Below, in pieces: positions 1 through 64,000 of a stretch of 64,000 nucleotides of DNA. The DNA lies in assembly GCA_028716245.1 (NCBI GenBank), contig JAQUQW010000002.1:421346-485345 (forward strand). The letters are read 5' to 3'. The translations under genes were made by a program, and so were the position numbers. This DNA is from Candidatus Omnitrophota bacterium (lineage in GTDB: Bacteria > Omnitrophota > Gorgyraeia > Gygaellales > Profunditerraquicolaceae). The notes beneath the pieces are model-generated. The model was not told the origin of the DNA, did not search any database, and saw only the letters and a list, made by a program, of their open reading frames with translations. Each line of letters begins with the position of its first letter. The first letter of the stretch is position 1.

Positions 1-8
1 GGCTGGAT

Positions 9-1262
9 ATGTTTACCATAATCAGGGCGCAGGATTTGCATATGTGGGGCCTGACGCGGGCGGTGGTTTTAACCGTCTCGTTTATTTTTTTATTTGAGTT
101 TGGGCGCCGTCTTTTCTGCTTGAGTTTTAACAAGAGATTTTTCAGCAAATGGATTACGCTGGCTATCTCTGTACTTGTTTTTATATTTCTCTTCGCCTTA
201 GGAGAACATACCATCTGGCCCCGCTATTTTTTATGCTTTCCCGGAGGGGTATTAACGGCTTTAGGTTTCATGGCGTACTATCGAAAGAATGAAGCTGAGT
301 TAGAGCCGTTTAAGGCCCGGAAGTATTTCCTTATAGCCGCCTCTTCGATAGGTATTTATGGTATCTTGGGCGGACTCATTGTTCCAAAAGCGGATTTTTT
401 TCCTGCTTCGGCCATAAACAACGCCTCTTTCTTAAGCCTCTTTGGTATTCCGGTACAGTCCTTCCGTGCTCTTTGTGCCATTGTTTTGGCGTGGGCCTGC
501 TGGTATATTCTCGGGATTTTTAACCGGGAGATCATCCATAAGCTCAAGGCCGATCTGGAAGAGCTCACCATGGCAAAAGAAAAACTGGTCCGTTCCGAAA
601 GCCTCGCCGCTTTAGGCAGGTTTTCCGGCATAATGGGGCATGAATTTAAAAATGAATTATGCGCTATGAAGAACACGGTTTATTTCCTTCAGATGAAATT
701 ACAAAATGGGGATGAAAACGTAAAAAAACATCTCAAGATGTTAGATGAAGAGATCGCCGACACCGAAAGATTAATCGATAATATCGCAAGTTTTGCCAGG
801 AATAAGGCTCCGGAGTTTGAACCTATCGACCTGGAAGATTTTTTATCCAGAAGCATTAAGAAACTTAAAATACCTGATACGATCGAGGTTGTCACTAAGA
901 TAGAAAAGGGGCTGGGTCCGGTGCGGGCAGACAGGATACAACTTTGGAGCGTCTTCAACAATATAATTTTAAATTCCCTGCAGGCGATGGCTAAGAAAGG
1001 CAGGTTGACAGTGGAGGCAAGCAGTTCAGGCGGCTATGTGGACATTATCTTTGAAGATACCGGTTCCGGAATAAAAGAAGAGGATATGAAAACGATCTTT
1101 GTCCCCTTCTCTTCCACCAAAGCCGGGGGCATGGGGTTAGGGCTGGTAATTTCTAAAATTATTATCGAGGCACATCATGGTACTATCGAAATCGCCAGTA
1201 AAACCGGCAAAGGGACTGCTGTTATGATAAGGCTGCCGATAGGAGAAAGTAAAAATGTATAA
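9..1262 (+). CDS. Membrane-bound sensor histidine kinase
   Basis: N-terminal hydrophobic segments are followed by a HisKA H-box 'MGHEFKNEL' and HATPase motifs 'EDTGSGI' (G1) and 'GLGLVISKIIIEAHHGTIEI' (G2). The ORF starts 8 nt from the window edge, so the true N-terminus may lie upstream. Confidence 0.8.
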   Translation: MFTIIRAQDLHMWGLTRAVVLTVSFIFLFEFGRRLFCLSFNKRFFSKWITLAISVLVFIFLFALGEHTIWPRYFLCFPGGVLTALGFMAYYRKNEAELEPFKARKYFLIAASSIGIYGILGGLIVPKADFFPASAINNASFLSLFGIPVQSFRALCAIVLAWACWYILGIFNREIIHKLKADLEELTMAKEKLVRSESLAALGRFSGIMGHEFKNELCAMKNTVYFLQMKLQNGDENVKKHLKMLDEEIADTERLIDNIASFARNKAPEFEPIDLEDFLSRSIKKLKIPDTIEVVTKIEKGLGPVRADRIQLWSVFNNIILNSLQAMAKKGRLTVEASSSGGYVDIIFEDTGSGIKEEDMKTIFVPFSSTKAGGMGLGLVISKIIIEAHHGTIEIASKTGKGTAVMIRLPIGESKNV

Positions 1263-2838
1263 AGACATCCGGATATTGATTATCGATGATGACCCTAATA
1301 TATGCGAATCTTTGAAAGATATATTAAGCGAAGAGGGCTATGAGATAGCCACGGCGGGAAATATCGCCCCCGCAAAAGAGGACCTGGCGAAAGAATTTTA
1401 TAACGTCGTTTTGCTTGATCTTAAGTTTCCCAACGGTTCGGGATTGGATTTGTTGAAAGAGTTAAAGGCATCCAACAGCGATACTGCCGTCATAGTGTTT
1501 ACCGGGTATGCTTCTGCGGAGAACGCTATCGCCGCTTTGAACGAAGGGGCGTTTAGCTATATGCAGAAGCCTCTTAATATAGATGAGTTGAAGATAACCA
1601 TCAAAAAAGCGATCCAGGGGCAGGAGCTTATGTTAAGCAATAAAGACCTGTTGAACAGACTCAAAGAGCTTAGCGTTAAAGATCCTCTTACCGGACTTTA
1701 CAATTACCGGTACCTGGAGGAAAGGCTGTCGTCGGAATTTAAAAGGGCGCATAGATATGTGCTGCCGCTTTCGGTAATAATGATCGATATAGATTATTTT
1801 AAATCCATAAATGACATATATGGGCATCAATACGGAGACCTGATCCTGAAGGAGTTCGGGCAATGTTTAAGGGATGCTTCCAGGACCAACGATATAGTTG
1901 TCCGTTACGGCGGCGAGGAGTTTCTTGCTCTTTTACCCGATACCAATAAAACGGGCGCCGTTATTTTCGGCAACAGGCTGCTGGAAAAATTAGTCGGACA
2001 TGTATTTGATCCCCAGGGCCAGAAAATAAAATTAAAGATAAGCATGGGGCTGGTCAGTTTCCCGGAGGACGGCGTGGATACGGAGATGGCCCTTACGGAT
2101 TTGGCAGATAAGACGCTGCGCACGGCAAAAGAGGCCGGCGGCAACAGGTTAGCGACATTGGCGGAGATGACCGAAAAGCAGGCAAATAACGGCGCAAACA
2201 AAGGTGAAAAAGAGAGCGTAGAACAGATGAAGGAGAAGCTGCTTAAGATGGAAGGCAGGGTCAACCAGACTTTACTGGAATCCATTTACGCTTTTGCCAA
2301 GACCATCGAAGCCAAAGATTATTACACCAGTGAGCACGGTGAAAATATGGTTTCTATAGCCGTTGAGATCGGTAAAAAGCTCAACATTTCCGAGAAGGAA
2401 CTGGAAAACCTCAAACACGCGGCGATATTGCATGATTTAGGCAAGATCGGCATTCCCGATAAAATCCTGCACAAAAAAGGGAAACTCAATGAAAATGAAC
2501 TAAAGAAAATAAGGGCCCATCCTCAGATTGGGGCCGAGATTATCAGGAGCGTGCATTTTTTGAGCGCAGTGGTCCCAATAGTCCTTCATCACCATGAGAG
2601 GTTTGACGGCCTGGGATACTCCAGCGGCCTTAAGGGCAAAGATATACTCCTGGGAGCAAGGATTATCGCGGTGGCTGATGTTTATCAGGCGCTGGTTTCG
2701 GACCGGCCGTATCGCAAGGCTTATAGCAAAAGAGAAGCGCTAAAGATTATTCAGGAAGGCGCCGGCACGCAATTTGATCCGGAGATAGTTAAGATATTCC
2801 TGGAAATATCAAAATCTAAAAGCAGAGGGCCTAAGTAA
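1255..2838 (+). CDS. Response regulator with REC + GGDEF (diguanylate cyclase) + HD-GYP domains
   Basis: Receiver 'ILIIDDD...VLLDLKFP'. The GGDEF domain has an intact 'RYGGEEF' active site and an RxxD I-site ('RTND') five residues upstream. The C-terminal HD-GYP-type domain has 'HDLGKIGIP' and 'HHERFDGLGYSSG'. The start overlaps the kinase stop. Confidence 0.85.
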   Translation: MYKDIRILIIDDDPNICESLKDILSEEGYEIATAGNIAPAKEDLAKEFYNVVLLDLKFPNGSGLDLLKELKASNSDTAVIVFTGYASAENAIAALNEGAFSYMQKPLNIDELKITIKKAIQGQELMLSNKDLLNRLKELSVKDPLTGLYNYRYLEERLSSEFKRAHRYVLPLSVIMIDIDYFKSINDIYGHQYGDLILKEFGQCLRDASRTNDIVVRYGGEEFLALLPDTNKTGAVIFGNRLLEKLVGHVFDPQGQKIKLKISMGLVSFPEDGVDTEMALTDLADKTLRTAKEAGGNRLATLAEMTEKQANNGANKGEKESVEQMKEKLLKMEGRVNQTLLESIYAFAKTIEAKDYYTSEHGENMVSIAVEIGKKLNISEKELENLKHAAILHDLGKIGIPDKILHKKGKLNENELKKIRAHPQIGAEIIRSVHFLSAVVPIVLHHHERFDGLGYSSGLKGKDILLGARIIAVADVYQALVSDRPYRKAYSKREALKIIQEGAGTQFDPEIVKIFLEISKSKSRGPK

Positions 2839-2840
2839 TC

Positions 2841-3197
2841 ATGCAAAAAGAGATCGCTATAGTCATTGCTGATGATAACCAGAGTATTCGCGAAACCCTC
2901 AAGGACATCTTGAGCGAAAAGGGGTATTTTGTCGAAACAGTCAATAACGGTTACGAGTTGTATGATTATTTAAAGAAGAAATCACCGGAGATTGTAATCC
3001 TGGACCTAATGATGCCCGAGAAGGACGGAACTGAAACTATTTTTAGCATTAAGACCGTTTCTCCCAAGTCCAAGATTATAATTTATACCGGATTTCAAAG
3101 ATATGAAAATTCGATCTACGCCCAGGCCGCGGACAGGTTTCTGTTAAAAGGTAATACCCTGGAAGATTTATTAAAGGCCATCGAGGAATTGTTATAA
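2841..3197 (+). CDS. Single-domain response regulator (CheY-like receiver)
   Basis: 'IAIVIADDNQSIRETLKDIL...VILDLMMPEKDG' receiver signature with no output domain. Confidence 0.8.
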   Translation: MQKEIAIVIADDNQSIRETLKDILSEKGYFVETVNNGYELYDYLKKKSPEIVILDLMMPEKDGTETIFSIKTVSPKSKIIIYTGFQRYENSIYAQAADRFLLKGNTLEDLLKAIEELL

Positions 3198-3237
3198 TTT
3201 CTCCGCCTGCGGGGTGGGTATTTTTTTTTTAAACAAC

Positions 3238-3266
3238 TTGACAAGGGTAGGGGGGTATGGTATTAT
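3238..3266 (+). promoter_or_regulatory. Sigma70-like promoter (TTGACA-N17-TATTAT) with G-tract operator-like sequence in the spacer
   Basis: 'ttgaca' 3238-3243 and 'tattat' 3261-3266, followed by RBS 'aaaggag' and the csoR ATG at 3291. The spacer is 'agggtaggggggtatgg'. A weak hairpin plus T10 run at 3201-3230 terminates the upstream regulator genes. Confidence 0.5.
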
Positions 3267-3290
3267 TGATTTGGAAAGGAGACACAGAAG

Positions 3291-3575
3291 ATGGAACAGT
3301 CAACTACCCATGAAGGACAATTGGAATTTTTGAAAAAAATCGAAGGGCAGGTCCGCGGCATACAAAAGATGATTGAAGAAAAACGCTACTGTGTGGATAT
3401 AATTACCCAGATTCATTCCATTGTCGGGGCGCTGCACAGAGTAGAAGATGAGATATTTAAGAAACATATTGACGGCTGTGTGGTGAGCGCCTTAAAGGGA
3501 AAATCAGAAAGCGAAAAGCAAAAGAAAATCAATGAAATCGTAAAACTTATTTCCAGGTTCAGGAAGGCGGCTTAG
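3291..3575 (+). CDS. csoR: CsoR-family copper-sensing transcriptional repressor
   Basis: 'LKKIEGQVRGIQKMIEEKRYCVDIITQI' is the DUF156/CsoR core. The Cu(I) ligand triad has exact CsoR spacing: C ('RYC'), then H 25 residues later ('KKH'), then C four residues after that ('HIDGC'). Confidence 0.85.
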   Translation: MEQSTTHEGQLEFLKKIEGQVRGIQKMIEEKRYCVDIITQIHSIVGALHRVEDEIFKKHIDGCVVSALKGKSESEKQKKINEIVKLISRFRKAA

Positions 3576-3579
3576 GCGT

Positions 3580-4860
3580 ATGCTTAAAAAGACTTTGGCC
3601 CTAATTTTGGTTGGCGTATGCGTATTCAATAGCGGCTTTGCTTATCCCTTGGACCGGCTGTCCTTGGATCCTTTAATCGAAGAAGCCAGAAAAAATAATC
3701 CGGATATTTTAGCCGCCAAGAAACGCTGGGAAGCTTCCAACGCCCGCATACCGCTGTCAAAGTCTTTGGATGACCCGGTATTAAGTTTTACTTTCGAAAA
3801 AACACGCGGCAGCCCTTTTCAATTAAGCAAAACAATGCCTGAAGACAGGATGCTCTCTCTCTCTCAATTTTTGCCCCTCTTTGGCAAATTGTCCCTGAAA
3901 GGGAAAATTTCCGTGGTTGAATCCCGGATGTTTGCCGCTGAATATAAAAATAAGGAATTGGAAGTAATCAATCAAATCAAAAATGCTTATTACGATTTAT
4001 TTATGGACTATAAGGAGATTGGATTGAATCAGGAAAGCCTGGTATTGTTAGAAGGCCTGATCAAAGTTGCCGAAGCAAAATATGCGGTTGGCGGTATGCC
4101 TCAGGAGGAAATTTATAAGCTGCATTCGGAGGCAGCCAGCCTTAAAAACAAAATCAAAAACCTGCAAGAGGGCAAGCTTGCCAAACAAACAATCCTGAAT
4201 ACCTTATTAAACAGGGATCCGCAAGGGCCATTAGGAATTCCGGAATTAAGCCAGGATGTTTCCTTTGCTAAAGACATCCGCGCCTTGTATCAAGCTGTTT
4301 TGCTTAACCAGCCGGAATTGCTTATTTTCGCATCAGCTATAGAAAGAAATAAATACGCCAAGTCTCTGGCAAAACGAAGCTTCTTTCCGGATTTATTGGC
4401 CCAAATTACGGAGCGGGGTTTTACTACGGGAACCATCGGCCCCTGGGATTTAATGTTGGCATTTACAGTGCCGTTATGGTTCTGGACAAAACAACGTTAT
4501 CAAGTAAAAGAAGCGATCGCTAATTTAGAAGAAGCAGAGGAGGCATATAAGGCAATGCAGAATAAGGCGTTTGCCGAAGTTAAGGATTTAGCCGCAAAAA
4601 TAGAGATCGCCAAAAATAAAATAAAACTCTATAAAACCGACCTTATACCGATATTAGAGAATTCTTTTGAAGTGTCTTTGGCTTCGTTTCGTTCCGGAAG
4701 AAGTGATTTTATGGCGCTTATCGATACCCAAAGAATGCTTATCGAGACCAAAATGGACTATTATAAAGCGCTGGTTGAATACAATATGGCTTTGGCCGAC
4801 CTGGAACGCTCCGTAGGCTTGAGTTTTACCGAAAAATCCGAGGTGAAAAATGAGAAATAA
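3580..4860 (+). CDS. cusC: Outer-membrane efflux protein (TolC/CusC/CzcC family)
   Basis: Signal peptide and two OEP repeats, with the typical 'LNQPELL...AKYAVG' helical pattern. It sits immediately upstream of the adaptor and RND genes. Its stop overlaps the next gene's start. Confidence 0.8.
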   Translation: MLKKTLALILVGVCVFNSGFAYPLDRLSLDPLIEEARKNNPDILAAKKRWEASNARIPLSKSLDDPVLSFTFEKTRGSPFQLSKTMPEDRMLSLSQFLPLFGKLSLKGKISVVESRMFAAEYKNKELEVINQIKNAYYDLFMDYKEIGLNQESLVLLEGLIKVAEAKYAVGGMPQEEIYKLHSEAASLKNKIKNLQEGKLAKQTILNTLLNRDPQGPLGIPELSQDVSFAKDIRALYQAVLLNQPELLIFASAIERNKYAKSLAKRSFFPDLLAQITERGFTTGTIGPWDLMLAFTVPLWFWTKQRYQVKEAIANLEEAEEAYKAMQNKAFAEVKDLAAKIEIAKNKIKLYKTDLIPILENSFEVSLASFRSGRSDFMALIDTQRMLIETKMDYYKALVEYNMALADLERSVGLSFTEKSEVKNEK

Positions 4861-6049
4861 AAATGTTTTAGTCATCGCTTTGTTTTCGCTTATTGCCGTA
4901 TTGTTAGTGGTGATTACATTGTTTTTTGTTAGGCATTACCGTATTTTAGGAAAGCAATCCGTAACCGGATCGGTAAGCGCGGAAAAAGATATATATTATT
5001 GCCCGATGCATCCTGCTTATACTTCTGGGAGGCCGGGAGATTGCCCTATCTGTGGAATGAAATTAGTCAAAAAAGAAAAATCCGAAAATCAAAACCATAG
5101 TGCCGCGTCAAAAAAAGAACGCAAGTTGCTTTATTACCGCAATCCCATGAATCCAGAAGTTACTTCGCCTGTACCCATGAAAGATTCAATGGGTATGGAT
5201 TATGTTCCGGTATATGAGGAAGAAGCTTCCGGAAACTCTGGGATTTACATGAGCCCGGAGAAACAGCAGCTTATCGGGGTAACCAAAGAGAAGATCCAAA
5301 AAAGAGAGCTTACCCAGCAAATTCTTACAGTAGGCAAGGTAGCTTATGATCCGGCTCTGTATATAGCGCAAGAGGAATTTCTGCAGGCATTAAAAACGCA
5401 AGGCGAATTGTCAGGTTCTTCTATTGCAGCCCAGGGTAAATCCTTGTTAGAAGCAGCAAAACGAAAACTCTTATTATTGGGGATGGACAAGGTACAGATT
5501 GAAGAGTTAGCTAAACAAAATAAGCCTCAAGGCAACCTTTATTTACCGACAACAGAAAATACAGTCTGGGTGTATATAACCATCTACGAGTATGAAGCAG
5601 GTTTTATTAAAATGGGATTACCGGTTGAGATAGAAGCGATTGCTTTCCCGGGAGAAATATTTAACGGAAAAATTTCCGCGATAACACCGGTGTTGGATTC
5701 AATGACCCGCTCTATACAGGTAAGGGCGGAAGTGGATAATTCTGACAATAAACTTAAGCCCGAAATGTTCGTTAATGTTAAGATTAATGTGGACCTCGGA
5801 GAAGTCCTTGCCGTTCCTGAAACCGCTGTTCTGGATACGGGCGCAAGAAAGATTGTTTACCTTGCCAAAGACGCGGATATGCTGGAGCAGCGCGACGTCA
5901 CCTTGGGCCAGAAAGCTCAAGGCTATTATACGGTACTTAAAGGATTAGTTGAAGGGGACCAGGTAGTTACCAGTGGAAATTTCCTGGTGGATTCTGAGAG
6001 TAAATTAAAAGGCGCCACCCAGGGCGCCACTCATAAACACGGGGAATAA
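4850..6049 (+). CDS. cusB: Heavy-metal efflux RND periplasmic adaptor (CusB/CzcB-like) with N-terminal metal-binding motif
   Basis: Single TM/signal region, then the 'YYCPMHPAYTSGRPGDCPICGMKLV' heavy-metal-binding module typical of CusB-type adaptors, then a membrane-fusion beta-barrel/lipoyl region. Confidence 0.85.
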   Translation: MRNKNVLVIALFSLIAVLLVVITLFFVRHYRILGKQSVTGSVSAEKDIYYCPMHPAYTSGRPGDCPICGMKLVKKEKSENQNHSAASKKERKLLYYRNPMNPEVTSPVPMKDSMGMDYVPVYEEEASGNSGIYMSPEKQQLIGVTKEKIQKRELTQQILTVGKVAYDPALYIAQEEFLQALKTQGELSGSSIAAQGKSLLEAAKRKLLLLGMDKVQIEELAKQNKPQGNLYLPTTENTVWVYITIYEYEAGFIKMGLPVEIEAIAFPGEIFNGKISAITPVLDSMTRSIQVRAEVDNSDNKLKPEMFVNVKINVDLGEVLAVPETAVLDTGARKIVYLAKDADMLEQRDVTLGQKAQGYYTVLKGLVEGDQVVTSGNFLVDSESKLKGATQGATHKHGE

Positions 6050-6061
6050 TGAGAAAATAAG

Positions 6062-9000
6062 ATGATTGAAAAGATAATTGAATTTTCGGCAAAAAATAAA
6101 TATATCATTATCATTTTGGCTATTGTGGCGATGGTGGTGGCGGTTTATTGCATTAAGAATATACCGTTGGACGCGATTCCGGATCTTTCCGACACTCAAG
6201 TCATAATTTATTCCCGTTGGGACCGTTCTCCCGATATCATCGAGGATCAGGTAACCTATCCTATAGTGACCGCAATGCTCGGAGCGCCTAAAGTCAAAGC
6301 CATCCGCGGCTTTTCTGATTTCGGGTTTTCTTACGTGTACATTATTTTTAAAGATGGGACGGATATATATTGGGCGCGCAGCCGTGTGCTTGAATATTTA
6401 AGTAAAATTATACCGAAATTACCGGAAGGCGTGCGCACGGAAATTGGGCCGGACGCAACCGGTGTAGGCTGGGTGTATCAATACGCCCTGGTCGATAAGA
6501 GCGGAAAAAATAACCTGGCGCAGCTGCGCACTTTCCAGGACTGGTATTTGCGTTATTGGCTGCAGAGTGTTCCGGGTGTGGCGGAAGTGGCTTCGCTAGG
6601 CGGATTTCAGAAACAGTATCAGGTCAATATTAATCCGAATGCCTTGTTGGCGTATAAGATTCCTTTGGTGAAAGTTTTGGACGCCATTCGAGACGGTAAT
6701 AATGACATAGGCGGCCGTTTAGTGGAATTTTCCGGGACCGAATATATGGTCAGGGGCAGAGGCTATGCTAAATCCGTAAAAGACATTGAAAATGTTGTTT
6801 TAGGAAATGATCTGTCCGGCACCCCGATTTTAGTTAAGAATGTGGCTCAGGTAGTAATGGGCCCGGAAATACGCCGGGGGGTCGCGGATCTGGATGGGCA
6901 AGGCGATACGGTCGGCGGTATCGTGATAATGCGTTACGGTGAGAACGCGCTCAATGTTATTAATAATGTTAAAGAAAAGATCGAAGAGATTAAACCTTCC
7001 TTACCCAAGGGTGTCCAGATCATTACTACCTATGACCGTTCGGAGCTGATAAAACGTTCCATTGAAACATTAAAGCATCAGTTAATTGAGGAAATGATCA
7101 TCGTCAGTTTTGTTATCCTTCTTTTCTTATGGCATTTCCCTTCGGCAATTATCCCGATTGTCACCATTCCGATAGCGGTACTTTTGTCGTTCATTCCGCT
7201 GTTTGGATTGAAATTAACTTCAAACATTATGTCTCTTTCGGGCATAGCGATTTCTATAGGCGTGCTTGTTGATGGAGCGATTGTTGAAGTGGAAAACGCT
7301 TATAAAAAATTGCAGTTATGGGAAGCAGGGGGCCGTAAAGGCGATTATCATATAGTGAGGCTCAACGCGTTAAAGGAAGTCGGGCCTTCCGTATTTTTCT
7401 CACTTTTGGTTATTGCGGTCGCGTTTTTACCGGTATTTACGCTGGTTGATCAGGAGGGAAGGTTATTTAAACCCCTGGCGTTTAGCAAAAATTTTGCCAT
7501 GGCCATTGCCGCCATATTAGCGATAACACTCGATCCGGCGATGCGGATGTTGTTTACCAGAATGGATTATAAACATTTCCGGCCCAGATGGTTCTCCAAC
7601 ATATTCAATACGATTACAGTAGGCAGGTATTATCCTGAAGAAAAACATCCGGTAAGCAAAATTTTATTTAGATTTTATGAGCCTGTATGTAATTTCGTGC
7701 TTAAACACCGTAAAACCACATTAATCGCTGCGGCTATATTGATTCTTGCGACCATACCCGTTTATTTGCAATTAGGTTCGGAATTTATGCCTCCGCTTAA
7801 TGAGGGGACAATCCTTTATATGCCGACTACTTTACCGGGTATCTCAGTGACTGAAACGCAAAGGCTCCTTCAGACGATGGATAAAATTATAAAAACTGTT
7901 CCTGAAGTTGAGCGGGTGTTTGGAAAGGCCGGCCGCGCCGAAACCTCGACTGATCCGGCGCCATTTTCAATGATGGAAACCACCATTGTGTTAAAACCGG
8001 AAAGCCAGTGGCGTAAGGTACACCGTTGGTATTCCTGGATGCCCGCAGGTTTACAGGGGCCATTGCGGCCGATTTGGCGCGATAGGATTACCTGGGAAGA
8101 TATAATCAATGAGTTAGATAAAAAAATGCAATTTCCCGGGGTCAGTAATGCCTGGACGATGCCGATTAAGGCCAGAATTGATATGTTATCTACGGGAGTG
8201 CGCACGCCCATAGGAATCAAGGTTTATGGGGCGGATTTAAAAGAGATAGAGAAGATCGGCACGCATTTGGAAATGATTATGAAGGGGGTTAAAGGCACAC
8301 GCAGTATTTACGCCGAGCGGGTTACCGGCGGATATTTCGTGGATTTTGACATTAAGCGCGATCAGATCGCCCGCTACGGCTTGAGTATAAAAGAAGTGGA
8401 GATGGTGATCATGTCGGCTATCGGCGGTGAACCGGTTACTACCACCGTAGAAGGCAGAGAAAGGTATACGGTGAATGTGCGCTATGCCCGGGAACTTCGG
8501 GATGACTTGCCGAAACTGCGCAGGGTATTGGTATCCACAATGTCCGGGGCGCAGATTCCGTTGGAAGAGTTAGCCGATATCCATCTGGCATTAGGGCCGG
8601 CAATGATCAGGGATGAAAACGGGATGCTCTCCGGTTACGTGTATGTGGATATCGCCGGGCGGGATGTTGGCAGTTATGTAACTGAGGCAAAAAAGATAGT
8701 GCAAAAAGAACTGCAAATACCTACGGGGTATTCGATTGTCTGGAGCGGGCAGTACGAAAATATGCTCAGAGTCAGGGAAAGATTAAAGCTGGTAATACCC
8801 ATTACTATATTCATAATCTTTGTCTTGCTTTATATGAACACAAAATCGCCGGTAAAAGCGGGCATTGTTATGTTAGCCGTTCCGTTTTCATTGATCGGAG
8901 CGGTATGGTTTCTCTATATTCTAAAATACAATATTTCCATTGCCGTCTGGGTCGGGATGATCGCCTTGATGGGTTTAGACGCGGAAACCGGGGTGTTTAT

Positions 9001-9352
9001 GCTGTTGTTCTTGGATCTTTCTTACTACGATATGGTCAGGCAGGGAAGAATGAAAACTTTTGAAGATTTAAAAGAGGCAATTATCCATGGCGCGGTAAAG
9101 CGTATCCGGCCGAAGATGATGACCGTGATGGCGATGTTCATGGGTTTAATTCCGATAATGTATTCTATGGGTACCGGCAGCGATATGATGAAACGCATTG
9201 CCGCGCCGATGATCGGAGGGGTATTTACAAGTTTTATTCTTGAATTATTAGTCTACCCTCCGATTTATTTGATTTGGAAATGGCGCTTTGAAATGAAATA
9301 TGGCACGGTAGACGTAAGTAAATTACCGATACCGGAATTACGCAGACATTAG
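6062..9352 (+). CDS. cusA: Heavy-metal efflux RND transporter (HME family, CusA/CzcA-like)
   Basis: 1096 aa with a 12-TM AcrB/CzcA architecture and two large periplasmic loops. Gene order is OMF-MFP-RND. The start of the protein resembles CzcA/CusA N-termini. Confidence 0.9.
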   Translation: MIEKIIEFSAKNKYIIIILAIVAMVVAVYCIKNIPLDAIPDLSDTQVIIYSRWDRSPDIIEDQVTYPIVTAMLGAPKVKAIRGFSDFGFSYVYIIFKDGTDIYWARSRVLEYLSKIIPKLPEGVRTEIGPDATGVGWVYQYALVDKSGKNNLAQLRTFQDWYLRYWLQSVPGVAEVASLGGFQKQYQVNINPNALLAYKIPLVKVLDAIRDGNNDIGGRLVEFSGTEYMVRGRGYAKSVKDIENVVLGNDLSGTPILVKNVAQVVMGPEIRRGVADLDGQGDTVGGIVIMRYGENALNVINNVKEKIEEIKPSLPKGVQIITTYDRSELIKRSIETLKHQLIEEMIIVSFVILLFLWHFPSAIIPIVTIPIAVLLSFIPLFGLKLTSNIMSLSGIAISIGVLVDGAIVEVENAYKKLQLWEAGGRKGDYHIVRLNALKEVGPSVFFSLLVIAVAFLPVFTLVDQEGRLFKPLAFSKNFAMAIAAILAITLDPAMRMLFTRMDYKHFRPRWFSNIFNTITVGRYYPEEKHPVSKILFRFYEPVCNFVLKHRKTTLIAAAILILATIPVYLQLGSEFMPPLNEGTILYMPTTLPGISVTETQRLLQTMDKIIKTVPEVERVFGKAGRAETSTDPAPFSMMETTIVLKPESQWRKVHRWYSWMPAGLQGPLRPIWRDRITWEDIINELDKKMQFPGVSNAWTMPIKARIDMLSTGVRTPIGIKVYGADLKEIEKIGTHLEMIMKGVKGTRSIYAERVTGGYFVDFDIKRDQIARYGLSIKEVEMVIMSAIGGEPVTTTVEGRERYTVNVRYARELRDDLPKLRRVLVSTMSGAQIPLEELADIHLALGPAMIRDENGMLSGYVYVDIAGRDVGSYVTEAKKIVQKELQIPTGYSIVWSGQYENMLRVRERLKLVIPITIFIIFVLLYMNTKSPVKAGIVMLAVPFSLIGAVWFLYILKYNISIAVWVGMIALMGLDAETGVFMLLFLDLSYYDMVRQGRMKTFEDLKEAIIHGAVKRIRPKMMTVMAMFMGLIPIMYSMGTGSDMMKRIAAPMIGGVFTSFILELLVYPPIYLIWKWRFEMKYGTVDVSKLPIPELRRH

Positions 9353-9371
9353 AAAAAGGGGAGCAGGCTAA

Positions 9372-10718
9372 ATGATAATGGTGCACACGCAAAATGGCAT
9401 GCATGCGATGAATTTTGTATGCTTCCTTACCTTCTTGACCTTTATTTTCATATTCGGCCTGATAATTTGGGAAAAAATCCCCCGAATGTACCTGGCGCTA
9501 TGCGGGGCAGTCCTGGTTGTTGCTTTGGGCGTTTTTGATGTCAAGGAAGCCATAAACACGGTAAGTTGGGAAACGATCGGTTTTTTGCTGGGGATGTTCC
9601 TGCTTGTAGAGATACTTGTTGAAGCGGGTTTTTTCCGTTGGGTAGCATTGGTTCTGGCCGGAAAGCTCAATTACCAGCCGATTAAAATACTCATATTTTT
9701 TCCTCTATTGTCCTTTGGATTATCCGCGTTTATTAATTCCATAACCGTCATGGTTTTTTTGACGGTAGTTACTTTTGAGTTGAGCAGATTGCTTAAATTC
9801 GATCCTGTGCCGGTAGTAATAAGCGAGGTAGTGTTGGCCAATATCGGCGGGGCGGCTACCCTGGTCGGAGATCCTCCGAATGTCATCTTAGGGACAGTGC
9901 TCGGTTTTAATTTCAATGATTTTCTCGTTCACAACGGGCCCATAGCTGTACTTTCTGCCCTGGTTGCCATAGGCGTGAGTTTTTTGATGAATAAAAAAGC
10001 ATTTTCACAGTTGCACCCCGAGGCAGATTTAGAGGGAATAAAAAATATCCAGCCGCGTTCCCAGATAAAAGATAAGTTTCTGCTTAAAATCGGCTTGATC
10101 GGAATGGCCGTGGCATTGATTTTTCTTATCGGCAGGCCCTTATTTGAAAAATTCGGTATTCCGATGTATGTTTCGACTTCTTCGCTGCTTCCGGCATTCC
10201 TCATTCTTACCTTTGGCGGAAAAAGGATTTATAAACACCATTTTATGCGCCGGATTGATGCTGAAACCATTATGTTTTTTATTGGTTTGTTTATCATTAT
10301 CGGCGCTTTAGAGAAAAGATTCATTATCCAGATGGCGGCAAACTTTCTTGGCGAAATATTTAAAACTCCCCTGGGTTTTATAAGTTCGACCTTTTGGGGT
10401 TCAGCGATAATTTCGGCGTTTGTGGATAATGTGCCTTTGGCCATGGCCATGACTTATATAATAAAACAGAGCGTGGCTGCAAAAATAATCCCGGGGGCCG
10501 GTATTATGGTTTGGGCAACCAGCCTGGGTGTGGATTTAGGAGGCAATCTTACCCCCATAGGCGCCTCGGCAAATGTGGTGGCGTATTCTTCTTTAGAAAA
10601 AAATGAGATTAAAGTCGGCTGGGGGAGGTGGTTAAAATTAGCGCTTCCGCAGGGTTTGGCGGCGCTTGCCGTAAGTTATCTAGGTATTTTACTTAAATTA
10701 CACTTAAAGTTTTTTTAA
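9372..10718 (+). CDS. Ion-transporter superfamily permease (ArsB/NhaD/CitMHS-like)
   Basis: About 12 TM segments, an internal repeat structure, and motifs 'GDPPNVILG' and 'GGNLTPIGASANVV' typical of ArsB/NhaD-fold permeases. Substrate unknown. Confidence 0.55.
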   Translation: MIMVHTQNGMHAMNFVCFLTFLTFIFIFGLIIWEKIPRMYLALCGAVLVVALGVFDVKEAINTVSWETIGFLLGMFLLVEILVEAGFFRWVALVLAGKLNYQPIKILIFFPLLSFGLSAFINSITVMVFLTVVTFELSRLLKFDPVPVVISEVVLANIGGAATLVGDPPNVILGTVLGFNFNDFLVHNGPIAVLSALVAIGVSFLMNKKAFSQLHPEADLEGIKNIQPRSQIKDKFLLKIGLIGMAVALIFLIGRPLFEKFGIPMYVSTSSLLPAFLILTFGGKRIYKHHFMRRIDAETIMFFIGLFIIIGALEKRFIIQMAANFLGEIFKTPLGFISSTFWGSAIISAFVDNVPLAMAMTYIIKQSVAAKIIPGAGIMVWATSLGVDLGGNLTPIGASANVVAYSSLEKNEIKVGWGRWLKLALPQGLAALAVSYLGILLKLHLKFF

Positions 10719-10758
10719 TGGCGGTATAGGTATTAACAAAAGTGAAAGGAGAGCTAAA

Positions 10759-11151
10759 ATGGTTAAGGCAATATTTTTGTTTTTGATTATGGGGACGTTT
10801 GTTTTTGGAATGAGTAGATTATCTTTGGCGATGAACTGTGGAGAGCATAGCGAACATATGCAGGTTGCTCAGACAAGTAGCAGCGAGCATAATCATGAAA
10901 CGATGGCCAAGCAGGAGGTTTCAGCTCAAGACCTGCCTCAGGAGGCTGTCAATGTGGGTAATAAAATTTGCCCGGTTTCCGGAGAAAAGGTTAGCCAGGG
11001 AGGAATGCAATCAGCAACCTATGAATATAAAGGGAAAATTTATAATTTCTGTTGTGCCGCCTGTATCGAGGATTTCAAAAAAGATCCGCAGAAATACATC
11101 AAAAAAGTAGAGCAGGAATTACAGGGAATGCATCAAGGCCATCAGCATTGA
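10759..11151 (+). CDS. Secreted YHS-domain metal-binding protein with His-rich segments
   Basis: Signal peptide. The YHS-type motif 'NKICPVSGEKV...YEYKGKIYNFCCAACIEDFKKDPQKY' is present, flanked by His-rich stretches 'SEHNHETM' and 'MHQGHQH'. Confidence 0.7.
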   Translation: MVKAIFLFLIMGTFVFGMSRLSLAMNCGEHSEHMQVAQTSSSEHNHETMAKQEVSAQDLPQEAVNVGNKICPVSGEKVSQGGMQSATYEYKGKIYNFCCAACIEDFKKDPQKYIKKVEQELQGMHQGHQH

Positions 11152-11180
11152 AAATTTAAATCATAAGAAGGGAGTTTTAG

Positions 11181-11894
11181 ATGCAGATTTATCCTAGAAG
11201 ATATTTGGTTATTTTTTTATTTTTTTGTTTAACATTTTTTTCGCATATAGGATTGGCCCAGAGCGCCACCGATTTAAAGGCGGAAATTTATCCTAAACTC
11301 AGGGATAAGCGCTGCCCGACGATGACCCTTGCTCAATGCGATTGTCCTGATGCCAGGGAAATGAAGGCCTATATCGATGCGCTTATAGAGACAGGCATAA
11401 GTAAGGATGAAATTTTTTACAGAGTGGCAAAAAAATTTACTCTGAATACGATACTGGATGAACAGATCAGGCAGGTTGTAGAGAAAAGGCTGGTTAAGGA
11501 GACTGGTGAAAAACGGCCGCAGATAGTTTTAGAGGACTCTTCTTTTAATTTCGGTAAAGTAAGCAAAAAGCAGGGAAAACTTACTAAAAATATCAAGTTG
11601 TTTAACCGGGGCAATTCGGATCTGGCTATTGAAAATATAAAAGTTTCCTGCAGCTGCGTAACCGCCGCATTAACCGTGGGCAAAGATAAAAGCCCTTATT
11701 TCGGCAGCCAGGGAGCGCCAGCCGGCTGGCAGATGGTTATTGGCGCGGATAAAGGCGGCGAATTAGAGGTCATCCTTGATTTAGCCCATCCGTCAATAAG
11801 TAACGGAAAGGTAATCCGGGATGTCTTTATCAGCAGCAACGACCCTCTTTATCCCGAAAGTACGCTGAGAATCGAAGCAGAACTAAGCGACTAA
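11181..11894 (+). CDS. Secreted DUF1573-domain protein with N-terminal Cys-rich helical module
   Basis: Signal peptide. The C-terminal 'FNFGKVSKKQGKLTKNIKLFNRGNSDLAIENIKVSCSCV' matches the DUF1573 Ig-like domain with its CxC. The N-terminus 'LRDKRCPTMTLAQCDCPDAREMKAYIDALIETGISKDEI' is reminiscent of CcmH/NrfF-type modules. Confidence 0.6.
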   Translation: MQIYPRRYLVIFLFFCLTFFSHIGLAQSATDLKAEIYPKLRDKRCPTMTLAQCDCPDAREMKAYIDALIETGISKDEIFYRVAKKFTLNTILDEQIRQVVEKRLVKETGEKRPQIVLEDSSFNFGKVSKKQGKLTKNIKLFNRGNSDLAIENIKVSCSCVTAALTVGKDKSPYFGSQGAPAGWQMVIGADKGGELEVILDLAHPSISNGKVIRDVFISSNDPLYPESTLRIEAELSD

Positions 11895-11912
11895 GATCTT
11901 ATCAAAATAAAA

Positions 11913-14138
11913 ATGGAAAAAATTACTCTTAATATTACCGGTATGCACTGTGCCTCGTGCGCAAGTAATATCGAAGCTGCCTTAAAAAGGTTTCCCGGGG
12001 TTTTTAGCGCCCGGGTTAATTTTGCTACAGAGAAGGCCTATATTGAATTCGAACCTCGAAAATTAAAGCTAGCGGATTTAATCAGAACGGTTGAAAAATC
12101 GGGATATAAGGCCTCTTTACCCGGACTATCCCCGGATAGAGAAAAAGAAATAAGGGAGAGGGAAGTAAGGAGCCTAAAAATAAAATTTATACTTTCGATA
12201 ACCTTATCCAGCATATTGATGTATATTGCCATGGGGCCATGTATAGGATTAGGTATCCATAAAACTATCATGGATAATATGGCCCTTATTCAATTCTTAT
12301 TGGCAAGCGGGGTCTTAATCTGCGGGTATCAGTTTTTTGCGCGCGGGATCTTTTCGCTGGTAAGGATTCATCGGGCGAATATGGATACACTGGTAGCTTT
12401 AGGCGTAGGCAGCGCCTATCTGTATAGTTTATTTGTCAGTATTAACATCTGGCTGGGCAATAAATCCTTTGGGATGAGAAATCTTTATTATGAGGTGGCT
12501 GCATTCCTGCTTACCTTTGTTCTATTGGGCAAGTATTTAGAGGCGATTACCAAGAGGAAAACTTCGCAAAGCATCAAGCGCTTATGGAATTTACGCCCCA
12601 AGACTGCGATAGTGATGCGTCAGGGGCAAGAAGTGGAAATTCCCGTTGAAGAATTGCTGGTTGGAGATACGGTGGTAGTGAAGCCCGGGCAGAGGATCCC
12701 GGTTGACGGCAAGATTACCGAAGGGTATTCCAGTATTGATGAATCGATGATCACCGGAGAGAGTATCCCCCTAGAGAAGACACTAAATGACAAGGTTATC
12801 GGCGGCTCGATAAACAAATACGGGACTTTTAAGTTCAAAGCCACAAAGGTAGGCAAAGACACTGCCTTGGCCCAGATCATAAAATTAGTTGAAGAGGCTC
12901 AAGGGTCAAAAGCCCCCATACAGGAATTAGCGGATAAGGTTGCCGCCATTTTTGTGCCTATGGTATTAATCATCGCTTTTGCTTCCTTCTTTATTTGGAT
13001 TTTCTTAGGTAAAGGTTTTATTTTCGGTTTAACTACTTTTATCGCGGTGTTAATTATTGCCTGTCCCTGTTCTCTGGGTCTGGCTACTCCCACCGCGGTT
13101 ATGGTGGGAACCGGAAAAGCGGCAGAAAATGGAATAATTATCAAGAACGCGGCCTCTTTACAGATAGCTGCAGAAATCGACAAAATTATTTTTGATAAAA
13201 CCGGAACCCTTACTGAGGGTAAGCCTAAGCTTACAGATATCGTAAGTTATATCGGGAATAAAGATGAGGTGTTAATGCTTGCCGCGTCCTTGGAGAAACC
13301 ATCCGGCCATGTCCTTTCCGATGCTATCGTTGGCGCTGCCAAAGAAAAAGGCATCTCTTTAACGCAGCTGCAGCAGTTTGAAACCATATCCGGCGAAGGG
13401 GTGGTGGGTAAAATTGAAGAGGGCCAAACGATCCTGGCGGGTAACCGCCGGCTTATGCAAGAGAGGGCAATTGATATAAAAATCGCAGCAGGGGATTTAG
13501 ATAGATTAGAGAAGCAGGGAAAGACCATAACCTTGGTTGCCAAAAATGATAGGCTTATCGGCTTAGTGGCAGTAAGGGACACTTTAAAGGAGTTTTCTAA
13601 AACCTTAATTGATAAACTGAAGAGAATGGGTAAGGATGTGATTATGATCACTGGCGACAATAAACGGACTGCCGTGGCAATTGCCAAAGAGATAGGTATT
13701 GAAAAGGTTCTAGCGGAAGTTTTGCCAAAAGACAAATTAGATGAAATTAAGAAATTACAGAACGAGGGTTTTAAAGTTGCTTTTGTGGGAGACGGAATCA
13801 ATGATGCCCCGGCCTTATCTCAAGCTAATTTGGGTATAGCTATCGGAAGCGGTACAGATGTAGCCATTGAATCAGGAGATATTATTTTAATTAAAGACGA
13901 CCTGCGTGATGTAGCAATGGCTATAGATCTATCGGGCTATGCAATGAGAAAGATAAGGCAGAATCTTTTCTGGGCATTCTTTTATAATATAATCGGGATC
14001 CCTATTGCCGCAGGAATACTCTATCCATTTAACGGCCTGCTGCTTAATCCGATGGTGGCCGGGGCGGCGATGGCCTTTAGTTCGGTGTCTGTGGTGTCGA
14101 ATTCCTTATTGATGAATAAATATAAGCCAAAAATGTAG
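11913..14138 (+). CDS. copA: Copper-translocating P1B-type ATPase
   Basis: N-terminal HMA 'GMHCASCASNIE', TM6 'CPC' ('IACPCSLGLATP'), phosphorylation site 'DKTGTLT' and hinge 'GDGINDAP'. Confidence 0.95.
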   Translation: MEKITLNITGMHCASCASNIEAALKRFPGVFSARVNFATEKAYIEFEPRKLKLADLIRTVEKSGYKASLPGLSPDREKEIREREVRSLKIKFILSITLSSILMYIAMGPCIGLGIHKTIMDNMALIQFLLASGVLICGYQFFARGIFSLVRIHRANMDTLVALGVGSAYLYSLFVSINIWLGNKSFGMRNLYYEVAAFLLTFVLLGKYLEAITKRKTSQSIKRLWNLRPKTAIVMRQGQEVEIPVEELLVGDTVVVKPGQRIPVDGKITEGYSSIDESMITGESIPLEKTLNDKVIGGSINKYGTFKFKATKVGKDTALAQIIKLVEEAQGSKAPIQELADKVAAIFVPMVLIIAFASFFIWIFLGKGFIFGLTTFIAVLIIACPCSLGLATPTAVMVGTGKAAENGIIIKNAASLQIAAEIDKIIFDKTGTLTEGKPKLTDIVSYIGNKDEVLMLAASLEKPSGHVLSDAIVGAAKEKGISLTQLQQFETISGEGVVGKIEEGQTILAGNRRLMQERAIDIKIAAGDLDRLEKQGKTITLVAKNDRLIGLVAVRDTLKEFSKTLIDKLKRMGKDVIMITGDNKRTAVAIAKEIGIEKVLAEVLPKDKLDEIKKLQNEGFKVAFVGDGINDAPALSQANLGIAIGSGTDVAIESGDIILIKDDLRDVAMAIDLSGYAMRKIRQNLFWAFFYNIIGIPIAAGILYPFNGLLLNPMVAGAAMAFSSVSVVSNSLLMNKYKPKM

Positions 14139-14159
14139 CGGCCGGCTTATATTTTTTTG

Positions 14160-14187
14160 TTGACAATATATGCAAATTGTATATAAT
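14160..14187 (+). promoter_or_regulatory. Near-consensus sigma70 promoter (TTGACA-N16-TATAAT) in AT-rich leader with short direct repeats
   Basis: 'ttgaca' 14160-14165 and 'tataat' 14182-14187. 'attgtat' is repeated twice. RBS 'aggaag' precedes the ATG at 14237. A short hairpin 'gccggc' plus T-run follows the copA stop. Confidence 0.5.
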
Positions 14188-14236
14188 AATATCTAATTAC
14201 ATATAATTGTATTCAGAAAGTATATAGGAAGCATAT

Positions 14237-15784
14237 ATGAAGATACTGAACAAGAATACGATCAAACTGCTCAAGCTTTTTTATAAGCACCCCGAAAGCC
14301 AGTTTTACATTCAGCAGATCGGCCGGCTCTTGGGGAAGAAGCCCGGGGTATTCCAAAGGACTTTGAACAATCTCTATAAGGACGGTTTGCTTTTAAGCGA
14401 ATATAAGGCCAATGCAAGATTTTTCAGGATTAACAAAAATTATTATATCTATAATGAGCTAAAGAGCATCATCGATAAATCGGTTAAAATATTTTTGATT
14501 ATATTCTTATTCTCTGTCCCGTTTTTATATGCCGCAGAAAATCCGCTTACCTTAAGCCAGGTAATAGAGATCGCCTACAAAAACAACAAGGATATCCGGA
14601 TACAAGAGCAGGAGATCGCCGCCGCCGGAGCCGGTATACTGGGAGCTTCCAGTAATTTCCTGCCGCATCTGGATATTGATGCCGCCTATACGCGCAATGG
14701 AGCGGTTGCCGTTTCTACGGCCCAGGGTAAGAAAGATCCCGGGATATTTACCGGATATAAGAACGATAATTCTTTGGGAGCAAGTTTAAGCCAGATAATT
14801 TATAACGGCGGTTTTAATACCGCTAATCTTAACCAGGCAAAAGTCGCTTTGAATGTCCAGAAAGAAACCCTGCGGGCTAAAAAACTGGATATCGAATTTG
14901 AGGCAAAGCGGCTTTATTACGGTTTGCTGCTGGCTTATGAAACAGAGAGGATTGCTCAGGAGTTGGTAGATAATGCCAAGGATCACTATACGGATGTTAA
15001 AAATAGATATGGGCAGGGGACATCTTCGAAATTTGACCTGCTGCAGTCGGATGTCCAGGCATCTTTGCTTATCCCGGAACTGGTAAAAGCCCGGAATGCG
15101 GTGGATTTGATTAAAGCGGAGCTGAAAAAACTTTTAGCTTTTAAACAACAAGAGGAACTAGAGGTGGCGGATAAACAGCTGCATTATTCTTTACTTAAAA
15201 TCCAGGAGGATGATTTCTTAAAACAGGCTTATCTGAACAAGCCGGAAATGATTTTAAAGTCCCTGGGCATAGATATCAGCCGGTGGTCGATACAAATAGC
15301 AAAATCCGGATGGCTGCCGCAGGTAAACGCCAGTTTAGGCTATGATTATCGTTCAAATGATATAGGAAATATGTTTAATCGCCGGCATAATAATTGGAAT
15401 ACCGGAATTTCCTTATCCATGCCGCTATTTGACGGTTTTTCCACAAAAGCAAAAGTAGATGCTGCCCGGGCCCGCTATAGCCAGGCGCTCCTGACTAAAG
15501 AAAACCTGGTGGATCAGATTGCCGTTAGTGTCCGGCAGGCCTGCCTGGATTTAAAGCAGGCCGAAGCAATCATTAATTCGCAAAAGGATAATGTGGGAAA
15601 AGCAAGAGAGGCCTTAAGAATTGCCAATGTCAGTTATGATAACGGAGAGGCAAAGAACCTTGATGTGCTCGATGCGCAGGTCTCATTGGGCCAGGTGGAA
15701 ACAAATCTTTCACAGGGAATTTACGATTATCTTATGGCAAAAGCAGAACTTGACAGGGTCTTGGGTTTAAGTTTTATTCAGTAA
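14237..15784 (+). CDS. TolC-family outer-membrane efflux protein with an unusual ~80-aa N-terminal winged-helix-like extension
   Basis: Residues ~85-515 are a typical OEP/TolC with two repeats, after a signal-like 'VKIFLIIFLFSVPFLYAAE'. The first 80 aa 'LLKLFYKHPESQFYIQQIGRLLGKKPGVFQRTLNNLYKDGLL' look like a wHTH DNA-binding domain. The ATG at 14237 has a good RBS and no in-frame stop separates the two parts. Confidence 0.75.
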   Translation: MKILNKNTIKLLKLFYKHPESQFYIQQIGRLLGKKPGVFQRTLNNLYKDGLLLSEYKANARFFRINKNYYIYNELKSIIDKSVKIFLIIFLFSVPFLYAAENPLTLSQVIEIAYKNNKDIRIQEQEIAAAGAGILGASSNFLPHLDIDAAYTRNGAVAVSTAQGKKDPGIFTGYKNDNSLGASLSQIIYNGGFNTANLNQAKVALNVQKETLRAKKLDIEFEAKRLYYGLLLAYETERIAQELVDNAKDHYTDVKNRYGQGTSSKFDLLQSDVQASLLIPELVKARNAVDLIKAELKKLLAFKQQEELEVADKQLHYSLLKIQEDDFLKQAYLNKPEMILKSLGIDISRWSIQIAKSGWLPQVNASLGYDYRSNDIGNMFNRRHNNWNTGISLSMPLFDGFSTKAKVDAARARYSQALLTKENLVDQIAVSVRQACLDLKQAEAIINSQKDNVGKAREALRIANVSYDNGEAKNLDVLDAQVSLGQVETNLSQGIYDYLMAKAELDRVLGLSFIQ

Positions 15785-15838
15785 CACCCCGCGCTTATAA
15801 GGAATTGCGCGGGTGTGCCCTTGTGGGCAAAGGAGGCA
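15785..15838 (+). promoter_or_regulatory. Conserved double-hairpin leader motif (copy A) immediately upstream of the RBS
   Basis: 'CACCCCGCGC-ttataaggaatt-GCGCGGGTG' forms hairpin 1 and 'TGCCC-ttgt-GGGCA' forms hairpin 2, followed by 'AAGGAGG'. Related copies are at 22805 and 60605. Confidence 0.4.
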
Positions 15839-15842
15839 GGTA

Positions 15843-16676
15843 ATGAAAATAAAAATTAAACCGGCAGTATTTGTTTTAATTCTTATTCTTGCCGCGGGAA
15901 GTATCGTTGCCTATTTTTGGCAGGTGCGTCATTACAGCCGCGGAAGAATTAAAGTTTCAGGCAATATCGAAGGGGATGATGTCCGGCTTTCCTTTCGCGT
16001 ACAGGGCCAGATTCTGGATCTGCTTAGCGATGAAGGCCAAGTAGTTAAAATAGGCCAGCCGGTAGCCAGGTTAAATACTGATGAGCTGACTAAAATCCGC
16101 GATAATGCCGAAGGCGCGCTGAAAGCGGCGCAATACCAGTATTCGCTGGACAAGCTTGATTATGAACGGGCTGAAAATTTATATAAGGCCGGAGCAATAT
16201 CGATGCAACAAAGGGATGCCGCCAAGACTTTGGCCTCCGCGGATAAAGCGAATATGCAGGCGCTGCGCGCTTCTTTTGAATTAGCTGAAACCAGATTAGG
16301 TTTTGCGGAATTGGTTTCTCCGCTTAATGGTTTTGTGCTGGTCAAAAGCGCTTTAACCGGCGAGGTGGTGCAAATTGGGGCTCCGGTATTTACCGTAATT
16401 GATTTAAACAGCCTCTGGGTTACCGCTTATATCAATGAGACGGATTTAGGCAAAGTAAAACTTAATCAGGAAGCCGAAGTTGTTGCCGATACCTATCCCG
16501 GGAAAAAATACAAAGGAAGAGTTTCTTTTATTTCAAATGAGGCGGAGTTCACGCCGAAAACCATTCAGACCACGGAAGAAAGGGTAAAACTTGTTTATAG
16601 AATAAAAGTTGACGTGGATAATTCAAGCTTGGAGCTTAAACCCGGGATGCCGGCAGACGCCTATATAATCGAATAA
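15843..16676 (+). CDS. HlyD-family periplasmic adaptor (membrane fusion protein) of an ABC-2 exporter
   Basis: N-terminal TM, coiled-coil and 'biotinyl/lipoyl' hairpin 'GQVVKIGQPVARLNT'. RBS 'aaaggagg' precedes the ATG at 15843. The track ORF starting at 15813 is probably an over-extension. Confidence 0.8.
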   Translation: MKIKIKPAVFVLILILAAGSIVAYFWQVRHYSRGRIKVSGNIEGDDVRLSFRVQGQILDLLSDEGQVVKIGQPVARLNTDELTKIRDNAEGALKAAQYQYSLDKLDYERAENLYKAGAISMQQRDAAKTLASADKANMQALRASFELAETRLGFAELVSPLNGFVLVKSALTGEVVQIGAPVFTVIDLNSLWVTAYINETDLGKVKLNQEAEVVADTYPGKKYKGRVSFISNEAEFTPKTIQTTEERVKLVYRIKVDVDNSSLELKPGMPADAYIIE

Positions 16677-16677
16677 A

Positions 16678-17409
16678 ATGATTACCATAAAAGCAAGCGC
16701 TCTTACCAGGAAATTCGGTGACAATACCGCGGTGAACAGCCTGAACCTTGAAATTGAGGAGGGTGAGATCTTCGGGCTGGTCGGGCCGGACGGGGCCGGA
16801 AAGACAACGACTATGCGGCTTTTAACCGGCATACTTGATCCGACTTCCGGGGAAGGCTGGGTTTATAATAAGCACATAGTCAAGGAATCCGAGGCGCTGA
16901 AAGAAAACATTGCTTATATGTCTCAGCGTTTCGGGCTGTATGAGGAATTGACTGTCCTGGAGAACATTAATTTTTATGCCGATGTGTTTTGCATTCCGAA
17001 GAAGGAAAGAGAAGCGGTAATTGAAAGGCTGCTTGGTTTTTCCGGGCTTACTCCGTTTAAACAGAGGCTTGCCGGGAAATTATCCGGCGGCATGAAGCAG
17101 AAACTGGGGCTTTCCTGCGCCTTGATCCATACCCCGAAAGTTTTATTCCTGGATGAGCCGACCAACGGGGTTGACCCGGTTTCCCGCCGGGATTTCTGGA
17201 AAATACTTTATGATTTGCTGAAAGAAAAGGTAACTATTCTTTATTCCACCTCTTACCTTGATGAGGCTGAACGCTGCCGCAGGGTCGGTTTGATCAATAA
17301 AGGCCGCCTGCTTAAATGCGATACCCCGGATAATATTAAAAAAGAATGTAATGTTGCGACACTGGAGCAGGCTTTTATCAAGATCATTAATGATTATGAA
17401 TCCCGGTAA
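16678..17409 (+). CDS. ABC transporter ATP-binding protein (ABC-2 type)
   Basis: Walker A 'GPDGAGKTT', signature 'LSGGMKQKL' and Walker B 'LFLDEPT'. Confidence 0.85.
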   Translation: MITIKASALTRKFGDNTAVNSLNLEIEEGEIFGLVGPDGAGKTTTMRLLTGILDPTSGEGWVYNKHIVKESEALKENIAYMSQRFGLYEELTVLENINFYADVFCIPKKEREAVIERLLGFSGLTPFKQRLAGKLSGGMKQKLGLSCALIHTPKVLFLDEPTNGVDPVSRRDFWKILYDLLKEKVTILYSTSYLDEAERCRRVGLINKGRLLKCDTPDNIKKECNVATLEQAFIKIINDYESR

Positions 17410-18361
17410 CGATAGTAATAATATCGCGGTAAAGGTGGAGGACCTTGAAAAAAAGTTCGGCAGCTTTACCGCCGTCAACCAAATTAACTTTGAGGTCAAG
17501 CAGGGGGAGATCTTCGGCTTTCTTGGCCCAAACGGGGCGGGAAAATCCACGACCATCAGGATGCTCTGTGGTATTTATTCGCCGACATCCGGAAGAGGCA
17601 CGGTAGGCGGTTATGATATAGTCAAAGAGCAGGATAAGATCAAGGAGCATATCGGTTACATGTCACAGAAATTTTCCCTTTACGATGACCTGACTGTCGA
17701 GGAGAATATCGATTTTTACAGCCGTATTTACAATATCCCCGCGGCAGAGAGGGAAAAACGCAAAGAGGAGACGATAAGGTTAGCCGGCATCGAAGGGTTC
17801 CGCAAGAACCTCACCAGCACCCTTTCCGGGGGATGGAAGCAGCGCCTGGCGCTGGGGTGCGCGATCATCCACCAGCCGAAAATTATTTTTCTGGATGAGC
17901 CGACTTCCGGGGTGGATCCGATAACCCGCAATAATTTCTGGAATATTATCAAGGGGATGGCCAAAGAAGGGAAGACAGTTTTTGTGACTACCCACTATAT
18001 GGAGGAGGCAGAAAACTGCAACCGCCTGGTGATGATTTATCATGGGACGATGATTGCCATGGGCAGCCCCGAAGAAATGAAAATCAGGATTATGAAAAAT
18101 GATATTCTTGAGGTGATCATGCCGCAGGCGGAAAACTGGCTGGAAAAAATTTCGCAACTGGAGTCGGTCAAGGAAAGCGCGCTTTTTGGGGTCAACATCC
18201 ACGCGGTAGTTACCCAGGCGCAAAAAGCAGCCCAGGAGATAACCAGCCTTCTTGAGCAGGGAAAAGTCAGCGGATATTCCGTAAAAAAGATCAAGGCCTC
18301 CCTTGAAGATGTTTTTGTTTCTTTGATCGAGAATTATGACGCGCAGCATAAAGAAAAATGA
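17396..18361 (+). CDS. ABC transporter ATP-binding protein (second ATPase, ABC-2 type)
   Basis: Walker A 'GPNGAGKST', signature 'LSGGWKQRL' and Walker B 'IFLDEPT'. The likely start is M at 17390 or 17396, overlapping the previous stop. Confidence 0.85.
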   Translation: MNPGNDSNNIAVKVEDLEKKFGSFTAVNQINFEVKQGEIFGFLGPNGAGKSTTIRMLCGIYSPTSGRGTVGGYDIVKEQDKIKEHIGYMSQKFSLYDDLTVEENIDFYSRIYNIPAAEREKRKEETIRLAGIEGFRKNLTSTLSGGWKQRLALGCAIIHQPKIIFLDEPTSGVDPITRNNFWNIIKGMAKEGKTVFVTTHYMEEAENCNRLVMIYHGTMIAMGSPEEMKIRIMKNDILEVIMPQAENWLEKISQLESVKESALFGVNIHAVVTQAQKAAQEITSLLEQGKVSGYSVKKIKASLEDVFVSLIENYDAQHKEK

Positions 18362-19491
18362 ATTTAAAAAGGATCGGCGCCATAGCAAATAAGGAATTTA
18401 TCCAGATTAAACGCGACCCCCGTTCCCTGGGGCTGGCCCTGGTAATACCGGTAGTGCTTTTATTAATTTTTGGGTACGGGCTTTCATTGGATATCGATAA
18501 GGTGCCTACCGTCATTTGGAACCAGGATGCCTCTTCCCAGCTTACGCGTAATTTCCTGCTCAATTTCAAATACTCGAAATATTTTAAAATAATCAGGTAT
18601 ACCGATAATTACCGGGATATCGAACACCTGATTGATAACGGCCAGGCAATGATGGCCCTGGTTATCCCCAAAGATTTTTCGCATTATATCGAGTCGGGAA
18701 AAGCTGCGCCGCTACAACTATTGGTGGACGGCAGCGATTCCAATACCGCAACTGTCGCCATGGGCTATGTGCGGGCTGTGGTTGCCAAATATAACCTGGA
18801 TTTACTCGTTGAGACGTTCCGTCAGCAGGGTTTAGTTCCCCGGAAATCAGCCGAGCTGCGTCCGAGAGTATGGTTTAATATGGGTTTAAATAGCCGCTGG
18901 TTTATCGTGCCGGGAGTAATCGCGATGATTATTATGATTATTGCCGCGTTGCTTACCTCAATCTGTATAGCCCGCGAATGGGAAAGAGGCACAATGGAGC
19001 AATTGGTTTCTACTCCCGTAAAACCCCGGGAGCTGATCATCGGAAAATTCCTGCCTTATTTTATCATTGGTTTCTTTGATCTTTTTATAGCGGTAGTTAT
19101 GGCCAGGTTCCTTTTTGGCGTCCCTTTTCAGGGAAGTTATTTTACACTCATTGTTTTAAGCGCGCTCTTTTTAACCGGCGCCTTATCCCAGGGTATTTTG
19201 ATTTCTACCGTTGGCCGGACGCAATTATTAGCCAGCCAGCTGGCAATGCTTTCTACCTTTATACCGACGATGCTTTTATCCGGTTTTATCTATCCGATCT
19301 TCAATATGCCGCCGCTGGTCCAAGCGATTACCTATCTTATCCCCGCCCGTTATTACATCGTCATCTTGCGGGGATTATTCTTAAAAGGTAACGGGATGGA
19401 GGTAATGTGGAATGAGGCTCTTTTTTTGGCGTTATTTGCTTTTTTGATGTTTGGGTTGGCGATAAATAAATTCAAGAAGAAGGTGGCCTGA
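18358..19491 (+). CDS. ABC-2 family transporter permease
   Basis: N-terminal TM, large periplasmic loop, then a 5-TM ABC-2 membrane domain. The gene is translationally coupled to the ATPase. Confidence 0.8.
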   Translation: MNLKRIGAIANKEFIQIKRDPRSLGLALVIPVVLLLIFGYGLSLDIDKVPTVIWNQDASSQLTRNFLLNFKYSKYFKIIRYTDNYRDIEHLIDNGQAMMALVIPKDFSHYIESGKAAPLQLLVDGSDSNTATVAMGYVRAVVAKYNLDLLVETFRQQGLVPRKSAELRPRVWFNMGLNSRWFIVPGVIAMIIMIIAALLTSICIAREWERGTMEQLVSTPVKPRELIIGKFLPYFIIGFFDLFIAVVMARFLFGVPFQGSYFTLIVLSALFLTGALSQGILISTVGRTQLLASQLAMLSTFIPTMLLSGFIYPIFNMPPLVQAITYLIPARYYIVILRGLFLKGNGMEVMWNEALFLALFAFLMFGLAINKFKKKVA

Positions 19492-19494
19492 TTT

Positions 19495-20622
19495 ATGTTT
19501 GAGCGGATCAAAGCTGTTTTGATCAAAGAATTTAAGCAGGTCCTGCGCGACCCAAGGATGAAGACGGTTATTTTTATCTCTCCGCTTATTCAGATAATCA
19601 TCTTTGGCTATGCCGCCAATAAAGATATCAATTATATCCCCACCGCTATTTACGATCAGGATAATACCAAGGAGAGCCGTAACCTCCTGCATAAATTTAC
19701 TTACTCCGGGTACTTTGTCCCTAAATATTACATCGATGACCAAAGCCAACAGGATGGGCTAATCGATAAGGGGCTGGTAAATGCGGTTATCTGCATTGAC
19801 CGGGGTTTTAGCCGTAATCTTAATGCCGATAAACCGGCCAATATCCAATTAATCCTGGACGGATCGGATTCAAATACAGCGATGATCATTATGGGTTATG
19901 CCAATACGATTGTCAGTAAATATCAGTATGACCTGTTCAAGGATGAAGCTGCGGCAAAAGGGTTAACCGCGCAGTGGCCCGGTGTTGACCTTAGGGAGCG
20001 GGCCTGGTTTAACGATAATCTTATATCGAGAAATTATTACCTGCCGGGAGTCATCGCCTCGATCGTGACGATAATGTCGCTTTTACTGACGGCCATGGCT
20101 ATCGTCAGAGAAAAAGAGATCGGCACCATGGAGCAGTTGATCGTCAGTCCCTTAAAGCCCATTGAGCTTATTTTAGGAAAGCTCCTGCCTTTTGGCGTAA
20201 TCGCGCTTATGCAATTTACGTTTATTGCTTCCCTGGGCGTATTCTGGTTCCATATACCGTTTAGAGGAAGCCTGCTTTTATTGACGCTGGCTACAATAAT
20301 ATACTTATTTACTAGTTTGGGGGCAGGCCTGTTTATTTCAACCATAGCCTCAACCCAGCAGGAGGCAATGATGTCGGTTTTCCTGTTTTATATGCCGACA
20401 ATACTGTTGTCCGGGTTTGCTTATCCCATCGCGAATATGCCGGAGGTTATCCGCTGGTTTACCTTGCTCAACCCGATGCGTTATTTTTTAGTGGTTATCA
20501 GGGGGATATTCTTAAAAGGCACAGGGATAGAGGTGCTTTTGGACCAGCTTATCCCGCTGGTTATCTTTGGGCTGGTCGTCATTACCTTAAGTACCTTGAG
20601 GTTCAGGAAAAAACTTACTTGA
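19495..20622 (+). CDS. ABC-2 family transporter permease (paralogue)
   Basis: Paralogue of the previous permease with the same topology ('[14 protein letters not shown]'). Together the cluster has a YbhFSR-like 2 ATPase + 2 permease arrangement. Confidence 0.8.
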
Positions 20623-20644
20623 TTTTCTTAATGGAGGACAATTT

Positions 20645-21604
20645 ATGCTGCAGCTGATCGTCGATTGGTTGATGTATTCTGTTTTTAAGCTGGACGCTAA
20701 TTCCAGGATAAATGCGGCTATTAATTTTTTTATTTATGATTCCGTAAAGATAATTTTACTTTTATTCGTGATGATTTCCGCAATAGGATTTTTACGGAGT
20801 TTTTTATCGCAGCAAAAAATCAAAGCCTGGATTACGGGGACTAAAGGATGGGGCAATTTCTTTGCCTCCTTATTCGGCGCGATAACGCCATTTTGCTCCT
20901 GCTCTTCGATCCCGCTGTTTATGAGCTTTTTGGCCGCCGGAATTCCCCTGGGCGTAACTTTTTCTTTCCTGGTCACCTCGCCGCTTATTAATGAGTACCT
21001 GGTTGTATTGATGATCGGCTTTTTCGGTTGGAAGATCACATTGGCGTATGTGATCAGCGGGATGACTATCGGGATTGTCACCGGGATAATTTTAGGCAAA
21101 ATGGAATTGGAAAAGTACCTTGAGAAAGATATTTTTACCGCCAGTCTCGGAGATACCTGTGAAATCAAGACCAAAGGGATAAAACAGAGGATCATCTTTG
21201 GAATGAATGAGGCGGTATGCGTTATAAATAAAATATGGGCTTGGGTCCTTGCAGGCGTGGGCCTGGGCGCGCTTATCCACAATTATGTCCCTCAATCAGC
21301 GGTCCAGGTGATCGTAAATAAAACAGGATTTTTTTCCGTGCCTTTAGCGACTGTTATTGGCGTGCCGATGTATGGCAGTTGCGCGGCCATTGTCCCTATC
21401 GCGGTTGTTTTGTTCCAGAAGGGTTTCCCCTTAGGCACTGCTTTAGCGTTTATGATGGCAGTAGCCGCCTTAAGTTTGCCTGAGGCAATCATGCTTAGAA
21501 GAGCAATGAAGCCAAAACTGATCTTTATCTTTTTTGGCATAACAACGTTAGGCATCATATTTACAGGTTATTTATTTAATTTATTGCAAAAGATATTGAG
21601 CTAA
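20645..21604 (+). CDS. ArsP/DUF318-family permease (putative organoarsenical/metalloid or thiol-reactive compound efflux permease)
   Basis: About 8 TM segments, with '[13 protein letters not shown]' matching the TPFCSCS cysteine motif of the ArsP permease family. Confidence 0.6.
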
Positions 21605-21699
21605 GAGTTCTTTATAAATTGCTAAAAAACTTATTATTTATGGTAAAATATAACAAATGGAAGTAAAGATTAAGCTAAGGATAGAAAGGAGGGATAAAG

Positions 21700-22095
21700 A
21701 TGGCGGACTTTAAGGATTTGCTGCAAACCGCGGACTGGAAAACCGAAAAACATGTTCCGGTAATTGAGATGCCTGATGCCGTAAAAAAGGGCGAGTTCTT
21801 CAGGATTACCGTGACGGTTGGTAAAGAAATTACCCATCCGAATAAGGCCGAGCACCACATCCGCTGGATAGCGGTGTATTTTTTACCCGAAGGAGAAAAA
21901 TTCCCTTACCAAATCGCCAAGGCTGAATTTAGCGCCCACGGAGAATCTGCCAAAGGCCCGGATACAAGCACGGTATATACGCATCCGGAAGTAGGATTAA
22001 ATTTTAAGACCGAAAAGCCCGGAACAGTTTATGCCTCCAGTTATTGTAATATACACGGATTATGGCAGAGCGCTAAAGACATGCAAATTAAGTAG
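21700..22095 (+). CDS. Superoxide reductase (neelaredoxin / 1Fe-SOR, desulfoferrodoxin ferrous-iron domain)
   Basis: 'EKHVPVIE' and the 'CNIHGLW' iron-ligand motif, plus 'HHIRWI'. About 130 aa. Confidence 0.85.
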   Translation: MADFKDLLQTADWKTEKHVPVIEMPDAVKKGEFFRITVTVGKEITHPNKAEHHIRWIAVYFLPEGEKFPYQIAKAEFSAHGESAKGPDTSTVYTHPEVGLNFKTEKPGTVYASSYCNIHGLWQSAKDMQIK

Positions 22096-22185
22096 TCATC
22101 CTTAAATGATGGGGGTGGTTATATCATACGCATCATTTCTCATAGTGATGAATCATTTAAAGACCGTCAAGAAGCAGGGGAACTT

Positions 22186-22818
22186 TTGGCTAATGAATTA
22201 AAATATCTGTCCGGAAAAGACGTTGTCGTATTAGGTATCCCGCGGGGAGGTATTATTATAGCCGCCGAAGTTGCCCGCCTGCTGCAGGCTAAATTAGATA
22301 TCGTGCTTTCCCGTAAGATAGGGGCTCCGGGCAATCCTGAACTGGCGATCGGCTCGGTTGGTGAAAATGGAAAACTTTTTCTTAATGATGGCCTGGTTTC
22401 CCGGGTAGGCGCGGATAAGAATTATATCGAATCAGAAAAAATACGGCAGTTAGCCGAGATTAAAAATCGGATCAAAAAGTGCCGGCAGATTAAGCCCAAA
22501 GTTTCTTTAGAAGGGCAAACAGTTATTGTTATTGATGATGGGATAGCAACCGGCGCGACAATGCAAGCAGCGCTTTTAGCTGCCGGCCGCCAAAAGGCGA
22601 AAAAAGTTATTGCCGCGGTTCCGGTGGCTGCTAAAGAATCCATTGTTTTGTTGGCTAATTATGCCGATGAACTGATAGTGTTAAGAGTGCCGGAGTTTTT
22701 GGGATCAATTGGGCAGTTCTACGAAAATTTTGGTCAAACTTCCGAAGGAGAAGTTTTAAGCGCGTTGAGAGAAGCGGCAGAAAAAGAAAAACAATTAGGT
22801 AAGACACCCCGCGCTTAG
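22186..22818 (+). CDS. Phosphoribosyltransferase-family protein (type I PRTase fold)
   Basis: PRPP-binding loop 'VIVIDDGIATGATMQAA'. About 210 aa. Confidence 0.7.
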   Translation: MANELKYLSGKDVVVLGIPRGGIIIAAEVARLLQAKLDIVLSRKIGAPGNPELAIGSVGENGKLFLNDGLVSRVGADKNYIESEKIRQLAEIKNRIKKCRQIKPKVSLEGQTVIVIDDGIATGATMQAALLAAGRQKAKKVIAAVPVAAKESIVLLANYADELIVLRVPEFLGSIGQFYENFGQTSEGEVLSALREAAEKEKQLGKTPRA

Positions 22819-22857
22819 CGGAATTGCGCGGGTGTTGTCTTCGTAGACAAGGAGGCC
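22805..22857 (+). promoter_or_regulatory. Conserved double-hairpin leader motif (copy B)
   Basis: 'CACCCCGCGC-ttagcggaatt-GCGCGGGTG' overlaps the PRTase stop, and 'TTGTCT-tcgt-AGACAA' is followed by 'AAGGAGG'. Hairpin 2 carries compensatory changes relative to copies A and C. Confidence 0.4.
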
Positions 22858-22860
22858 AAG

Positions 22861-22971
22861 ATGTGTAAAACCTGCGGTTGTTCACCCTGCAAGTGCGGAA
22901 AGAAAATAGTAAAAGGGGTATGCGAGGGCTGCGGTAAAAAAAGCGATGAATGCAGTTGTCTTAAGAAATAG
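22861..22971 (+). CDS. Small cysteine-rich peptide (36 aa, metallothionein-like)
   Basis: My own translation gives MCKTCGCSPCKCGKKIVKGVCEGCGKKSDECSCLKK, with 11 Cys in 36 aa. RBS 'aaggagg' lies 7 nt upstream. The ORF is absent from the track because of its size. Confidence 0.5.
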   Translation: MCKTCGCSPCKCGKKIVKGVCEGCGKKSDECSCLKK

Positions 22972-23046
22972 CTTTACGGGTTTAAAGGGTTTCTAATTTT
23001 TCAACGATGAAGTACTAAGTGTATCGCTTAGTAAAAGGAGGAAGGC

Positions 23047-23388
23047 ATGAAGCGGAAATTGTGGATTGCGGTTTTTAGCTTATGTTTTGCGGGTGCTTTA
23101 ATATTGACAGCCAATGCCGAACAGCTAACAGCAACCGGCAAAGGAGAGGGGCAAGGTGAGGGTGCTCAATTGAGGCAAGAAATTCAATCATTACATCTAC
23201 AAGCCGAACAGATACGCGCGCAGCTTCAACAGCTCCAAGCTCAGGCGAAGCCGTTAAGGGAACAATTGCGTTCTCTACGTGAAAAAATAAAAGCTGATCG
23301 TGAAAAGATTGAACATTTACGCCAAGAGCATAAAGAGCATCGCCAGGAAATGAAACAAGAGCATAAGGGGCAGCAGCAACAAATATAA
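23047..23388 (+). CDS. Secreted coiled-coil protein with His-rich C-terminus (Spy/CpxP/ZraP-like periplasmic stress protein?)
   Basis: Signal peptide, Q/L-rich heptads and 'HLRQEHKEHRQEMKQEHKG'. The family assignment is tentative. Confidence 0.4.
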   Translation: MKRKLWIAVFSLCFAGALILTANAEQLTATGKGEGQGEGAQLRQEIQSLHLQAEQIRAQLQQLQAQAKPLREQLRSLREKIKADREKIEHLRQEHKEHRQEMKQEHKGQQQQI

Positions 23389-23413
23389 AATTCCCGCCCG
23401 AGGCAAATTTTAT

Positions 23414-23446
23414 AGTACAGGAAAGTATAAAACACTTTCCTGTACT
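23414..23446 (+). terminator. Stem-loop terminator candidate
   Basis: 'agtacaggaaagt-ataaaac-actttcctgtact' is a perfect 13-bp stem. There is no strong U-tract. Confidence 0.45.
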
Positions 23447-23543
23447 ACTGCGAAAATCGCTTAAAGTTATCCCCGCAGGCGATTTTCTTGAATTTTCTTA
23501 AAATATCCCTTGCAAAATATTAAAAAAGCCGTATATTTTAATT

Positions 23544-24197
23544 ATGAACGTAAATTCATTAATTGAAGATAAATTCATTATGGAAAAACAGCACCAATCC
23601 TTAAACCGCAGGGATAGGGACAGGTTGTTACGGCAGGCAGATATCTTGAGGGCGGCAGAGCATGTTTTTGCCTTAAAGGGATATCATGAAGCAACCATGC
23701 AGGATATTGCCAAAGAGGCCGAGTATGGCACCGGCACGGTTTATTTATATTTTAAGGATAAGGACGCGCTTTATTTTTCTTTATTTGAGCAGAAGTTTAA
23801 AGATTTGTTACTTATGCTAAAAGAAGAAACGGCTAAGGCTAGCGATGCCAAGAGCAAACTTGAAATTTTTGTGTTGGAAAAACTTTCTTTTTTTGAAAGA
23901 AACCAGGATTTCTTCCGCATCTTTATTTCAGAGAGCAGCAAGTTCCAGGCAATGAAAGCCAGCAAGTATTCCAAATCTTCGGTGATCACCCAGCATCGGG
24001 AGCTGGTTAATGAATTAATCAAAACCGGCCAAGGCCAGAGAATAATCAGGAGCGATTTTCATTTTACCCAGATTGCCGATATTTTCACTTCGATGTTTAT
24101 GGCCGTAGTTTTTGATTGGTTCCGGGACGGGTCAAAAAACGTGAAACAGATGTCGGCTTTTATTTTGGATATGTTTTTTAACGGGGCCGGAAAATAA
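23544..24197 (+). CDS. TetR/AcrR-family transcriptional regulator
   Basis: HTH '[29 protein letters not shown]'. The upstream region has an inverted repeat 'ttaaaatat...atattttaa' that overlaps a putative promoter. Confidence 0.8.
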
Positions 24198-25541
24198 ATG
24201 CAGTGTAAACTCACTAAAATCTTCCTATTTATTTTTATAGCTTGTTTCTGCCGGGCTGCCTGTGCCGGAGAAGGGGGCAGGCTGATTACTATTTCCCAGG
24301 GAATCCGGATGGTGCTTAAGGATAGTCGCTTGATAAAAATAGCGCTGCCGGATAATGAGATGGCTTATCAGGATTCCTTGATTGCCCGTTCGGCGCTCCT
24401 GCCGCAGCTAAACGCAAACCTGATCCAGACATTTAATCAATATCAACCGGCAATGAAATTCAACTCTAGCAGCGTGAAGACTGCGGATAAAGACGCCTTG
24501 GCTTACGGTTTTGATGTTTATCAGACCCTTTTTGATTTCGGCAAAAGTCTTGCCAACTGGCGGGCTTCGAATAAATTGTTCAAAGCCCAAAAAGCGCATA
24601 CCCAGAGCGTAATCAGGGTGGCGACGCTGGAATTTATCATCGCCTATTTTAATTTATTGGAAGCCGACCGGATGATCGCGGTCTTCCAAAAAGAAGCCGA
24701 CAGCCTGACCGCCTATCTTGGCGATATCGAGCATCTTTATGAGCAGGGGGTTGTGGTCAAAAACGATCTGTTGCCGGCTAAAGTCAGGTTGGCGGACATA
24801 AAACAGAAGCTGATTGCTGCAGTCAATGACCGGGAGATTGCCGCCTCTAGATTGAACAACATTCTTGGTTTACCGTTGAGAGAAAAAATTATGGTTCAGG
24901 ATATCAAAATGCAGCCTCCCAAGTTTCCGGAAATGCAGGATGCCTGGAATATGGCGCAGGTGCAAAGGCCGGAAGTTGCTTTCTACAGCGACCAGATAAA
25001 TTCTTCATTTTTTAGCCAAAGGGCAAAAGCAGTTGAGAATTTTCCCGCGCTTTTTGTTGATTTGGGATACGCGCATACCCAGAATCAATTCTTAACCCAT
25101 GAAGACAATGCTTCGATCCAACTGGGGGCCAAGATGAATCTTTATGACGGAGGCGCAACTCAAGCCGGGTTACGTAAGGAAAGATCCCTGCAGACCAAGC
25201 TTAATGAGCAGAAGAGCAAAATTATTGAAGACATCAAGTTTGAGATCGAGGACAGTTACTTCAGTTTAAAGAATGCCTGTGAAAAAGTAGCTGTGGCAAC
25301 CGAAGCGCTTGTCCAGGCGGAGGAGAACGTGCGTTTTTATCGGGTCAAATATCAAGCCGGAAGCGCGACTCCGACAGAGGTGCTTGATGCTATAACCATG
25401 CAGACAAAAGCCCAGACTAATTATTACAGCGATGATTACGAATTAAAACGCAGTTACGCCAAACTTATGTATTCTATAGGGATTGATCTGGGATTAATTT
25501 ATGAAAGAATGGAGAGTGAGAAAAATGGGGCCACAAAATAA
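24198..25541 (+). CDS. TolC-family outer-membrane efflux protein
   Basis: Signal peptide and OEP repeats. The gene abuts the TetR stop. Confidence 0.8.
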   Translation: MQCKLTKIFLFIFIACFCRAACAGEGGRLITISQGIRMVLKDSRLIKIALPDNEMAYQDSLIARSALLPQLNANLIQTFNQYQPAMKFNSSSVKTADKDALAYGFDVYQTLFDFGKSLANWRASNKLFKAQKAHTQSVIRVATLEFIIAYFNLLEADRMIAVFQKEADSLTAYLGDIEHLYEQGVVVKNDLLPAKVRLADIKQKLIAAVNDREIAASRLNNILGLPLREKIMVQDIKMQPPKFPEMQDAWNMAQVQRPEVAFYSDQINSSFFSQRAKAVENFPALFVDLGYAHTQNQFLTHEDNASIQLGAKMNLYDGGATQAGLRKERSLQTKLNEQKSKIIEDIKFEIEDSYFSLKNACEKVAVATEALVQAEENVRFYRVKYQAGSATPTEVLDAITMQTKAQTNYYSDDYELKRSYAKLMYSIGIDLGLIYERMESEKNGATK

Positions 25542-26406
25542 TAAAAAACAAAAATTAATTTATTTATTGGTTGTGCCGTTGGTTTTGGGGCTGATTTTAT
25601 TAACCTTATTCTTGATTAATAGTTTTAACCGGATTACTACCGATGACGCTTATACGGAAGGAAGAATCCACAGTATTGCCTCTAAAATCAGCGGAACGGT
25701 AATGAAGGTGTCTGTTGAAGATAACCAGAGCGTTAAAGAGGGCAGTTTACTTGTTGAGATCGATCCGGCGGATTACCAGTTGAAGGTAAATGAGGCGCAG
25801 GCAACACTTCATTTACGCCAAGCTTCATTTGAACAGGCCGGGCGCGACATAAGGCGAGCGCAGGTTCTCTGTAAACAAGAGGTCCTTCCAAAAGAGAAAT
25901 ATGAGAATATTTTGACCGCTTATAATTTGGCAAAAGCCCAGGAGCAGGTAGCCCAGGCGCAGCTTAAAATCGCCTTGCGTAATTTGGAGTATACAAAAAT
26001 ATATGCTCCTGCTGACGGCTATATAACCAAGAAAGCAGTTGAAACAGGAAACCAGATACAGCCTGGCCAGCCGCTGATGGCGGTTATTTCCCTTGATGAT
26101 CTATGGGTAATTGCTAATTATAAGGAAACGCAGTTAAAGAATGTAAGAAGCGGCCAAAGAGCAGAGATAAAGGTGGATACTTATCCGGGTAAGATTTTTA
26201 GCGGTAAAGTCGATAGTATTATGGCCGGAACCGGCGCGGCGTTTTCGCTGTTCCCTCCTGAGAATGCCTTGGGCAATTACGTGAAGGTTGTCCAGAGAGT
26301 ACCGGTAAAGATCATTTTTGACAAAAATACCGATAGCAGCCATATATTACGGATTGGGATGTCCTGCGTTCCGACGATTATAACCAAAGATGATCAAAGC
26401 AAATAA
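25501..26406 (+). CDS. emrA: EmrA/HlyD-family membrane fusion protein
   Basis: N-terminal TM, coiled-coil and HlyD_3-type barrel. The real start is probably M at ~25525. It is followed by a DHA2 MFS pump. Confidence 0.8.
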   Translation: MKEWRVRKMGPQNNKKQKLIYLLVVPLVLGLILLTLFLINSFNRITTDDAYTEGRIHSIASKISGTVMKVSVEDNQSVKEGSLLVEIDPADYQLKVNEAQATLHLRQASFEQAGRDIRRAQVLCKQEVLPKEKYENILTAYNLAKAQEQVAQAQLKIALRNLEYTKIYAPADGYITKKAVETGNQIQPGQPLMAVISLDDLWVIANYKETQLKNVRSGQRAEIKVDTYPGKIFSGKVDSIMAGTGAAFSLFPPENALGNYVKVVQRVPVKIIFDKNTDSSHILRIGMSCVPTIITKDDQSK

Positions 26407-27925
26407 ATGGATTATTGCTTTAGCGGTTGTGCTTCCCACGCTGCTGGAAGTTATTGATATTTCGGTGGTGAATGTTTCGCTTGACCATATCCGCGGCAGC
26501 TTATCCGCCGGAATTGACGAGGCCACTTGGACAATTACCGCTTATCTGGTCTCCAACGCCATAATTATTCCTTTAACCGGTTGGCTAAGCCGGGTTTTTG
26601 GCAGGAAGCGCTATCTTATATTTTCGATGATGTTATTTACCGCCAGTTCTTTTATGTGCGGAAGCGCCACAACCCTGTCTGCCTTGGTTTTTTTTAGGGT
26701 TATTCAGGGATTAGGAGGAGGCGCTTTACAGCCGCTCTCCCAGGCAATATTGTTTGAAGCATTCCCGCCGGCTGAATATGGCATGGCTATGGCTTTGTTT
26801 GGTATTGGTGTGATGGTCGGGCCGATTGTCGGCCCGGTTCTAGGCGGTTGGATCACCGATAATTGGTCCTGGCACTGGATTTTTTATATTAACATTCCTA
26901 TCGGTATTATTTCAGTAATCATTATTATGTTATTCATCCGGGATCCTGATTATTTAAAGAGAGTAAAAGAAAAGATTGATTATTGGGGCCTGGCTTTGAT
27001 TGTTATTGGTATCGGTTGTTTACAGGTCATATTGGATAAAGGCCAGCGGGAGGATTGGTTTTCATCCGCCTTTATCATCAGGTTATCGATTATATCCGTT
27101 GTTGCTTTAATTTTATTTATTATTGTTGAGCAGAAAGTGCGCGAGCCGGTATTGAATTTAAGGCAATTTAAGGACCTTTCTTTTACCAGCGCCAATATTA
27201 TTCAGTGTGTTTCCTTTTTTGTGCTCTTTGCAACTATTTTATTATTGCCGATGTTTCTGCAGCAGTTGATGGGTTATAACGCGTTTCTTTCGGGCTTAGC
27301 GCTTGCTCCCGGAGGCATCGCTACGCTTTTTTCTATGCCTTTGGCAGCTAGATTGATTATCAAGTTCAATCCCAAGGCAGTTTTAGTTTCAGGGCTTTTT
27401 ATCACCGCGTATTCTGTTTTTATTATGTCCGGTTTCAACTTCTACATTGATTTTGATACTATAGGTTTATCCAGGATTATTATGGGGATTGGGCTGGGGT
27501 TGATTTTTGTTCCGTTGACAAGTATGGCCTTTAGCACCATAAATAAAGAGCACATGGGTAATGCCACCAGTATTTTTAACTTGTTGCGGAATATCTCAGG
27601 GAGTTTTGGAGTAGCGGTTATGACTACGCTTATTGCCAGAAGGATGCAATTCCACCAGTTTAGGCTTACCGAACAGCTTAATCCTCTGGATTATCATTAC
27701 CAGATCGGTATGCATCAGGCTAAAGCTGTTTTAGGAGCAACCGGAGCAGCCGTAAATAATTCAGCTGCCCAGGGGATTATTTATCGGCAGTTAATCCGGC
27801 AGGCAAATCTTTTTTCTTTTAATGACGCATTTTATGTTTCAACGATCATACTGCTCTGTGTTATTCCGGTTGTTTTATTGCTAAAAGGGGCTAAAAATAC
27901 TAAAGTAGTTTTGGGGGCGCATTAA
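26390..27925 (+). CDS. emrB: MFS DHA2-family (EmrB/QacA-like, 14-TMS) drug efflux transporter
   Basis: 14 predicted TMs with MFS motif A-like 'GWLSRVFGRKR'. Confidence 0.85.
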   Translation: MIKANKWIIALAVVLPTLLEVIDISVVNVSLDHIRGSLSAGIDEATWTITAYLVSNAIIIPLTGWLSRVFGRKRYLIFSMMLFTASSFMCGSATTLSALVFFRVIQGLGGGALQPLSQAILFEAFPPAEYGMAMALFGIGVMVGPIVGPVLGGWITDNWSWHWIFYINIPIGIISVIIIMLFIRDPDYLKRVKEKIDYWGLALIVIGIGCLQVILDKGQREDWFSSAFIIRLSIISVVALILFIIVEQKVREPVLNLRQFKDLSFTSANIIQCVSFFVLFATILLLPMFLQQLMGYNAFLSGLALAPGGIATLFSMPLAARLIIKFNPKAVLVSGLFITAYSVFIMSGFNFYIDFDTIGLSRIIMGIGLGLIFVPLTSMAFSTINKEHMGNATSIFNLLRNISGSFGVAVMTTLIARRMQFHQFRLTEQLNPLDYHYQIGMHQAKAVLGATGAAVNNSAAQGIIYRQLIRQANLFSFNDAFYVSTIILLCVIPVVLLLKGAKNTKVVLGAH

Positions 27926-27926
27926 T

Positions 27927-29201
27927 ATGTGTAGATGTTTTAAGCTATTCTTAATTTTATTTTTATTTTGTTTGGTTTCTTCCGGCAGAGCAGAAGCAGA
28001 AGAGGTGCTTACTTGGGGTGATTGTATCAAGGAGGCAGCCAAGAACCACCCGGATTTAATCGCCGCCCAGGAAAGCGTCAAACAATCCCGGGCTTCTAAG
28101 CAGCAAACCGCCAGCGGTTTATTTCCTCAAATAACCGCGGATGCCAGCGGAGCTACCGCTAAAACCGCAGGCAGTTTAGGCAGCAAAACTGCCGATACGT
28201 ATAGTTATGGAGTAACCGGAACACAGCTTATCTTCGACGGGCTTAAGACAATTAATAATGTGAGAGCGGCTTCAGAAACTATATCCGCGGCAAAGCAGGG
28301 ATTTAAATTTACTTCCACTACGGTCAGATTCAGGCTGCGTTCGGCATTCATCGATCTCCTGAAAGCCCAAGAGATGCTGCGGATTACCGAAGAGATTTAT
28401 AATATCAGGAGGGATAATTTAGAGTTGATTACTTTGCGTTACGGGTCCGGGCTTGAACATAAAGGCGCTTTATTAACCGCGGAGGCGGATTTAGCGCAGG
28501 CAAAATACGGGATCTCCCAAACCAAAAGAGAGGTTGAGGTTGCCCAGAGGGAAATGGTCAAAGAGATGGGCAGGAAGCAACCGACAGCAATGTATGCTCA
28601 GGGGGATTTCCGGGTAAAAGACAGCGCTTTAGAAAAACCTGATTTTCCGGCTTTAGCAAAAAATAATCCTTCTTTACAGCAGCTTATCGCCCAAAAACGT
28701 TCAGCCGAATTTAGTTTAAAATCCGCTTACGCTAATTTTTTCCCGCAGCTTACCGGCAGCGCCGGCGCCAATAGGACCGGGGCCCATTGGACTCCCACAG
28801 GAGACCAGTACAATTTAGGGCTTGCTCTATCTCTGCCTTTATTTGAAGGCGGATTAAGAATCGCCCAGGTATCCCAAGCCAGCGCTTTAGTCAAGCAACT
28901 GCAGGAAAATGAAAGAAGCACTCTAGACGGTGTTATTTTGACATTACAGCAAACCTGGGCAACTTTACAGGATACGCTGGAGAATGTTAATGTGCAGTAT
29001 AAAGTATTAATTGCCGCGCAAGAGCGTTCCAAAATTGCCCAGGCGCAATATTCAATCGGATTAGTTAGCTTTGATAACTGGACGATCATTGAGGATAACC
29101 TGGTAAAAGCCAAAAGTAATTATTTAGATGCCCAGGCGGCCGCGCTATTAGCCGAAGCAAAATGGATTCAGGCGAAAGGAGAAACTTTAGAATATGACTA
29201 A
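27927..29201 (+). CDS. TolC-family outer-membrane efflux protein
   Basis: Signal peptide 'LFLILFLFCLVSSGRAEA' and two OEP repeats. Confidence 0.8.
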   Translation: MCRCFKLFLILFLFCLVSSGRAEAEEVLTWGDCIKEAAKNHPDLIAAQESVKQSRASKQQTASGLFPQITADASGATAKTAGSLGSKTADTYSYGVTGTQLIFDGLKTINNVRAASETISAAKQGFKFTSTTVRFRLRSAFIDLLKAQEMLRITEEIYNIRRDNLELITLRYGSGLEHKGALLTAEADLAQAKYGISQTKREVEVAQREMVKEMGRKQPTAMYAQGDFRVKDSALEKPDFPALAKNNPSLQQLIAQKRSAEFSLKSAYANFFPQLTGSAGANRTGAHWTPTGDQYNLGLALSLPLFEGGLRIAQVSQASALVKQLQENERSTLDGVILTLQQTWATLQDTLENVNVQYKVLIAAQERSKIAQAQYSIGLVSFDNWTIIEDNLVKAKSNYLDAQAAALLAEAKWIQAKGETLEYD

Positions 29202-30165
29202 AAAATTAAAAATAGGTTTAATCGCCGCAGGAGTTTTAATCGCTATCGTCTTTATGGTGATGAAGTTTAAGCCCAAGGCGGATACGGATAATATTGTTAA
29301 AGAGATAAACCCCGCTCACGGTTCAATCCAAGCGATTATATCGACCACCGGAACAGTTTTGCCCAAAAACCGGCTGGAGATTAAACCTCCGGTTGGCGGC
29401 CGGATAGAAAGTATTCTGGTCAAGGAGGGCCAGAAGGTTAAGGCAGGAGAAATAGTTGCCTGGATGAGCTCAACTGAAAGGGCGGCCCTGCTTGATGCTG
29501 CCCGCGGCCAAGGGGAAGAAAAATTAAAATATTGGCAGGAGGCTTATAAGCCGATAGCCTTGCTGGCTCCTATTGACGCGGAGGTTATTGTGGCTACGAC
29601 TCAACCCGGGCAAACCGTGACTACCGCTGATGCGGTGGTTGTTTTATCGGACAAGCTTATCGCCCGGGCCCAGGTCGATGAAACAGATATCGGAAAAGTA
29701 AAGCTTGGACAGAGGGCCGTAATCATCCTCGATGCCTATCCGGATACTAAGATTAAGGCTGCGGTTGAACATATATATTATGAATCACAAACCGTAAACA
29801 ATGTAACTATATATCCGGTTGATCTTCTTCCCGAGGAGGTTCCGGATTTCTTCCGCTCCGGGATGAATGCGACCATAAATTTTGTAGAGAAAAGCAAAGA
29901 AGATGCCTTGCTTATCCCGGCGGGGGCCGTGTATAATGATAAAGAGAAAAGGTTTGTTTTGATCAAAAAAGAAGGCCAGGCTGAACCGGTTATTCAAACA
30001 GTTAAATTGGGTATAACCGATGATAAAAATGCCGAGGTTATTTCCGGGGTTACCGAGCAAGACACCTTAATATTGAAAAACAAGAAATTTGTCCTTCCAA
30101 AAAGCGATATGGGAAGCAGCCCGTTTATACCGTTTGGCCGGAAAAAAGAAGCGCCTGAAAAATAA
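29194..30165 (+). CDS. macA: MacA-like periplasmic adaptor (HlyD_D23 family)
   Basis: N-terminal TM and membrane-fusion domains. It precedes the MacB-type ABC gene. Confidence 0.8.
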   Translation: MTKKLKIGLIAAGVLIAIVFMVMKFKPKADTDNIVKEINPAHGSIQAIISTTGTVLPKNRLEIKPPVGGRIESILVKEGQKVKAGEIVAWMSSTERAALLDAARGQGEEKLKYWQEAYKPIALLAPIDAEVIVATTQPGQTVTTADAVVVLSDKLIARAQVDETDIGKVKLGQRAVIILDAYPDTKIKAAVEHIYYESQTVNNVTIYPVDLLPEEVPDFFRSGMNATINFVEKSKEDALLIPAGAVYNDKEKRFVLIKKEGQAEPVIQTVKLGITDDKNAEVISGVTEQDTLILKNKKFVLPKSDMGSSPFIPFGRKKEAPEK

Positions 30166-30172
30166 TTTTAAA

Positions 30173-32146
30173 ATGATCGAAATAAAAAATATATTTAAAA
30201 CCTATCAAATGGGGCAAACCGAGGTTAAGGCTTTAAATGACGTATCCTTAAAAATCTCTTCGGGAGAGCTTGTCGCCATTATGGGGGCTTCCGGATCCGG
30301 CAAATCCACGCTTATGCATATTTTAGGTTTGCTTGACCGTCCGGATTCGGGTTCTTATTATTTGGGCGGCAAGGAGATTACCAGGCTTTCCGATGAAGAA
30401 TTGGCCGCTTTACGCAACAGGACCATCGGTTTTGTTTTTCAGCAGTTTCATTTATTACCGCGCATGACCGCTCTTGAAAATGCGGAGCTGCCTTTAATTT
30501 ATGCCGGTAAAAGGCATCTAAAAGATAAGGCCAAACAGGAGCTTGAGGAGGTAGGTTTAAAAGACAGGATGCTCCACCGGCCCAATGAAATGTCCGGAGG
30601 CCAGCAGCAGAGGGTAGCCATTGCGCGTTCCTTGGTTAATGAACCTTTAATTATACTCGCGGATGAACCTACGGGTAACCTGGACTCAAAAAGCAAGACC
30701 GAGATAGTTACCATACTGCAAAGGCTTAACCAAAAAGGGAAAACCGTGGTTATAGTTACGCATGAACCGGAGATCGCCTCTTTCTGCCGCAGGGTTATCC
30801 AGATGCGCGACGGAGTGATTATTTCCGATAAGCGTACTCAGGAAGAAACAAAAGTAACCGAAGTAGTTTCTATAGAAAACAGCCTGGTAAACAACGTTCT
30901 TTCAAAACCCCGGAAAATTTCCGGAGAAACTAAATTTCTCGATTATCTGCGTCAGGCGGTATCGGCTATGTTTTCCCATAAGATGCGTTCAGTCCTGTCT
31001 ATTCTGGGCATATTAATCGGAGTGGCCGCGGTTATTGCTATGTTGGCATTGGGCCAGGGGGCTAAGGAGTCCATTGAGAAACAACTGGCATCTTTAGGGT
31101 CTAATCTCCTGGTAGTCAGGCCTGGTTCTTCAAGGCTGCACGGAGTAGCAATGCAGACAGGTACGGTTACGCGTTTTACCCTGGCAGACGTAGCTGCCAT
31201 TGGTAAGCTAACTGACGTGGTTAAGAGCGCCAGCCCCTCGGTAAGAGGAAGAGGCCAGATGGTCTATGGAAATAATAACTGGAATACGCAGGTTGAAGGG
31301 GTGGGGGTTGAATATGAGTCTATCCGCGCGGCATCTCCGCCGGTAGGAAGATTTTTTAGTGAGACGGAATTAAAGATGCGGGATAAAGTTGTTTTACTGG
31401 GCACAACCGTAGTGAAAGAATTATTTGGAGAAACCGATCCTATCGGCCAGACAATAAAGATAAACCTGCTTAATTTTAAAGTGATCGGTATTCTGCCGGT
31501 TAAAGGAGCCAATGCTTTTCAAGATCAGGATGATATGGCGATTATTCCAATTACCACGGCTATGTTCCGGGTTTTTGGCAAGGAATATGTTGATACTATT
31601 TATGTGGAAGCAAAAACTCCGGATACCATTGACGCGGCCCAAACCGCGGTATCCGATTTAATCATAAAACAGCACCGGATTAATCCTAAGGACGCGGATG
31701 ATTCATTCCAGATCCGTAACACAGCAGATATCAAGAATACGCTTGAGACCACCACTAAAACGATGTCAATGCTATTAGGGGCGATCGCGGCAATATCGCT
31801 TCTTGTCGGCGGCATTGGGATTATGAATATTATGCTTGTTTCGGTAACTGAAAGAACGCGTGAGATTGGCCTACGCAAGGCAATCGGGGCAACCAATAAA
31901 GATATCATGGTGCAGTTTCTCATTGAAGCAATGCTGATGTCGTTTCTCGGCGGATTATTTGGCGTGGCTTTTGGATGGGGCATCGCTACATTGATTACAA
32001 TTTTTGCCGGATGGAGCGTAAAGGTTTCATTGTTCTCTGTGCTTCTTTCAACCATATTTTCTTTAGTCATCGGGATAATCTTCGGCCTCTGGCCTGCGAA
32101 AAAAGCAGCTTCCCTTGACCCTATCGAAGCATTAAGATACGAGTAA
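30173..32146 (+). CDS. macB: MacB-type ABC transporter (fused ATPase + FtsX-like permease)
   Basis: Walker A 'GASGSGKSTL', signature 'MSGGQQQRVAIARSL' and Walker B 'LADEPTGNLD', followed by a 4-TM FtsX/MacB periplasmic-domain permease. The track start at 30089 is an over-extension. The ATG at 30173 follows the macA stop. Confidence 0.85.
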   Translation: MIEIKNIFKTYQMGQTEVKALNDVSLKISSGELVAIMGASGSGKSTLMHILGLLDRPDSGSYYLGGKEITRLSDEELAALRNRTIGFVFQQFHLLPRMTALENAELPLIYAGKRHLKDKAKQELEEVGLKDRMLHRPNEMSGGQQQRVAIARSLVNEPLIILADEPTGNLDSKSKTEIVTILQRLNQKGKTVVIVTHEPEIASFCRRVIQMRDGVIISDKRTQEETKVTEVVSIENSLVNNVLSKPRKISGETKFLDYLRQAVSAMFSHKMRSVLSILGILIGVAAVIAMLALGQGAKESIEKQLASLGSNLLVVRPGSSRLHGVAMQTGTVTRFTLADVAAIGKLTDVVKSASPSVRGRGQMVYGNNNWNTQVEGVGVEYESIRAASPPVGRFFSETELKMRDKVVLLGTTVVKELFGETDPIGQTIKINLLNFKVIGILPVKGANAFQDQDDMAIIPITTAMFRVFGKEYVDTIYVEAKTPDTIDAAQTAVSDLIIKQHRINPKDADDSFQIRNTADIKNTLETTTKTMSMLLGAIAAISLLVGGIGIMNIMLVSVTERTREIGLRKAIGATNKDIMVQFLIEAMLMSFLGGLFGVAFGWGIATLITIFAGWSVKVSLFSVLLSTIFSLVIGIIFGLWPAKKAASLDPIEALRYE

Positions 32147-32147
32147 A

Positions 32148-32196
32148 ATAGGGACAGCGACCATTTATTTTAAAATAAATGGTCGCTGTCCCTATT
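32148..32196 (+). terminator. Rho-independent terminator
   Basis: A ~22-bp perfect palindrome 'aatagggacagcgaccatttatttt/aaaataaatggtcgctgtccctatt'. Confidence 0.7.
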
Positions 32197-32206
32197 TAAA
32201 ATAACC

Positions 32207-33325
32207 ATGAAGGTATTAACTCAGTTTGAAAGAAAATCGTTTTTATTTCAGGATCCGGAATTTATTATATCCTGCACCGATCCCGCTTTATTTACGGCAG
32301 CTTTTGAAAATATCGAAGAAGCGCTTGGTAAGGGATATTATTTAGCCGGGTTTTTATCTTACGAAGCCGGATATTGTTTTGAAGAAAAATTACGTAAGGA
32401 CAAACAGTATGAATTTCCGCTAATCTATCTGGGCGCGTATAAAAAGCCTGAGCAAAACAAAACTGAATTTCCTAAATTAGCCCCTTCGGATTATCCGGAA
32501 AATTTCTTTTTAAATATCACCCGCCAACAATATTCTTTGGATATAGAAGCGATTCGCGATTATATCGCCAAAGGCGACGTCTACCAGATTACTTACTGCA
32601 TTAAATTATTTTTTAGATTTAATGGTCAAGCGCTCTCCCTTTATAATCAGCTGTTGAAAGAGCAGCCTGTGCCGTATCCGGCCTATATCCAAACCGACAA
32701 CTTCCATATCCTTTCTTTATCCCCGGAGTTGTTTATTAAGAAAAAATCGGCACATTTGGTCACCAAGCCGATGAAAGGCACCTGGTCGCGAGGTAATGGA
32801 ATGCTTTCGGATTTAATCGCGCCGCTGCGCCTTAAGTACGACCGTAAAAACCGGGCGGAAAACGTGATGATTGCCGATCTTTTAAGGAATGACTTGGGGA
32901 GGATGGGGGTCAATATTAAGGCGCCAACTCTTTTTGAGGTAGCCAGGTATAAAACTCTTTGCCAGATGACCTCCACCGTAACTGCCAAGATCGACAAGAA
33001 TCTACCTGTTTATAAACTGCTTTCTTCGATTTTTCCTTCCGGATCAGTTACCGGAGCTCCCAAAATCCGCGCTATGCAGATAATCAATGAGCTGGAAAGA
33101 GAAGAGCGCAAGATCTATACCGGAGCCATCGGCTATATCACTCCTGATAGGGATATGTTTTTTAATATTCCCATCCGCACGCTTTTAATCCAAGGCAATC
33201 AGGGGGAGATGGGTATTGGCGGGGGGATAGTTTGGGACTCCACCCCTGACGGAGAATGGAGCGAAGGCCTGCTTAAAGCCAAATTCCTGACGGATCTTGC
33301 CAAGACGCCTTTTATCCCAGAATAA
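32207..33325 (+). CDS. pabB: Chorismate-binding enzyme (aminodeoxychorismate synthase component I / PabB-like, short form)
   Basis: 'LVTKPMKGT', 'ENVMIADLLRND', 'SGSVTGAPKIRAMQII' and 'IYTGAIGY'. At 372 aa it lacks part of the N-terminal domain of canonical PabB/TrpE. Confidence 0.65.
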   Translation: MKVLTQFERKSFLFQDPEFIISCTDPALFTAAFENIEEALGKGYYLAGFLSYEAGYCFEEKLRKDKQYEFPLIYLGAYKKPEQNKTEFPKLAPSDYPENFFLNITRQQYSLDIEAIRDYIAKGDVYQITYCIKLFFRFNGQALSLYNQLLKEQPVPYPAYIQTDNFHILSLSPELFIKKKSAHLVTKPMKGTWSRGNGMLSDLIAPLRLKYDRKNRAENVMIADLLRNDLGRMGVNIKAPTLFEVARYKTLCQMTSTVTAKIDKNLPVYKLLSSIFPSGSVTGAPKIRAMQIINELEREERKIYTGAIGYITPDRDMFFNIPIRTLLIQGNQGEMGIGGGIVWDSTPDGEWSEGLLKAKFLTDLAKTPFIPE

Positions 33326-33361
33326 GACCCTGTTTCCTAGCCAATCGGGAAACAGGGTCTT
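33324..33361 (+). terminator. Stem-loop terminator
   Basis: 'aagaccctgtttcc-tagccaatc-gggaaacagggtctt'. Confidence 0.6.
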
Positions 33362-33588
33362 ATTCCAAAAATAAATAACTTTTTACTGGACAAATCCCAA
33401 AAATGTGTTAGACTTATCAACGTAGTGAATAAAGGATAAGAGGTTTGTAGACCGCGAGGTTTAGAAAACTAACCTTCGCGGTTTTTTGTTCCCAACGCTT
33501 CTGGCGTTGGGATTCCGCCGAGAAGTTATTGGGTGGCTGCATTCTGCCGTTATTTGCTAAAATTTTAGAGGAGAGGGGGTAGTAAATA

Positions 33589-33789
33589 ATGGCAAAGGGA
33601 AAAGTAAAGTGGTTTTCAGACCAAAAAGGTTTTGGGTTTATCACACCTGAATCCGGTAGCGATGTATTCGTTCATCACAGCGCGATCCAGGGTGAAGGTT
33701 ATAAATCTTTAGCCGAGGGCCAGGATGTTGAGTTTAACATCGAAAAAGGACCTAAGGGCGAACAGGCTACTAATGTAGTCAAGCTCTAA
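33589..33789 (+). CDS. cspA: Cold-shock protein (CspA family)
   Basis: '[18 protein letters not shown]...DVFVHHSAI' contains RNP1 and RNP2. A hairpin plus T-run terminator lies at 33805-33845. Confidence 0.9.
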
Positions 33790-33858
33790 AGCTAAAAAAA
33801 CAAAATAGCCTGGCTTCTATAACTGGAGGCCAGGCTATTTTTTAAAAAAGGAGTCAGA

Positions 33859-34059
33859 ATGAATACGGGAAAAATCAAAAAGCTGGTCCGCGATCGCGGG
33901 TTTGGTTTTATCAGCGATACCGACGGCAGGGAAGTGTTTTTTCACCAGAATAGCTTGGTTGAAGTAAAATTTGACGCTTTAAACGAAGAACAGGTAGTAA
34001 CCTATGATATTGAAAAATCCGATAAAGGCCCGCGCGCGGTCAATGTGCATATCGCCTGA
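33859..34059 (+). CDS. Cold-shock-domain protein (divergent paralogue)
   Basis: 'GKIKKLVRDRGFGFISDTDGREVFFHQNSL'. Confidence 0.8.
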   Translation: MNTGKIKKLVRDRGFGFISDTDGREVFFHQNSLVEVKFDALNEEQVVTYDIEKSDKGPRAVNVHIA

Positions 34060-34102
34060 TTTTTCTTGTTGATTTAGCGTAAAAGATTGTATAATGTAGG
34101 CT

Positions 34103-34489
34103 ATGAAAGTTAAAAGAAACACCAAAAAACTAATTATCGACTGCCTTAAATGCAAGAATCAGGCGGATTGCTGCCGGTTTGGGGCCTGGATTGACTTAGA
34201 TGAGGCCAAGAAAATATTAGCGCTGGGCATAAAAGGCGACTTTTTTCATTTAGAAAAAGACAAATCTTTTCCTTCCGGATATAAAGTCGGCACCAGCTAT
34301 GAAGATGAGCAGTGCGTCTTTTTGGATGCCGATGGCCTATGCCGGATCCATAAGGTTGATTACGCCGTTAAACCGGTAACCTGCAAGGAATTCCCCTACG
34401 AAGGCAAAAAAATCGCCCCAATCGCTAAAGTGTTGTGTGTTGTGCATAAATCTAAAATTAAGAGATCTAAAGCCAACCGGAGAAAATAG
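34103..34489 (+). CDS. YkgJ-family cysteine-cluster protein (putative Zn/Fe-chelating domain, UPF0153)
   Basis: 'CLKCKNQADCCRFG...CVFLDADGLCRIH' follows a CxxCxxxxCC pattern. A 'tataat' lies 7 nt upstream of the ATG, so the transcript is possibly leaderless. Confidence 0.55.
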   Translation: MKVKRNTKKLIIDCLKCKNQADCCRFGAWIDLDEAKKILALGIKGDFFHLEKDKSFPSGYKVGTSYEDEQCVFLDADGLCRIHKVDYAVKPVTCKEFPYEGKKIAPIAKVLCVVHKSKIKRSKANRRK

Positions 34490-34491
34490 AT

Positions 34492-34722
34492 ATGGAGAAT
34501 GAAAATAAGCCAAAGTGGTATTTTAAAAGTTGGTCGCTGGTCATATCTTTTCTTTGTGTCGGCCCGTTTATGCTTCCGCTGGTCTGGATAAATCCTCAAC
34601 TAAATAAAAAAGCCAAAATAATTATCACCGCGGTAATTTTGGTTTTAACGTACCTGTTAGTCATAGTTTCCCTGAAATCATTAAAAACGATAAGCACTTA
34701 TTACCAATTATCTACGCTTTAA
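34492..34722 (+). CDS. Small membrane protein, hypothetical
   Basis: Two hydrophobic helices. I recognise no motif. Confidence 0.3.
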   Translation: MENENKPKWYFKSWSLVISFLCVGPFMLPLVWINPQLNKKAKIIITAVILVLTYLLVIVSLKSLKTISTYYQLSTL

Positions 34723-34739
34723 AGTAGAAAACTGGTTTT

Positions 34740-34937
34740 ATGTCCGAATATATTTGTCCGCATTGCAAAAATCCAATCTTTGATGACGATGCCCTATTGT
34801 GCCTTTATTGCGGGGAAAGTCTCGGACGCGGTAAAGGTTTTATCAGCAGCCTGAAATACTCTAAACCAAAAGTAATCGCGATAACCGTAACAATCCTGAT
34901 TTTATTGAGTTTTATCATATTAATCATGCGTTCATAA
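34740..34937 (+). CDS. Small zinc-ribbon + TM protein, hypothetical
   Basis: 'CPHCKN...CLYCGE' zinc ribbon, then a C-terminal TM helix. Confidence 0.35.
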   Translation: MSEYICPHCKNPIFDDDALLCLYCGESLGRGKGFISSLKYSKPKVIAITVTILILLSFIILIMRS

Positions 34938-34962
34938 CTCCATTTTCATTCAAGGAAAAAAT

Positions 34963-35400
34963 ATGAAATATACTAAAGGAACGATCGGCAGGGTTTTTCT
35001 GGTAAAATTTGAAAATGATGATGTTTTAATCGATAACTTAAGCCAACTGGCTAAAAAGGAAGGGATTAAAGCGGCAACCCTGATTTTTATCGGCGCGCTT
35101 AAGCAGGGGGATATAGTTACCGGACCCAAGAAACCGGTGATTCCGCCACAGCCCAATAAACTCACCTTTAAAGATGGTTGGGAGGTAATGGGGATTGGCA
35201 CAATTTTTACCAATTCCAAAGGCCCGCAATTACACATTCACGCCAGTATGGGCAAGAAGAATAAAGTTTTGACCGGATGCGTGCGCGGCAAATCCAAGGT
35301 ATTTCTGGTTATCGAAGCGATAATCATCGAGTTAAAAGGGGTAAAGGCCGGCAAAGATATCGATCCTAAAACCGGGCTTAATCTTTTAAAAATTATTTGA
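34963..35400 (+). CDS. PPC/DUF296-like protein, hypothetical
   Basis: About 145 aa, with 'GRVFLVKFENDDVL...AATLIFIGAL' resembling bacterial PPC (DUF296) domains. RBS 'aaggaaaaaatatg'. Confidence 0.4.
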   Translation: MKYTKGTIGRVFLVKFENDDVLIDNLSQLAKKEGIKAATLIFIGALKQGDIVTGPKKPVIPPQPNKLTFKDGWEVMGIGTIFTNSKGPQLHIHASMGKKNKVLTGCVRGKSKVFLVIEAIIIELKGVKAGKDIDPKTGLNLLKII

Positions 35401-35459
35401 TTTGAAACTTGGTTTAAATATTTTCCCCGGTATGTTATAATATCCCAAAAGGAGCGGCT

Positions 35460-35780
35460 ATGGATTTTGGCGCGGTTAGAAAAGGTATGAAGTTGTTTAG
35501 TTTTGAGACGCGTACTGATTGCGATAATCTTTTCGAAGGGGTGATTCTCCAGCAGGAACTGGAGAAGCTTAATTTGCAATTGAAAAGTTTGCTTGGGGAG
35601 CCGGTTTATCCGTCGAAAAACAGGCTGGCGCACAAAGTGCGCACAACAGTGGATGGCTTTGGCGGGATTATGCCCGGCCAGATGCTCTATTATAAAGATT
35701 CGGGAAAAGACAGTATTTTCGCGATGCTCTGGCCCTGGAAAGACGGCCAGCACACTACCGTAAAGATTATTCAGCAATAA
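35460..35780 (+). CDS. Hypothetical protein
   Basis: RBS 'aaaaggagcggctatg'. I recognise no motif. The larger overlapping minus-strand ORF is rejected. Confidence 0.4.
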   Translation: MDFGAVRKGMKLFSFETRTDCDNLFEGVILQQELEKLNLQLKSLLGEPVYPSKNRLAHKVRTTVDGFGGIMPGQMLYYKDSGKDSIFAMLWPWKDGQHTTVKIIQQ

Positions 35781-35796
35781 TCAGATAGGAGATTCG

Positions 35797-37194
35797 ATGG
35801 GTTTAAAATTTGATTTTAACAATCTGTTCGATTTTAGCGTGCAAGAGCACGGGGTAAGCCAGCAGGATATTAATGAAATTTTACCTGAAGCGCAGAAGGC
35901 AGACGCGTACCTAAGAAAGATCATTGCTGATCCTGCCGCAAGGGTCAAATTGAGTTTGGAATGGGTAAAATTACCCGAACAGGATAAAGAGAATATTACT
36001 AAAATCAAGAGTCTTGCCCGTCAGATTTCCAGGAAATATGAAAATGTACTTTTCTTAGGAATCGGCGGTTCATACCTGGGTTTAAAAGCGGCGCAAGACG
36101 CGCTGTGTGTTCCTTATTATAACGAATTTAAATCTTTGCGCAAAAAATTACCGCGGATTTATTTAGAAGGCAATAACCTGGATCCGGATACTTTAACCGC
36201 GTTATTGAAAAACCTTAATCCCAAAAAAACATTTGTGGTGGTTATTTCCAAGTCCGGCGAGACTACCGAAACCAAAGTAGCTTTTATCTTAGTCGAGGCT
36301 TGGCTTAAAAAAGGAGCAGGGGCAAAATACGGCAGGCAGATTTTGGCAATTACCGATCCTGAGTCAGGGTCTTTACGCAAAAGGGTTGAGGTTGAACAGA
36401 AAAAAGATGCTTTGAGTTTTCAATCCTTGCCGCTTTTAAAAGGTGTTGGCGGCAGGTTTTCGGAGTTTAATATGGGCCTGCTCCATTTGGCAATAGCCGG
36501 TGTGGATATAGCGCCAGTTTTGGCCGGGGCCAAGGAAATGTTTGCCAGATGCAGCCAGGAGGATATTTTAAAAAATCCCGCTTATCTGTACGCTTTGTTG
36601 CACACCATACTTTATCGCAAAAAGGCAAAATCGCTGGCGATTTTAATGCCGTTTTCACAAACTCTTAAATCCACCGCCGATTGGTACGTCCAGCTTTTAG
36701 CGGAAAGCTTAGGCAAGAATAATCAGGGCCGCACGCCGATATCGGCGGCCGGCACCAATGACCTGCATTCCATCCAACAAAATAATGTCGAAGGAGAAAA
36801 TAATAAAGTAGTGACATTTATCCGGGTGGAAAAATTCAAAACCGAGTTAAAAATACCCGCTAAGCATGATTTCTTATCCGGTAAAAGTTTTAGCGAGCTT
36901 ATGCGTTTAGCTCAAGAAGCTACGGAGTGGGCTTTAGTCAGCCGCAGCCGGCCGAATTGCACCATTATTATGCCTGAAGTTAACGCCTATAACTGGGGTG
37001 CTTTATTATTTTTCTTTGAGTTAGCCACCGCCTTTGAAGGGGAGTTGCTTAAGGTAAATGCCTTTGATCAGCCGGGAGTAGAAGGATACAAGAACTATAT
37101 GTACTATAAATTAGGCAAACCCGGAATTCCGCCGTCAGTCGCCGAAGAAATCAAGAATAAGCCTCTAATTAAAAATCCTGAATATATACTTTGA
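35797..37194 (+). CDS. pgi: Glucose-6-phosphate isomerase (short PGI family)
   Basis: 'FLGIGGSYLG' SIS motif and a second SIS domain. About 465 aa. Confidence 0.8.
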   Translation: MGLKFDFNNLFDFSVQEHGVSQQDINEILPEAQKADAYLRKIIADPAARVKLSLEWVKLPEQDKENITKIKSLARQISRKYENVLFLGIGGSYLGLKAAQDALCVPYYNEFKSLRKKLPRIYLEGNNLDPDTLTALLKNLNPKKTFVVVISKSGETTETKVAFILVEAWLKKGAGAKYGRQILAITDPESGSLRKRVEVEQKKDALSFQSLPLLKGVGGRFSEFNMGLLHLAIAGVDIAPVLAGAKEMFARCSQEDILKNPAYLYALLHTILYRKKAKSLAILMPFSQTLKSTADWYVQLLAESLGKNNQGRTPISAAGTNDLHSIQQNNVEGENNKVVTFIRVEKFKTELKIPAKHDFLSGKSFSELMRLAQEATEWALVSRSRPNCTIIMPEVNAYNWGALLFFFELATAFEGELLKVNAFDQPGVEGYKNYMYYKLGKPGIPPSVAEEIKNKPLIKNPEYIL

Positions 37195-37258
37195 AAAAAG
37201 GGACCGTTTCTATTTTTCATTCTCTAAAACTAAGAAAAATAGAAACGGTCCCTTTTTA
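37195..37258 (+). terminator. Rho-independent terminator
   Basis: 'aaaaagggaccgtttctattttt...aaaaatagaaacggtccctttttacc' is a long perfect stem with flanking T runs. Confidence 0.7.
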
Positions 37259-37263
37259 CCCTT

Positions 37264-38229
37264 ATGCTAAAAATTGGAAAATTAAAACTCGAATCTAATT
37301 TAATTCTGGCGCCGATGGCCGGAATTACGGATTTGCCCTATCGTATGCTCTGCCGGAGGTTTGGGGCGGAGTTGGCTTTTGTGGAGATGATTAATTGTCG
37401 TTCGGTTAGCTTTAAAAGCAGGAGAACCAAGCAAATGCTTTTAACTCTGCCCAAGGATAAACCTTTAGGCGTTCAGATATTAGGATGCGAAGAGCAATAT
37501 ATCTTAAAATCTTTGGAGGTTTTAAAAAATTATAAATTTGATATTTTAGATTTTAACGCGGCTTGCCCGGCAAAAAAAGTGGTTCGCCGGGGGGAAGGTT
37601 CAGGATTATTGAGAGAGCCGAAAAAATTTGCCAAATTATTGAAATTAGTGGTCAAAGAGTCATGGCTTCCGGTAAGCGTAAAGATCCGTTTAGGCTGGGA
37701 TAAAGATTCAGTTAATGCCCGCCAGATTGCTCTGCTGGCTCAAGATTGCGGGGTAAATGCTTTGTTTATCCATGGCCGGACCAAAACCCAGGGCTACAGC
37801 GGGCAGGTAGACTATAAGATCATTAGCGAAGTCAGGAAAGCCCTCAATATACCTTTGATTGCCAGCGGAGATGTTTTTTCCGGTTTACTGGCGAAGAAAA
37901 TGCTGGATGAAACCGGATGCGCCGGCCTGGCGATTGCCCGGGGATCTTTGGGCAACCCCTGGATATTTAAAGAGATCAAGGAATATTTAGAGAGCGGCAA
38001 GATTGTCAGCCGGCCCGTGGAAAAGGAAATTGCTAAAGTTATGCTCGAACATTTAGACGCTTGCATCGATTTTTATGGCGAGCGAAACGGGGTGGTCATC
38101 TTCCGGAAGTTTTACACCTGGTATACCAAAGGATTACGCAAAGTGCGCCAGTTAAGAGAAAGGTCTTCGCGGGTTAAAACCAAAGAGGAAGTGGTAAAAA
38201 TTATTAGTGAGGGGTTGGGGCAGAGATAA
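37264..38229 (+). CDS. dus: tRNA-dihydrouridine synthase (DusB-like)
   Basis: 'LAPMAGITDLPYR' and the TIM-barrel FMN motifs 'IHGRT' and 'NGD'-like 'ASGDVFS'. A hairpin plus T-run lies at 38273-38294. Confidence 0.85.
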   Translation: MLKIGKLKLESNLILAPMAGITDLPYRMLCRRFGAELAFVEMINCRSVSFKSRRTKQMLLTLPKDKPLGVQILGCEEQYILKSLEVLKNYKFDILDFNAACPAKKVVRRGEGSGLLREPKKFAKLLKLVVKESWLPVSVKIRLGWDKDSVNARQIALLAQDCGVNALFIHGRTKTQGYSGQVDYKIISEVRKALNIPLIASGDVFSGLLAKKMLDETGCAGLAIARGSLGNPWIFKEIKEYLESGKIVSRPVEKEIAKVMLEHLDACIDFYGERNGVVIFRKFYTWYTKGLRKVRQLRERSSRVKTKEEVVKIISEGLGQR

Positions 38230-38426
38230 TTAATCTGTCACTGTAACCCCCCCTAAAAAAATTAAACCTTCGCTAGAAATGGCGAAGGTTTTTTGCTTAA
38301 ATATTATGTTAGAAATCAATAATTTAAACGTCTATTGCAATTAGATAAGAGTGATATTGTAAGGGGGAAATGTTTTATATTGACAATGTACATACATTAT
38401 GTTAAAATTTAACCGTAAGTGAAAAT

Positions 38427-38699
38427 ATGATACAAATAAGCAATTTCGATTGGGATGAGCAAAATTTAGAGCATATACATAACCACTTTGTTAAGGATTA
38501 TGAAGTCGAAGATGTCTTATTGTTCGATGAGCCAATTTATTATAGAAGAAAGGAAAACAAATATTGCGCCTTTGGCATTAGTAATGGAGGCAGATATCTA
38601 TTCATTGTTTTTGTAGTTAAGGATACAGGGTTGATAAGAGTTATTACGGCAAGAAATATGACCAATACGGAAAAGAATCTTTATAACAAGAGAAGGTAA
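38427..38699 (+). CDS. brnT: BrnT-like toxin (DUF497, RelE/ParE superfamily)
   Basis: 'FDWDEQNLEHIHNH...VEDVLL...RYLFIVFVVKD..IRVITARNMTNTEKNLY' matches the BrnT pattern ('F.WDe.K...H....e..vf....r.l.vv.t.R...RIISAR.a...E...Y'). Confidence 0.65.
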   Translation: MIQISNFDWDEQNLEHIHNHFVKDYEVEDVLLFDEPIYYRRKENKYCAFGISNGGRYLFIVFVVKDTGLIRVITARNMTNTEKNLYNKRR

Positions 38700-38706
38700 A
38701 GAAAAA

Positions 38707-39060
38707 ATGAAAAAAAAGATACCTGAATTTAAGAACGAGAAGGAAGAAGCAAGATTCTGGAGTAAGCATAGCCCGATTGAGTTTTTGGATGAATTTAAAG
38801 AAGAAAAGGCGCCATTTGAATTTACTATGGGATTACTTAAGAAAGCGGCCGAAGAACATAGAGAGAAAAAGAGCGCTTTAACCCTCAGAATGGAGCCCAG
38901 CCAGATTTATCTTACAAAAATCATCGCTAAAATTAAAGGAGATAAGTATCAATCCTTAATGAGGAGATGGATTCGCGAGAGAGTATATAAAGAAATTAAG
39001 GAGCATCCTGAGGTAGAAGATGAAATTCGTAAACAAAAAGCACATCTAGTGAGCAGATAG
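38707..39060 (+). CDS. brnA: BrnA-like antitoxin
   Basis: Starts 8 nt after brnT. The N-terminus 'IPEFKNEKEEARFWSKHSPIEFLDEFKEE' is the characteristic BrnA opening. The C-terminal basic helix is consistent with an RHH-like DNA-binding domain. Confidence 0.55.
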   Translation: MKKKIPEFKNEKEEARFWSKHSPIEFLDEFKEEKAPFEFTMGLLKKAAEEHREKKSALTLRMEPSQIYLTKIIAKIKGDKYQSLMRRWIRERVYKEIKEHPEVEDEIRKQKAHLVSR

Positions 39061-39270
39061 ATTAGGTTTAATTGGCTGCACCCTCAAGATTTTATATCCC
39101 GTAAATAACAGGAATTTTCAATAACCATCCCTTGATTTCCTAACCCTCTGTGATAAAATATATAACAATAGGTTTTGTTGAGATGAATAAAGCGAAAAAA
39201 GGGCTGGATCTAACCATTCAGCCATTTTTATTTCGCGCGCCCGACAGGGCGAATTACTTAAGGAGGTAAA

Positions 39271-40299
39271 GTGGACGCATTGTTAAAAAAAATTATTGAG
39301 GCACCCGGCATTCCGGGGTATGAAACTCAAATCGCCAAAATTATGCATGATGAACTCAAAAAGGTTTGCGACGACGTGCAAATCGATAATTTCGGTAATG
39401 TCATTGCCAAAAAAGGCAAAGGCAAAAAGAAGATTATGCTTGCCGCGCATATGGATGAAATTGGCCTGATGGTCAAGCACATCACTAAGGAGGGGTTTTT
39501 GTATTTTATAAAAGTAGGCGGAATCGATGACCGGATTCTTCCTGCCCAGCGGGTAATCGTCAAGGCTAAAAAAGGCGACTGCCTGGGAATAATCGGCGCC
39601 AAGCCGCCGCACCTGCAGAGAGAAGAGGATAAGAAAAAGCCCCTTAAATATGAAGATATGTTTATCGATATCGGCTGTAAGAGCAAAGAAGAGGCGGAGA
39701 AAAAGGTAGAGGTGGGGGATGTGGTAATTTTTGAGCCTAATTCCGGGGTATTAAACGGCAAGCTATATTACGGCAAGGCCATTGACGACAGGATTGGGTG
39801 TTTCGCGCTGATTAAAATAATGGAGAAATTAAAAACTGAAGCGGAAGTTTACGCGGTTGCCACAACTCAGGAAGAGGTCGGTTTAAAAGGCGCGCGCACT
39901 TCGGCATTTAAGGTTGATCCGGATTATGCTCTAGCCATCGACACTAATGCCGCCGGCGATACTCCTCAGATAACCGAACGCGAATCTTCTTTAAAGCTGG
40001 GCTCAGGGGTGGCCATCACCATTATTGAGGCATCCGGAAGAGGGTTGATCGTCAATGAAAAGATAAAGGACCTGCTCATTGATGTTGCCAAGAAGAATAA
40101 AATTAAATATCAGATCGATGTAATCGAGGGCGGGATGACTGACGGAGCGATTATCCATATGAACAGGGAAGGGGTTCCCACGGGAGTATTAAGCATACCT
40201 ACTCGTTATATTCATTCGCCAACCGGAGTTTTTAATATTGAAGATTTAGACGCTGCCGTGGAGCTGGCGGTAAAGGCGGTGGAGAGTTTGAGTAAATGA
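39271..40299 (+). CDS. M42-family aminopeptidase (FrvX/endoglucanase-like)
   Basis: 'AAHMDEIGLMV', 'AIDDRIGC' and 'HSPTGV' are M42 metal-ligand motifs. GTG start with RBS 'aaggaggtaaagtg'. Confidence 0.85.
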   Translation: MDALLKKIIEAPGIPGYETQIAKIMHDELKKVCDDVQIDNFGNVIAKKGKGKKKIMLAAHMDEIGLMVKHITKEGFLYFIKVGGIDDRILPAQRVIVKAKKGDCLGIIGAKPPHLQREEDKKKPLKYEDMFIDIGCKSKEEAEKKVEVGDVVIFEPNSGVLNGKLYYGKAIDDRIGCFALIKIMEKLKTEAEVYAVATTQEEVGLKGARTSAFKVDPDYALAIDTNAAGDTPQITERESSLKLGSGVAITIIEASGRGLIVNEKIKDLLIDVAKKNKIKYQIDVIEGGMTDGAIIHMNREGVPTGVLSIPTRYIHSPTGVFNIEDLDAAVELAVKAVESLSK

Positions 40300-40503
40300 G
40301 GTAGATTTCATTAATATTCCAGCATAGATTTTGGTTGTAAAAGGAGGGGTAGAGGGGTAAAATATAGCCCTAGTACAAAGGGGCGTTATATGGAGTTTGG
40401 ATATCAAAATCTAAAGGCAACTCTCTAAAAAATAGGGGGCTGCTTTTTTATTGGCCATCTCTAATTTGTGAAAAATAGAAACAGTATCTAATTTTACCAA
40501 CAG

Positions 40504-43038
40504 ATGTTTAATTTATTTAAATTTCAAAATTATCGTTTTTATTGGAAAGTAAGAAGTTTAATTTTATTTCTTAAGTTTAAAATAAATAGTCTATTTTTTA
40601 AAGGTAATCTAAGAATAAAAGAAGTTAAGGAAGAGTTATCAATTACTACTCAGCTAGCATGGCTTTCCTCCAAGACAATTCTTTTCTCTATTTTTATTGT
40701 AATATTTCTTGAATTACTCGAAAAAGTAATATTAAAACTCCTTCCTGTAGATAAAACAATCTTTCTAGCTAAAACACACTCCTTAATTACGGGGAATCCT
40801 TACTCTTTAGAGAATTTTCTTATGACAATTGCTTCGGTATTGGGAGTATTTTTGGGTCTTTACTTCACGGCAGTTAGTATAGTAGCTAGTTCTGTATTTA
40901 CAACTGTACCAAGCGATGTTAGAGAATTGTATTTGAGAGAGAAAATTGGGAATACATATATAAAAATATTAGCCATTCTTTTGGCAGTCTCAATTATAAT
41001 GTTTGGTTACAGAATATTCAATTATTATCCGGGTATATTGCCAATCGTTTTAATGCTCATTTTTAGTTGTATTAGCATATTCGCATTTGTGATGTTAGGA
41101 ATTAGGGCCTTTTCCTTTTTTGACCCTACCATATTGGCAGATACTATCTTTAGTGATTTGTATGCTAATATAAAATTGGCAAGTGTTAACGGGCTAAAAT
41201 GGTCTGATTCTAGCCTCCAATCCCATTATCATAAGCTTGCAGCAAAGAACATAAATACCCTGAATAATTTAGTAGAAATATGTTTGAAAAATCCTAACTT
41301 ATACAAAAAGTCTGTTCCATTGTTATCATGGCGGGTATGTTATTTTTTAAAAGATTATCAAATTCAGAAGGCTTTAATACCCACTGATAGCTATTGGTTT
41401 TCTCGTGTACCAAAATATAAGGATACTTTTCTTGTGGACGGTTCAGTATTGCAAATAGCATTACAAACACAAACTTCTATACAGCCAGAAGTTATAACTG
41501 ATAATTATTGGTTTGAAGATGAGGTATTTAAAATACTTACGAATATGCTCAAGGTTATGTTAGATAGCCATAATATTGCTATTGCAGCAGATATTCTCGA
41601 TGGAATTAATAAATATTTTGAAGAGTTAGGAGAAAAGCTAGAAGGAAAGAAATGCTGCGGAATGCTAAAAAATATAGAGACAGTGATGGAACCTTATTTT
41701 TTAGGTCTTTCTGAAGATAAATGTAAAGGAACGGGTGACATAAATTTTGCATTATTTGATAGATATAATATGCTTCTACTATCTTGTGTTATAGGATTTA
41801 ATAAATTTAGTCGCGAATTCAAACTATCTTCATTTATGCAAAGCGTGGATTCAATTTTATGGGAAGATAAGGGAGCCATATATCGAAGTTCTGTTATGTC
41901 TATTACATTAGAAAGACTAGAATTCCTTCAAAAGCGTCTTGAATTTGAACAAAAGGTGGAAGGAAAGTTTATTAGTCCTGTTTGGTATAGGAGGCAGTTA
42001 GTCGGTATTAAAATTGGTCATGTGATAAATGAGTGTTTTGAATCGGTAGTAGATTCATTACAGAAATTCTATGTTGATAGTTCTAATATTCTATTAGATA
42101 AAAAACTTATTGTTTTAACAACATATAGGACTAGAAGAGGGCTTGAAGCGTTTTCGAAAATACAAGTTCATCTTTCGAGCATTAAAAAACTAATAGAAGG
42201 TTTCGATAAATTTAATATAGAAAAGGAATTGCCTTGGCCAAAGTGGGATTGGGATACTATTGAGAAGAGGATAGACAAGAATAACGATTCCCTTATCCAG
42301 CAAGAGGCCAAATGTCTCCCAATGCTATCTCTCATAAATAAAACAGAAAACGAGCCAGACCTTTTCGGAGAAACATATCATAGAATTTGTCAGGAATGTT
42401 TTGAATCCTTATCAAATAATAAAGATGAAAAATTCTCCATTGTATTTCCTTCTTTATTTATAAGTGCGCTTCAAGCCCACGACTTGCTTAGAGTTTCATA
42501 TAAAGACCGTGATGCCAGAACGCAAATATTAATTTCCTTTCAGCCACTATCAGACCTTATTGAGTTAAGTGGTTATGCCAAAATATATTCTGAATTATTC
42601 TCTTCTCCAAATCTATGGCAGACATGTCAGAAGAGTTGGGATAATTATTTAAGTAATCAGGTGAAAAAAGATGAAACAATAAAATATATCATTACAAGTT
42701 ATCAATATAAACGGGCTCAATTTGGTTTATTTGCGCGTGACATATGGAAAACAAATTGGCAAATGGAGCTTAATAATAAATTACGAGAAAATAATTTGAT
42801 TAACAGTAGATTTAGAGGAGATGATTATTGGAAAGGGCTAGAGGGGAAGCAAATACATAAAAGTCCTTTTATTCGAACTCTATGTAGGGGTAGGTATGAG
42901 CCATTTATTACAGCCTCGGAAATTTTCCTTCTTGTTTATTTTGTAAAACAACATGGAATCAATGATTTTGTTGATAATCGTGATTTTATTAAACATTTAG
43001 AAGAGGAAGAAGCTCTCCACAATGAAGATAAGGCATAA
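40504..43038 (+). CDS. Large membrane-anchored hypothetical protein (4 N-terminal TM helices + ~650-aa soluble domain)
   Basis: Strongly AT-rich coding sequence. Four hydrophobic helices lie in the first ~230 aa. I recognise no family. Confidence 0.6.
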   Translation: MFNLFKFQNYRFYWKVRSLILFLKFKINSLFFKGNLRIKEVKEELSITTQLAWLSSKTILFSIFIVIFLELLEKVILKLLPVDKTIFLAKTHSLITGNPYSLENFLMTIASVLGVFLGLYFTAVSIVASSVFTTVPSDVRELYLREKIGNTYIKILAILLAVSIIMFGYRIFNYYPGILPIVLMLIFSCISIFAFVMLGIRAFSFFDPTILADTIFSDLYANIKLASVNGLKWSDSSLQSHYHKLAAKNINTLNNLVEICLKNPNLYKKSVPLLSWRVCYFLKDYQIQKALIPTDSYWFSRVPKYKDTFLVDGSVLQIALQTQTSIQPEVITDNYWFEDEVFKILTNMLKVMLDSHNIAIAADILDGINKYFEELGEKLEGKKCCGMLKNIETVMEPYFLGLSEDKCKGTGDINFALFDRYNMLLLSCVIGFNKFSREFKLSSFMQSVDSILWEDKGAIYRSSVMSITLERLEFLQKRLEFEQKVEGKFISPVWYRRQLVGIKIGHVINECFESVVDSLQKFYVDSSNILLDKKLIVLTTYRTRRGLEAFSKIQVHLSSIKKLIEGFDKFNIEKELPWPKWDWDTIEKRIDKNNDSLIQQEAKCLPMLSLINKTENEPDLFGETYHRICQECFESLSNNKDEKFSIVFPSLFISALQAHDLLRVSYKDRDARTQILISFQPLSDLIELSGYAKIYSELFSSPNLWQTCQKSWDNYLSNQVKKDETIKYIITSYQYKRAQFGLFARDIWKTNWQMELNNKLRENNLINSRFRGDDYWKGLEGKQIHKSPFIRTLCRGRYEPFITASEIFLLVYFVKQHGINDFVDNRDFIKHLEEEEALHNEDKA

Positions 43039-44017
43039 AGAAATAAGCGAAAACGAGCTAAGTTCTGGTAAATCTATATATTATTCTAATCCAGAGCCTG
43101 GGAAAGAAAGAGATTTGTTTGCTTCTTTTTACGGTCATATGCTGACTGAAGATATTCATTTAGGTATAATGCCTATTGGTGGTAGAACCAAGAACAATCT
43201 TTTTAAGATAACGCTTAAGCCACAGAATGCAGAAGTAGAGAATTTGATAAAGGATAGCTTACCGACGCATTATGGTGAACCTCAGGATTTGAAAGAGGCC
43301 GTTTGCGATTTTATTGATGAAGCTGCTGGATTATTAGGATATGGTGGTGTGGCTTATTATGAAACTGTATATTATTACAAGGTTCCTAGTAAACCAATAC
43401 GATTTGAACTACGACATATCATCAATAATACTATAAAAGATACTTTTGGATTATATTGGCAGTATGTTCCAGGTGCTGCATTAGAGTATGTGGAGGGAGA
43501 CAAAAGATTTATTTGGCTACCTAGAAAGAGCATTATAAAGATAAGATTCCCAGATACGATAGGCGGTTCAAATAATCAACGAAAATTAATCTATAATCTT
43601 GCTTGGTTGAGTAAAAGTAGCGTAATGCCTGAATTCGCAAGAGATGATATGGAAAAAAGAGAGCAACAAACAAGTTATGATTTTACAGTTTATCGTAGAA
43701 ACAAGGATATATTTTTAGCTAGAATTACTCAGCATTTAGGGTGGCCTGCTAGGAGCTTAATGAATGATTGCGCTTCAGAGATTTATGAATTATATAGACA
43801 TTTAAAATTTGAGAAAACAAAAGCGATTATTAGGGAAACTATCTTACATAGTCTCAATAAAGCATTAGTCAATATTGGTAAAGAAATTGGTTTTAACGCA
43901 GCAATCGAAATAAGCGGTATTCCTTCAGTATCAGATTTTGATACCTACATTAAGCAGCTTCTCTCCGGAGAGATGTCATTCAAAAAGGTTGCTGAAGTAA
44001 TGAGATATGATTTTTAG
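43022..44017 (+). CDS. Hypothetical protein (331 aa)
   Basis: Overlaps the previous stop by 17 nt. AT-rich. I recognise no motif. Confidence 0.55.
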   Translation: MKIRHKEISENELSSGKSIYYSNPEPGKERDLFASFYGHMLTEDIHLGIMPIGGRTKNNLFKITLKPQNAEVENLIKDSLPTHYGEPQDLKEAVCDFIDEAAGLLGYGGVAYYETVYYYKVPSKPIRFELRHIINNTIKDTFGLYWQYVPGAALEYVEGDKRFIWLPRKSIIKIRFPDTIGGSNNQRKLIYNLAWLSKSSVMPEFARDDMEKREQQTSYDFTVYRRNKDIFLARITQHLGWPARSLMNDCASEIYELYRHLKFEKTKAIIRETILHSLNKALVNIGKEIGFNAAIEISGIPSVSDFDTYIKQLLSGEMSFKKVAEVMRYDF

Positions 44018-44086
44018 TTTAAACTTTGGGTTGTCTATTCAAGATATAGGTCTGGTTGTTAAAGAGACATAGATAGTACAATATAC

Positions 44087-44947
44087 ATGGAACAGGAACA
44101 AATAAATCAAACCTCCTCACCATTAGAATTAGGGCAATTCAAGCCTAAAGGGTTCTTGGATGGCCTTGTTGATTTTGTTGAATCTCTTGATAAAACATTC
44201 CGAAAAATCATAAATTCCGAGGGTTTTAAATTATTCATAGATTCACTGGCTCAGATTGGAAAGATTCTGGTTGATTATGCCAATAAGACAGCGAAAGCAG
44301 CAGATATTATTTTAATTAATATGGGATGGTGGATTCTGCCAGAATGGACTCCGACAGATATTTTTAATGTAGTTTTACTATATAGAGAAGGGAAAGAGAA
44401 GCAAATTGAAAAACAGATTATGACTTTCTTTGATAACAAAAAACTAAATAAAATGTTAAAAGAGTGGAAGCAAAGTCATTTATTAAAATCAAGAATACAT
44501 ATACTTAAGGATGCAATTTGGGCACACAATCAAGGCAAGTATACATTGTCAGTGCCAGCATTATTACCGCAGTTAGAGGGTATTATGGTTGAAGGGTTAG
44601 AACTTAAAGGAAACGTTCGATACAAGGAGATAAAGGACTCATTTCAGGATAAGCTTAAGGCGTCAGAAGTTGACTTTATTTTCACTATTAAGAGTTCCGG
44701 TTATAGAATTATTGAGCAGTATATTAGTGAAAAGTTTGAGTGGGGTCAGATAACGAGTTCAAAGTTTAGTAGACATGCCATATTGCACGGTCATTATACA
44801 AACTATAACAGAAAAAAGACTTCCCTTAAGTTGATATTGCTTATTGATTATGTGCAAAAGGTATTGAGTAATAACCTTAAGATTCTTCCTTCTCATCCGT
44901 CAACCATACAGTATGAAGACTCATTAGTCTATAATAAGGAGAAATAA
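44087..44947 (+). CDS. Hypothetical protein with HEPN-like Rx4H motif (286 aa)
   Basis: The C-terminal 'SKFSRHAILHGHYTNY' fits Rx4-6H. AT-rich. Confidence 0.5.
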   Translation: MEQEQINQTSSPLELGQFKPKGFLDGLVDFVESLDKTFRKIINSEGFKLFIDSLAQIGKILVDYANKTAKAADIILINMGWWILPEWTPTDIFNVVLLYREGKEKQIEKQIMTFFDNKKLNKMLKEWKQSHLLKSRIHILKDAIWAHNQGKYTLSVPALLPQLEGIMVEGLELKGNVRYKEIKDSFQDKLKASEVDFIFTIKSSGYRIIEQYISEKFEWGQITSSKFSRHAILHGHYTNYNRKKTSLKLILLIDYVQKVLSNNLKILPSHPSTIQYEDSLVYNKEK

Positions 44948-45263
44948 ATGGATTGGTTGAAGAGAATGAAACTGTAATGATTGCAGACATAAATTATTTT
45001 GAAATGGAAATAGTAAAATCAAGAAAAGGAGGAATAAATTAAAAATAAAGCCCTAAAGGTTGCGGGAGTTATTTTCCTCTTAGTGGCAATTATGCATTTA
45101 TTAAGAGTAATCCTGAAGTCTGAAGTAATAATAGCGGGTTTTACTCTGCCAATTTGGTTTAGCATATTGGGTTTATATTTGCGCTATTGCTATCACTATG
45201 GATGTTCAAATCTCTTAAATAGCCCAAAATTATTGCAAAGATACTGTGTCTAACTATAAACAA

Positions 45264-45293
45264 AAAAACCCCGAATGTTACCGGGGTTTTTTG
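45264..45293 (+). terminator. Rho-independent terminator at the end of the AT-rich island
   Basis: 'aaaaaaaccccgaatgttaccggggttttttg'. Confidence 0.5.
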
Positions 45294-45437
45294 TAGGTGA
45301 TAGGCCTAATAGCCTTCGCTATCGTTTCCAGCCTCCTGTTACGTTAACTTCTCTCACCTCTCTAACGTAAGTATGCCACATAAATATCCAAATTTCAAGT
45401 CCCCCTAAAATAAATTTTATAGTATAATAATCCCAGA

Positions 45438-47516
45438 ATGCAAAGCACAGCTATTCAATATCTTAAGGGTATCGGACCAAAGCGCTCAATGAGCTTTGAG
45501 GCCAGGGGTGTCAAGACCATTGAAGACCTGTTGTATTATTTTCCGCGCCGCTACGAAGACCGCACCAATTTTGCCAGCATCTCCGTCCTTAAAGAGGGGC
45601 AGGTTTATACCATTAAAGCCCAGGTTTTAGCCGGAGGCCAGCGTAACTCTTGGCGCAGGCGCAGCTTTAGCATTACCGAGGCAGCCCTGGAGGATGGTAC
45701 CGGTAAAATTTCCTGTGTTTGGTTTAACCAGCCGTATCTTAAGGAATATCTTAAAGTCGGCGTATCCCTGATTCTTTACGGGAAAGTTGAGCGATATAAC
45801 GGTCGGCTGCAGATGAGTAATCCGGAGTTTGAGATTCTGGACAGCCAGGATGAAGACTCTTTAAATATCGGCAGGATCGTGCCGGTTTATACTTTGCCAA
45901 AAGGCTTTAGTCAGCGGAGTATGCGCTCGCTAATCAAGAATACCCTGGACGGATATTTACCCAAAATTAATGACCCGCTGACCTATGACCTGCGCACCCG
46001 CAATAACCTGTTGAATTTGGCGCAGAGCCTGTTAAATATCCATTTTCCGCAGGATTTGGATTTACAAAAACAGGCGCACCGGCGTTTAAGTTTTGAGGAG
46101 TTTTTTATTTTTCAACTGCCGCTGGTTTTAAGAAAGCTTAGCCGTAAAGAAAAAAAAGGAATCCAGCATTCGGTCGAAGGCAAGTTAGTCGATGATTTTA
46201 TTTCCAAGTTATCTTTTAAATTAACCGCAGCCCAAGAAAAGGTTTTGACGGAGATAAAAAAGGATATGGCCGCTCCTGTAGCCATGCAGCGGCTTTTGCA
46301 AGGGGATGTTGGATCAGGAAAAACCGTAGTGGCGACTTTAGCTTGTTTAGTTGCCATTCAGGGCGGATATCAGGCGGCATTTATGGCCCCGACTGAAATC
46401 CTTGCCCGGCAGCATTATGAAAAAATATCCGCTCAGCTGGTCGGGTTAGCTTTTGCCGGCCGTAAATTACGCGTAGGTTTATTGGTCGGACAGGATAAAG
46501 AAAAGGAAAATACATATCTTGATCTAGAAGAGGGCAAAATCGATCTGATTATCGGCACGCACGCCCTGCTTCAGGAAGAGTTAAGTTTTAAGAATTTGGG
46601 CTTTATTGTCATCGATGAACAGCACAAATTTGGCGTTGGGCAAAGGGCGCTTCTGCCAAAGAAAGGCAATAATCCGGATGTCTTGATTATGACCGCCACC
46701 CCGATTCCCCGCACTCTGGCAATCACTCTTTACGGAGACCTGGATATTTCGGTAATTAATGAGCTGCCCGCCGGCCGTCTTCCGATCAAGACCCTGCTTT
46801 TTAATCAAGAGAACTGTAAAAAAGCATACGCCATTGCTAAAGAAGAACTTAATTACCGGCGCCAGGCCTATATTATTTATCCGGTAATCGAGGAGTCTTA
46901 CGCTTTAGACATTGCCGGAGCTAAAAAAATGTTCACTGAGCTTAAAACAGGGGAGTTTAAGGATTTTAGGCTGGGCTTAATCCATGGCCAGTTAAAAACT
47001 AAAACGCAGGAAGCGGCAATGCTTAAATTTAAAAACCGCGAGTTGGATCTTTTGGTTTCCACTTCGATTCTGGAAGTAGGTATTGACATTCCCAATGCTA
47101 CCTGTATGATTATTGCTTTTGCTGAGCGTTTTGGCCTAAGCCAGCTGCATCAGTTACGCGGCAGGATCGGCAGGAGCAATCTGCAGTCTTTTTGTATTCT
47201 GATCTCGGATGGCCAAACCGAGGAGGCCAAGGCGCGCCTGGCAGCGATGGTGGCTTCAACTGATGGTTTCCGGATCTCAGAGGAGGATTTAAAGATTAGG
47301 GGGCCAGGTGAATTTTTCGGCAACCGCCAGCACGGTTTAGCCGAGCTAAAAATTGCCAATCCCTTAACTCAAATGCAGCTACTCAAGGCTGCCAGAGAAG
47401 AAGCCATTGCCTTGATTAAGCAAGATAGCCGGCTGGAAGACCGCGCGCATCAATTATTAAAAGAAAAACTTTTACAGAGGTTTCCGGAGTATAAAACGAT
47501 AATGTTGGTGGGTTAA
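45438..47516 (+). CDS. recG: ATP-dependent DNA helicase RecG
   Basis: Wedge domain and helicase motifs 'GDVGSGKT', 'DEQHKFGV', 'MTATPIPRT' and 'QLHQLRGRIGR'. Confidence 0.9.
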   Translation: MQSTAIQYLKGIGPKRSMSFEARGVKTIEDLLYYFPRRYEDRTNFASISVLKEGQVYTIKAQVLAGGQRNSWRRRSFSITEAALEDGTGKISCVWFNQPYLKEYLKVGVSLILYGKVERYNGRLQMSNPEFEILDSQDEDSLNIGRIVPVYTLPKGFSQRSMRSLIKNTLDGYLPKINDPLTYDLRTRNNLLNLAQSLLNIHFPQDLDLQKQAHRRLSFEEFFIFQLPLVLRKLSRKEKKGIQHSVEGKLVDDFISKLSFKLTAAQEKVLTEIKKDMAAPVAMQRLLQGDVGSGKTVVATLACLVAIQGGYQAAFMAPTEILARQHYEKISAQLVGLAFAGRKLRVGLLVGQDKEKENTYLDLEEGKIDLIIGTHALLQEELSFKNLGFIVIDEQHKFGVGQRALLPKKGNNPDVLIMTATPIPRTLAITLYGDLDISVINELPAGRLPIKTLLFNQENCKKAYAIAKEELNYRRQAYIIYPVIEESYALDIAGAKKMFTELKTGEFKDFRLGLIHGQLKTKTQEAAMLKFKNRELDLLVSTSILEVGIDIPNATCMIIAFAERFGLSQLHQLRGRIGRSNLQSFCILISDGQTEEAKARLAAMVASTDGFRISEEDLKIRGPGEFFGNRQHGLAELKIANPLTQMQLLKAAREEAIALIKQDSRLEDRAHQLLKEKLLQRFPEYKTIMLVG

Positions 47517-47517
47517 G

Positions 47518-48060
47518 ATGAGAATAACTACGGGAAAATACCGCAACCGTAAAATATATATGCCTAAGGGTATCCGGCCGACCCAGGATAAAGTGCGCAA
47601 GGCGGTTTTTGATATACTGGGGGATATCAGCGGATTAACATTTTTAGAGATTTTTGCCGGTTCAGGGGCAGTTGGGCTTGAGGCGCTCTCCCGGGGCGTC
47701 CGTGAGCTGACCATAGTTGAGAGTAACCGGGATTCCATCCTCGCCATTAAGAAGAATATTGAGCTGCTGAAAGCCCCGGACTGTAATCTCTACCATTTGG
47801 AAGCGGATAAAGCGATTAAGCTGCTGTCCTTGGATAAAAAGAGCTTCGATATCATATTTATTGACCCGCCTTACCACAAGGATATGGCAAAAAAAATCTT
47901 GCAAACCCTGGAGGCTTATGATATATTATCGCCTCATGGCCTGATAGTTATACAGCATTTTAAGGCGGAATTGTTGCCAAAAGAGAGCCTGAATTTCAGC
48001 TTAATCAAAGAAGCCAAGTATGGAGATACCTGGCTTTCAATTTTCAGGAAGAAAGAGTAA
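47518..48060 (+). CDS. rsmD: 16S rRNA (guanine966-N2)-methyltransferase RsmD
   Basis: 'RPTQDKVRKAVFDIL', 'LEIFAGSGAVGLEALSRG' and 'IFIDPPY'. Confidence 0.8.
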   Translation: MRITTGKYRNRKIYMPKGIRPTQDKVRKAVFDILGDISGLTFLEIFAGSGAVGLEALSRGVRELTIVESNRDSILAIKKNIELLKAPDCNLYHLEADKAIKLLSLDKKSFDIIFIDPPYHKDMAKKILQTLEAYDILSPHGLIVIQHFKAELLPKESLNFSLIKEAKYGDTWLSIFRKKE

Positions 48061-48061
48061 A

Positions 48062-48553
48062 ATGTGCCAGACCGCGATTTATCCAGGGACATTCGATCCG
48101 GTAACTAACGGCCATATTGATTTAATTTGCCGGGCGCATGAAATTTTCCATGATGTCATTGTGGCGGTGGCGCATAATCCACACAAGAAGCCGATTTTTA
48201 GCGTTGCCGAAAGAGTTTCGATGCTTAAAAAAGCTACTGAAGGCATGGACGGAGTAACGGTTACGCATTTTGACGGTTTGGTGGTGGATTTCGCGCATAA
48301 AATGAAGGCAAAAGTGCTGGTGCGCGGGGTACGCATGCTTTCCGATTTTGAATACGAGTTTCAGATGGCTTTGACTAACCGCAAACTTTCCAGCGATATT
48401 GAAACAATTTTTCTTATGCCGCATGAATCCTACAGTTATTTATCGGCTAAACTGATTAAAGAAGCGGCTATTTTAGGGGCGGATCTGTCAAGTTTTGTCC
48501 CGGATTTTGTCGGTTCGGCTTTGCGGAAAAAATACGCGCTACGCAAAAAATAG
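48062..48553 (+). CDS. coaD: Phosphopantetheine adenylyltransferase
   Basis: 'AIYPGTFDPVTNGHIDL' and 'HNPHKKP'. The start is at M48062. The track ORF extends upstream into rsmD. Confidence 0.9.
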   Translation: MCQTAIYPGTFDPVTNGHIDLICRAHEIFHDVIVAVAHNPHKKPIFSVAERVSMLKKATEGMDGVTVTHFDGLVVDFAHKMKAKVLVRGVRMLSDFEYEFQMALTNRKLSSDIETIFLMPHESYSYLSAKLIKEAAILGADLSSFVPDFVGSALRKKYALRKK

Positions 48554-48966
48554 TGAAAATAATTGTTAATCAGGTTCCCGCAGAGGGCCTGTATTTAGAA
48601 GAAGAGATTAATCCGGCGGAACTGGACCTGGAAACAGATTTAATCAAGCCCCGTTCTGATTTGAAAATAAAGGCGCAGGTTTACCGGATTACCAATGCCT
48701 TGACCGTAGAGTTAAATATCCGGGCGTTTCTTTACGCGGATTGTTCTCGCTGCCTTGAAGAATTTGGATGGGAATTTAATAAAGATGTGCAGTTGAGTTT
48801 CCCTTTAGACACTGATACCACTTTTATTGATTTAAATCCCAGTATAAGAGAAGAGGTAATTTTAGATTACCCCATAAAGCCTTTATGTAAAATAACTTGC
48901 AAAGGACTTTGTGTAAAATGCGGTAAAAACAAAAACGAAGGAGGATGCAACTGTGCCATTACCTAA
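48553..48966 (+). CDS. yceD: YceD/DUF177 family protein (23S rRNA accumulation protein)
   Basis: Conserved position directly upstream of rpmF. C-terminal CxxC...CxxC. Confidence 0.7.
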   Translation: MKIIVNQVPAEGLYLEEEINPAELDLETDLIKPRSDLKIKAQVYRITNALTVELNIRAFLYADCSRCLEEFGWEFNKDVQLSFPLDTDTTFIDLNPSIREEVILDYPIKPLCKITCKGLCVKCGKNKNEGGCNCAIT

Positions 48967-49156
48967 ACGAAAGCATTCAGCAGCGCGCGGCCGCAAACGC
49001 CGTACGCATTGGAAGGTCAAATCAACCAGTTTAATTTCCTGTCCGCAATGCAAACAGCTTAAGCTGGCGCACCGGGCTTGTCTGGCCTGCGGCTATTATG
49101 ACGGCCGCCAAGTGATGGAAATTAAGGTCAAAGAGAAGAAGAAAAAGTCCCGTTAA
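48953..49156 (+). CDS. rpmF: 50S ribosomal protein L32
   Basis: 'PKRKHSAARGRKRRTHWK' and 'CPQCKQLKLAHRACLACGYY'. Confidence 0.85.
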   Translation: MPLPKRKHSAARGRKRRTHWKVKSTSLISCPQCKQLKLAHRACLACGYYDGRQVMEIKVKEKKKKSR

Positions 49157-49232
49157 TTATTAAGATGAGCACCTTAAAGTTTTTATCCAGCGAAATCCCC
49201 CGAAGCTTGGCGAAGGGAGAGGAAAGCCTCTG

Positions 49233-50216
49233 ATGAAAATAGTCGTTGATGCTATGGGCGGAGATTTTGCCCCCGGCGTAGTTATTGATGGCAGTTTGGC
49301 CGCGGTGAAAGAGTATGATGTGGAGGTCATTTTGGTTGGAGACCAGCCAAAAATTGAGGCTCTTTTGAAGAAAGCTAGATATACCGGCAACAGGATTAGC
49401 GTGCAGCATGCCACGGAAGTAATTGAGATGAGCGAGTCCGCGGCAACCAGCGTGCGGCGTAAGCGGAATTCCTCGATTGTCCTGGGCTTAAATTTGGTCA
49501 AAGAAGGCAAGGCGGATGCTTTCTTTAGCGCGGGCAATACCGGAGCGGTTGTCTGCGCCGCTACTTTAGAATTAAGGTTATTGCCGGGAATCGAGCGGCC
49601 GGGGATCGGCATTGTTACACCCACTTTAAAAGGGGTGTCTTTGATCATTGATGTCGGCGCCAATATCGATCCTAAGCCCACGCAATTATTGCAATATGGG
49701 ATTATGGCCGATGCTTATTGCAAAAATATTTTAAATAAACCTAATCCTAGCGTGGCGTTGTTGAATATCGGAGAAGAAGAGAAAAAGGGCACGGAGTTTA
49801 TCCGCGAGGCTTATGGGCTCTTGGAAACGAGCAAATTAAATTTTATCGGCAATGTCGAGGGTAAAGACCTTTTTAAAGGTAAATGCGATATTATCGTCTG
49901 CGATGGTTTTGTGGGCAATGTGGCTTTGAAGGTTTCCGAAAGCGCCGCCGAAGCTATGCAGACATTTTTAAAGCGTCATCTGCTCAGTAATATTTGGGGC
50001 AAGATCGGGTTGATTTTTATGATGCCCAGCCTCAAGCGTTTTAAGAAAGAGCTGGATTACGCCGAATACGGCGGAGCGTTATTGCTGGGGGTAAATGGCG
50101 TAGTGATTATCGGCCATGGCCGTTCGAATATGAGGGCGATTAAGAACGCGATCCGGGTCGCCAAGGAAGAGGTTGAACGCCAGGTTAATACTAAGATTAT
50201 GGAAGCGCTAAAATAG
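49233..50216 (+). CDS. plsX: Phosphate acyltransferase PlsX
   Basis: 'KIVVDAMGGD', 'LVGD' and 'CDGFVGNV'. Confidence 0.9.
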   Translation: MKIVVDAMGGDFAPGVVIDGSLAAVKEYDVEVILVGDQPKIEALLKKARYTGNRISVQHATEVIEMSESAATSVRRKRNSSIVLGLNLVKEGKADAFFSAGNTGAVVCAATLELRLLPGIERPGIGIVTPTLKGVSLIIDVGANIDPKPTQLLQYGIMADAYCKNILNKPNPSVALLNIGEEEKKGTEFIREAYGLLETSKLNFIGNVEGKDLFKGKCDIIVCDGFVGNVALKVSESAAEAMQTFLKRHLLSNIWGKIGLIFMMPSLKRFKKELDYAEYGGALLLGVNGVVIIGHGRSNMRAIKNAIRVAKEEVERQVNTKIMEALK

Positions 50217-50228
50217 GAAGGTAAAGAT

Positions 50229-51206
50229 TTGAAAAAAGTAGGGATTATCGGGGTAGGCGAATACCTGCCGGAAAGAATTCTCACCAACGCCGACCTTGAA
50301 AAAATGGTCGATACATCCGATGAGTGGATTACCACGCGCACCGGAATAAAAGAAAGGCATCTGGTTGCCGAAGGCCAGGCTACTTCGGATTTAGCTTTTA
50401 ACGCGGCTCACCGGGCGTTGGAAAATGCCAAACTCAAGGCCGAAGATTTAGATTTGATCGTCGTGGCCACAATTACCGGCGATATGCCTTTTCCTTCGGT
50501 GGCCGCGCTTGTTCAGGAAAAGCTTGGTGCAAAAAACGCGGCCTGCTTTGATATCTCCGCTGCCTGCGCCGGTTTCTTATATGGGATTTCCGTAGCTGAA
50601 AAATTCATTGCTTGTTCCGTTTATAAAAACGCGTTAGTAATTGGCGCCGAAGCCTTATCTACGATTACCGACTGGCAGGACCGTAATACCTGCGTATTGT
50701 TCGGCGATGGGGCAGGGGCGGCAGTATTATCGGAAGTAAAAAAAGGCGGGATTATTTCGACATATTTAGGCTGCGACGGATCAAAGGCCGGCATATTGAA
50801 TCTGCCTGCCGGCGGCTCGCGCAATCCGGCAACTAGCGAAACCGTAAGGAACCGCCAGCATTTCCTGAAGATGCAGGGAAATGAATTATTCAAGATCGCG
50901 GTTAACACGATGACCCGGGCCGCCGAGATTGTTTTAAAACAAGCGGGGATGACTTTCGCGGATGTGGATTTAATCATTCCGCACCAGGCCAACGCGCGCA
51001 TCATTATGGCGGTAGCCAAAAAATTGGGTATTCCTGAAGACAGGGTCTATCTTAATATCGAAAGATGCGGTAATATGTCCAGCGCTTCCACAGTTACCGC
51101 GCTTTGTGAAGCAGTGCAGGAAGGAAAAGTTAAGAAGGGTGATATCATCCTCTTAGACGCGTTCGGAGCGGGTTTGGTTTGGGGCGCCTGCATTATTGAA
51201 TGGTAG
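50229..51206 (+). CDS. fabH: 3-oxoacyl-ACP synthase III
   Basis: TTG start. Active-site C in 'ACAGF', and H/N in 'IPHQAN'. Confidence 0.9.
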   Translation: MKKVGIIGVGEYLPERILTNADLEKMVDTSDEWITTRTGIKERHLVAEGQATSDLAFNAAHRALENAKLKAEDLDLIVVATITGDMPFPSVAALVQEKLGAKNAACFDISAACAGFLYGISVAEKFIACSVYKNALVIGAEALSTITDWQDRNTCVLFGDGAGAAVLSEVKKGGIISTYLGCDGSKAGILNLPAGGSRNPATSETVRNRQHFLKMQGNELFKIAVNTMTRAAEIVLKQAGMTFADVDLIIPHQANARIIMAVAKKLGIPEDRVYLNIERCGNMSSASTVTALCEAVQEGKVKKGDIILLDAFGAGLVWGACIIEW

Positions 51207-52105
51207 GCTATCTTTTTGCCGGCCAGGGCAGCCAATACGCGGGGATGGGAAAAGATTTATACGAAGCATTTCCCGAAAGCAAAGCGATTTTTGAGCGGGC
51301 AGATAAGGCGTTAGGATTTTCTATATCCAAGGTTTGTTTTGCCGGCCAGCCGGAGACTTTAAAGCAGACTATTTTTTCTCAACCAGCCATACTTACGGTA
51401 AGTATGGCCGCGTATGAAGCGTTTAAAGCCAGAGTAAAAACAAAACCATCTTTTATGGCCGGTTTAAGCTTAGGTGAATATTCCGCTTTAATTGCCGGGG
51501 GAGTTTTTACTTTTGAGGATGGATTAAAGTTAGTGCGTAGAAGAGCGGAGATAATGGAAGAAGCTACGTTCAAACATCCCGGTAAAATGGCAGCGGTTTT
51601 GGAATTGCCTTTTGATAAAGTGAAAGATATTTGTTTAAAAAGCGGAGCTGAGGTTGCCAATATTAATGCTCCCGGGCAGATTGTTATTTCCGGAAAAAAA
51701 GACGCGGTGGATAAGGCCAAAGATTTATGTGTTGAGGCCGGGGCAAAAAGAGTAATTGAATTAGAGGTCAGTGGAGGCTTCCACTCTTCGTTGATGTTTG
51801 AAGCTTCAGGAGAATTAAAAAAAAGATTAGATTTAACGCCCATATCCCCGCCCACCATACCCGTAATTAGTAATTATACCGCTTCTGCGCAGTACCAGGT
51901 TACGCAGATAAAAGAAAATTTAGTTTACCAGATCTATAAATCCGTAAGATGGGAAGAATCAATGAAGTATATCTTATCGCAAGGGATAACTAATTTCATT
52001 GAGTTTGGGCCGGGTAAGGTATTAAAAGGATTAATGCGCCGTATTGATAGCAATGCGCAAGTTGTGAATATAGAGAAGAAAGAAGATATTCTAGCGTTGC
52101 AGTAA
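51200..52105 (+). CDS. fabD: Malonyl-CoA:ACP transacylase
   Basis: 'FAGQGSQYAGMG' and the active-site 'GLSLGEYSAL'. Confidence 0.9.
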   Translation: MVGYLFAGQGSQYAGMGKDLYEAFPESKAIFERADKALGFSISKVCFAGQPETLKQTIFSQPAILTVSMAAYEAFKARVKTKPSFMAGLSLGEYSALIAGGVFTFEDGLKLVRRRAEIMEEATFKHPGKMAAVLELPFDKVKDICLKSGAEVANINAPGQIVISGKKDAVDKAKDLCVEAGAKRVIELEVSGGFHSSLMFEASGELKKRLDLTPISPPTIPVISNYTASAQYQVTQIKENLVYQIYKSVRWEESMKYILSQGITNFIEFGPGKVLKGLMRRIDSNAQVVNIEKKEDILALQ

Positions 52106-52233
52106 GTAGGGGTATTTATGAGTGCGCGGGTGACTGCCAAGACGAAGCCCTTGCCGCGCGCAACGAAAGTGAGCACGGCGAGGTGGATTGGCAGGCAGGA
52201 CCCCGTCATAGAGAAATCATCATGGGAGGTCTT

Positions 52234-52977
52234 ATGCGTCTAAAAGATAAGGTAGCTTTAGTAACTGGTGGAGCCAGGGGCATTGGCCGGGCGATTGCCC
52301 TGGCTTTTGCCAAAGAAGGCGCCGGTATTGTGGTAGCGGATGTTAACCTGGAAGTAGCCCAGAAAACCGCCCTGGAAATCGAAGGTTTAGGCGTTAAAGC
52401 GCTGGCTTTGGAGATGGATGTAACCAACTATGATAAGGTCGAAGAAGGCATAAACAAAATTCTTGACAAAATGGGAAAGGTTGATATATTAGTTAACAAC
52501 GCCGGAATTACTAAGGATAATCTTTTGCTTAGAATGTCCCCGGCGGATTGGGATGCGGTAATCAATGTTAATTTAAAAGGCACATTTAACTGTATTAAAG
52601 CCGTATCCCGGCCGATGATTAAACAAAGAAGCGGCCGGATTATCAGCATTGCTTCGATTATCGGTTTGATGGGTAACCCGGGTCAGGCAAATTATGCCGC
52701 TTCCAAAGCCGGGATCATCGCTCTTACCAAGACAGTAGCTAAGGAGTTAGCCAGCCGTAATATTAACGCTAACGCGGTAGCTCCGGGGTTTATTCAGACG
52801 GAGATGACGGCTAAGCTTCCTGAGGATTTAAAAAAGAAAATGCTGGAGGCAATTCCTTTAGCGAAATTAGGCACACCGGAAGATGTAGCAAATGTCTGCT
52901 TATTTTTGGCTTCTGATGAGTCAAGTTATATAACCGGGCAGACAATTACCATTGATGGCGGGATGGTCATGGCGTAA
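52234..52977 (+). CDS. fabG: 3-oxoacyl-ACP reductase
   Basis: '[15 protein letters not shown]', 'NNAG' and 'YAASKAG'. The start M52234 follows RBS 'gggagg'. Confidence 0.9.
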
Positions 52978-53015
52978 AGCATATGACGTGTCTCTCTACA
53001 CAAGGAGGAAAAAGA

Positions 53016-53252
53016 ATGGCATCACAAGAGAAAGTAAAATCAATCATAGCGGAACAGTTAGGCGTAAAACCGGAGGAAGTAACTCCTGAAGCATCATTTG
53101 TTGATGATTTGGGCGCGGATTCCCTGGATACCGTGGAGTTAGTTATGGCTTTAGAAGAGGAATTTGGTATTGAGATTCCTGATGAGGACGCGGAAAAGAT
53201 CACCACTGTTGGCGATGCCATCAAGTATATTGATGAGAAAAGCGCCAAATAA
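53016..53252 (+). CDS. acpP: Acyl carrier protein
   Basis: '[21 protein letters not shown]'. The start at 53016 follows 'aaggagg'. The hairpin 'taccccgc...gcggggta' at 53281-53308 may attenuate read-through into fabF. Confidence 0.9.
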
Positions 53253-53323
53253 TATATCCAATTAACAGCAAATAAATAATTTACCCCGCATTTTTTAATC
53301 CAGCGGGGTAAATTTATATTAGT

Positions 53324-54571
53324 ATGCATACAAAAAAAAGAGTGGTAATAACAGGTTTAGGGGTAATTAGCCCCGTAGGTAATGACATTTCCAGCTTTTG
53401 GGGATCTTTGAAAGCCGGCAAAAGCGGAATAGGGCCGATTACCAGCTTTGATGCCAAGGATTTTGATTCCCGGATTGCGGCGGAAGTAAAGAATTTTGAC
53501 CCCACCCAGTATGGAATTTCCCTTAAAGATATTAAAAGGACGGCAAGATTCGTGCAATTTGCCGTAGCCTCGGCCAAGCAGGCGGTTGAGTCTTCGGGCC
53601 TTGAATTAGATAAAGAAGACAGGAATCGTATCGGCGTAATTATTGGTTCCGGCATCGGCAGTTTGCATACAATTGAGGAAGAGCATAAAGTTTTTCTTAG
53701 TAAGGGCCCCTCCAGATTATCCCCATTCCTTATCCCGATGCTTATCGTTAACGAAGCAAGCGGTCTGGTGGCGATTATCCACGGATTAAAGGGGCCAAAT
53801 TCCTGCGTGGCTACTGCTTGCGCTTCAGGTTCTCATGCCATAGGAGAAGCCTACCGCACTATTCTTTATGGTGATGCCGACGCAATGATTACCGGAGGCA
53901 CGGAGAGTTGTATTGTGCCTACCGCGTTAGGCGGTTTTTGCGCTTTAAAAGCCCTTTCGACCAGGAATAATGAACCGGAGAAAGCCAGCCGTCCTTTTGA
54001 ACGGGATCGTGATGGTTTTGTTATGGCCGAAGGAAGCGGTTTAGTAGTCTTAGAAAGTTTAGAGCACGCTCAAAAGAGAAATGCCAATATAATCGCCGAG
54101 ATTGTCGGTTTTGGCATGACTTGCGATGCTTATCATATAACCGCTCCTGATCCCGGCGGAGAGGGTGCTGCTTCAGCGATGATTGTCGCGCTCAAAGACG
54201 CGCAGATGAATCCCAGCCAGATAGATTATATTAACGCGCACGGCACTTCCACTAAGCTCAACGATAAAATTGAAACTCTATCCATGAAAAAAGCATTTGG
54301 CCAGCACAGCAAGAAGGTAATGGTCTCTTCGACTAAGTCGATGACCGGCCATCTTTTGGGCGCCGCCGGTGGAGTAGAGTTTGTGGCTTGTTGCCTGGCA
54401 ATCAAAGACGGAGTTGTTCCCCCTACCATCAATTATGAGCATCCTGATCCGGAATGCGACTTGGATTACGTGCCCAATACCGCGCGTAAAGTAAAAGTAA
54501 CAGCCTGCATGTCCAATTCTTTAGGGTTTGGCGGACATAACGCCTCTCTGATTGTCAAAAAGTTTAAATAA
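53324..54571 (+). CDS. fabF: 3-oxoacyl-ACP synthase II
   Basis: Active-site 'ACASG', 'NAHGTST' and 'GHLLGAAG'. Confidence 0.9.
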   Translation: MHTKKRVVITGLGVISPVGNDISSFWGSLKAGKSGIGPITSFDAKDFDSRIAAEVKNFDPTQYGISLKDIKRTARFVQFAVASAKQAVESSGLELDKEDRNRIGVIIGSGIGSLHTIEEEHKVFLSKGPSRLSPFLIPMLIVNEASGLVAIIHGLKGPNSCVATACASGSHAIGEAYRTILYGDADAMITGGTESCIVPTALGGFCALKALSTRNNEPEKASRPFERDRDGFVMAEGSGLVVLESLEHAQKRNANIIAEIVGFGMTCDAYHITAPDPGGEGAASAMIVALKDAQMNPSQIDYINAHGTSTKLNDKIETLSMKKAFGQHSKKVMVSSTKSMTGHLLGAAGGVEFVACCLAIKDGVVPPTINYEHPDPECDLDYVPNTARKVKVTACMSNSLGFGGHNASLIVKKFK

Positions 54572-54587
54572 GCACCTATTTAAAAAA

Positions 54588-55847
54588 ATGGGCTATACGA
54601 TTGCGGAAAAAATATTATTGAAGCATTGCGCTCAAAAGTCGATTGCGCCGGGAGAGTTTATCGAAGCCAGCGTTGATGTTGCTTTGGCCAACGATATTAC
54701 CGCTCCTCTTGCCATCGCTGAATTTAAAAAATCCGGTTTTAAGCAGGTATTTAATAAAAATAAAGTTGTTTTAGTTCCGGACCATTTTGCCCCGGCCAAA
54801 GATTTAAAAAGCGCCAATCAATGCAAAATTTTAGCTAATTTTGCTAAAGAGCAGGGGATTAAGAATTATTTTGAAATCGGGAATATGGGGATTGAGCATG
54901 CCCTTTTGCCGGAAAAAGGAATTGTCTTACCCGGAGATCTGGTAGTCGGTGCGGACTCGCATACCTGCACTTACGGGGCTTTGGGCGCCTATGCCACCGG
55001 GATGGGTTCAACGGATTTAGCCCGGGCCTATATCGACGGCAAATGCTGGCTAAAGGTTCCGGCAACGCATAAGTTTATATATAAAGGTAAGTTGAATAAG
55101 TGGGTGGGCGGCAAAGATTTGATTCTTTATACCATCGGCCAGATCGGTGTTGATGGGGCTTTGTATAAGGTAATGGAATTTTGCGGCCCGGTGATTGAAA
55201 AATTGGGGATGGATGACCGTTTTTCAATGTCTAATATGGCGATTGAAGCCGGGGCAAGGGCGGGAATAATCGCCCCGGACGCGGCTACTAAAAAATTCGT
55301 AGCCGGCTTTAAACGCAAATCTAAATTTTACCATTCAGATCCTGACGCGGTCTATGAAAAAACATATGAATGGGATGTTACTAAATTAGAACCAATGGTT
55401 GCCTGCCCGCATTTACCGAGCAATGTTAAGCCGGCAGGCGAACTAAAAAATGTTAAAGTTGACCAGGTAGTTATTGGTTCATGCACTAACGGCCGGATTT
55501 CGGATTTACGGATCGCGGCATCTTTAATTAAAGGTAAAAAAGCAGCCAAGGGAGTGAAATTAATCGTTTTTCCGGCAACGCAAAAAATTTACCTGCAAGC
55601 GGTAAAAGAAGGGCTGGCTGAGATCTTTGTTAAGGCCGGGGGAGTTTTTTCAACCCCGACTTGCGGCCCATGCCTGGGCGGACATATGGGTATTTTAACC
55701 GACGGCGAGGTAGCCATTGCTACCACCAACCGGAACTTTTTAGGCAGGATGGGCAGCCCTAAATCTTTTGTGTATCTGTCTAATCCGGCAGTGGCCGCGG
55801 CATCGGCAGTAACCGGTAAAATTACGCATCCGGGAGCGTTAAAATGA
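54588..55847 (+). CDS. leuC: 3-isopropylmalate dehydratase large subunit (short, archaeal-type LeuC/HacA-like)
   Basis: Aconitase-family motifs 'VGADSHT' and 'GSCTNGR'. About 420 aa. Confidence 0.8.
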   Translation: MGYTIAEKILLKHCAQKSIAPGEFIEASVDVALANDITAPLAIAEFKKSGFKQVFNKNKVVLVPDHFAPAKDLKSANQCKILANFAKEQGIKNYFEIGNMGIEHALLPEKGIVLPGDLVVGADSHTCTYGALGAYATGMGSTDLARAYIDGKCWLKVPATHKFIYKGKLNKWVGGKDLILYTIGQIGVDGALYKVMEFCGPVIEKLGMDDRFSMSNMAIEAGARAGIIAPDAATKKFVAGFKRKSKFYHSDPDAVYEKTYEWDVTKLEPMVACPHLPSNVKPAGELKNVKVDQVVIGSCTNGRISDLRIAASLIKGKKAAKGVKLIVFPATQKIYLQAVKEGLAEIFVKAGGVFSTPTCGPCLGGHMGILTDGEVAIATTNRNFLGRMGSPKSFVYLSNPAVAAASAVTGKITHPGALK

Positions 55848-56338
55848 TTATTAAAGGCAAAGTCCATAAATTTAACGATGATATAAATACCGATGATATC
55901 ATCGCGGCCAAATATCTGGTTTCTACTGACGCGCAAGAATTAGGCAGGCACTGTATGGAAACCATCAGCCCGGATTTTTCGCAAAAGGTCAGCCCCGGGG
56001 ATATAATCGTTGCCGGGGATAATTTTGGCTGTGGTTCAAGCCGGGAGCACGCGCCTTTGGCGATTAAAGGGTGCGGGATCGCCGCGGTGATTGCTAAAAG
56101 TTTCGCGGCCATATTTTTTCGAAACGCCATAAACATCGGTTTGCCTTTCTTAGAATCAGCGGATGTGGATAAAATTAATAACGGAGATATTATTGAAATC
56201 GACCTGGATTCCGGCGTAATTAAAAATATAACACAGGATAAAAATTATAAAACGCAGGCCTTTCCGAAGTTCTTACAGCAGATTGTTGAGAGCGGCGGCC
56301 TGATTAATTATATTAAAAAGAAGGTGTCCAATGTATAA
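55844..56338 (+). CDS. leuD: 3-isopropylmalate dehydratase small subunit
   Basis: 'GDNFGCGSSREHA'. Overlaps the leuC stop. Confidence 0.8.
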   Translation: MIIKGKVHKFNDDINTDDIIAAKYLVSTDAQELGRHCMETISPDFSQKVSPGDIIVAGDNFGCGSSREHAPLAIKGCGIAAVIAKSFAAIFFRNAINIGLPFLESADVDKINNGDIIEIDLDSGVIKNITQDKNYKTQAFPKFLQQIVESGGLINYIKKKVSNV

Positions 56339-57380
56339 AATTGCGGTAATCCCCGGTGACGGAACCGGCCCGGAGGTAGTTAACGAGGGCTTGAAAGTTT
56401 TACAGGCAGCTTCCAAGAAGTTTAATTTTCAGTATGAAACAAAGTCTTTTGATTTCAGCGGACAGAGGTATTTAAAAACCGGAAAATTGGTTGATGATAA
56501 CGATATCGCCGAATTAAAAAAATATAATGTAATTTATCTTGGCGCGGTGGGGGACCCGAATGTAAAACCCGGAATTATTGAGACAGGGGTGCTGCTTAAA
56601 TTAAGGTTTGCTTTGGATCAATATATCAACCTGCGCCCGGTCAAGCTTTATAATTCCAATTTTTGCCCGCTTAAGGATAAAAAACCGGAGGACATCGATT
56701 TTGTGGTCGTGCGCGAGAACTCCGAAGGCTTATATAAAGGTATGGGGGAGTTTAAAGACAAGGGGACGGCTGATGAAGTGGCTATCCAGATTTCCTATAA
56801 TACCCGTAAAGGGGTGGAGCGCTGTATCCGTTACGCTTTTGAGTACACGCGTAAGCGCAATAAAAGGAAGAAGCTGACCCTTTGCGGTAAAACCAATGTT
56901 TTGACCTATGCCTGGGACCTTTGGCAGCGCACATTTAATGAAGTAGCCAAAGAATACCCCGATGTAACCACGGATTACGCCCACGTTGACGCCACGACAA
57001 TGTGGTTTGTAAAAAATCCCGAATGGTTCGATGTCATTGTTACGGACAATATGTTTGGCGATATTATCACGGATTTAGGCGCGATGATCCAGGGTGGTAT
57101 GGGAATAGCTGCCGGGGGAAATATTAATCCGCAGGGAGTTTCGATGTTTGAGCCTATCGGCGGAAGCGCGCCAAAATATACCGGTAAAAACGTGATTAAC
57201 CCTTTGGCCGCGATTTGCGCGGTAGGGATGATGCTTGAGAGTTTAGGAGAAACTGAAGCTGGGAAGGCAATCGAGAACGCGGTTATTGAACTAGTAAGTA
57301 AGAAACTGAAATCACTTGCTGCCGGTAAAATGGGTTATTCGACAACAGAAATAGGCGATCTCGTAGTTAAGAATCTATAA
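56331..57380 (+). CDS. leuB: 3-isopropylmalate dehydrogenase (or related isocitrate/homoisocitrate-type decarboxylating dehydrogenase)
   Basis: 'IAVIPGDGTGPEV' and 'DNMFGDIITDLGA'. Confidence 0.8.
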   Translation: MYKIAVIPGDGTGPEVVNEGLKVLQAASKKFNFQYETKSFDFSGQRYLKTGKLVDDNDIAELKKYNVIYLGAVGDPNVKPGIIETGVLLKLRFALDQYINLRPVKLYNSNFCPLKDKKPEDIDFVVVRENSEGLYKGMGEFKDKGTADEVAIQISYNTRKGVERCIRYAFEYTRKRNKRKKLTLCGKTNVLTYAWDLWQRTFNEVAKEYPDVTTDYAHVDATTMWFVKNPEWFDVIVTDNMFGDIITDLGAMIQGGMGIAAGGNINPQGVSMFEPIGGSAPKYTGKNVINPLAAICAVGMMLESLGETEAGKAIENAVIELVSKKLKSLAAGKMGYSTTEIGDLVVKNL

Positions 57381-57386
57381 TTTCTA

Positions 57387-57540
57387 GCGGGTGGCGAGAC
57401 TTGATTCGAGCGGCATCTTAAAATTCGAGCGGGCACGGTTGCCCGCAATAAATGTTTCGGCAGAGCGAGAATTTTACCGAAGCGCAGCGAGCCACGCTGG
57501 GGCGAGCAAGCGGTGCGGCGAGAACAAGTCTCGGCAGGAT
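57387..57540 (-). repeat. ~155-nt GC-rich intergenic repeat element, copy 1 (inverted relative to copy 2)
   Basis: The reverse complement ('...tcctgccgagacttgttctcgccgcaccgcttgctcgccccagcgtggc...ttattgcgggcaaccgtgcccgctcgaatttt...gtctcgccacccgc') aligns block-for-block with 60360-60519. Confidence 0.7.
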
Positions 57541-57570
57541 CCTCTAAGTAATAAAGAAAGGTTATAAAAG

Positions 57571-58596
57571 ATGAAGAAATATAATGTGGCGGTAATCGGG
57601 GCGGGAGTTGTGGGGATTGAGATGTTGCGGGTTTTAAAGCAGCGGAATTTTCCCGTGAATACCTTAAAAGTTTTTGCCCGTTCAGCCCGCGATATAAATA
57701 TCGATGGGCAGGTTTATTCAGTTGAGCCGATTACTCCGGACGGTTTTAACGGAATCGATATCGCATTATTTGCCGGTACCGAAGGTGAGAAGGGGGCTGC
57801 GGTTAGTTACGCGCCTGAGGCGGTAAAGCGAGGCGCTGTGGTTATTGATAACGGCGCGGATTTTCGCATGGATCCCAAGGTGCCTTTAGTTGTTCCGGAA
57901 GTTAATCCCAATGATGTTAAAAAACATAAAGGAATTATCGCCAATCCTAATTGTTCGACCATCCAGATGGTGGTAGCTTTGAATCCTATCCATAAGAAGG
58001 TAGGAATCAAGAAAATTATCGTTACCACTCTGCAGGCTTCCAGCGGGGCAGGGAAAGGAGCGGTTGAGCAATTAAAAGAAGAATCAAGCTTAATTGCCCA
58101 GGGTGGATTTGAAAATATTCAAGTCAGCGTTTTAAACAAAGCTATGCCGCAACAGTTGGCTTACAATTGTTTTCCGCATATCGGCAGTTTTGTTGAGGGT
58201 GATTATACAAATGAAGAGTGGAAGCTGGTCAAGGAAACACACAAAATTATGCACGCGCCAAAGATTAAAATTTCGGCAACTACCGTGCGTGTTCCGGTCA
58301 GGACCGGGCATTCCGAATCTGTTTATATTGAAACTACTAAGCCCTTAACTGCCGAAGGAGCCAGGAAAATTTTAGCCAAGGCTCCGGGCGTTGTGCTGAT
58401 GGATGATCCTAAGAATAATTTATATCCCATGCCTAAGGATGTCGAGGGTAAGGATGAAACTTTTGTCGGCCGCATCCGCCAGGATGCCTTTAATAAAAAG
58501 GGATTGTGGCTGTGGGTAGTGGCGGATAATTTGCGTAAAGGCGCTGCCACAAATGCCGTGCAAATCGCTGAATGCCTAATTTCAAGCTCCAAATAG
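57571..58596 (+). CDS. asd: Aspartate-semialdehyde dehydrogenase
   Basis: 'VAVIGAGVVG' and the active-site 'NPNCSTIQ'. Confidence 0.85.
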   Translation: MKKYNVAVIGAGVVGIEMLRVLKQRNFPVNTLKVFARSARDINIDGQVYSVEPITPDGFNGIDIALFAGTEGEKGAAVSYAPEAVKRGAVVIDNGADFRMDPKVPLVVPEVNPNDVKKHKGIIANPNCSTIQMVVALNPIHKKVGIKKIIVTTLQASSGAGKGAVEQLKEESSLIAQGGFENIQVSVLNKAMPQQLAYNCFPHIGSFVEGDYTNEEWKLVKETHKIMHAPKIKISATTVRVPVRTGHSESVYIETTKPLTAEGARKILAKAPGVVLMDDPKNNLYPMPKDVEGKDETFVGRIRQDAFNKKGLWLWVVADNLRKGAATNAVQIAECLISSSK

Positions 58597-59327
58597 AGTA
58601 TGACGGCACGCATTATTACGGTTGGCAGGTGCAGAATGGTAAAAAGGTAAGTTACCGGGCAAACAAAACCATCCAGCATGTTTTAGAGCAGGTCCTTAAG
58701 AAAATCCTCCAGGAAGAGATTAAGCTCACCGTTGCCGGACGCACGGATTCAGGAGTGCACGCTCTTTCCCAGGTTGCTAATTTTAAAAGTTATTCAAAAA
58801 TGCCTCTGGCAAGATTGCGCTGGGCGATAAATTGCCTTCTGCCTGAAGATATAAAGGTAACGCGGATTCAAAAGGTGGGTTTAGATTTTAACAGCCGGTT
58901 TTGCGCCAAATCTAAGATTTATCGTTATACGATTTTAAATCGAAAATATTCTTCGCCTCTGTCGGCAGGCAGGGTATATTTTTTTCATCATCCTCTGGAT
59001 GCAAGATTAATGTGCAGTGAGGCCAAATTTCTTCTTGGCCGGCATAATTTTAAAGCTTTTCAGGCTGCTGAAGACAGGCAGAGGAATCCTGTGCGTACCA
59101 TTAAGCGTATCAGGATCATCAAGGATAAAGATTTTTTGTATTTTGACATTGAAGCAGACAGTTTTTTGTATAATATGGTCAGAAATATCGCCGGAACCTT
59201 GCTAGAGATTGGCAGGGGAAGGTTTCCAAAAGGGAGTATGCGTAAGATCCTTAAATCAGGCGACCGTTCGCTTGCCGGGCCGACTTTGCCGGCAAAAGGA
59301 TTATGCTTAGTTAAGGTAAAATATTAA
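58572..59327 (+). CDS. truA: tRNA pseudouridine(38-40) synthase TruA
   Basis: 'IEYDGTHYYGWQVQ' and 'AGRTDSGVHA' (catalytic Asp). Confidence 0.85.
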   Translation: MPNFKLQIEYDGTHYYGWQVQNGKKVSYRANKTIQHVLEQVLKKILQEEIKLTVAGRTDSGVHALSQVANFKSYSKMPLARLRWAINCLLPEDIKVTRIQKVGLDFNSRFCAKSKIYRYTILNRKYSSPLSAGRVYFFHHPLDARLMCSEAKFLLGRHNFKAFQAAEDRQRNPVRTIKRIRIIKDKDFLYFDIEADSFLYNMVRNIAGTLLEIGRGRFPKGSMRKILKSGDRSLAGPTLPAKGLCLVKVKY

Positions 59328-59437
59328 TAAACAGAGTCGAAACAGTTTCGAATCTAATCGGGAAATAGGGTACATATAAGTTAAAAAGCAAAAATTTTAT
59401 TTGACTTAATTTATAATTCTGTTATAATTATTTTTCT

Positions 59438-59875
59438 ATGAAAAAGACATATACAGCTAAGCCGGAAGACATTAAAATGAAGTGGTATATCGCTGATGCC
59501 AAAGGCCAGACCTTGGGAAGGCTGGCAGCCAGGATTGCCACTATCTTAAGAGGCAAGCATAAGCCGATTTTTACTCCGCATCTGGATACTGGTGACGGGG
59601 TAATCGTGATTAATGCCAGCCAGATTAAGGTTACCGGGCGTAAACTCAAGCAAAAGGTTTATCGCCGATATTCCGGGTATCCGGGAGGCTTACGCGAAAT
59701 AAAATTAGAGGTGCTTTTAGCTAAAAAGCCGGCGACAGTTATGCATTTAGCCGTGCAGAGGATGCTGCCTTCAGGCCCGTTAGGAAGGGATTTAATTAAA
59801 AAGTTAAGGGTTTTTGCCGATGATAAACATGATTTAACCGGTATAAAACCGATTGTTTTGGAGGCCAAGAAATAA
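59438..59875 (+). CDS. rplM: 50S ribosomal protein L13
   Basis: 'KWYIADAKGQTLGRLA' and 'GDGVIVINA'. Confidence 0.95.
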   Translation: MKKTYTAKPEDIKMKWYIADAKGQTLGRLAARIATILRGKHKPIFTPHLDTGDGVIVINASQIKVTGRKLKQKVYRRYSGYPGGLREIKLEVLLAKKPATVMHLAVQRMLPSGPLGRDLIKKLRVFADDKHDLTGIKPIVLEAKK

Positions 59876-60270
59876 TGAGTGAGTCAACTAAATATATAGC
59901 ATTGGGTAGGCGTAAGGAATCAACTGCCAGGGTGCGTATGGAACCGGGCAGCGGCTTGATTACTATCAATGGCCGTCCTTTTGAGAAATATTTCCTGCGT
60001 GAAACAGACCGGATTATTGTTTTACAGCCTTTGGCGCTTACGGAAAGCGCAGGTAAGTTTAATATCGCTGCCAGGCTCGCTGGTGGTGGATTAACCGGCC
60101 AGGCCGGCGCTCTGCGCCTGGGTATTGCCCGCGCGCTTTTAAACGCGGATGAAAATTTTAAGGCGATATTCCGTAAGAATGGGTATTTAACGCGTGATCC
60201 GCGAATGAAGGAGCGTAAGAAATACGGCCAGAAGGGCGCGCGCAAACGCTTCCAGTGGACAAAGAGGTAA
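59875..60270 (+). CDS. rpsI: 30S ribosomal protein S9
   Basis: 'GRRKESTARV' and 'GGGLTGQAGALRLGIARAL'. Terminator 'aaaaagtcccgctgatgaagcgggattttttg' at 60301-60332. Confidence 0.95.
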   Translation: MSESTKYIALGRRKESTARVRMEPGSGLITINGRPFEKYFLRETDRIIVLQPLALTESAGKFNIAARLAGGGLTGQAGALRLGIARALLNADENFKAIFRKNGYLTRDPRMKERKKYGQKGARKRFQWTKR

Positions 60271-60359
60271 GCGATAAATAAATTTAAAATATAAGTTTGT
60301 AAAAAGTCCCGCTGATGAAGCGGGATTTTTTGTTTGTACAGCATTAAGCTCTACGCGGG

Positions 60360-60519
60360 TCCTGTCAGGCCTTGTCTCTCGCAGCACCGCTCGATTTTCC
60401 CCAGCGTGGAAAATCTTCGCTTCGGCAAAAATTCTCGCTCTGCCGGGAGATTTATTGCGGGCAACCCTGCCCGCTCGAATTTTTGAGATGCTCACTCGAG
60501 TCCAAGGCTTGCCACCCGC
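60360..60519 (+). repeat. ~160-nt GC-rich intergenic repeat element, copy 2
   Basis: 'tcctgtcaggccttgtctctcgcagcaccgctcgattttccccagcgtgga...ttattgcgggcaaccctgcccgctcgaattttt...gccacccgc' pairs with the reverse complement of 57387-57540. It contains an internal hairpin 'gcgggcaaccctgcccgc'. Confidence 0.7.
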
Positions 60520-60604
60520 GTTAAGATTTGAGCCGCTGAATTTTATGTCCCGTCGAGAAAAATCCTTGACGGAAGATTGATTTTATTCTAAGATGTTTAA
60601 ATTA

Positions 60605-60639
60605 GGGAATTGCGCGGGTGTGCCCTTGCGGGCAAGGAG
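60605..60639 (+). promoter_or_regulatory. Conserved leader motif (copy C, hairpin-2 half) upstream of argC
   Basis: 'GGAATTGCGCGGGTGTGCCCTTGCGGGCAAGGAG' matches copies A and B from the loop of hairpin 1 onwards. The 5' arm 'CACCCCGCGC' is absent. Confidence 0.4.
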
Positions 60640-60645
60640 AGTCCA

Positions 60646-61680
60646 ATGATTATCAATGTTGGAATAATCGGAGCCACCGGTCATACTGGAGAGGTTCTTA
60701 TTGAACTTTTGCTTAGCCATCCCAATGTTAAGATTACCCGCCTTTACAATAGCGGAAAAAGTAGCCAAGGGGCTTGCGTTATTTCCGATATTTTTCCAAA
60801 ATTTAAGAAGAGACTGGACCTGGTTTGCACAAAACCGGATTGGGCCCAAATTAAAAAAGATTGTGACCTGATTTTTTTGGCCCTGCCGCATACCATATCG
60901 ATGAAATTCGCGCCTAAACTTTTGAGTTTAGGCAAGAGGGTCATTGACTTAAGTGCCGACTATAGGATTAAAAATCAGGCGCTTTATGAAAAATTTTATA
61001 AGATAAGCCATCTGGATAAGGCCAATTTAAAACAAGCAGTTTACGGGTTGCCGGAATTAAATAGAGCAAAGATTAAAACCGCAAAACTCTTGGCCAATCC
61101 CGGATGTTATCCGACTTCGGCGATTCTTGCGCTTGCCCCATTGCTGGCGGTAAATTTAGTGGATACGGATTCGATTATTATCGACGCTAAATCCGGAGTA
61201 AGCGGGGCGGGGAAAAAACTGGAAAAGGAATATTTATTTTCTGAGATACAGGGAGATTTTCGGGCTTACAAAGTTAACGTGCATCAACATTCGCCGGAAA
61301 TAAACCAGAGTCTCTCTAAGCTATCCGGAAAAAAGATTGAGGTGGTATTTGTGCCGCATCTTTTACCCATTGAAAGGGGCATACTTTCGACGATTTATCT
61401 TAAGAAGTCTCCGGGAGCAAAACTTAAAGTAAACAGCGTAGTAGAATTATATAAAAAATTCTATAAGAATGAGCCGTTTATCCGGATCAAACCGGATGGT
61501 GTTTTTCCCCGGATCAAGGATGTGGTTAAGACTAATTTTTGCGACATTGGGGTCAAGGATTTTGGTAAAACAATTATTGTCATTTGCGCCATCGATAATT
61601 TATTAAAAGGAGCATCAGCTCAAGCAGTACAGAATATGAATATTATGTATAAGCTGCCTGAGACAGCGGGATTATTATGA
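60646..61680 (+). CDS. argC: N-acetyl-gamma-glutamyl-phosphate reductase
   Basis: 'VGIIGATGHTG' and the active-site 'ANPGCYPTS'. The start at 60646 follows 'aaggaga'. Confidence 0.9.
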   Translation: MIINVGIIGATGHTGEVLIELLLSHPNVKITRLYNSGKSSQGACVISDIFPKFKKRLDLVCTKPDWAQIKKDCDLIFLALPHTISMKFAPKLLSLGKRVIDLSADYRIKNQALYEKFYKISHLDKANLKQAVYGLPELNRAKIKTAKLLANPGCYPTSAILALAPLLAVNLVDTDSIIIDAKSGVSGAGKKLEKEYLFSEIQGDFRAYKVNVHQHSPEINQSLSKLSGKKIEVVFVPHLLPIERGILSTIYLKKSPGAKLKVNSVVELYKKFYKNEPFIRIKPDGVFPRIKDVVKTNFCDIGVKDFGKTIIVICAIDNLLKGASAQAVQNMNIMYKLPETAGLL

Positions 61681-62813
61681 AGAAGGTTTTAAAAGCAATT
61701 TTACCTGCGGGATTTAAGGCAAACGGCATAGCTTGCGGATTAAAGAAGTCCGGTAAGTTGGATTTGGCGTTGCTTTATTCCGAGTATCCGGCCATAGCCA
61801 GCGCGAAATTCACCACCAACAGTATTATTGCCGCGCCGCTGGTAGTGTCTAAAATGCACTTAAAATCTGCCAAGAGATTTCAGGCTGTTTTGATTAATAG
61901 CGGCAATGCCAATTGTTTTACCGGCAAAGCCGGGATTAAAGATGCCCAAGTTTCTGCCGGATATGTGGCCGATAGATTAAAAATCGCCAAGAGCAGCGTT
62001 TTAGTTAATTCTACGGGGATTATCGGAAAGAAACTGGATATTGAAAAAATTAAGCGAGGTATTCAGGAATTAGCCAGCGGGTTATCTACTTCCGGTATTC
62101 ATAAGGCAAAAAAAGCGATTATGACCACGGATACCTTTGCTAAAGAAATCAGCTTAAGTATAAGGATTGCCGGCAAGCCGGTGCATATTTGCGGCATCGC
62201 CAAAGGCGCAGGGATGATTGCTCCGGATATGGCAACGATGCTTTGTTTTGTTATGACCGATGCCTCGATCACCAAAGAGGCTTTAGATAAAACACTGGCA
62301 GTTGCCGTAGATAAAACTTTTAACTGTATTTCCGTAGATGGTTGCATGAGCACAAATGATACGGTATTAGTTTTAGCTAACGCTAAGTCGGGAAATAAAA
62401 CTATTTCCTCTGGAAAAGATCTGCGGAATTTTTCCAAAGCTTTGGAGTTTATTTGCCTGGAGCTGGCTAAGATGATAGTTTTGGATGCTGAGGGGGCTAC
62501 TAAATTTATCCAGATTGAAGTTTGCCGGGCAAAGGATTGGCATGAAGCAAAAAAAGTAGCTTTAAATATCGCCAACTCAGCGCTTTTTAAGACCGCTGTT
62601 TTTGGAGAGAATCGAAACTTTGGCAGGGTGGCCGCCGCGGTTGGCGCGAGTGGTTTTGATATTAAAGAGAGCCAGTTAAAAATAAAGCTCGGTTCATTAA
62701 AGGCAAAACAGGTTAAACTGTGGGTGAGTTTATCCCGGGGTAAAGCCAAGTGCGCGGTTTTTACTTCCGATCTTACTCCGGAATATATAAAGATCAACGC
62801 CACTTACAACTAG
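61677..62813 (+). CDS. argJ: Bifunctional glutamate N-acetyltransferase / amino-acid acetyltransferase
   Basis: Autoproteolytic 'ATML' site in 'PDMATMLCFVMTDA'. Confidence 0.9.
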   Translation: MKKVLKAILPAGFKANGIACGLKKSGKLDLALLYSEYPAIASAKFTTNSIIAAPLVVSKMHLKSAKRFQAVLINSGNANCFTGKAGIKDAQVSAGYVADRLKIAKSSVLVNSTGIIGKKLDIEKIKRGIQELASGLSTSGIHKAKKAIMTTDTFAKEISLSIRIAGKPVHICGIAKGAGMIAPDMATMLCFVMTDASITKEALDKTLAVAVDKTFNCISVDGCMSTNDTVLVLANAKSGNKTISSGKDLRNFSKALEFICLELAKMIVLDAEGATKFIQIEVCRAKDWHEAKKVALNIANSALFKTAVFGENRNFGRVAAAVGASGFDIKESQLKIKLGSLKAKQVKLWVSLSRGKAKCAVFTSDLTPEYIKINATYN

Positions 62814-62824
62814 GGAGAGAGCCA

Positions 62825-63679
62825 ATGAAAGACGCGATCAGGAAAGCAGATGTTTTAATTGAAGCATTGCCTTATATAAAGAAGTTTCATAAAAAGGTAA
62901 TTGTGATTAAATACGGCGGAAGCATCTTGGGGGATGAAAAAATCCGCAGCGGTGTTTTAGAGGACATCGTCTTTTTGAATTTTATGGGATTACGGCCGAT
63001 CGTTGTACATGGGGGCGGCCCGAATATCAGTGAGCGTATGCGCGCCTCTGGTAAGAAGACGGAGTTTGTGGAAGGAATGCGGGTTACCGATGAAGAGACC
63101 TTAAAATTGGTGGAAGAAGAATTATTGGTGTTGAATGAATTGATCGTTAAAGAACTGGATGTATTGGGAGCAAAGGCTTTTAGCTTAAACGGTAAGGATG
63201 ACGATCTGATTCAGGTTGAGAAGAAAAAGACTGAAGTTGACATTGGCTTGGTGGGCCAGATTAAGGGTATTAATACGCAGTTATTGAATAAGGAACTGGG
63301 AAAAGATAAAGTAGCGGTAATCCTGCCTATGGGGATAGGAAAAGATGGGAAGGCTTATAATGTAAATGCCGATGAAGTAGCGGCCAGTATTGCCGCAAAT
63401 ATCCAGGCGGAGAAGCTGGTCTTGTTGACCAATGTCAAAGGGATTCTGCGTCATGCTGATGATCCGTATTCCTTTATTTCTACTTTGACAGTTGCTGAAG
63501 TAAGCGGATTGATTGAAAATAAGATTATTCAACAGGGGATGATCCCCAAGGTTATGGCTTGCGTGGAAGCGTTAAACGGCGGAGTAAAGAAAACACATAT
63601 TATTGATGCGCGCACTCCCCATGGCCTGCTCCTTGAGATTTTTACTGATCATGGTATCGGGACAGAAATTATAAAATGA
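62825..63679 (+). CDS. argB: Acetylglutamate kinase
   Basis: 'VIKYGGS' and 'VHGGGP'. The start at 62825 follows 'gggagagagccaatg'. The track ORF start at 62750 is an over-extension. Confidence 0.9.
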   Translation: MKDAIRKADVLIEALPYIKKFHKKVIVIKYGGSILGDEKIRSGVLEDIVFLNFMGLRPIVVHGGGPNISERMRASGKKTEFVEGMRVTDEETLKLVEEELLVLNELIVKELDVLGAKAFSLNGKDDDLIQVEKKKTEVDIGLVGQIKGINTQLLNKELGKDKVAVILPMGIGKDGKAYNVNADEVAASIAANIQAEKLVLLTNVKGILRHADDPYSFISTLTVAEVSGLIENKIIQQGMIPKVMACVEALNGGVKKTHIIDARTPHGLLLEIFTDHGIGTEIIK

Positions 63680-64000
63680 AACTAGAAGAGATTTTTCAGG
63701 TTTACCAAGAAAACATAATGCCCACCTATAGCAAGGTGCCGCTGGTATTTGTTAAAGGCAAGGGTTCGCGGCTTTGGGATATTAATGGAAGGGCCTATCT
63801 GGATTTTTTCCCGGGTTGGGGTGTGGGCAATCTGGGGCATTGTCATCCTAAAGTAATGCAGGGTGTGCGGGATCAAATCAGTAAACTAATCTTTGTGCCG
63901 AATAATTATTATCATCCTTTTCAGGCAAAGTTGGCCAAAGAGTTGATTTACTTAAGTTTTCCGGGTAAGGTCTTTTTTGCCAACTCCGGAGCAGAAGCCA
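63676..64000 (+). CDS. argD: Acetylornithine aminotransferase (5' partial, runs off window end)
   Basis: 'YSKVPLVFVKGKGSRLWD..GRAYLDF..GWGVGNLGHCHP' is a class-III aminotransferase N-terminus. It overlaps the argB stop. Confidence 0.8.
   Translation, partial: MKLEEIFQVYQENIMPTYSKVPLVFVKGKGSRLWDINGRAYLDFFPGWGVGNLGHCHPKVMQGVRDQISKLIFVPNNYYHPFQAKLAKELIYLSFPGKVFFANSGAEA

Follow-up and report, generated by a model that had tools for sequence, protein, structure and literature searches.

Copper homeostasis in bacteria is described as having two arms: cytoplasmic sensors such as CueR, CsoR and CopY control P-type ATPases, and periplasm-sensing two-component systems control Cus-type RND pumps. In CsoR, second-shell Tyr and Glu residues couple Cu(I) binding to DNA release, a role established for the Mycobacterium tuberculosis protein. 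The metal-binding motif of the Thermus CsoR is given as H-C-H-H in one paper and as C-H-H in another. The type-2 CsoR operator is a TAC-N9-GTA inverted repeat flanking G-tracts, and swapping the C/G at both arms abolishes binding of Streptomyces lividans CsoR; DNA contact involves an RLxR motif in helix 1 of the repressor, together with a conserved helix-2 Gln (PMC3902906). A C-H-C CsoR is also present in the diderm Bradyrhizobium liaoningense, where it represses the gene of a copper ATPase, cueA, via a box overlapping the -10 element (PMC5057107).

The locus described here lies in a 64-kb window (the whole stretch of DNA that was analysed) from an uncultivated Candidatus Omnitrophota bacterium and resembles several of these systems in part. 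With the CsoR-repressed copZA and cso operons of B. subtilis, M. tuberculosis, S. lividans, S. aureus and L. monocytogenes it shares the repressor family, with its C-H-C triad, Tyr/Glu pair and Gln, a G-tract box overlapping the promoter (putative here) and a P1B-1 CopA among the predicted targets; csoR itself lies inside the operon and would be autoregulated, like its counterpart in the cso operon of M. tuberculosis. Unlike these Gram-positive operons, the locus has a tripartite RND pump, a machine that depends on an outer membrane, together with periplasmic accessory proteins and a permease. It has no copZ, the left arm of the operator reads AAG or TAG instead of TAC, and the repressor has FLKK for RLxR and the clade-specific residues His7 and His42. 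The likeness to cusRS-cusCFBA of E. coli lies in homologous CusA, CusB and CusC proteins, with both Met triads kept, and in the gene order cusC-(F)-B-A. In contrast to the E. coli system, CusRS and CusF are missing, copA is in the same unit, CusB has an extra N-terminal HMBD, and control is apparently exerted by a cytoplasmic one-component repressor, not by a periplasm-sensing kinase. The csoR-cueA system of B. liaoningense similarly combines a C-H-C CsoR, a diderm host, a copper ATPase target and a promoter-overlapping box (again putative in our locus), but its genes are arranged as a divergon, the site (TATACCC-N5-GGGTATA) is palindromic throughout, and regulation extends to the ATPase only, not to an RND pump (PMC5057107). 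The co-transcribed copZ-csoR-copA genes of Thermus thermophilus likewise place csoR with copper efflux genes in a diderm, but without an RND pump. Relative to known systems, the new elements are the placing of an RND pump under a CsoR, a putative operator that is half-asymmetric, and accessory proteins of the periplasm that are rich in cysteine; a literature search yielded no account of a Cus pump under CsoR control.

Results

Eight plus-strand genes span positions 3291-14138, and the region is best read as a real eight-gene copper/silver export operon that is probably switched by CsoR. Leading the string is csoR (3291-3575), encoding a 94-aa CsoR/RcnR-family repressor (PF02583, 89.1 bits against a cut-off of 22.8). 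It is followed by genes for a cusC-like outer-membrane factor with a signal peptide (3580-4860; OEP family), a cusB-like periplasmic adaptor (4850-6049; HMBD and HlyD_D23) and the heavy-metal RND pump CusA (6062-9352; TIGR00914, 1066 bits against a cut-off of 701). Next come three genes assigned by family match, encoding a permease that is an ArsB/NhaD-type (CitMHS, SLC13-like) secondary transporter (9372-10718), an exported YHS/TRASH-domain protein (10759-11151) and an exported DUF1573 protein (11181-11894), and the string ends with copA (11913-14138; TIGR01511, 614 bits against a cut-off of 397), which encodes a P1B-1 Cu(I)-exporting ATPase. The intergenic distances from csoR to copA are, in order, 4, -11, 12, 19, 40, 29 and 18 nt. 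The initial annotation had placed all eight genes correctly and its family assignments were upheld, as was its description of a copper/silver efflux string with a genuine CsoR-type repressor gene at the head. The predicted overall role of the locus stays copper/silver detoxification, an ordinary copper-resistance function.

CusA is closer to E. coli CusA (1006 bits) than to the zinc pump ZneA (484 bits), and in the alignment its residues M587, M637 and M708 fall opposite M573, M623 and M672, which form the Cu(I)/Ag(I) triad of the E. coli protein. CusB carries an N-terminal HMBD (YYCPMHP...CPICGM), and its M100, M114 and M116 align with M49, M64 and M66 of E. coli CusB. Cu(I) signature motifs are present in CopA (HMA CASC13-16, CPC384, DKTGT428, YN691, MxxSS720). 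No CusF family match was found among the eight proteins; the YHS and DUF1573 proteins occupy accessory positions. The former has His/Met-rich stretches at its N- and C-termini, making it a candidate periplasmic metal-binding protein, and its homologues lie downstream of csoR in 15 related loci, mostly right after cusA. The DUF1573 protein comprises a helical, weakly CcmH-like three-Cys domain (C45, C53, C55) and an Ig-like domain holding a CxC motif (C157, C159). Five-Cys CcmH-like/DUF1573 proteins are sometimes fused to a CuA-type cupredoxin. Permease orthologues recur immediately 3' of cusA in other Omnitrophota.

The operon is preceded by a sigma-70-type promoter (3238-3266, plus strand) with a -35 element TTGACA (3238-3243), a 17-nt spacer, agggtaggggggtatgg, and a TG-extended -10 element TATTAT (3261-3266). 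Its score of 11/12 against consensus, together with the extension, bears out the near-consensus promoter and 17-nt spacer proposed initially. Two sites scoring at least 11/12 were seen between positions 2700 and 16000, compared with 0.44 expected from shuffles, and they occupy the only two gaps in that interval longer than 90 nt. At the far end, a terminator-like hairpin, AAAUAUAAGCC / GGCUUAUAUUU (14118-14158, plus strand), covers the copA stop codon and runs into a U-run (-15.1 kcal/mol, z = -2.55); after it, a separate 12/12 promoter at 14160-14187 serves the next gene. The loop of the copA-end terminator is atypical, at 15 nt. Upstream of csoR, another terminator-like hairpin (3202-3230, plus strand; stem 3202-3208 / 3212-3218, loop GCG, then UA and ten U) ends the preceding REC gene, with -8.5 kcal/mol for 3202-3218; no equivalent was found upstream of csoR in the relatives compared. 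The motif ggggtgggtat, which had been proposed as a second site related to the spacer, does lie at 3211-3221, but it is the 3' arm of this terminator and is not kept in relatives.

The genes upstream of the terminator include two response regulators, one REC-GGDEF-HD-GYP and the other REC-only; hence, neither has a DNA-binding output. The kinase matched only HisKA and HATPase_c in Pfam, with no sensor-domain match, and no CusRS-type two-component regulator with a DNA-binding response regulator adjoins the operon. The two-component genes are set apart from csoR by the terminator and are not kept beside it in relatives. The lack of a DNA-binding output, the intervening terminator and the unconserved linkage back the earlier dismissal of the kinase and REC proteins, which are unlikely regulators of the operon.

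The csoR product carries Y33, C34, Q40, H59, C63 and E82. The Cu(I) triad, previously described as an exact C-x25-H-x3-C, is present with its H-x3-C part as stated, but the first spacing is x24, giving the canonical C34-x24-H59-x3-C63. The best solved relative is the Geobacillus CsoR (4M1P). No change in the triad, the second-shell Tyr/Glu pair or the DNA-binding Gln was seen among the 120 metagenome homologues or in groups A and C. Group B accounts for the few substitutions, which affect C34 and C63 (one each) and Q40, and Y33 and E82 are invariant across all groups. Gln40 is present, and the RLxR position reads FLKK, with Phe replacing the first Arg. This Arg is found in 0 of 151 Omnitrophota-type sequences versus 22 of 22 in the mostly Firmicute group C. 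Nearly every member of the Omnitrophota clade has His7 (within a TTH motif) and His42, whereas most Firmicute CsoRs lack them.

The putative CsoR operator, AAGGGTAGGGGGGTAT (3243-3258, plus strand), is a G-tract box in the promoter spacer with a right arm GTA; the G-tract sequence GGGTAGGGGGG takes up the whole 17-nt spacer and thus overlaps the promoter of the operon. At the left arm the window reads AAG, close relatives read TAG and canonical boxes TAC, so that the type-2 dyad 5'-TAC-N9-GTA-3' is replaced by AAG-N9-GTA in the window and by TAG-N9-GTA in close relatives. Across 30 related loci, a 30-nt block, TTGACATAGGGTAGGGGGGTATGGTATACT, holds ~2 bits per column versus 0.1-0.3 in the flanks, with the promoter conserved as TTGACA-N18-TATACT at ~2 bits per column. 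Comparison of the window with 20 related loci gave 92% identity for the promoter-plus-spacer block versus 44% for csoR third-codon positions and 36-44% for the flanks. Changes have reached saturation at the adjacent third-codon positions and in the 5' UTR, so conservation of the block reflects selection, not recency. In more distant relatives and Firmicutes a canonical CsoR box, ATACCnTAGGGGGGTAT, is found at the same promoter position, in agreement with the type-2 operator known from the literature (PMC3902906), and TAC-N9-GTA is carried by the more distant relatives L027, L032, L034, L039, L040 and L043. The spacer G-tract is therefore very likely to be a CsoR operator, being near-invariant in the loci carrying it and replaced by the canonical box in distant relatives; the footprint and the canonical box also support the initial annotation, which had noted the likeness of this G-tract to sequences bound by CsoR.

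Linkage of csoR to cus genes extends well beyond the window. The cusC gene is immediately 3' of csoR in 24 of 31 Omnitrophota-type loci. Of 26 loci from more distant MAGs (Aminicenantes, Brocadiia, Verrucomicrobiota and others), 17 have cusCBA downstream of csoR; the linkage is absent from the remaining 19 loci, mostly Firmicute. An arrangement of csoR followed by cusCBA is the commonest one among diderm-lineage relatives of the window CsoR, and the layout is routine in Omnitrophota and several related lineages. Hence, its initial description as an uncommon architecture holds solely when model Proteobacteria and the literature serve as the yardstick. Beyond cusA, relatives differ in gene content, which makes the case for co-transcription weaker for the distal genes than for csoR-cusCBA. 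The permease is missing from most relatives' operons, and identities to the relative L001 are 89% for csoR, 64/53/60% for cusC/cusB/cusA, 80% for the DUF1573 gene and 90% for copA.

Discussion

We estimate a probability of about 0.78 that the genes from csoR to copA form one CsoR-autoregulated copper/silver efflux operon. Without excess copper, apo-CsoR oligomers would occupy the G-tract box in the promoter at 3238-3266 and block RNA polymerase. Cytoplasmic Cu(I) would then bind to C34, H59 and C63, with the signal passing via Y33 and E82, and CsoR would leave the DNA. A single transcript, csoR-cusC-cusB-cusA-permease-YHS-DUF1573-copA, would end at the hairpin after copA. CopA would move Cu(I) from the cytoplasm to the periplasm, and CusCBA would drive Cu(I)/Ag(I) out through the outer membrane. 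Periplasmic copper is probably bound or passed on by the two exported proteins, YHS and five-Cys DUF1573, as substitutes for CusF. The analysis directly shows the identities of the genes, the metal-ligand residues, the promoter and terminators, and the conservation of both the box and the csoR-cus linkage; we infer that CsoR binds to the box, that copper induces the operon, that its genes are co-transcribed and what the accessory proteins do. Several features count against this reading: the left arm of the box (AAG here, TAG in relatives), given that S. lividans CsoR lost binding when the C/G of both arms was swapped, the Phe in place of the first RLxR Arg, a box in the window that is one base shorter than the family consensus, the 15-nt loop of the copA-end terminator and the variable gene content beyond cusA.

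It is possible to envisage more than one transcription unit, with CsoR governing csoR-cusCBA only and with the permease, YHS, DUF1573 and copA genes having their own promoters or other regulation. Such a division would fit the variable, mosaic content of the distal part among relatives and a 10/12 promoter-like match (10733-10760) in the 40-nt gap between the permease and YHS genes. However, the -10 element of this match overlaps the YHS start codon, and the site is not kept in a close relative with a 90% identical permease. As the gaps from csoR to copA are all 40 nt or less and contain no convincing plus-strand terminator, and as no second strong CsoR box was found within the 64-kb window, we consider a divided operon unlikely. 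Sensing of something other than Cu(I), either Ni/Co as in InrS and RcnR with His7 as a fourth ligand or persulfide as in CstR, is less probable still. The clade-invariant His7 and His42 would be compatible with such a function, InrS (5FMN) is among the solved relatives, and in the distant relative L032 csoR is followed by ArsR and CoA-disulfide-reductase/rhodanese genes, a CstR-like context. Yet the canonical triad spacing and the Tyr/Glu second shell fit a Cu(I) CsoR, RicR and CsoR are the top family and structure matches, above RcnR, FrmR and InrS, and every transporter in the operon has Cu(I)/Ag(I)-type ligands. Moreover, the offset from the N-terminal His ligand to the Cys is 32 residues in RcnR and InrS, as against 27 for His7 and Cys34.

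The conserved 30-nt block could in principle be a strong constitutive promoter that is spread with csoR by horizontal transfer and is not bound by CsoR. The block lacks the full TAC/GTA dyad, and csoR plus block precede differing cargo in differing genomes, which suggests a mobile module. Spacer bases are dispensable for sigma-70 function, yet here they are as conserved as the hexamers. With substitutions at saturation in neighbouring third-codon positions and across the 5' UTR, this conservation points to selection, not recency, and the same spacer holds a canonical CsoR box in more distant relatives. We therefore attach only a very slight probability to a promoter of this type.

A single CsoR-autoregulated efflux operon may also be one instance of a wider scheme, which we put forward tentatively and with more doubt than confidence. 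A large CsoR clade shared by Omnitrophota, which has relatives among anammox Planctomycetota, Aminicenantes and Verrucomicrobiota, might act as the sole cytoplasmic copper sensor for an entire envelope-spanning efflux system made up of a P-type ATPase and an RND pump, through an asymmetric (T/A)AG-N9-GTA operator and with hitherto uncharacterised, CusF-replacing periplasmic handlers (five-Cys CcmH-like/DUF1573 and YHS proteins) and a dedicated ArsB/NhaD-type permease. Under this scheme, the asymmetric operator would break the TAC/GTA dyad rule of Gram-positive CsoRs and would be accompanied by a change of RLxR to an F/Y/A-L-K-K surface and by the extra conserved His7. The locus and several dozen of its relatives suggest that, in a sizeable group of uncultivated diderms, both export steps are tied to a single cytoplasmic repressor through one near-invariant promoter. 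As the 30-nt promoter/operator is invariant, the idea of one repressor is directly testable in a heterologous host, and the same block would serve as a ready-made part responsive to copper. The way in which CsoR reads G-tract DNA finds a natural test in the half-asymmetric box, and new copper-handling functions in the periplasm may be encoded by the conserved YHS, five-Cys DUF1573 and ArsB-like genes.

Results

Eight ORFs occupy the + strand at 3291-14138, and their family assignments bear out the eight gene labels of the initial annotation: csoR (PF02583, 89 bits), cusC (an OEP outer-membrane factor), cusB (a CusB-type adaptor with an HMBD), cusA (a CusA/CzcA RND pump; TIGR00914, 1066 bits, cut-off 701), a CitMHS/ArsB-type permease, a YHS protein, a DUF1573 protein and copA (a copper P-type ATPase; TIGR01511, 614 bits, cut-off 397). 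The gaps between them are short or overlapping, as described earlier, at 4, -11, 12, 19, 40, 29 and 18 nt in order from csoR to copA. Among CsoR homologues with a source name, the closest (78-91% identity) come from Candidatus Omnitrophota or Omnitrophica, and the DUF1573 protein has a homologue of 100% identity, P0241, in a Candidatus Omnitrophica MAG. Look-ups by exact sequence, made for the window CsoR and for this identical DUF1573 protein, retrieved no record.

Pairing of csoR with an RND pump had been described as an uncommon architecture, and comparative genomics of the linkage had been proposed as a check. A scan of species-representative genomes yielded 80 loci with CsoR relatives, the best 80 of at least 463, onto which the window proteins were mapped by tblastn; counts were restricted to loci in which the downstream sequence extends for 1.2 kb or more. 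In group A (CsoR identity of 61% or higher, nearly all Omnitrophota; n = 31), cusC is the next gene in 24 loci and lies anywhere downstream in 26, and copA is next in none. The more distant MAGs of group B (Aminicenantes, Brocadiia/Planctomycetota, Verrucomicrobiota and others; n = 26) have cusC next in 8, cusC anywhere downstream in 17 and copA next in 13, the last often in the order csoR-copA-cusCBA. Group C (Firmicutes, Chloroflexi-type and other; n = 19) has copA next in 16 loci and cusC downstream in none. The linkage thus recurs in groups A and B and is not peculiar to the window, contrary to the description as uncommon. Within this set of 80, csoR followed by cusCBA is the usual arrangement in diderm lineages with this CsoR clade. 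The neighbourhood of csoR with the upstream kinase and REC genes is not conserved in relatives, and the upstream response regulators lack DNA-binding outputs.

The Cu(I) triad of CsoR is C34-x24-H59-x3-C63, the canonical CsoR spacing, rather than the C-x25-H initially read. No substitution of Y33, C34, Q40, H59, C63 or E82 occurs in the 120 metagenome homologues or in groups A and C, whereas group B has a few, at C34, Q40 and C63. The best solved relative is the CsoR of Geobacillus thermodenitrificans. The window CusA reaches 1006 bits against E. coli CusA and 484 bits against ZneA, and its M587, M637 and M708 align with the E. coli Cu(I)/Ag(I) triad M573, M623 and M672. Similarly, M100, M114 and M116 of CusB align with M49, M64 and M66, the HMBD being an extra domain, and CopA has the motifs CASC, CPC, DKTGT, YN and MxxSS. 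At the protein level, CsoR, CusCBA and CopA each belong to the families named. Family searches of the string's eight proteins found neither a CusF-like protein nor a CopZ.

The csoR promoter was correctly described by the initial annotation, with TTGACA at 3238-3243, a 17-nt spacer, agggtaggggggtatgg, and TATTAT at 3261-3266; it is an 11/12 match with a TG extension. Only two sites of at least 11/12 are present in 2700-16000, against 0.44 expected, and they fall in the only two intergenic gaps of more than 90 nt. The other is the promoter of the next gene (14160-14187, a perfect 12/12), directly 3' of a terminator-like hairpin after copA (14118-14128 / 14144-14154; -15.1 kcal/mol, z = -2.55) that runs into a U-tract. 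Upstream, the REC gene ends in a hairpin like that of an intrinsic terminator (3202-3208 / 3212-3218; -8.5 kcal/mol), after which come UA and ten U. The 'ggggtgggtat' at 3211-3221, proposed as a related second site, corresponds to the loop base and the 3' arm of this hairpin and has a counterpart in no relative; it was therefore rejected as a second operator. An internal promoter candidate at 10733-10760 (10/12) was also rejected; its -10 element lies over the start codon of the YHS gene, and the site is not kept in the related locus L081, where the permease is 90% identical to that of the window. Rfam and tRNA scans of the window gave no matches.

When upstream regions were anchored on the spacer G-tract, the block cTTGACATAGGGTAGGGGGGTATGGTATACT carried about 2 bits per column in 30 loci, with 0.1-0.3 bits in both flanks. 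Mean identity of this block to the window is 92%, versus 44% for csoR third-codon positions, 36% for the 30 nt upstream and 44% for the 24 nt downstream. In more distant relatives the same spacer holds ATACC-N-TAGGGGGGTAT, equivalent to TAC-N9-GTA, while the familiar ATACCnnnnGGGGTAT is seen in Firmicute loci. Type-2 CsoR operators are G-tract pseudopalindromes with a TAC-N9-GTA dyad that is needed by S. lividans CsoR (PMC3902906), and the canonical boxes of the distant relatives and Firmicutes match this published operator. In the Omnitrophota/Brocadiia box the right arm and G-tract are kept and the left arm ATACC has become ATAGG, giving TAG-N9-GTA. The window box is one base shorter (AAG-N9-GTA), its promoter having a 17-nt and not an 18-nt spacer and TATTAT in place of TATACT; unlike the published operator, this putative operator has no left TAC arm. 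A search for further CsoR boxes found this one only in the 64-kb window, and related loci have one strong box each, 5' of csoR or the operon head.

The first Arg of the RLxR motif, which contacts DNA, is replaced by F, Y, A or S in 151/151 Omnitrophota-type CsoRs and is Arg in 22/22 group C proteins. Covariation of this loss with the TACC-to-TAGG change in the box was considered and is unsupported: the Arg is also lost in Omnitrophota loci with canonical boxes (L027, L032, L039, L043 and L048), and the Brocadiia-type loci L044, L047 and L051 have RLKR or RLRR, yet TAGGG boxes.

The permease is of the ArsB/NhaD (SLC13-like) transporter type. Its association with cusA is real, orthologues (76-90% identity) lying directly 3' of cusA in 3/3 other Omnitrophota contexts examined. 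The YHS protein combines a TRASH-like Cys pattern with a signal peptide and with tails rich in His and Met, and its homologues are found downstream of csoR in 15 related loci, mostly directly 3' of cusA. In the DUF1573 protein, C45, C53, C55, C157 and C159 are invariant in 50 homologues; the N-terminal domain is weakly CcmH-like (E = 0.0056, short of the cut-off), and the fold, predicted with confidence (pLDDT 90), is a helical domain with an Ig-like sandwich. A fold search with this model returned only generic PapD/ASH/HYDIN-type Ig-like domains and no functional lead. Several homologues (P0293, P0327 and P0339) have a C-terminal cupredoxin with the CuA-type pattern H...CxxxCxxxHxxM, which connects the protein to copper as a Rosetta-stone link.

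The gene 3' of copA (14237-15784, 515 aa) joins three parts in one frame, namely a winged-helix-like N-terminus of about 80 aa (weak MarR_2 match, E = 0.042), a segment resembling a signal peptide and a TolC/OEP body, and is either a fusion or a run-on ORF. AT-rich repeats accompany the promoter 5' of this gene, and genes for HlyD, two ABC ATPases and two ABC-2 permeases lie 3' of it. The 40000-45000 block has a low GC content (33% versus 43-46% elsewhere) and three ORFs (844, 331 and 286 aa) without a Pfam match; it may be an island. In 18000-64000, once ORFs overlapping a longer one on the + strand are set aside, the + strand holds nearly all ORFs of at least 150 aa, and cumulative GC skew rises monotonically over the entire window.

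Discussion

Our results are best explained by classical CsoR derepression acting on a larger unit, a model to which we assign a probability of roughly 78%. We infer that apo-CsoR sits on the box inside a very strong promoter and that cytoplasmic Cu(I) would release it from the DNA. A single transcript would then supply CopA, moving copper from cytoplasm to periplasm, CusCBA, moving it from periplasm to outside, and putative periplasmic binding proteins. As csoR is first in the unit, the repressor would also regulate itself.

A constitutive promoter without CsoR binding would be compatible with the altered left arm of the box. However, sigma-70 recognition does not need the spacer bases, and their invariance argues for a bound protein, making this explanation less likely. 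It is also less likely that CsoR responds to another effector with His7 as a fourth ligand. Among the CsoR homologues compared (P0001-P0120, L001-L058), His7 (in a TTH motif) is essentially invariant and His42 near-invariant in the Omnitrophota-type clade, and both are mostly missing from Firmicute CsoRs; the triad itself has the canonical spacing. Transcription of the distal genes as separate units is similarly less likely: the sole notable promoter-like match inside the string, the 10/12 site before the YHS gene, is not kept in L081. Derepression by Cu(I) of one long transcript remains the preferred model.

In function the locus would resemble a Gram-positive csoR-copZA operon joined to an E. 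coli-type CusCBA pump. Model Cus systems have CusRS and CusF, whereas the Cus genes of the window are without both. A literature search found no CsoR-controlled cus operon; in the reviews found, CsoR goes with copA/copZ and Cus goes with CusRS. The search did find one Gram-negative csoR-cueA divergon, and the P. putida CsoR paper draws no link of CsoR to cus. Judged from the 80 loci surveyed, out of 463 or more relatives, this csoR-cus locus type is widespread in genomes but uncharacterised.

Identity to related loci is uneven along the operon. Locus L001 is 89% identical to the window in csoR, 64% in cusC, 53% in cusB, 60% in cusA, 46% in YHS, 80% in DUF1573 and 90% in copA, and L013, L016 and L019 have 87-88% identity in cusA but 32-57% in cusC. 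Such a mosaic suggests that Omnitrophota exchange modules with one another. In addition, L002 has a second copy of csoR, preceded by a box of its own, directly 3' of copA, where it closes the cusCBA-YHS-DUF1573-copA string; the 15,252-bp contig of L002 (JAHFFR010000033.1) encodes two different CsoR proteins, P0006 and P0030. In some relatives csoR and the invariant promoter head precede other cargo: a porin and a MacB/FtsX-type ABC exporter in L015 (2670-6057), L024 (5290-7184) and probably L021; an ArsB-like permease, a YHS protein and a YHS-ArsP permease in L023 (50-3605); and ArsR with a CoA-disulfide-reductase/rhodanese gene in L032 (10001-13364).

Follow-up and report, generated by a model that had tools for sequence, protein, structure and literature searches.

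The window, a 64-kb stretch of DNA from a Candidatus Omnitrophota bacterium, contains on its forward strand an open reading frame (14237..15784) that starts with ATG and encodes 515 amino acids followed by a stop codon. Its product consists, in this order, of a basic winged-helix (wHTH) domain (aa 1 to about 84), a stretch resembling a signal peptide (about aa 81-99) and a complete TolC-family protein. The original prediction, made from the sequence alone, had described a well-placed ribosome-binding site, a strong upstream promoter and a wHTH-like domain that is followed by a signal-like segment and by TolC, and all of these features were recovered here: the site AGGAAG (14226..14231), read from the sequence, lies 5 nt before the ATG; the sigma-70 promoter (14160..14187), with TTGACA at 14160-14165 and TATAAT at 14182-14187 separated by a 16-nt spacer, matches the consensus at 12 of 12 positions; AlphaFold2 (AF2) returned a winged helix for the N-terminal domain; and the Pfam model OEP (PF02321) matched the remainder with an E value of 5.6e-72. 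The peptide quoted at the time is an exact match to the translation.

The rest of the operon occupies 15843..20622 on the same strand and encodes an HlyD-family membrane-fusion protein (15843-16676; Pfam HlyD_D23 and HlyD_3) followed, according to the open reading frame list, by two ABC ATPases (16678-17409 and 17351-18361) and two ABC-2 permeases (18358-19491 and 19495-20622). The same gene order is found in orthologues downstream of tolC, whether tolC is fused to the wHTH domain, separate from it or fused to an XRE domain. Between the fusion gene and hlyD, directly before the Shine-Dalgarno (SD) motif and ATG of the latter, lies a double-hairpin element on the forward strand (15786..15835; -18.5 kcal/mol, z -2.9); an Rfam search of the window, including this element, gave no match. 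A second copy of the double hairpin, with a compensatory second hairpin, is present at 22806-22850.

Modules of the fusion protein

The N-terminal module (14237..14488, aa 1-84) is predicted by AF2 and Foldseek to be a winged-helix DNA-binding domain. The AF2 model, with pLDDT of about 87-97, comprises helices at residues 6-17, 25-32 and 36-48 and strands at 52-57 and 60-65; the helix at 36-48, KPGVFQRTLNNLY, is the recognition helix, and a C-terminal helix starts at residue 72. All Foldseek matches of the domain were wHTH repressors (3r0a, HlyU, AntR, MepR, CzrA and Sso10a-2), and 3r0a was also found in a profile search of the PDB (E 0.017). At the level of sequence families, a Pfam search with the N-terminal 86 residues gave nothing above threshold (the best hit, MarR_2, had an E value of 0.047 and 14.3 bits against a cut-off of 27), and an NCBIfam search with the domain gave no match, so that it was not assigned to MarR, MarR_2, HTH_5 or HTH_20; nor did a Pfam search of the fusion protein detect Trans_reg_C, the OmpR-type wHTH. 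The domain has a net charge of about +12 and is predicted to be cytoplasmic. In the recognition helix, 114 aligned fused proteins show no variation at G37, F39 and Q40 and almost none at R41, and in mixed alignments that include stand-alone forms G37 and Q40 are invariant, with F39 and R41 nearly invariant. Between the window and the closely related locus L001, this domain differs by 20 synonymous and no non-synonymous substitutions; as judged from these sequences, it is under purifying selection.

The wHTH family is large: a search of a library of 50% representatives returned 2374 matches, most of them forms of about 180-200 aa fused to an MNT domain, and no new exported fusion partner was identified with confidence. 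One protein from this search, P0170, combines the wHTH with fn3 repeats. In homologues of about 192 aa, the same sequence family is fused to the MNT nucleotidyltransferase, with a HEPN gene next to it; the nucleotidyltransferase domain (Polbeta/NTP_transf_2) and the adjacent HEPN gene are both absent from the window protein, and only the wHTH module is common to the two. No further wHTH copies were found in the 64-kb window.

The C-terminal module (14534..15781, aa 100-515) is predicted to be a mature protomer of a TolC-family outer-membrane channel. The OEP match falls into two stretches that correspond to the two tandem repeats, the better one at aa 325-510, and the NCBIfam TolC models align over about aa 98-510, with starts between about aa 98 and 106. 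Among these, TIGR01844 (type_I_sec_TolC) gave an E value of 7.6e-48 and 163.5 bits, below its trusted cut-off of 225; on sequence, then, the protein belongs to the TolC superfamily and is not a member of the TIGR01844 subfamily. The fold is that of TolC, with an AF2 pLDDT of 88.5 and Foldseek matches to 1ek9, 7ng9, 5bun and 3pik (E about 1e-20 to 1e-22, TM 0.75). This part is full length, and both beta-barrel repeats are conserved. The two other TolC paralogues in the window (24198-25541 and 27927-29201) have ordinary N-terminal signal peptides, and one of them is preceded by a separate TetR gene.

Between the two modules lies a predicted Sec-type signal peptide (14477..14533, about aa 81-99), composed of the n-region KSVK, the h-region IFLIIFLFSVPFLY and the c-region LYA, and placed internally and not at the precursor N-terminus. 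It was recognized by simple rules, namely K or R before the h-region, the length of the h-region, the (-3,-1) rule and polar or acidic residues thereafter. Signal peptidase I is predicted to cut at A99|A100 (14533|14534; context ...SVPFLYA|AE). Across 114 orthologues, the h-region has a median length of 15 aa and is preceded by K or R. In 108 of them there is a site that obeys the (-3,-1) rule (small-x-small), with polar or acidic residues after it, and with a helix-breaking Pro or Gly. In the alignment with the E. coli TolC model, residues 98-99 of the fusion fall on positions 21-22, the end of the E. coli signal peptide, and the AF2 pLDDT drops below 50 at aa 98-100. Lipoprotein processing was also considered: the window protein has no Cys near the LYA|AE site. 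Many orthologues end in GFC|EE, in which F at -1 is not a canonical lipobox. A DNA-binding fold joined to a secreted protein had been said to make no topological sense; this objection does not hold, as a very basic cytoplasmic domain that precedes a hydrophobic stretch with a (-3,-1) site predicts an ordinary N-in/C-out arrangement. A folded domain of 80 residues ahead of the signal peptide may nevertheless hinder export.

The in-frame junction

The open reading frame at 14237-15784 is a real gene fusion that is conserved across the phylum Omnitrophota. Homologous protein clusters with the same architecture number more than 110, with identities of 57-94% and about 100% query coverage, a recurrence far beyond chance, and the genes are fused in frame in 53 of 80 GTDB species-representative genomes; carriers include the complete genome NZ_CP019384.1 (Ca. 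Velamenicoccus archaeovorus). The closest relatives of the window protein, P0025 (94% identity) and P0026 (89%), come from independent assemblies and have the same in-frame junction. Separate genes exist in three genomes (L002, L022 and L078), in which a wHTH gene of 82-89 codons ends in a real stop and is followed by a tolC with its own SD motif, its own start and a classic signal peptide. These two-gene loci represent the ancestral state from which the fusion originated. Thus, the arrangement of a separate regulator and tolC that the original prediction had told readers to look for does occur, at these three loci only; it does not overturn the fusion, as had been supposed, and instead shows where the fusion came from. 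In this evolutionary sense, two of the readings originally proposed, a regulatory N-terminal domain and a small regulator gene fused with tolC, are supported together.

The remaining readings were that a sequencing or assembly frameshift disguises two genes, or that the start was misplaced and TolC is translated from an in-frame TTG (14495..14497, forward strand, codon 87), the upstream frame being a uORF. Apart from the three two-gene genomes, the observation in their favour is that in the nearest NCBI MAG (L001/L003) a 1-nt difference in the run AAAATATTTTT (14484-14490) puts a stop precisely at the junction, and that the TTG was taken as the start when its TolC fragment was annotated. L001 (P0001; NCBI MAG STD1_64) is, however, the only close relative with such a stop, and it is a decayed locus because the 1-nt deletion at its junction is accompanied by a 5.76-kb deletion of the operon. 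With the junction in frame in the clusters, species and independent assemblies described above, a frameshift or assembly artefact was rejected. The internal start was rejected as well: the TTG has no SD-like motif upstream, an in-frame ATG, GTG or TTG near the hydrophobic stretch is absent in 33 of the 52 fused genes examined, none of the 52 has an SD motif there, and translation from the TTG would give a signal peptide without its charged n-region. As neither start codon nor SD motif is conserved, an internal start with a uORF cannot be general. We consider this whole group of readings largely refuted and its truth in the window highly improbable.

Candidate operators and a parallel XRE fusion

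The promoter of the fusion gene carries candidate operators. O1, ATATGCAAATTGTATAT, is a 17-bp palindrome (14168..14184) located between the -35 and -10 elements, with its right half overlapping the -10, and it is the only match with at most one mismatch to the consensus ATATGC-N5-GCATAT (written out, ATATGCAAAAAGCATAT) in the 64-kb window, so that no extra operator targets were found. Two overlapping degenerate copies, also candidates, follow at 14209..14236, namely GTATTCAGAAAGTATAT (14209-14225) and GTATATAGGAAGCATAT (14220-14236), the latter over the ribosome-binding site. Each of them has 3 mismatches and is weak on its own, and 3-mismatch matches occur in the window at individually chance level (49 found versus 38.6 expected). 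GTATTCAGAAAGTATAT lies 41 bp from O1, which fits the phasing of 21/41-42/61-63 bp seen in the family, and L001 has GTATGCAAAAAGTATAT as the equivalent of the degenerate copy.

Across the family, the association is strong. Upstream regions contain 145 sites in 14.8 kb (9.8 per kb), compared with 33 in 415 kb elsewhere (0.08 per kb), an enrichment of about 120-fold. Of 77 related loci, 68 have TTGAC(A), and in 59 of 66 the first operator begins 8-9 nt beyond TTGAC. Successive operators follow with a phasing of 21/42/63 bp. In 7 of 53 fused loci, no operator site is present at up to 2 mismatches. The same ATATGC-N5-GCATAT operator also precedes the stand-alone wHTH and the wHTH-nucleotidyltransferase (MNT)/HEPN forms. 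The candidate palindromes thus overlap the wHTH gene's own promoter, as in winged-helix repressors.

In some orthologous operons an XRE HTH domain (Pfam HTH_3, E 2e-12) takes the place of the wHTH before TolC. These operons have no wHTH-type operators and instead carry two to three copies of the palindrome ACTATTATAATAGT, at -77 and -21, whereas 78 wHTH loci contain 149 wHTH-type operators and no XRE-type ones; the operator type therefore follows the domain type. In their TolC part, the XRE forms share 71-73% identity with the window and fall within the wHTH forms, and they have no positively charged n-region directly before the h-region (...KVDDLL|VVTVLILF). Two unrelated HTH folds have thus been recruited in parallel to the same position.

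A proposed model of export-coupled autoregulation

We propose that the fusion of a small winged-helix regulator with tolC, as the first gene of a TolC-HlyD-ABC-type efflux operon, is under selection and that one precursor probably yields both an efflux channel and a regulator of its own operon. The basic wHTH domain would be translated first and remain in the cytoplasm, while the 15-residue hydrophobic stretch would serve as an internal Sec/SRP signal sequence, N-in and C-out. TolC would be translocated, and signal peptidase I would cut after LYA (A99|A100), freeing mature TolC for assembly in the outer membrane and leaving a remnant of about 99 aa, the wHTH plus the signal peptide, in the inner membrane. 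The wHTH could be active as the tethered precursor, as the remnant or after a cut by a signal-peptide or site-2 protease, and as a dimer on the phased 17-bp palindromes over the -35/-10 promoter and the ribosome-binding site it would repress the tolC-hlyD-ABC operon. As a consequence, one repressor module would be made for each exported TolC. Binding to the DNA, repression, cleavage and what becomes of the remnant are our inferences from the sequence, and we regard the model as a whole, from the selected fusion and the TolC freed by signal peptidase to wHTH autorepression, as likely.

The segment between the modules might instead be a stable, uncleaved anchor, which would make the protein a membrane regulator of the ToxR/CadC kind, its TolC-like periplasmic part sensing or docking to the pump without forming a free channel. 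A cytoplasmic wHTH, a single hydrophobic helix and a periplasmic domain do form a ToxR-type layout, AF2 draws one continuous helix from aa 72 to 92, and the h-region reaches 20-25 aa in some orthologues. We consider an anchor unlikely, however, in view of the short median h-region and the widespread helix breaker with its small-x-small motif, the intact TolC part with both its barrel repeats, and the normal cleavable signal peptide of TolC where it is encoded separately. Moreover, no linker separates the hydrophobic stretch from TolC helix H1, so that, on the geometry of 1EK9, the distance between the inner membrane and the level of the TolC equatorial domain would be too great for a tethered N-terminus to bridge. 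Much the same improbability applies to the idea that the N-terminal domain is an export module that binds no DNA, either an extended signal-peptide region slowing or targeting translocation or a docking site for a chaperone, while a separate paralogue acts as the regulator that binds the palindromes. Autotransporters do have extended signal-peptide regions, and the stand-alone and MNT-fused wHTH paralogues in the phylum could act in trans; yet the fused forms show little or no variation in the residues of the recognition helix, two unrelated DNA-binding folds occupy the same position, and the operator type switches with the fused domain in orthologous operons, which is hard to explain if that domain is not the binder. 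A role of the nascent chain in cis, in which the wHTH binds its own promoter during co-translational export ('transertion'), tethers the locus to the membrane and leaves a remnant that is quickly degraded, would suit a domain that leaves the ribosome first and operators within 80 nt of the start codon. A passage in PMC10066038 describes Omnitrophota cells as very small, and the nucleoid would therefore always be close to the membrane. This scenario is purely speculative, and the same evidence fits autorepression by the exported precursor or its remnant equally; we rate it as improbable, more so than the anchor or the export module.

The individual parts of the proposed system resemble known ones. 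In its two OEP repeats, its fold and the downstream genes for an HlyD-family adaptor, two ABC ATPases and two ABC-2 permeases, the fusion is comparable to the TolC of tripartite ABC-type efflux pumps (E. coli 1EK9; MacAB/YbhGFSR-like operons), but known TolC has a plain N-terminal signal peptide, whereas the window protein has an 84-aa wHTH before it. The fold of the domain is that of the small MarR/ArsR-SmtB/Sso10a-class wHTH autorepressors; unlike these, it has no ligand- or metal-binding extension and is covalently joined to an exported protein. The wHTH of HEPN-MNT systems is closer still, being of the same sequence family and having ATATGC-N5-GCATAT operators in its own promoter. In long viral signal peptides of the MMTV p14 type, an N-terminal extension binds nucleic acid and one precursor yields a regulator and an exported protein; p14, from the MMTV Rem/Env signal peptide, is an RNA-binding factor freed after signal-peptidase cleavage. 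It operates at the eukaryotic ER, binds RNA and is unrelated in sequence and fold, whereas the window protein carries a DNA-binding domain.

ToxR, CadC and TcpP share with the fusion an N-terminal cytoplasmic wHTH, one hydrophobic segment and a periplasmic C-terminal part, but they have an OmpR-type wHTH, a stable transmembrane anchor and a periplasmic sensor in place of a complete TolC that must be cut off. ToxR and TcpP are membrane-tethered regulators subject to proteolysis; signal peptidase is the site-1 protease for RsiV and RsiP, and S2P cuts remnant signal peptides (PMC10202637). As in RsiV and RsiP, a cytoplasmic regulatory module appears to lie N-terminal to a signal-peptide-like segment with a signal peptidase site, and the remnant left by cleavage would serve as a substrate of intramembrane proteolysis. 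These two are anti-sigma factors with ligand-gated cleavage, whereas the window protein has a DNA-binding module, and its cleavage would presumably be constitutive and coupled to export; Pfam and Foldseek detected no anti-sigma domain in the fusion protein, and its N-terminal domain is a wHTH.

A farther-reaching interpretation, which we offer only tentatively, is that this would be a new way in which bacteria couple gene regulation to export, with a complete transcription factor built into the signal peptide of an outer-membrane protein. Signal peptidase cleavage of each TolC precursor would leave one tethered repressor, from which a site-2 or signal-peptide protease might later free a soluble wHTH of about 85 aa, the size of the ancestral stand-alone form. 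In that case, the number of TolC molecules exported would determine how much the efflux operon is transcribed, an arrangement that would have evolved at least twice, with wHTH and with XRE.

Although TolC, small autorepressors, signal peptidase and tethered regulators are all well known, a DNA-binding domain in the signal-peptide extension of an outer-membrane protein is apparently undescribed, and the literature on HTH-TolC fusions, Omnitrophota TolC and signal-peptide-borne regulators yielded no description of a wHTH-TolC architecture. Annotations at present give the fusion genes no name beyond 'TolC family protein', and neither Pfam nor NCBIfam has a model for the wHTH family; the operator motif, in turn, is a defined DNA target for experiments. 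The architecture is conserved throughout a largely uncultured phylum and has arisen in parallel with two HTH folds, each with matching operators. If the model is true, it would represent a compact feedback in which transcription of the operon is tied to completed protein export, and a bacterial counterpart of the functional long signal peptides of eukaryotic viruses.

The fusion gene and its domains

The fusion gene (14237..15784, forward strand, 515 aa) follows a CopA-type P-type ATPase gene (11913-14138) and opens a same-strand run that continues with an HlyD-family adaptor (ATG at 15843), two ABC ATPases and two ABC-2 permeases. It is preceded by a perfect sigma-70 promoter, TTGACA-16-TATAAT (14160-14187), and a ribosome-binding site, AGGAAG, lies 5 nt 5' of its ATG. 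The C-terminal part of the protein is a TolC-superfamily outer-membrane factor that falls below the TIGR01844 cut-off. The Pfam OEP family matches in two stretches (E 5.6e-72, best aa 325-510), alignments to the NCBIfam TolC models begin at aa 98, and the AlphaFold2 model (pLDDT 88.5) is matched by CusC, OprM and the TolC proteins of E. coli, Klebsiella and Salmonella with E values of 1e-19 to 1e-22. The first 84 residues matched no curated family, the best hit being MarR_2 at E 0.047. AlphaFold2 confidently predicts a winged helix for aa 1-84 (helices 6-17, 25-32 and 36-48, a beta-hairpin at 52-65 and a further helix starting at residue 72), and its top structural neighbours are all wHTH repressors (3r0a, HlyU, AntR, MepR, CzrA and Sso10a-2). 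By structure the domain is a wHTH of MarR/ArsR/Sso10a class, outside any curated family; its net charge of about +12 agrees with DNA binding as well as with the positive-inside rule.

Elsewhere in the window, a double-hairpin element, made up of ACACCCCGCGC...GCGCGGGTG and a further short hairpin that shows compensatory changes, recurs at 15786-15835 and 22806-22850, directly 5' of the SD and ATG of hlyD and of the gene starting at 22861, respectively. Two tandem copies precede a small Cys-rich ORF in the related locus L083 (4600-4692), making only four copies in the 540 kb of sequence examined. The element folds at -18 to -21 kcal/mol (z -2.8 to -4.0) and matched no Rfam family. A second and a third TolC paralogue (27927-29201 for the third) carry ordinary N-terminal signal peptides. 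The second starts at 24198, without a spacer after a TetR-family gene that ends at 24197 (23544-25541 for the pair), and a one-codon change at this boundary would yield another regulator-TolC fusion.

Reality and origin of the fusion

The original prediction considered a frameshift artefact, as well as translation of TolC from an internal TTG (14495) with the upstream frame as a uORF. Neither reading withstood comparison with homologues, and the fusion itself is near certain. A full-length search returned more than 110 protein clusters, nearly all from Omnitrophota (57-94% identity, about 100% query coverage, 512-557 aa), in which wHTH, junction and TolC share one frame throughout the alignment. 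When the wHTH profile was run against a single genome for each GTDB species, 80 loci were obtained, 53 of them in-frame TolC fusions, including that on the complete chromosome of Ca. Velamenicoccus archaeovorus LiM. As no in-frame ATG, GTG or TTG occurs from -8 to +3 codons around the hydrophobic stretch in 33 of 52 fused genes, and an SD-like motif near it in none of the 52, internal initiation cannot make TolC in these organisms and is ruled out. Only one close relative has a stop at the junction: MAG STD1_64 (JAQURC010000003.1; L001/L003), the closest public relative, with 86-90% nucleotide identity to the window. There, a 1-nt deletion in AAAATATTTTT terminates the wHTH frame exactly at the domain boundary, and 5.76 kb corresponding to 14783-20540 (most of tolC, hlyD, both ABC ATPases and both ABC-2 permeases) is missing, so that the locus is a decayed one. 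Its wHTH differs from that of the window by 20 synonymous and no non-synonymous substitutions; the resulting 100% protein identity suggests retention as a stand-alone regulator.

Three loci (L002, L022 and L078) keep a two-gene state, in which a wHTH gene of 82-89 aa ending in a real stop codon is followed, after a short SD-bearing spacer, by a tolC that has a start of its own and encodes a classic signal peptide (for example, MMKKINLCFALIFLISQTGLC|QE), and by downstream hlyD-ABC genes as in the fused operons. The C-termini of the stand-alone wHTH proteins coincide exactly with the start of the hydrophobic stretch in the fused forms. The fusion therefore arose when stop codon and spacer were lost, which turned the K-rich C-terminal helix of the repressor into the n-region of the signal peptide.

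The wHTH family is far commoner as the N-terminal module of MNT-type nucleotidyltransferase proteins (about 192 aa) whose genes overlap a downstream HEPN gene, the layout of toxin-antitoxin modules. Such loci (L049 3001-4000 and about 20 similar ones, among them L020, L030 and L033) carry the same ATATGC-N5-GCATAT operators and occur in Omnitrophota and other phyla. Other partners, in P0170 (417 aa), P0188 (283 aa) and P0206 (315 aa), are fn3/purple-acid-phosphatase-N repeats, a MEDS sensory domain and an N6/N4 DNA methylase, and this variety points to a promiscuous module.

The junction as a probable internal signal peptide

The junction, KSVK-IFLIIFLFSVPFLYA-AENPL, is arranged into n-, h- and c-regions like a Sec signal peptide. 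Among 114 fused proteins, an uncharged stretch of mostly 11-18 residues (median 15) is preceded by K/R, and 108 have a (-3,-1)-rule site followed by polar or acidic residues (YA|AE, FA|QD, SA|QE, GFC|EE). Cleavage in the window protein is predicted at LYA|AE (A99|A100). Residues 98-99 align to the E. coli TolC model at its positions 21-22, where the signal peptide of 22 residues ends, AlphaFold2 confidence drops below 50 exactly at residues 98-100, and the hydrophobic stretch joins the first TolC helix without a linker. In view of the TolC structure (1EK9), the barrel could not sit in the outer membrane if the N-terminus stayed, uncleaved, in the inner one. The junction is therefore probably a cleavable signal peptide. 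Together with the OEP/TolC matches and the winged-helix model, this n/h/c junction confirms in every detail the arrangement first noted, a wHTH-like domain, a signal-like segment and TolC. The objection that such a protein makes no topological sense falls, as a basic N-terminal domain before an internal signal peptide would give an N-in/C-out topology. In many orthologues (P0105, P0115, P0122, P0124, P0128 and others) G-F-C or G-L-C followed by EE closes the hydrophobic stretch; this Cys, absent from the window protein, could be the -1 residue for signal peptidase I or an atypical lipidation site.

Operators, domain swap and a candidate mechanism

Arrays of a 17-bp palindrome, ATATGC-N5-GCATAT, lie 5' of nearly all family members, whether fused, separate or MNT-fused. 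With up to two mismatches, 145 sites fall in 14.8 kb of 150-nt upstream regions and 33 in the remaining 415 kb of the loci, a density about 120-fold lower. The first site starts 8-9 nt after TTGAC in 59 of 66 loci and, because of this position, its right half is part of the -10. Successive sites are spaced by 21 bp (n=43), 41-42 bp (n=19) or 61-63 bp (n=7), multiples that place them on the same helix face, in what looks like the layout of a dimeric repressor occluding its own promoter. The first operator in the window, O1 (ATATGCAAATTGTATAT, 14168-14184), is the sole match with at most one mismatch in the 64 kb; two further copies, at 14209-14225 and 14220-14236, are weaker. As a set, the operators of the window are poorer than is usual in the family, and 7 of the 53 fused loci have no site within two mismatches.

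In four TolC clusters (P0082, P0094, P0120 and P0129), a genuine XRE/Cro-type HTH (Pfam HTH_3, E 2e-12) replaces the wHTH directly before the hydrophobic stretch in the same operon (L083 5001-6536, L084 2501-4027, L085 2501-4030). The TolC parts are 71-73% identical to that of the window and nested among the wHTH forms. Stand-alone regulators of 63-67 aa, which are abundant, share up to 81% identity with the XRE domain. The promoters of the XRE forms lack ATATGC-N5-GCATAT and carry two to three copies of another palindrome, A(C/G)TATTATAATAGT, fixed at -77 and -21, the former covering the -10. In 78 wHTH loci, 149 sites are of the wHTH type and none is of the XRE type; in the three XRE loci, two to three sites are of the XRE type and none is of the wHTH type. 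Operator type thus follows the fused domain, and this natural swap is the strongest argument for autoregulation by DNA binding; on at least two occasions a DNA-binding domain was joined to TolC, or such a fusion was remodelled. Judged from these patterns, the wHTH is likely a DNA-binding autorepressor of its own operon.

We infer a mechanism in which the internal signal sequence would target the precursor, and TolC would be translocated and then cut off by signal peptidase I, leaving a wHTH-signal-peptide remnant of about 99 aa in the inner membrane. The operon would be repressed through binding to the operator array, whether by this remnant, by the precursor or by a soluble wHTH of about 85 aa that a site-2 or signal-peptide protease has set free. 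Every step has precedent: signal peptidase serves RsiV and RsiP as site-1 protease, leftover signal peptides are substrates of S2P proteases, and ToxR and TcpP act as regulators while membrane-bound (PMC10202637). The whole protein resembles ToxR/CadC in architecture but has neither an OmpR-type domain nor a sensor domain, and its probable processing resembles that of RsiV, although it has no anti-sigma domain. We found no description in the literature of HTH-TolC fusions or of bacterial regulators borne on signal peptides; databases name the fused proteins just 'TolC family protein', and JGI alone goes further, with 'outer membrane protein TolC/DNA-binding XRE family transcriptional regulator' for the XRE form. 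If the mechanism is true, one repressor would be made per exported TolC.

Follow-up and report, generated by a model that had tools for sequence, protein, structure and literature searches.

Why should three genes with nothing in common carry the same double hairpin directly upstream of their ribosome binding sites? The window considered here is the whole stretch of 64,000 nucleotides from a Candidatus Omnitrophota bacterium, and its argC likewise points to a Candidatus Omnitrophota MAG. A first-pass annotation had pointed to such a motif before an HlyD-type adaptor gene (copy A), before an ORF for a 36-aa Cys-rich peptide (copy B) and, in a shortened form, before argC (copy C). The recurrence is borne out by direct reading and by an exact search with the 15-mer GGAATTGCGCGGGTG, which occurs exactly three times in the window; a fourth match has 3 mismatches. 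This 15-mer is the top direct-repeat family of the window, and the chance expectation for an exact 15-mer is about 1e-4 in 64 kb. A covariance model run on the window matches A, B and, weakly, C only. The genes downstream of the copies are unrelated, and the upstream neighbours are a TolC-type OEP for A, a phosphoribosyltransferase-domain protein for B and a promoter for C. The features at the three sites are as follows.

15782-15829, plus strand: copy A, complete element (covariance model 66.5 bits; RNAfold); the TAA at 15782-15784 at its 5' end is the present TolC stop and is counted within the element
15785-15815, plus strand: hairpin 1 of copy A, with 5' arm CACCCCGCGC (15785-15794), loop TTATAAGGAATT (15795-15806) and 3' arm GCGCGGGTG (15807-15815)
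15816-15829, plus strand: hairpin 2 of copy A, TGCCCTTGTGGGCA (TGCCC-TTGT-GGGCA)
15830-15845, plus strand: Shine-Dalgarno sequence (SD) AAGGAGG (15830-15836), N6 and the HlyD ATG (15843-15845), a pre-existing target outside the inserted element
22792-22850, plus strand: copy B, complete element with 9 nt of extra 5' DNA, CAATTAGGT (covariance model 78.7 bits; RNAfold)
22805-22834, plus strand: hairpin 1 of copy B, with 5' arm CACCCCGCGC (22805-22814), loop TTAGCGGAATT (22815-22825) and 3' arm GCGCGGGTG (22826-22834)
22835-22850, plus strand: hairpin 2 of copy B, TTGTCTTCGTAGACAA (TTGTCT-TCGT-AGACAA)
22849-22971, plus strand: AAGGAGG (22849-22855), N5 and the 36-aa Cys-rich ORF (ATG 22861, stop 22971); the SD is pre-existing
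60566-60594, plus strand: sigma-70-like argC promoter TTGACG-17-TAAGAT, conserved in relatives without the element
60605-60634, plus strand: copy C, 5'-truncated element without the 5' arm (covariance model 16 bits), with GGAATT (60606-60611), 3' arm GCGCGGGTG (60612-60620) and hairpin 2 TGCCCTTGCGGGCA (TGCCC-TTGC-GGGCA; 60621-60634)
60635-60648, plus strand: argC SD (AGGAG), N6 and start ATG at 60646, pre-existing; AGGAGAGTCCAATG is identical in the element-free locus L036 of a relative

Both hairpins form in A (-24.9 kcal/mol) and in B (-24.2 kcal/mol) when folded with RNAfold, a check that the first-pass annotation had proposed, and nothing notable is predicted for C. The stem described for hairpin 1 is present; its detail has to be amended to 9 pairs, a bulged C and 1-2 R:T pairs. 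The copy before argC does share the element from the loop of hairpin 1 onwards and is without the 5' arm, as had been read. In copy B the first two A's of AAGGAGG also close hairpin 2. The first arm was said to overlap the stop codon of the upstream gene in A and B, but the TAA of copy A only abuts the arm, and in copy B the in-frame stop is the TAG at 22816-22818 in the loop of hairpin 1, the TAA at 22800-22802 being out of frame. The argC transcript would start at about 60601-60603, just 5' of copy C.

The window holds several other small features. The 36-aa ORF, MCKTCGCSPCKCGKKIVKGVCEGCGKKSDECSCLKK (22861-22971), has 11 Cys residues and looks metallothionein-like from its sequence; its neighbourhood (11913-14138, 20645-21604 and 21700-22095) encodes an HMA P-type ATPase, an ArsP permease and a desulfoferrodoxin, all linked with metal handling. 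The small ORFs of the window that were checked are cold-shock and toxin-antitoxin proteins. Two tandem cold-shock-protein genes lie at 33589-34059 with a terminator-like hairpin, GCCTGGCTT..GCCAGGC, between them (33802-33853), followed by a T-run, an A-run and GGAG. This hairpin gives a weak 14.7-bit match to the covariance model and was rejected as a family member. A gene pair for a BrnT-like ribonuclease toxin and a CopG-like antitoxin is found at 38427-39060.

How far does the motif extend beyond this window? The repeat unit is about 50 nt long and consists of (A)RR-CACCCCGCGC, a loop of 11-12 nt ending in GGAATT, GCGCGGGTG-T(T) and a hairpin 2 of free sequence with 4-6 bp; it is usually followed by AAGGAG and by a start codon 5-10 nt later. 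The exact 17-mer GGAATTGCGCGGGTGTK was scanned in one genome per bacterial and archaeal species and matched at least 120 loci. Among the 120 loci listed, approximately 75 belong to Omnitrophota-type genomes, of which there are at least 51, the complete one of Ca. Velamenicoccus archaeovorus LiM among them, and every one of these loci has the full architecture. The remaining listed loci (Actinomycetota, Acidobacteriota and others) have the 17-mer alone in common. In viral contigs GGAATTGCGCGGGTG gave 35 lone chance matches with no flanks in common. The covariance model, R1, was built from 36 copies. The further copies that the first-pass annotation proposed to look for were found with it: there are 98 in 622 kb of Omnitrophota loci, compared with a single weak 22-bit match in a control of 331 kb of non-Omnitrophota loci with a chance 17-mer.

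The genes downstream of these copies include tuf, dnaK, rpsL, dnaN, transporters and biosynthetic genes, and have no functional theme; dnaK is preceded by a copy in two species. It had been allowed that the motif might turn out to be a fragment of a known repeat family. It does belong to a large dispersed repeat family, but a literature search, two large Omnitrophota genome papers included, found no prior description of the repeat. No match was obtained in Rfam at the gathering thresholds, with only noise at E<=10, and on loci with atypical copies Rfam returned tRNAs, a TPP riboswitch and a group I intron only, none of them linked to the element. The group I intron (RF00028, 72 bits) lies at 97-320 on the minus strand of L133, an Omnitrophota contig that carries the element.

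Two observations concern the records themselves. Contigs begin or end inside the element in L165 (1-29) and L103 (1-38), and in L059 a tandem array (805-905) abuts a run of N; evidently the repeat breaks short-read metagenome assemblies. Canonical elements were also seen in L046, L059, L081, L103, L112 and L128, which are titled 'uncultured Planctomycetales', and in L096, titled 'Deltaproteobacteria'. Where these were compared with Omnitrophota loci (dnaK of L128 with L095, and L081 with L043) the tblastx identity was 92-94%, and judging by sequence the record titles of these seven MAGs probably mislabel Omnitrophota genomes.

In the alignment of 98 copies, which was fitted to the covariance model and hence leans to the modelled structure, 97.7% of the pair cells are standard pairs and 13 of the 14 pairs show double changes. 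The observed pairing values are not reached in any of 500 shuffles, and the signal breaks down when the partners are moved along by 1-3 columns. Hairpin 2 is free in sequence and all 5 of its pairs covary across the family, in agreement with the earlier observation that it varies yet keeps its pairing. Hairpin 1 has subfamilies with other stems (CACCTGGCGC/GCGCCAGTG, CACCCGGCC/GGCCGGTG and CACCCAAATC/GATTTGGTG), all of which keep the CACC..GGTG base and a loop that contains GGA. Paired columns hold 32 G.T cells and 5 A.C cells, and therefore it is the sense strand that folds, be it in the mRNA or as a single strand of DNA. The selection on structure that had been proposed is thus upheld: compensatory changes preserve the two hairpins, and only on the sense strand is wobble tolerated. 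Conservation on the 5' side ends three bases before CACC (A-R-R); these purines pair with the T(T) after GGGTG, which sets the unit at about 50 nt. Copies were also inspected for a pseudoknot that would join the variable stretch of loop 1 to the hairpin 2 loop, and no covariation was seen.

Is the element a fixed part of the genes that it precedes? Comparison of orthologous leaders had been suggested as a check, and in close relatives conservation of the gene does not extend to its copy at any of the three loci. The site of copy A is filled in L165 (HlyD 92% identical) and empty in L164 (96% identical), L160, L161 and L163. In L164 TolC continues to ...QPADIKEASK*, overlaps the HlyD start and holds AAAGGAGGCAAGTAAATG within its coding tail; TolC and HlyD overlap in L160, L161 and L163 too. 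The window has 47 nt (TAACACC...GGGC) in place of 11 nt just 5' of the SD, and in this way copy A ends TolC about 10 codons early and uncouples TolC from HlyD. For copy B the empty site is found in L168, where a single 259-aa ORF (...EKKEARMCKTCGC...) takes in both the phosphoribosyltransferase and the Cys-rich peptide and carries GAAAAAAAGGAGGCCAGGATGTGTAAAACC in frame (KKEARMCKTC...). Copy B is a 57-nt insertion directly 5' of the in-frame AAGGAGG, so that the enzyme stops at the TAG in the loop and the Cys-rich peptide becomes a separate cistron. Neither the element nor the Cys-rich part is present in L166 and L167. The 30 nt of copy C are absent from the argC leaders of L036 and L037 (argC 94% and 88% identical), which are otherwise collinear, with the promoter and AGGAGAGTCCAATG conserved and flanks that align at 94.5% and 100%. 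The gap between rpsI and argC varies in other ways as well. The segment at 60352-60519 of the window is inverted with respect to 9754-9918 of L036 (87% identity on the opposite strand), and in L037 the same gap holds a fragment of an integrase-core (rve) gene (9439-9882). From its sequence this spacer looks like a rearrangement hot spot.

The same pattern was seen elsewhere among the fetched loci, with presence/absence at an MFP/RND pump and at four further sites. At the MFP/RND-pump junction there is a clean 51-nt insertion between GGAG and GAGAG, which supplies an in-frame TAG, and in another filled/empty pair a clean insertion lies between TAA-AAA and AAGGAGG. The argJ-argB junction is filled in L037 only, dapA-dapB shows presence/absence polymorphism, with a perfect 14-nt repeat flanking the copy of L036, and rpoC-rpsL, with three copies in one species, is empty in a second. 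One site is occupied by different subfamilies in two species, and one copy lies between the SD and the ATG. The possibility that the element brings its own SD was ruled out, as AGGAG is already there when the site is empty, at A, B and C and in two more filled/empty pairs. The filled/empty pairs show that the element comes and goes, that AGGAG belongs to the target and that the 3' junction is exact. New copies thus arise between closely related genomes, directly 5' of an existing AGGAG and even inside coding sequence. With the sites empty in relatives at all three loci, the idea of a leader or operator tying the three genes to a shared regulator is not supported.

The position of the copies relative to genes is consistent with these junctions. 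The SD core lies 0-8 nt after hairpin 2 in 52 of 84 copies, 50 of which have a start codon and an ORF; altogether approximately 60% of copies abut an SD and a start codon. The other 40% or so are not before a gene start and are tandem or nested, beside terminators, or between convergent genes. Within operons, copies follow the stop codon of one gene, precede the SD of the next and are oriented with the operon, and an upstream stop codon often adjoins the 5' end of the element. The element terminates the upstream frame with a TAA or TAG of its own and carries no start codon. That its stops close all three frames was considered and rejected, being true for just 8 of the 84 copies.

Taken together, the most probable reading, held with some reserve, is that the three sites hold one and the same element of about 50 nt, dispersed through the Omnitrophota and complete in A and B, 5'-truncated in C, and that this insertion-polymorphic structured repeat, akin to REPs and transcribed MITEs, acts as a portable intercistronic spacer. 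The element is a remodeller of gene junctions and not a gene-specific regulator: insertion turns overlapping or fused frames into a stop codon, two hairpins, an SD and a start codon. As a portable intercistronic or 5'-UTR module it would be co-transcribed with the flanking genes and folded in the mRNA. Each hairpin would serve as a cap, hairpin 1 for the RNA upstream and hairpin 2 for the RNA downstream, with the SD staying free. The near-invariant CACC/GGTG base of the stem and the GGAAUU loop suggest recognition by a phylum-wide factor. This putative conserved factor, which would probably read the stem base and the loop, could be a nuclease, a nickase or another RNA- or ssDNA-binding protein, and it could also copy the element. 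The exact conservation of sequence across species could also be explained by what a mobilising enzyme requires, with no function for the host.

How is the element copied? Nested copies provide one clue, as 13 of 13 entered between GG and AATT of the loop of the outer copy, and copy C begins at the same loop position. Head-to-tail tandem units are also present. Target-site duplication is not supported in general, the mean flank repeat being not above that of mismatched pairs (p=0.15), with a modest excess of repeats at 6-7 nt or more (15 of at least 6 nt, against 8.1+-2.4 in mismatched pairs). The 14-nt repeat at dapA-dapB of L036 is the one clear case. Clean filled/empty pairs show no duplication or small deletions; A has a small target deletion and B has 9 extra bases on the 5' side. 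The idea that the 5' flank is repeated in the 3' arm of hairpin 2 fails across copies, and the empty argC site lacks such a sequence. The exact 3' junction at an SD-like GGA and the hot spot in the GGA loop point to a targeted break-and-join or to a templated copy. This could go by way of an HUH-type nick in the loop, a template switch for which AAGGAGG serves as the anchor, or a reverse transcription that uses the SD for priming. In windows of up to 21 kb around the matches, no gene for a transposase, an RT or an HUH protein was seen in linkage with the element. A partner gene was looked for between the oppositely oriented copies of L111, the one such pair examined, and what lies there is dnaA and dnaN and no transposase. 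At that locus (1618-4235 and 2717-2770) the element fills the dnaA-dnaN junction, and a nested copy is found upstream of dnaA, in a region possibly close to the replication origin. Another palindromic repeat, CTGCCTGCCGGCAGGCAG, recurs among the Omnitrophota loci (L063 1079, L074 2101, L097 1572, L117 2154, L134 4693, L136 949 and L163 15221). It is sometimes inserted in hairpin 2 or the 3' arm of the element (L063, L111 and L117) and is absent from the 64-kb window.

These clues and the function proposed above can be joined in a tentative reading, which is possible without being favoured. The element would be a site-specific mobile module that homes to SD-like sites containing GGA, either 5' of AGGAG or in its own GG^AATT. 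It would be moved by an Omnitrophota-wide enzyme that nicks and joins or copies from a primed template, such as an HUH-type nickase or a reverse transcriptase, or by an SD-anchored template switch. On the host side the module would have been co-opted as a portable intercistronic expression element that uncouples overlaps and splits ORFs.

It is rather unlikely that the element is purely selfish DNA with no host function, hairpin 1 being the ssDNA recognition or nick site of an HUH-type enzyme, as in REP/RAYT systems, IS200/IS605 derivatives and rolling-circle origins, and the RNA structure being incidental. Insertion polymorphism among close relatives, the tandem units and the single loop position shared by nested copies and copy C would all be expected of such an element, and the excess of G.T over A.C fits ssDNA of one strand as well as RNA. 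A GC-rich stem of 9-11 bp with an AT-rich loop of 11-12 nt presumably resembles nick-site hairpins and was counted in its favour. However, besides the missing partner gene (windows of up to 21 kb around the matches), neither a conserved 5' target tetranucleotide nor inverted doublets are seen, and just one hairpin is conserved in sequence. It would also have to be explained separately why copies border precisely on the SD and why they face only one way with respect to genes, and copies persist 5' of tuf, dnaK, rpsL and dnaN.

Another reading takes the element for a cis-acting RNA site of a global post-transcriptional factor that defines a large regulon. The candidates are a CsrA-like protein bridging the GGA of the loop and that of the SD, or an endoribonuclease that cuts polycistronic mRNAs. 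CsrA/RsmA sites are alike in having a loop GGA and an SD GGA a few tens of nt apart, and a candidate pair of this type, GGAAUU in the loop and AAGGAGG about 30 nt downstream, can be read in A, B and most copies. The fold on the sense strand and the conservation across the phylum of sequence, and not of structure alone, also fit such a factor. The predicted transcript of C would start at GGAAUU, which is the 5' end that cleavage in the loop would give in A and B. On the other hand, mobility, a 50-nt repeat unit and conserved GC stems are not features of CsrA/RsmA sites, and relatives of 87-96% identity differ in whether a given gene has the element. The downstream genes lack a functional theme, many copies are nested, tandem or not 5' of genes, and no candidate factor was identified. 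This reading is considered unlikely.

Could the hairpins act on the neighbouring genes as an intrinsic terminator or attenuator of the upstream gene, or as a thermosensor or riboswitch that sequesters the SD? Stable GC-rich hairpins directly after stop codons, the copy before dnaK in two species and an alternative pairing in B (GUCUUC:GGAGGC) that is able to cover the SD would speak for this. But no U-tract follows either hairpin, the sequence there being purine-rich, a scan found neither a promoter nor a terminator inside A or B, and the alternative pairing is available to B alone, other hairpin 2 sequences not allowing it. The SD lies outside both hairpins, and its predicted accessibility beside elements, 0.59, is about that of control starts or marginally higher (0.50, p=0.07), with no clear gain. 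A first test had indicated that the element raises SD accessibility, an effect that was set aside when proper start-site controls gave this p value. The first-pass suggestion that the element controls ribosome access is therefore not sustained as far as sequestration is concerned, the accessibility being not clearly different from that of other genes; RNA processing, also suggested there, may take place at the element. There is also no Rfam match and no association with a class of genes, and this group of mechanisms is very improbable. The pairs covary, as they would in a gene-specific riboswitch or leader, and the element is not conserved before orthologues or before one class of genes.

A DNA operator, in which the inverted repeat CACCCCGCGC-N11-12-GCGCGGGTG would be bound by a dimeric transcription factor that co-regulates the downstream genes, had also been proposed and is hardly credible, for although the repeat is perfect in A and B, where some two helical turns separate the half-sites, C offers just one of them, compensatory changes across subfamilies keep the pairing of the stem and not a binding sequence, G.T exceeds A.C, hairpin 2 covaries, copies sit inside operons between stop codon and SD and not at promoters, and orthologous genes lack the element.

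The reading of the element as a portable intercistronic spacer can be set beside known small repeats. REP/BIME sequences of proteobacteria, which go with RAYT transposases, are likewise short GC-rich imperfect palindromes, clustered and in many copies per genome (here three in 64 kb and 98 in 622 kb), lie between operon genes co-oriented with transcription and are insertion-polymorphic. They are known to stabilise upstream mRNA segments, a property that the element may share by analogy. Unlike REPs, the element has no GTAG-type head, GTAG occurring only inside some hairpin 2 variants, and no inverted doublets (REPIN/BIME), its clusters being direct tandem or nested in the same orientation. It has a covarying second hairpin and its 3' end abuts the SD, whereas REPs lie after stop codons at any distance. 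REPs are usually specific to a species or genus; the core of the element is common to at least 51 species of a phylum, and no RAYT has yet been associated with it. The Correia repeats of Neisseria (CREE/NEMIS) and ERIC of Yersinia and enterobacteria are also small repeats near gene starts whose presence varies between strains. They are co-transcribed, form hairpins and alter mRNA processing, stability and expression, as the element might by analogy. They differ in their length of 100-160 bp, in having inverted repeats at their ends and in being bordered by a TA or another fixed duplication, in contrast to about 50 nt, no fixed duplication, an internal hairpin with a conserved loop and a precise position next to the SD. 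The terminal inverted repeats and fixed-length target-site duplication of a MITE were not found in the flank-repeat tests.

In siting the element is close to the mycobacterial MIRUs, which are intercistronic, oriented with the operon and touch the upstream stop and the downstream start region, with tandem copy number that varies; the element is placed between cistrons in the same way. MIRUs, however, are direct-repeat units with small overlapping ORFs that preserve translational coupling, whereas the element is a double hairpin without a coupling ORF that breaks coupling or overlap and relies on the SD. The palindromic elements of Rickettsia (RPE) also land in reading frames and remodel proteins, but RPEs are in frame and translated, and the element ends the upstream frame and separates two cistrons. 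Plastid intercistronic expression elements, RiboJ and Csy4 hairpins are functional analogues only. They too are short structured modules between cistrons, directly 5' of the RBS, with a recognised hairpin, a spacer hairpin and the SD, and they make the downstream cistron independent of its upstream context, which the element may do by analogy; unlike the element, they work by a known cleavage or protein cap. Integron attC sites were considered and rejected, as the consensus has no R''/R' cores (RYYYAAC ... GTTRRRY) and copies are sporadic and not at every gene. The element is classified as nearest to REP/BIME and transcribed MITE-like repeats in its working and to MIRUs in its siting, and it lacks defining features of each.

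The Omnitrophota are an uncultured phylum of ultra-small cells, and what is known of small interspersed palindromes comes mainly from proteobacteria and firmicutes in culture; their sequence is usually lineage-specific. One core sequence common to dozens of species in an uncultured phylum sets this family apart, and the position next to the SD, exact to the nucleotide, and the reproducible insertion into its own loop are distinctive. The repeat shifts predicted stop and start codons in the annotation of Omnitrophota MAGs, and it changes the structure of genes, turning overlapping genes into separate cistrons and splitting a fused ORF. It may point to an unknown enzyme or RNA-binding factor, and it offers a natural system in which to study the remodelling of operon junctions and of translational coupling.
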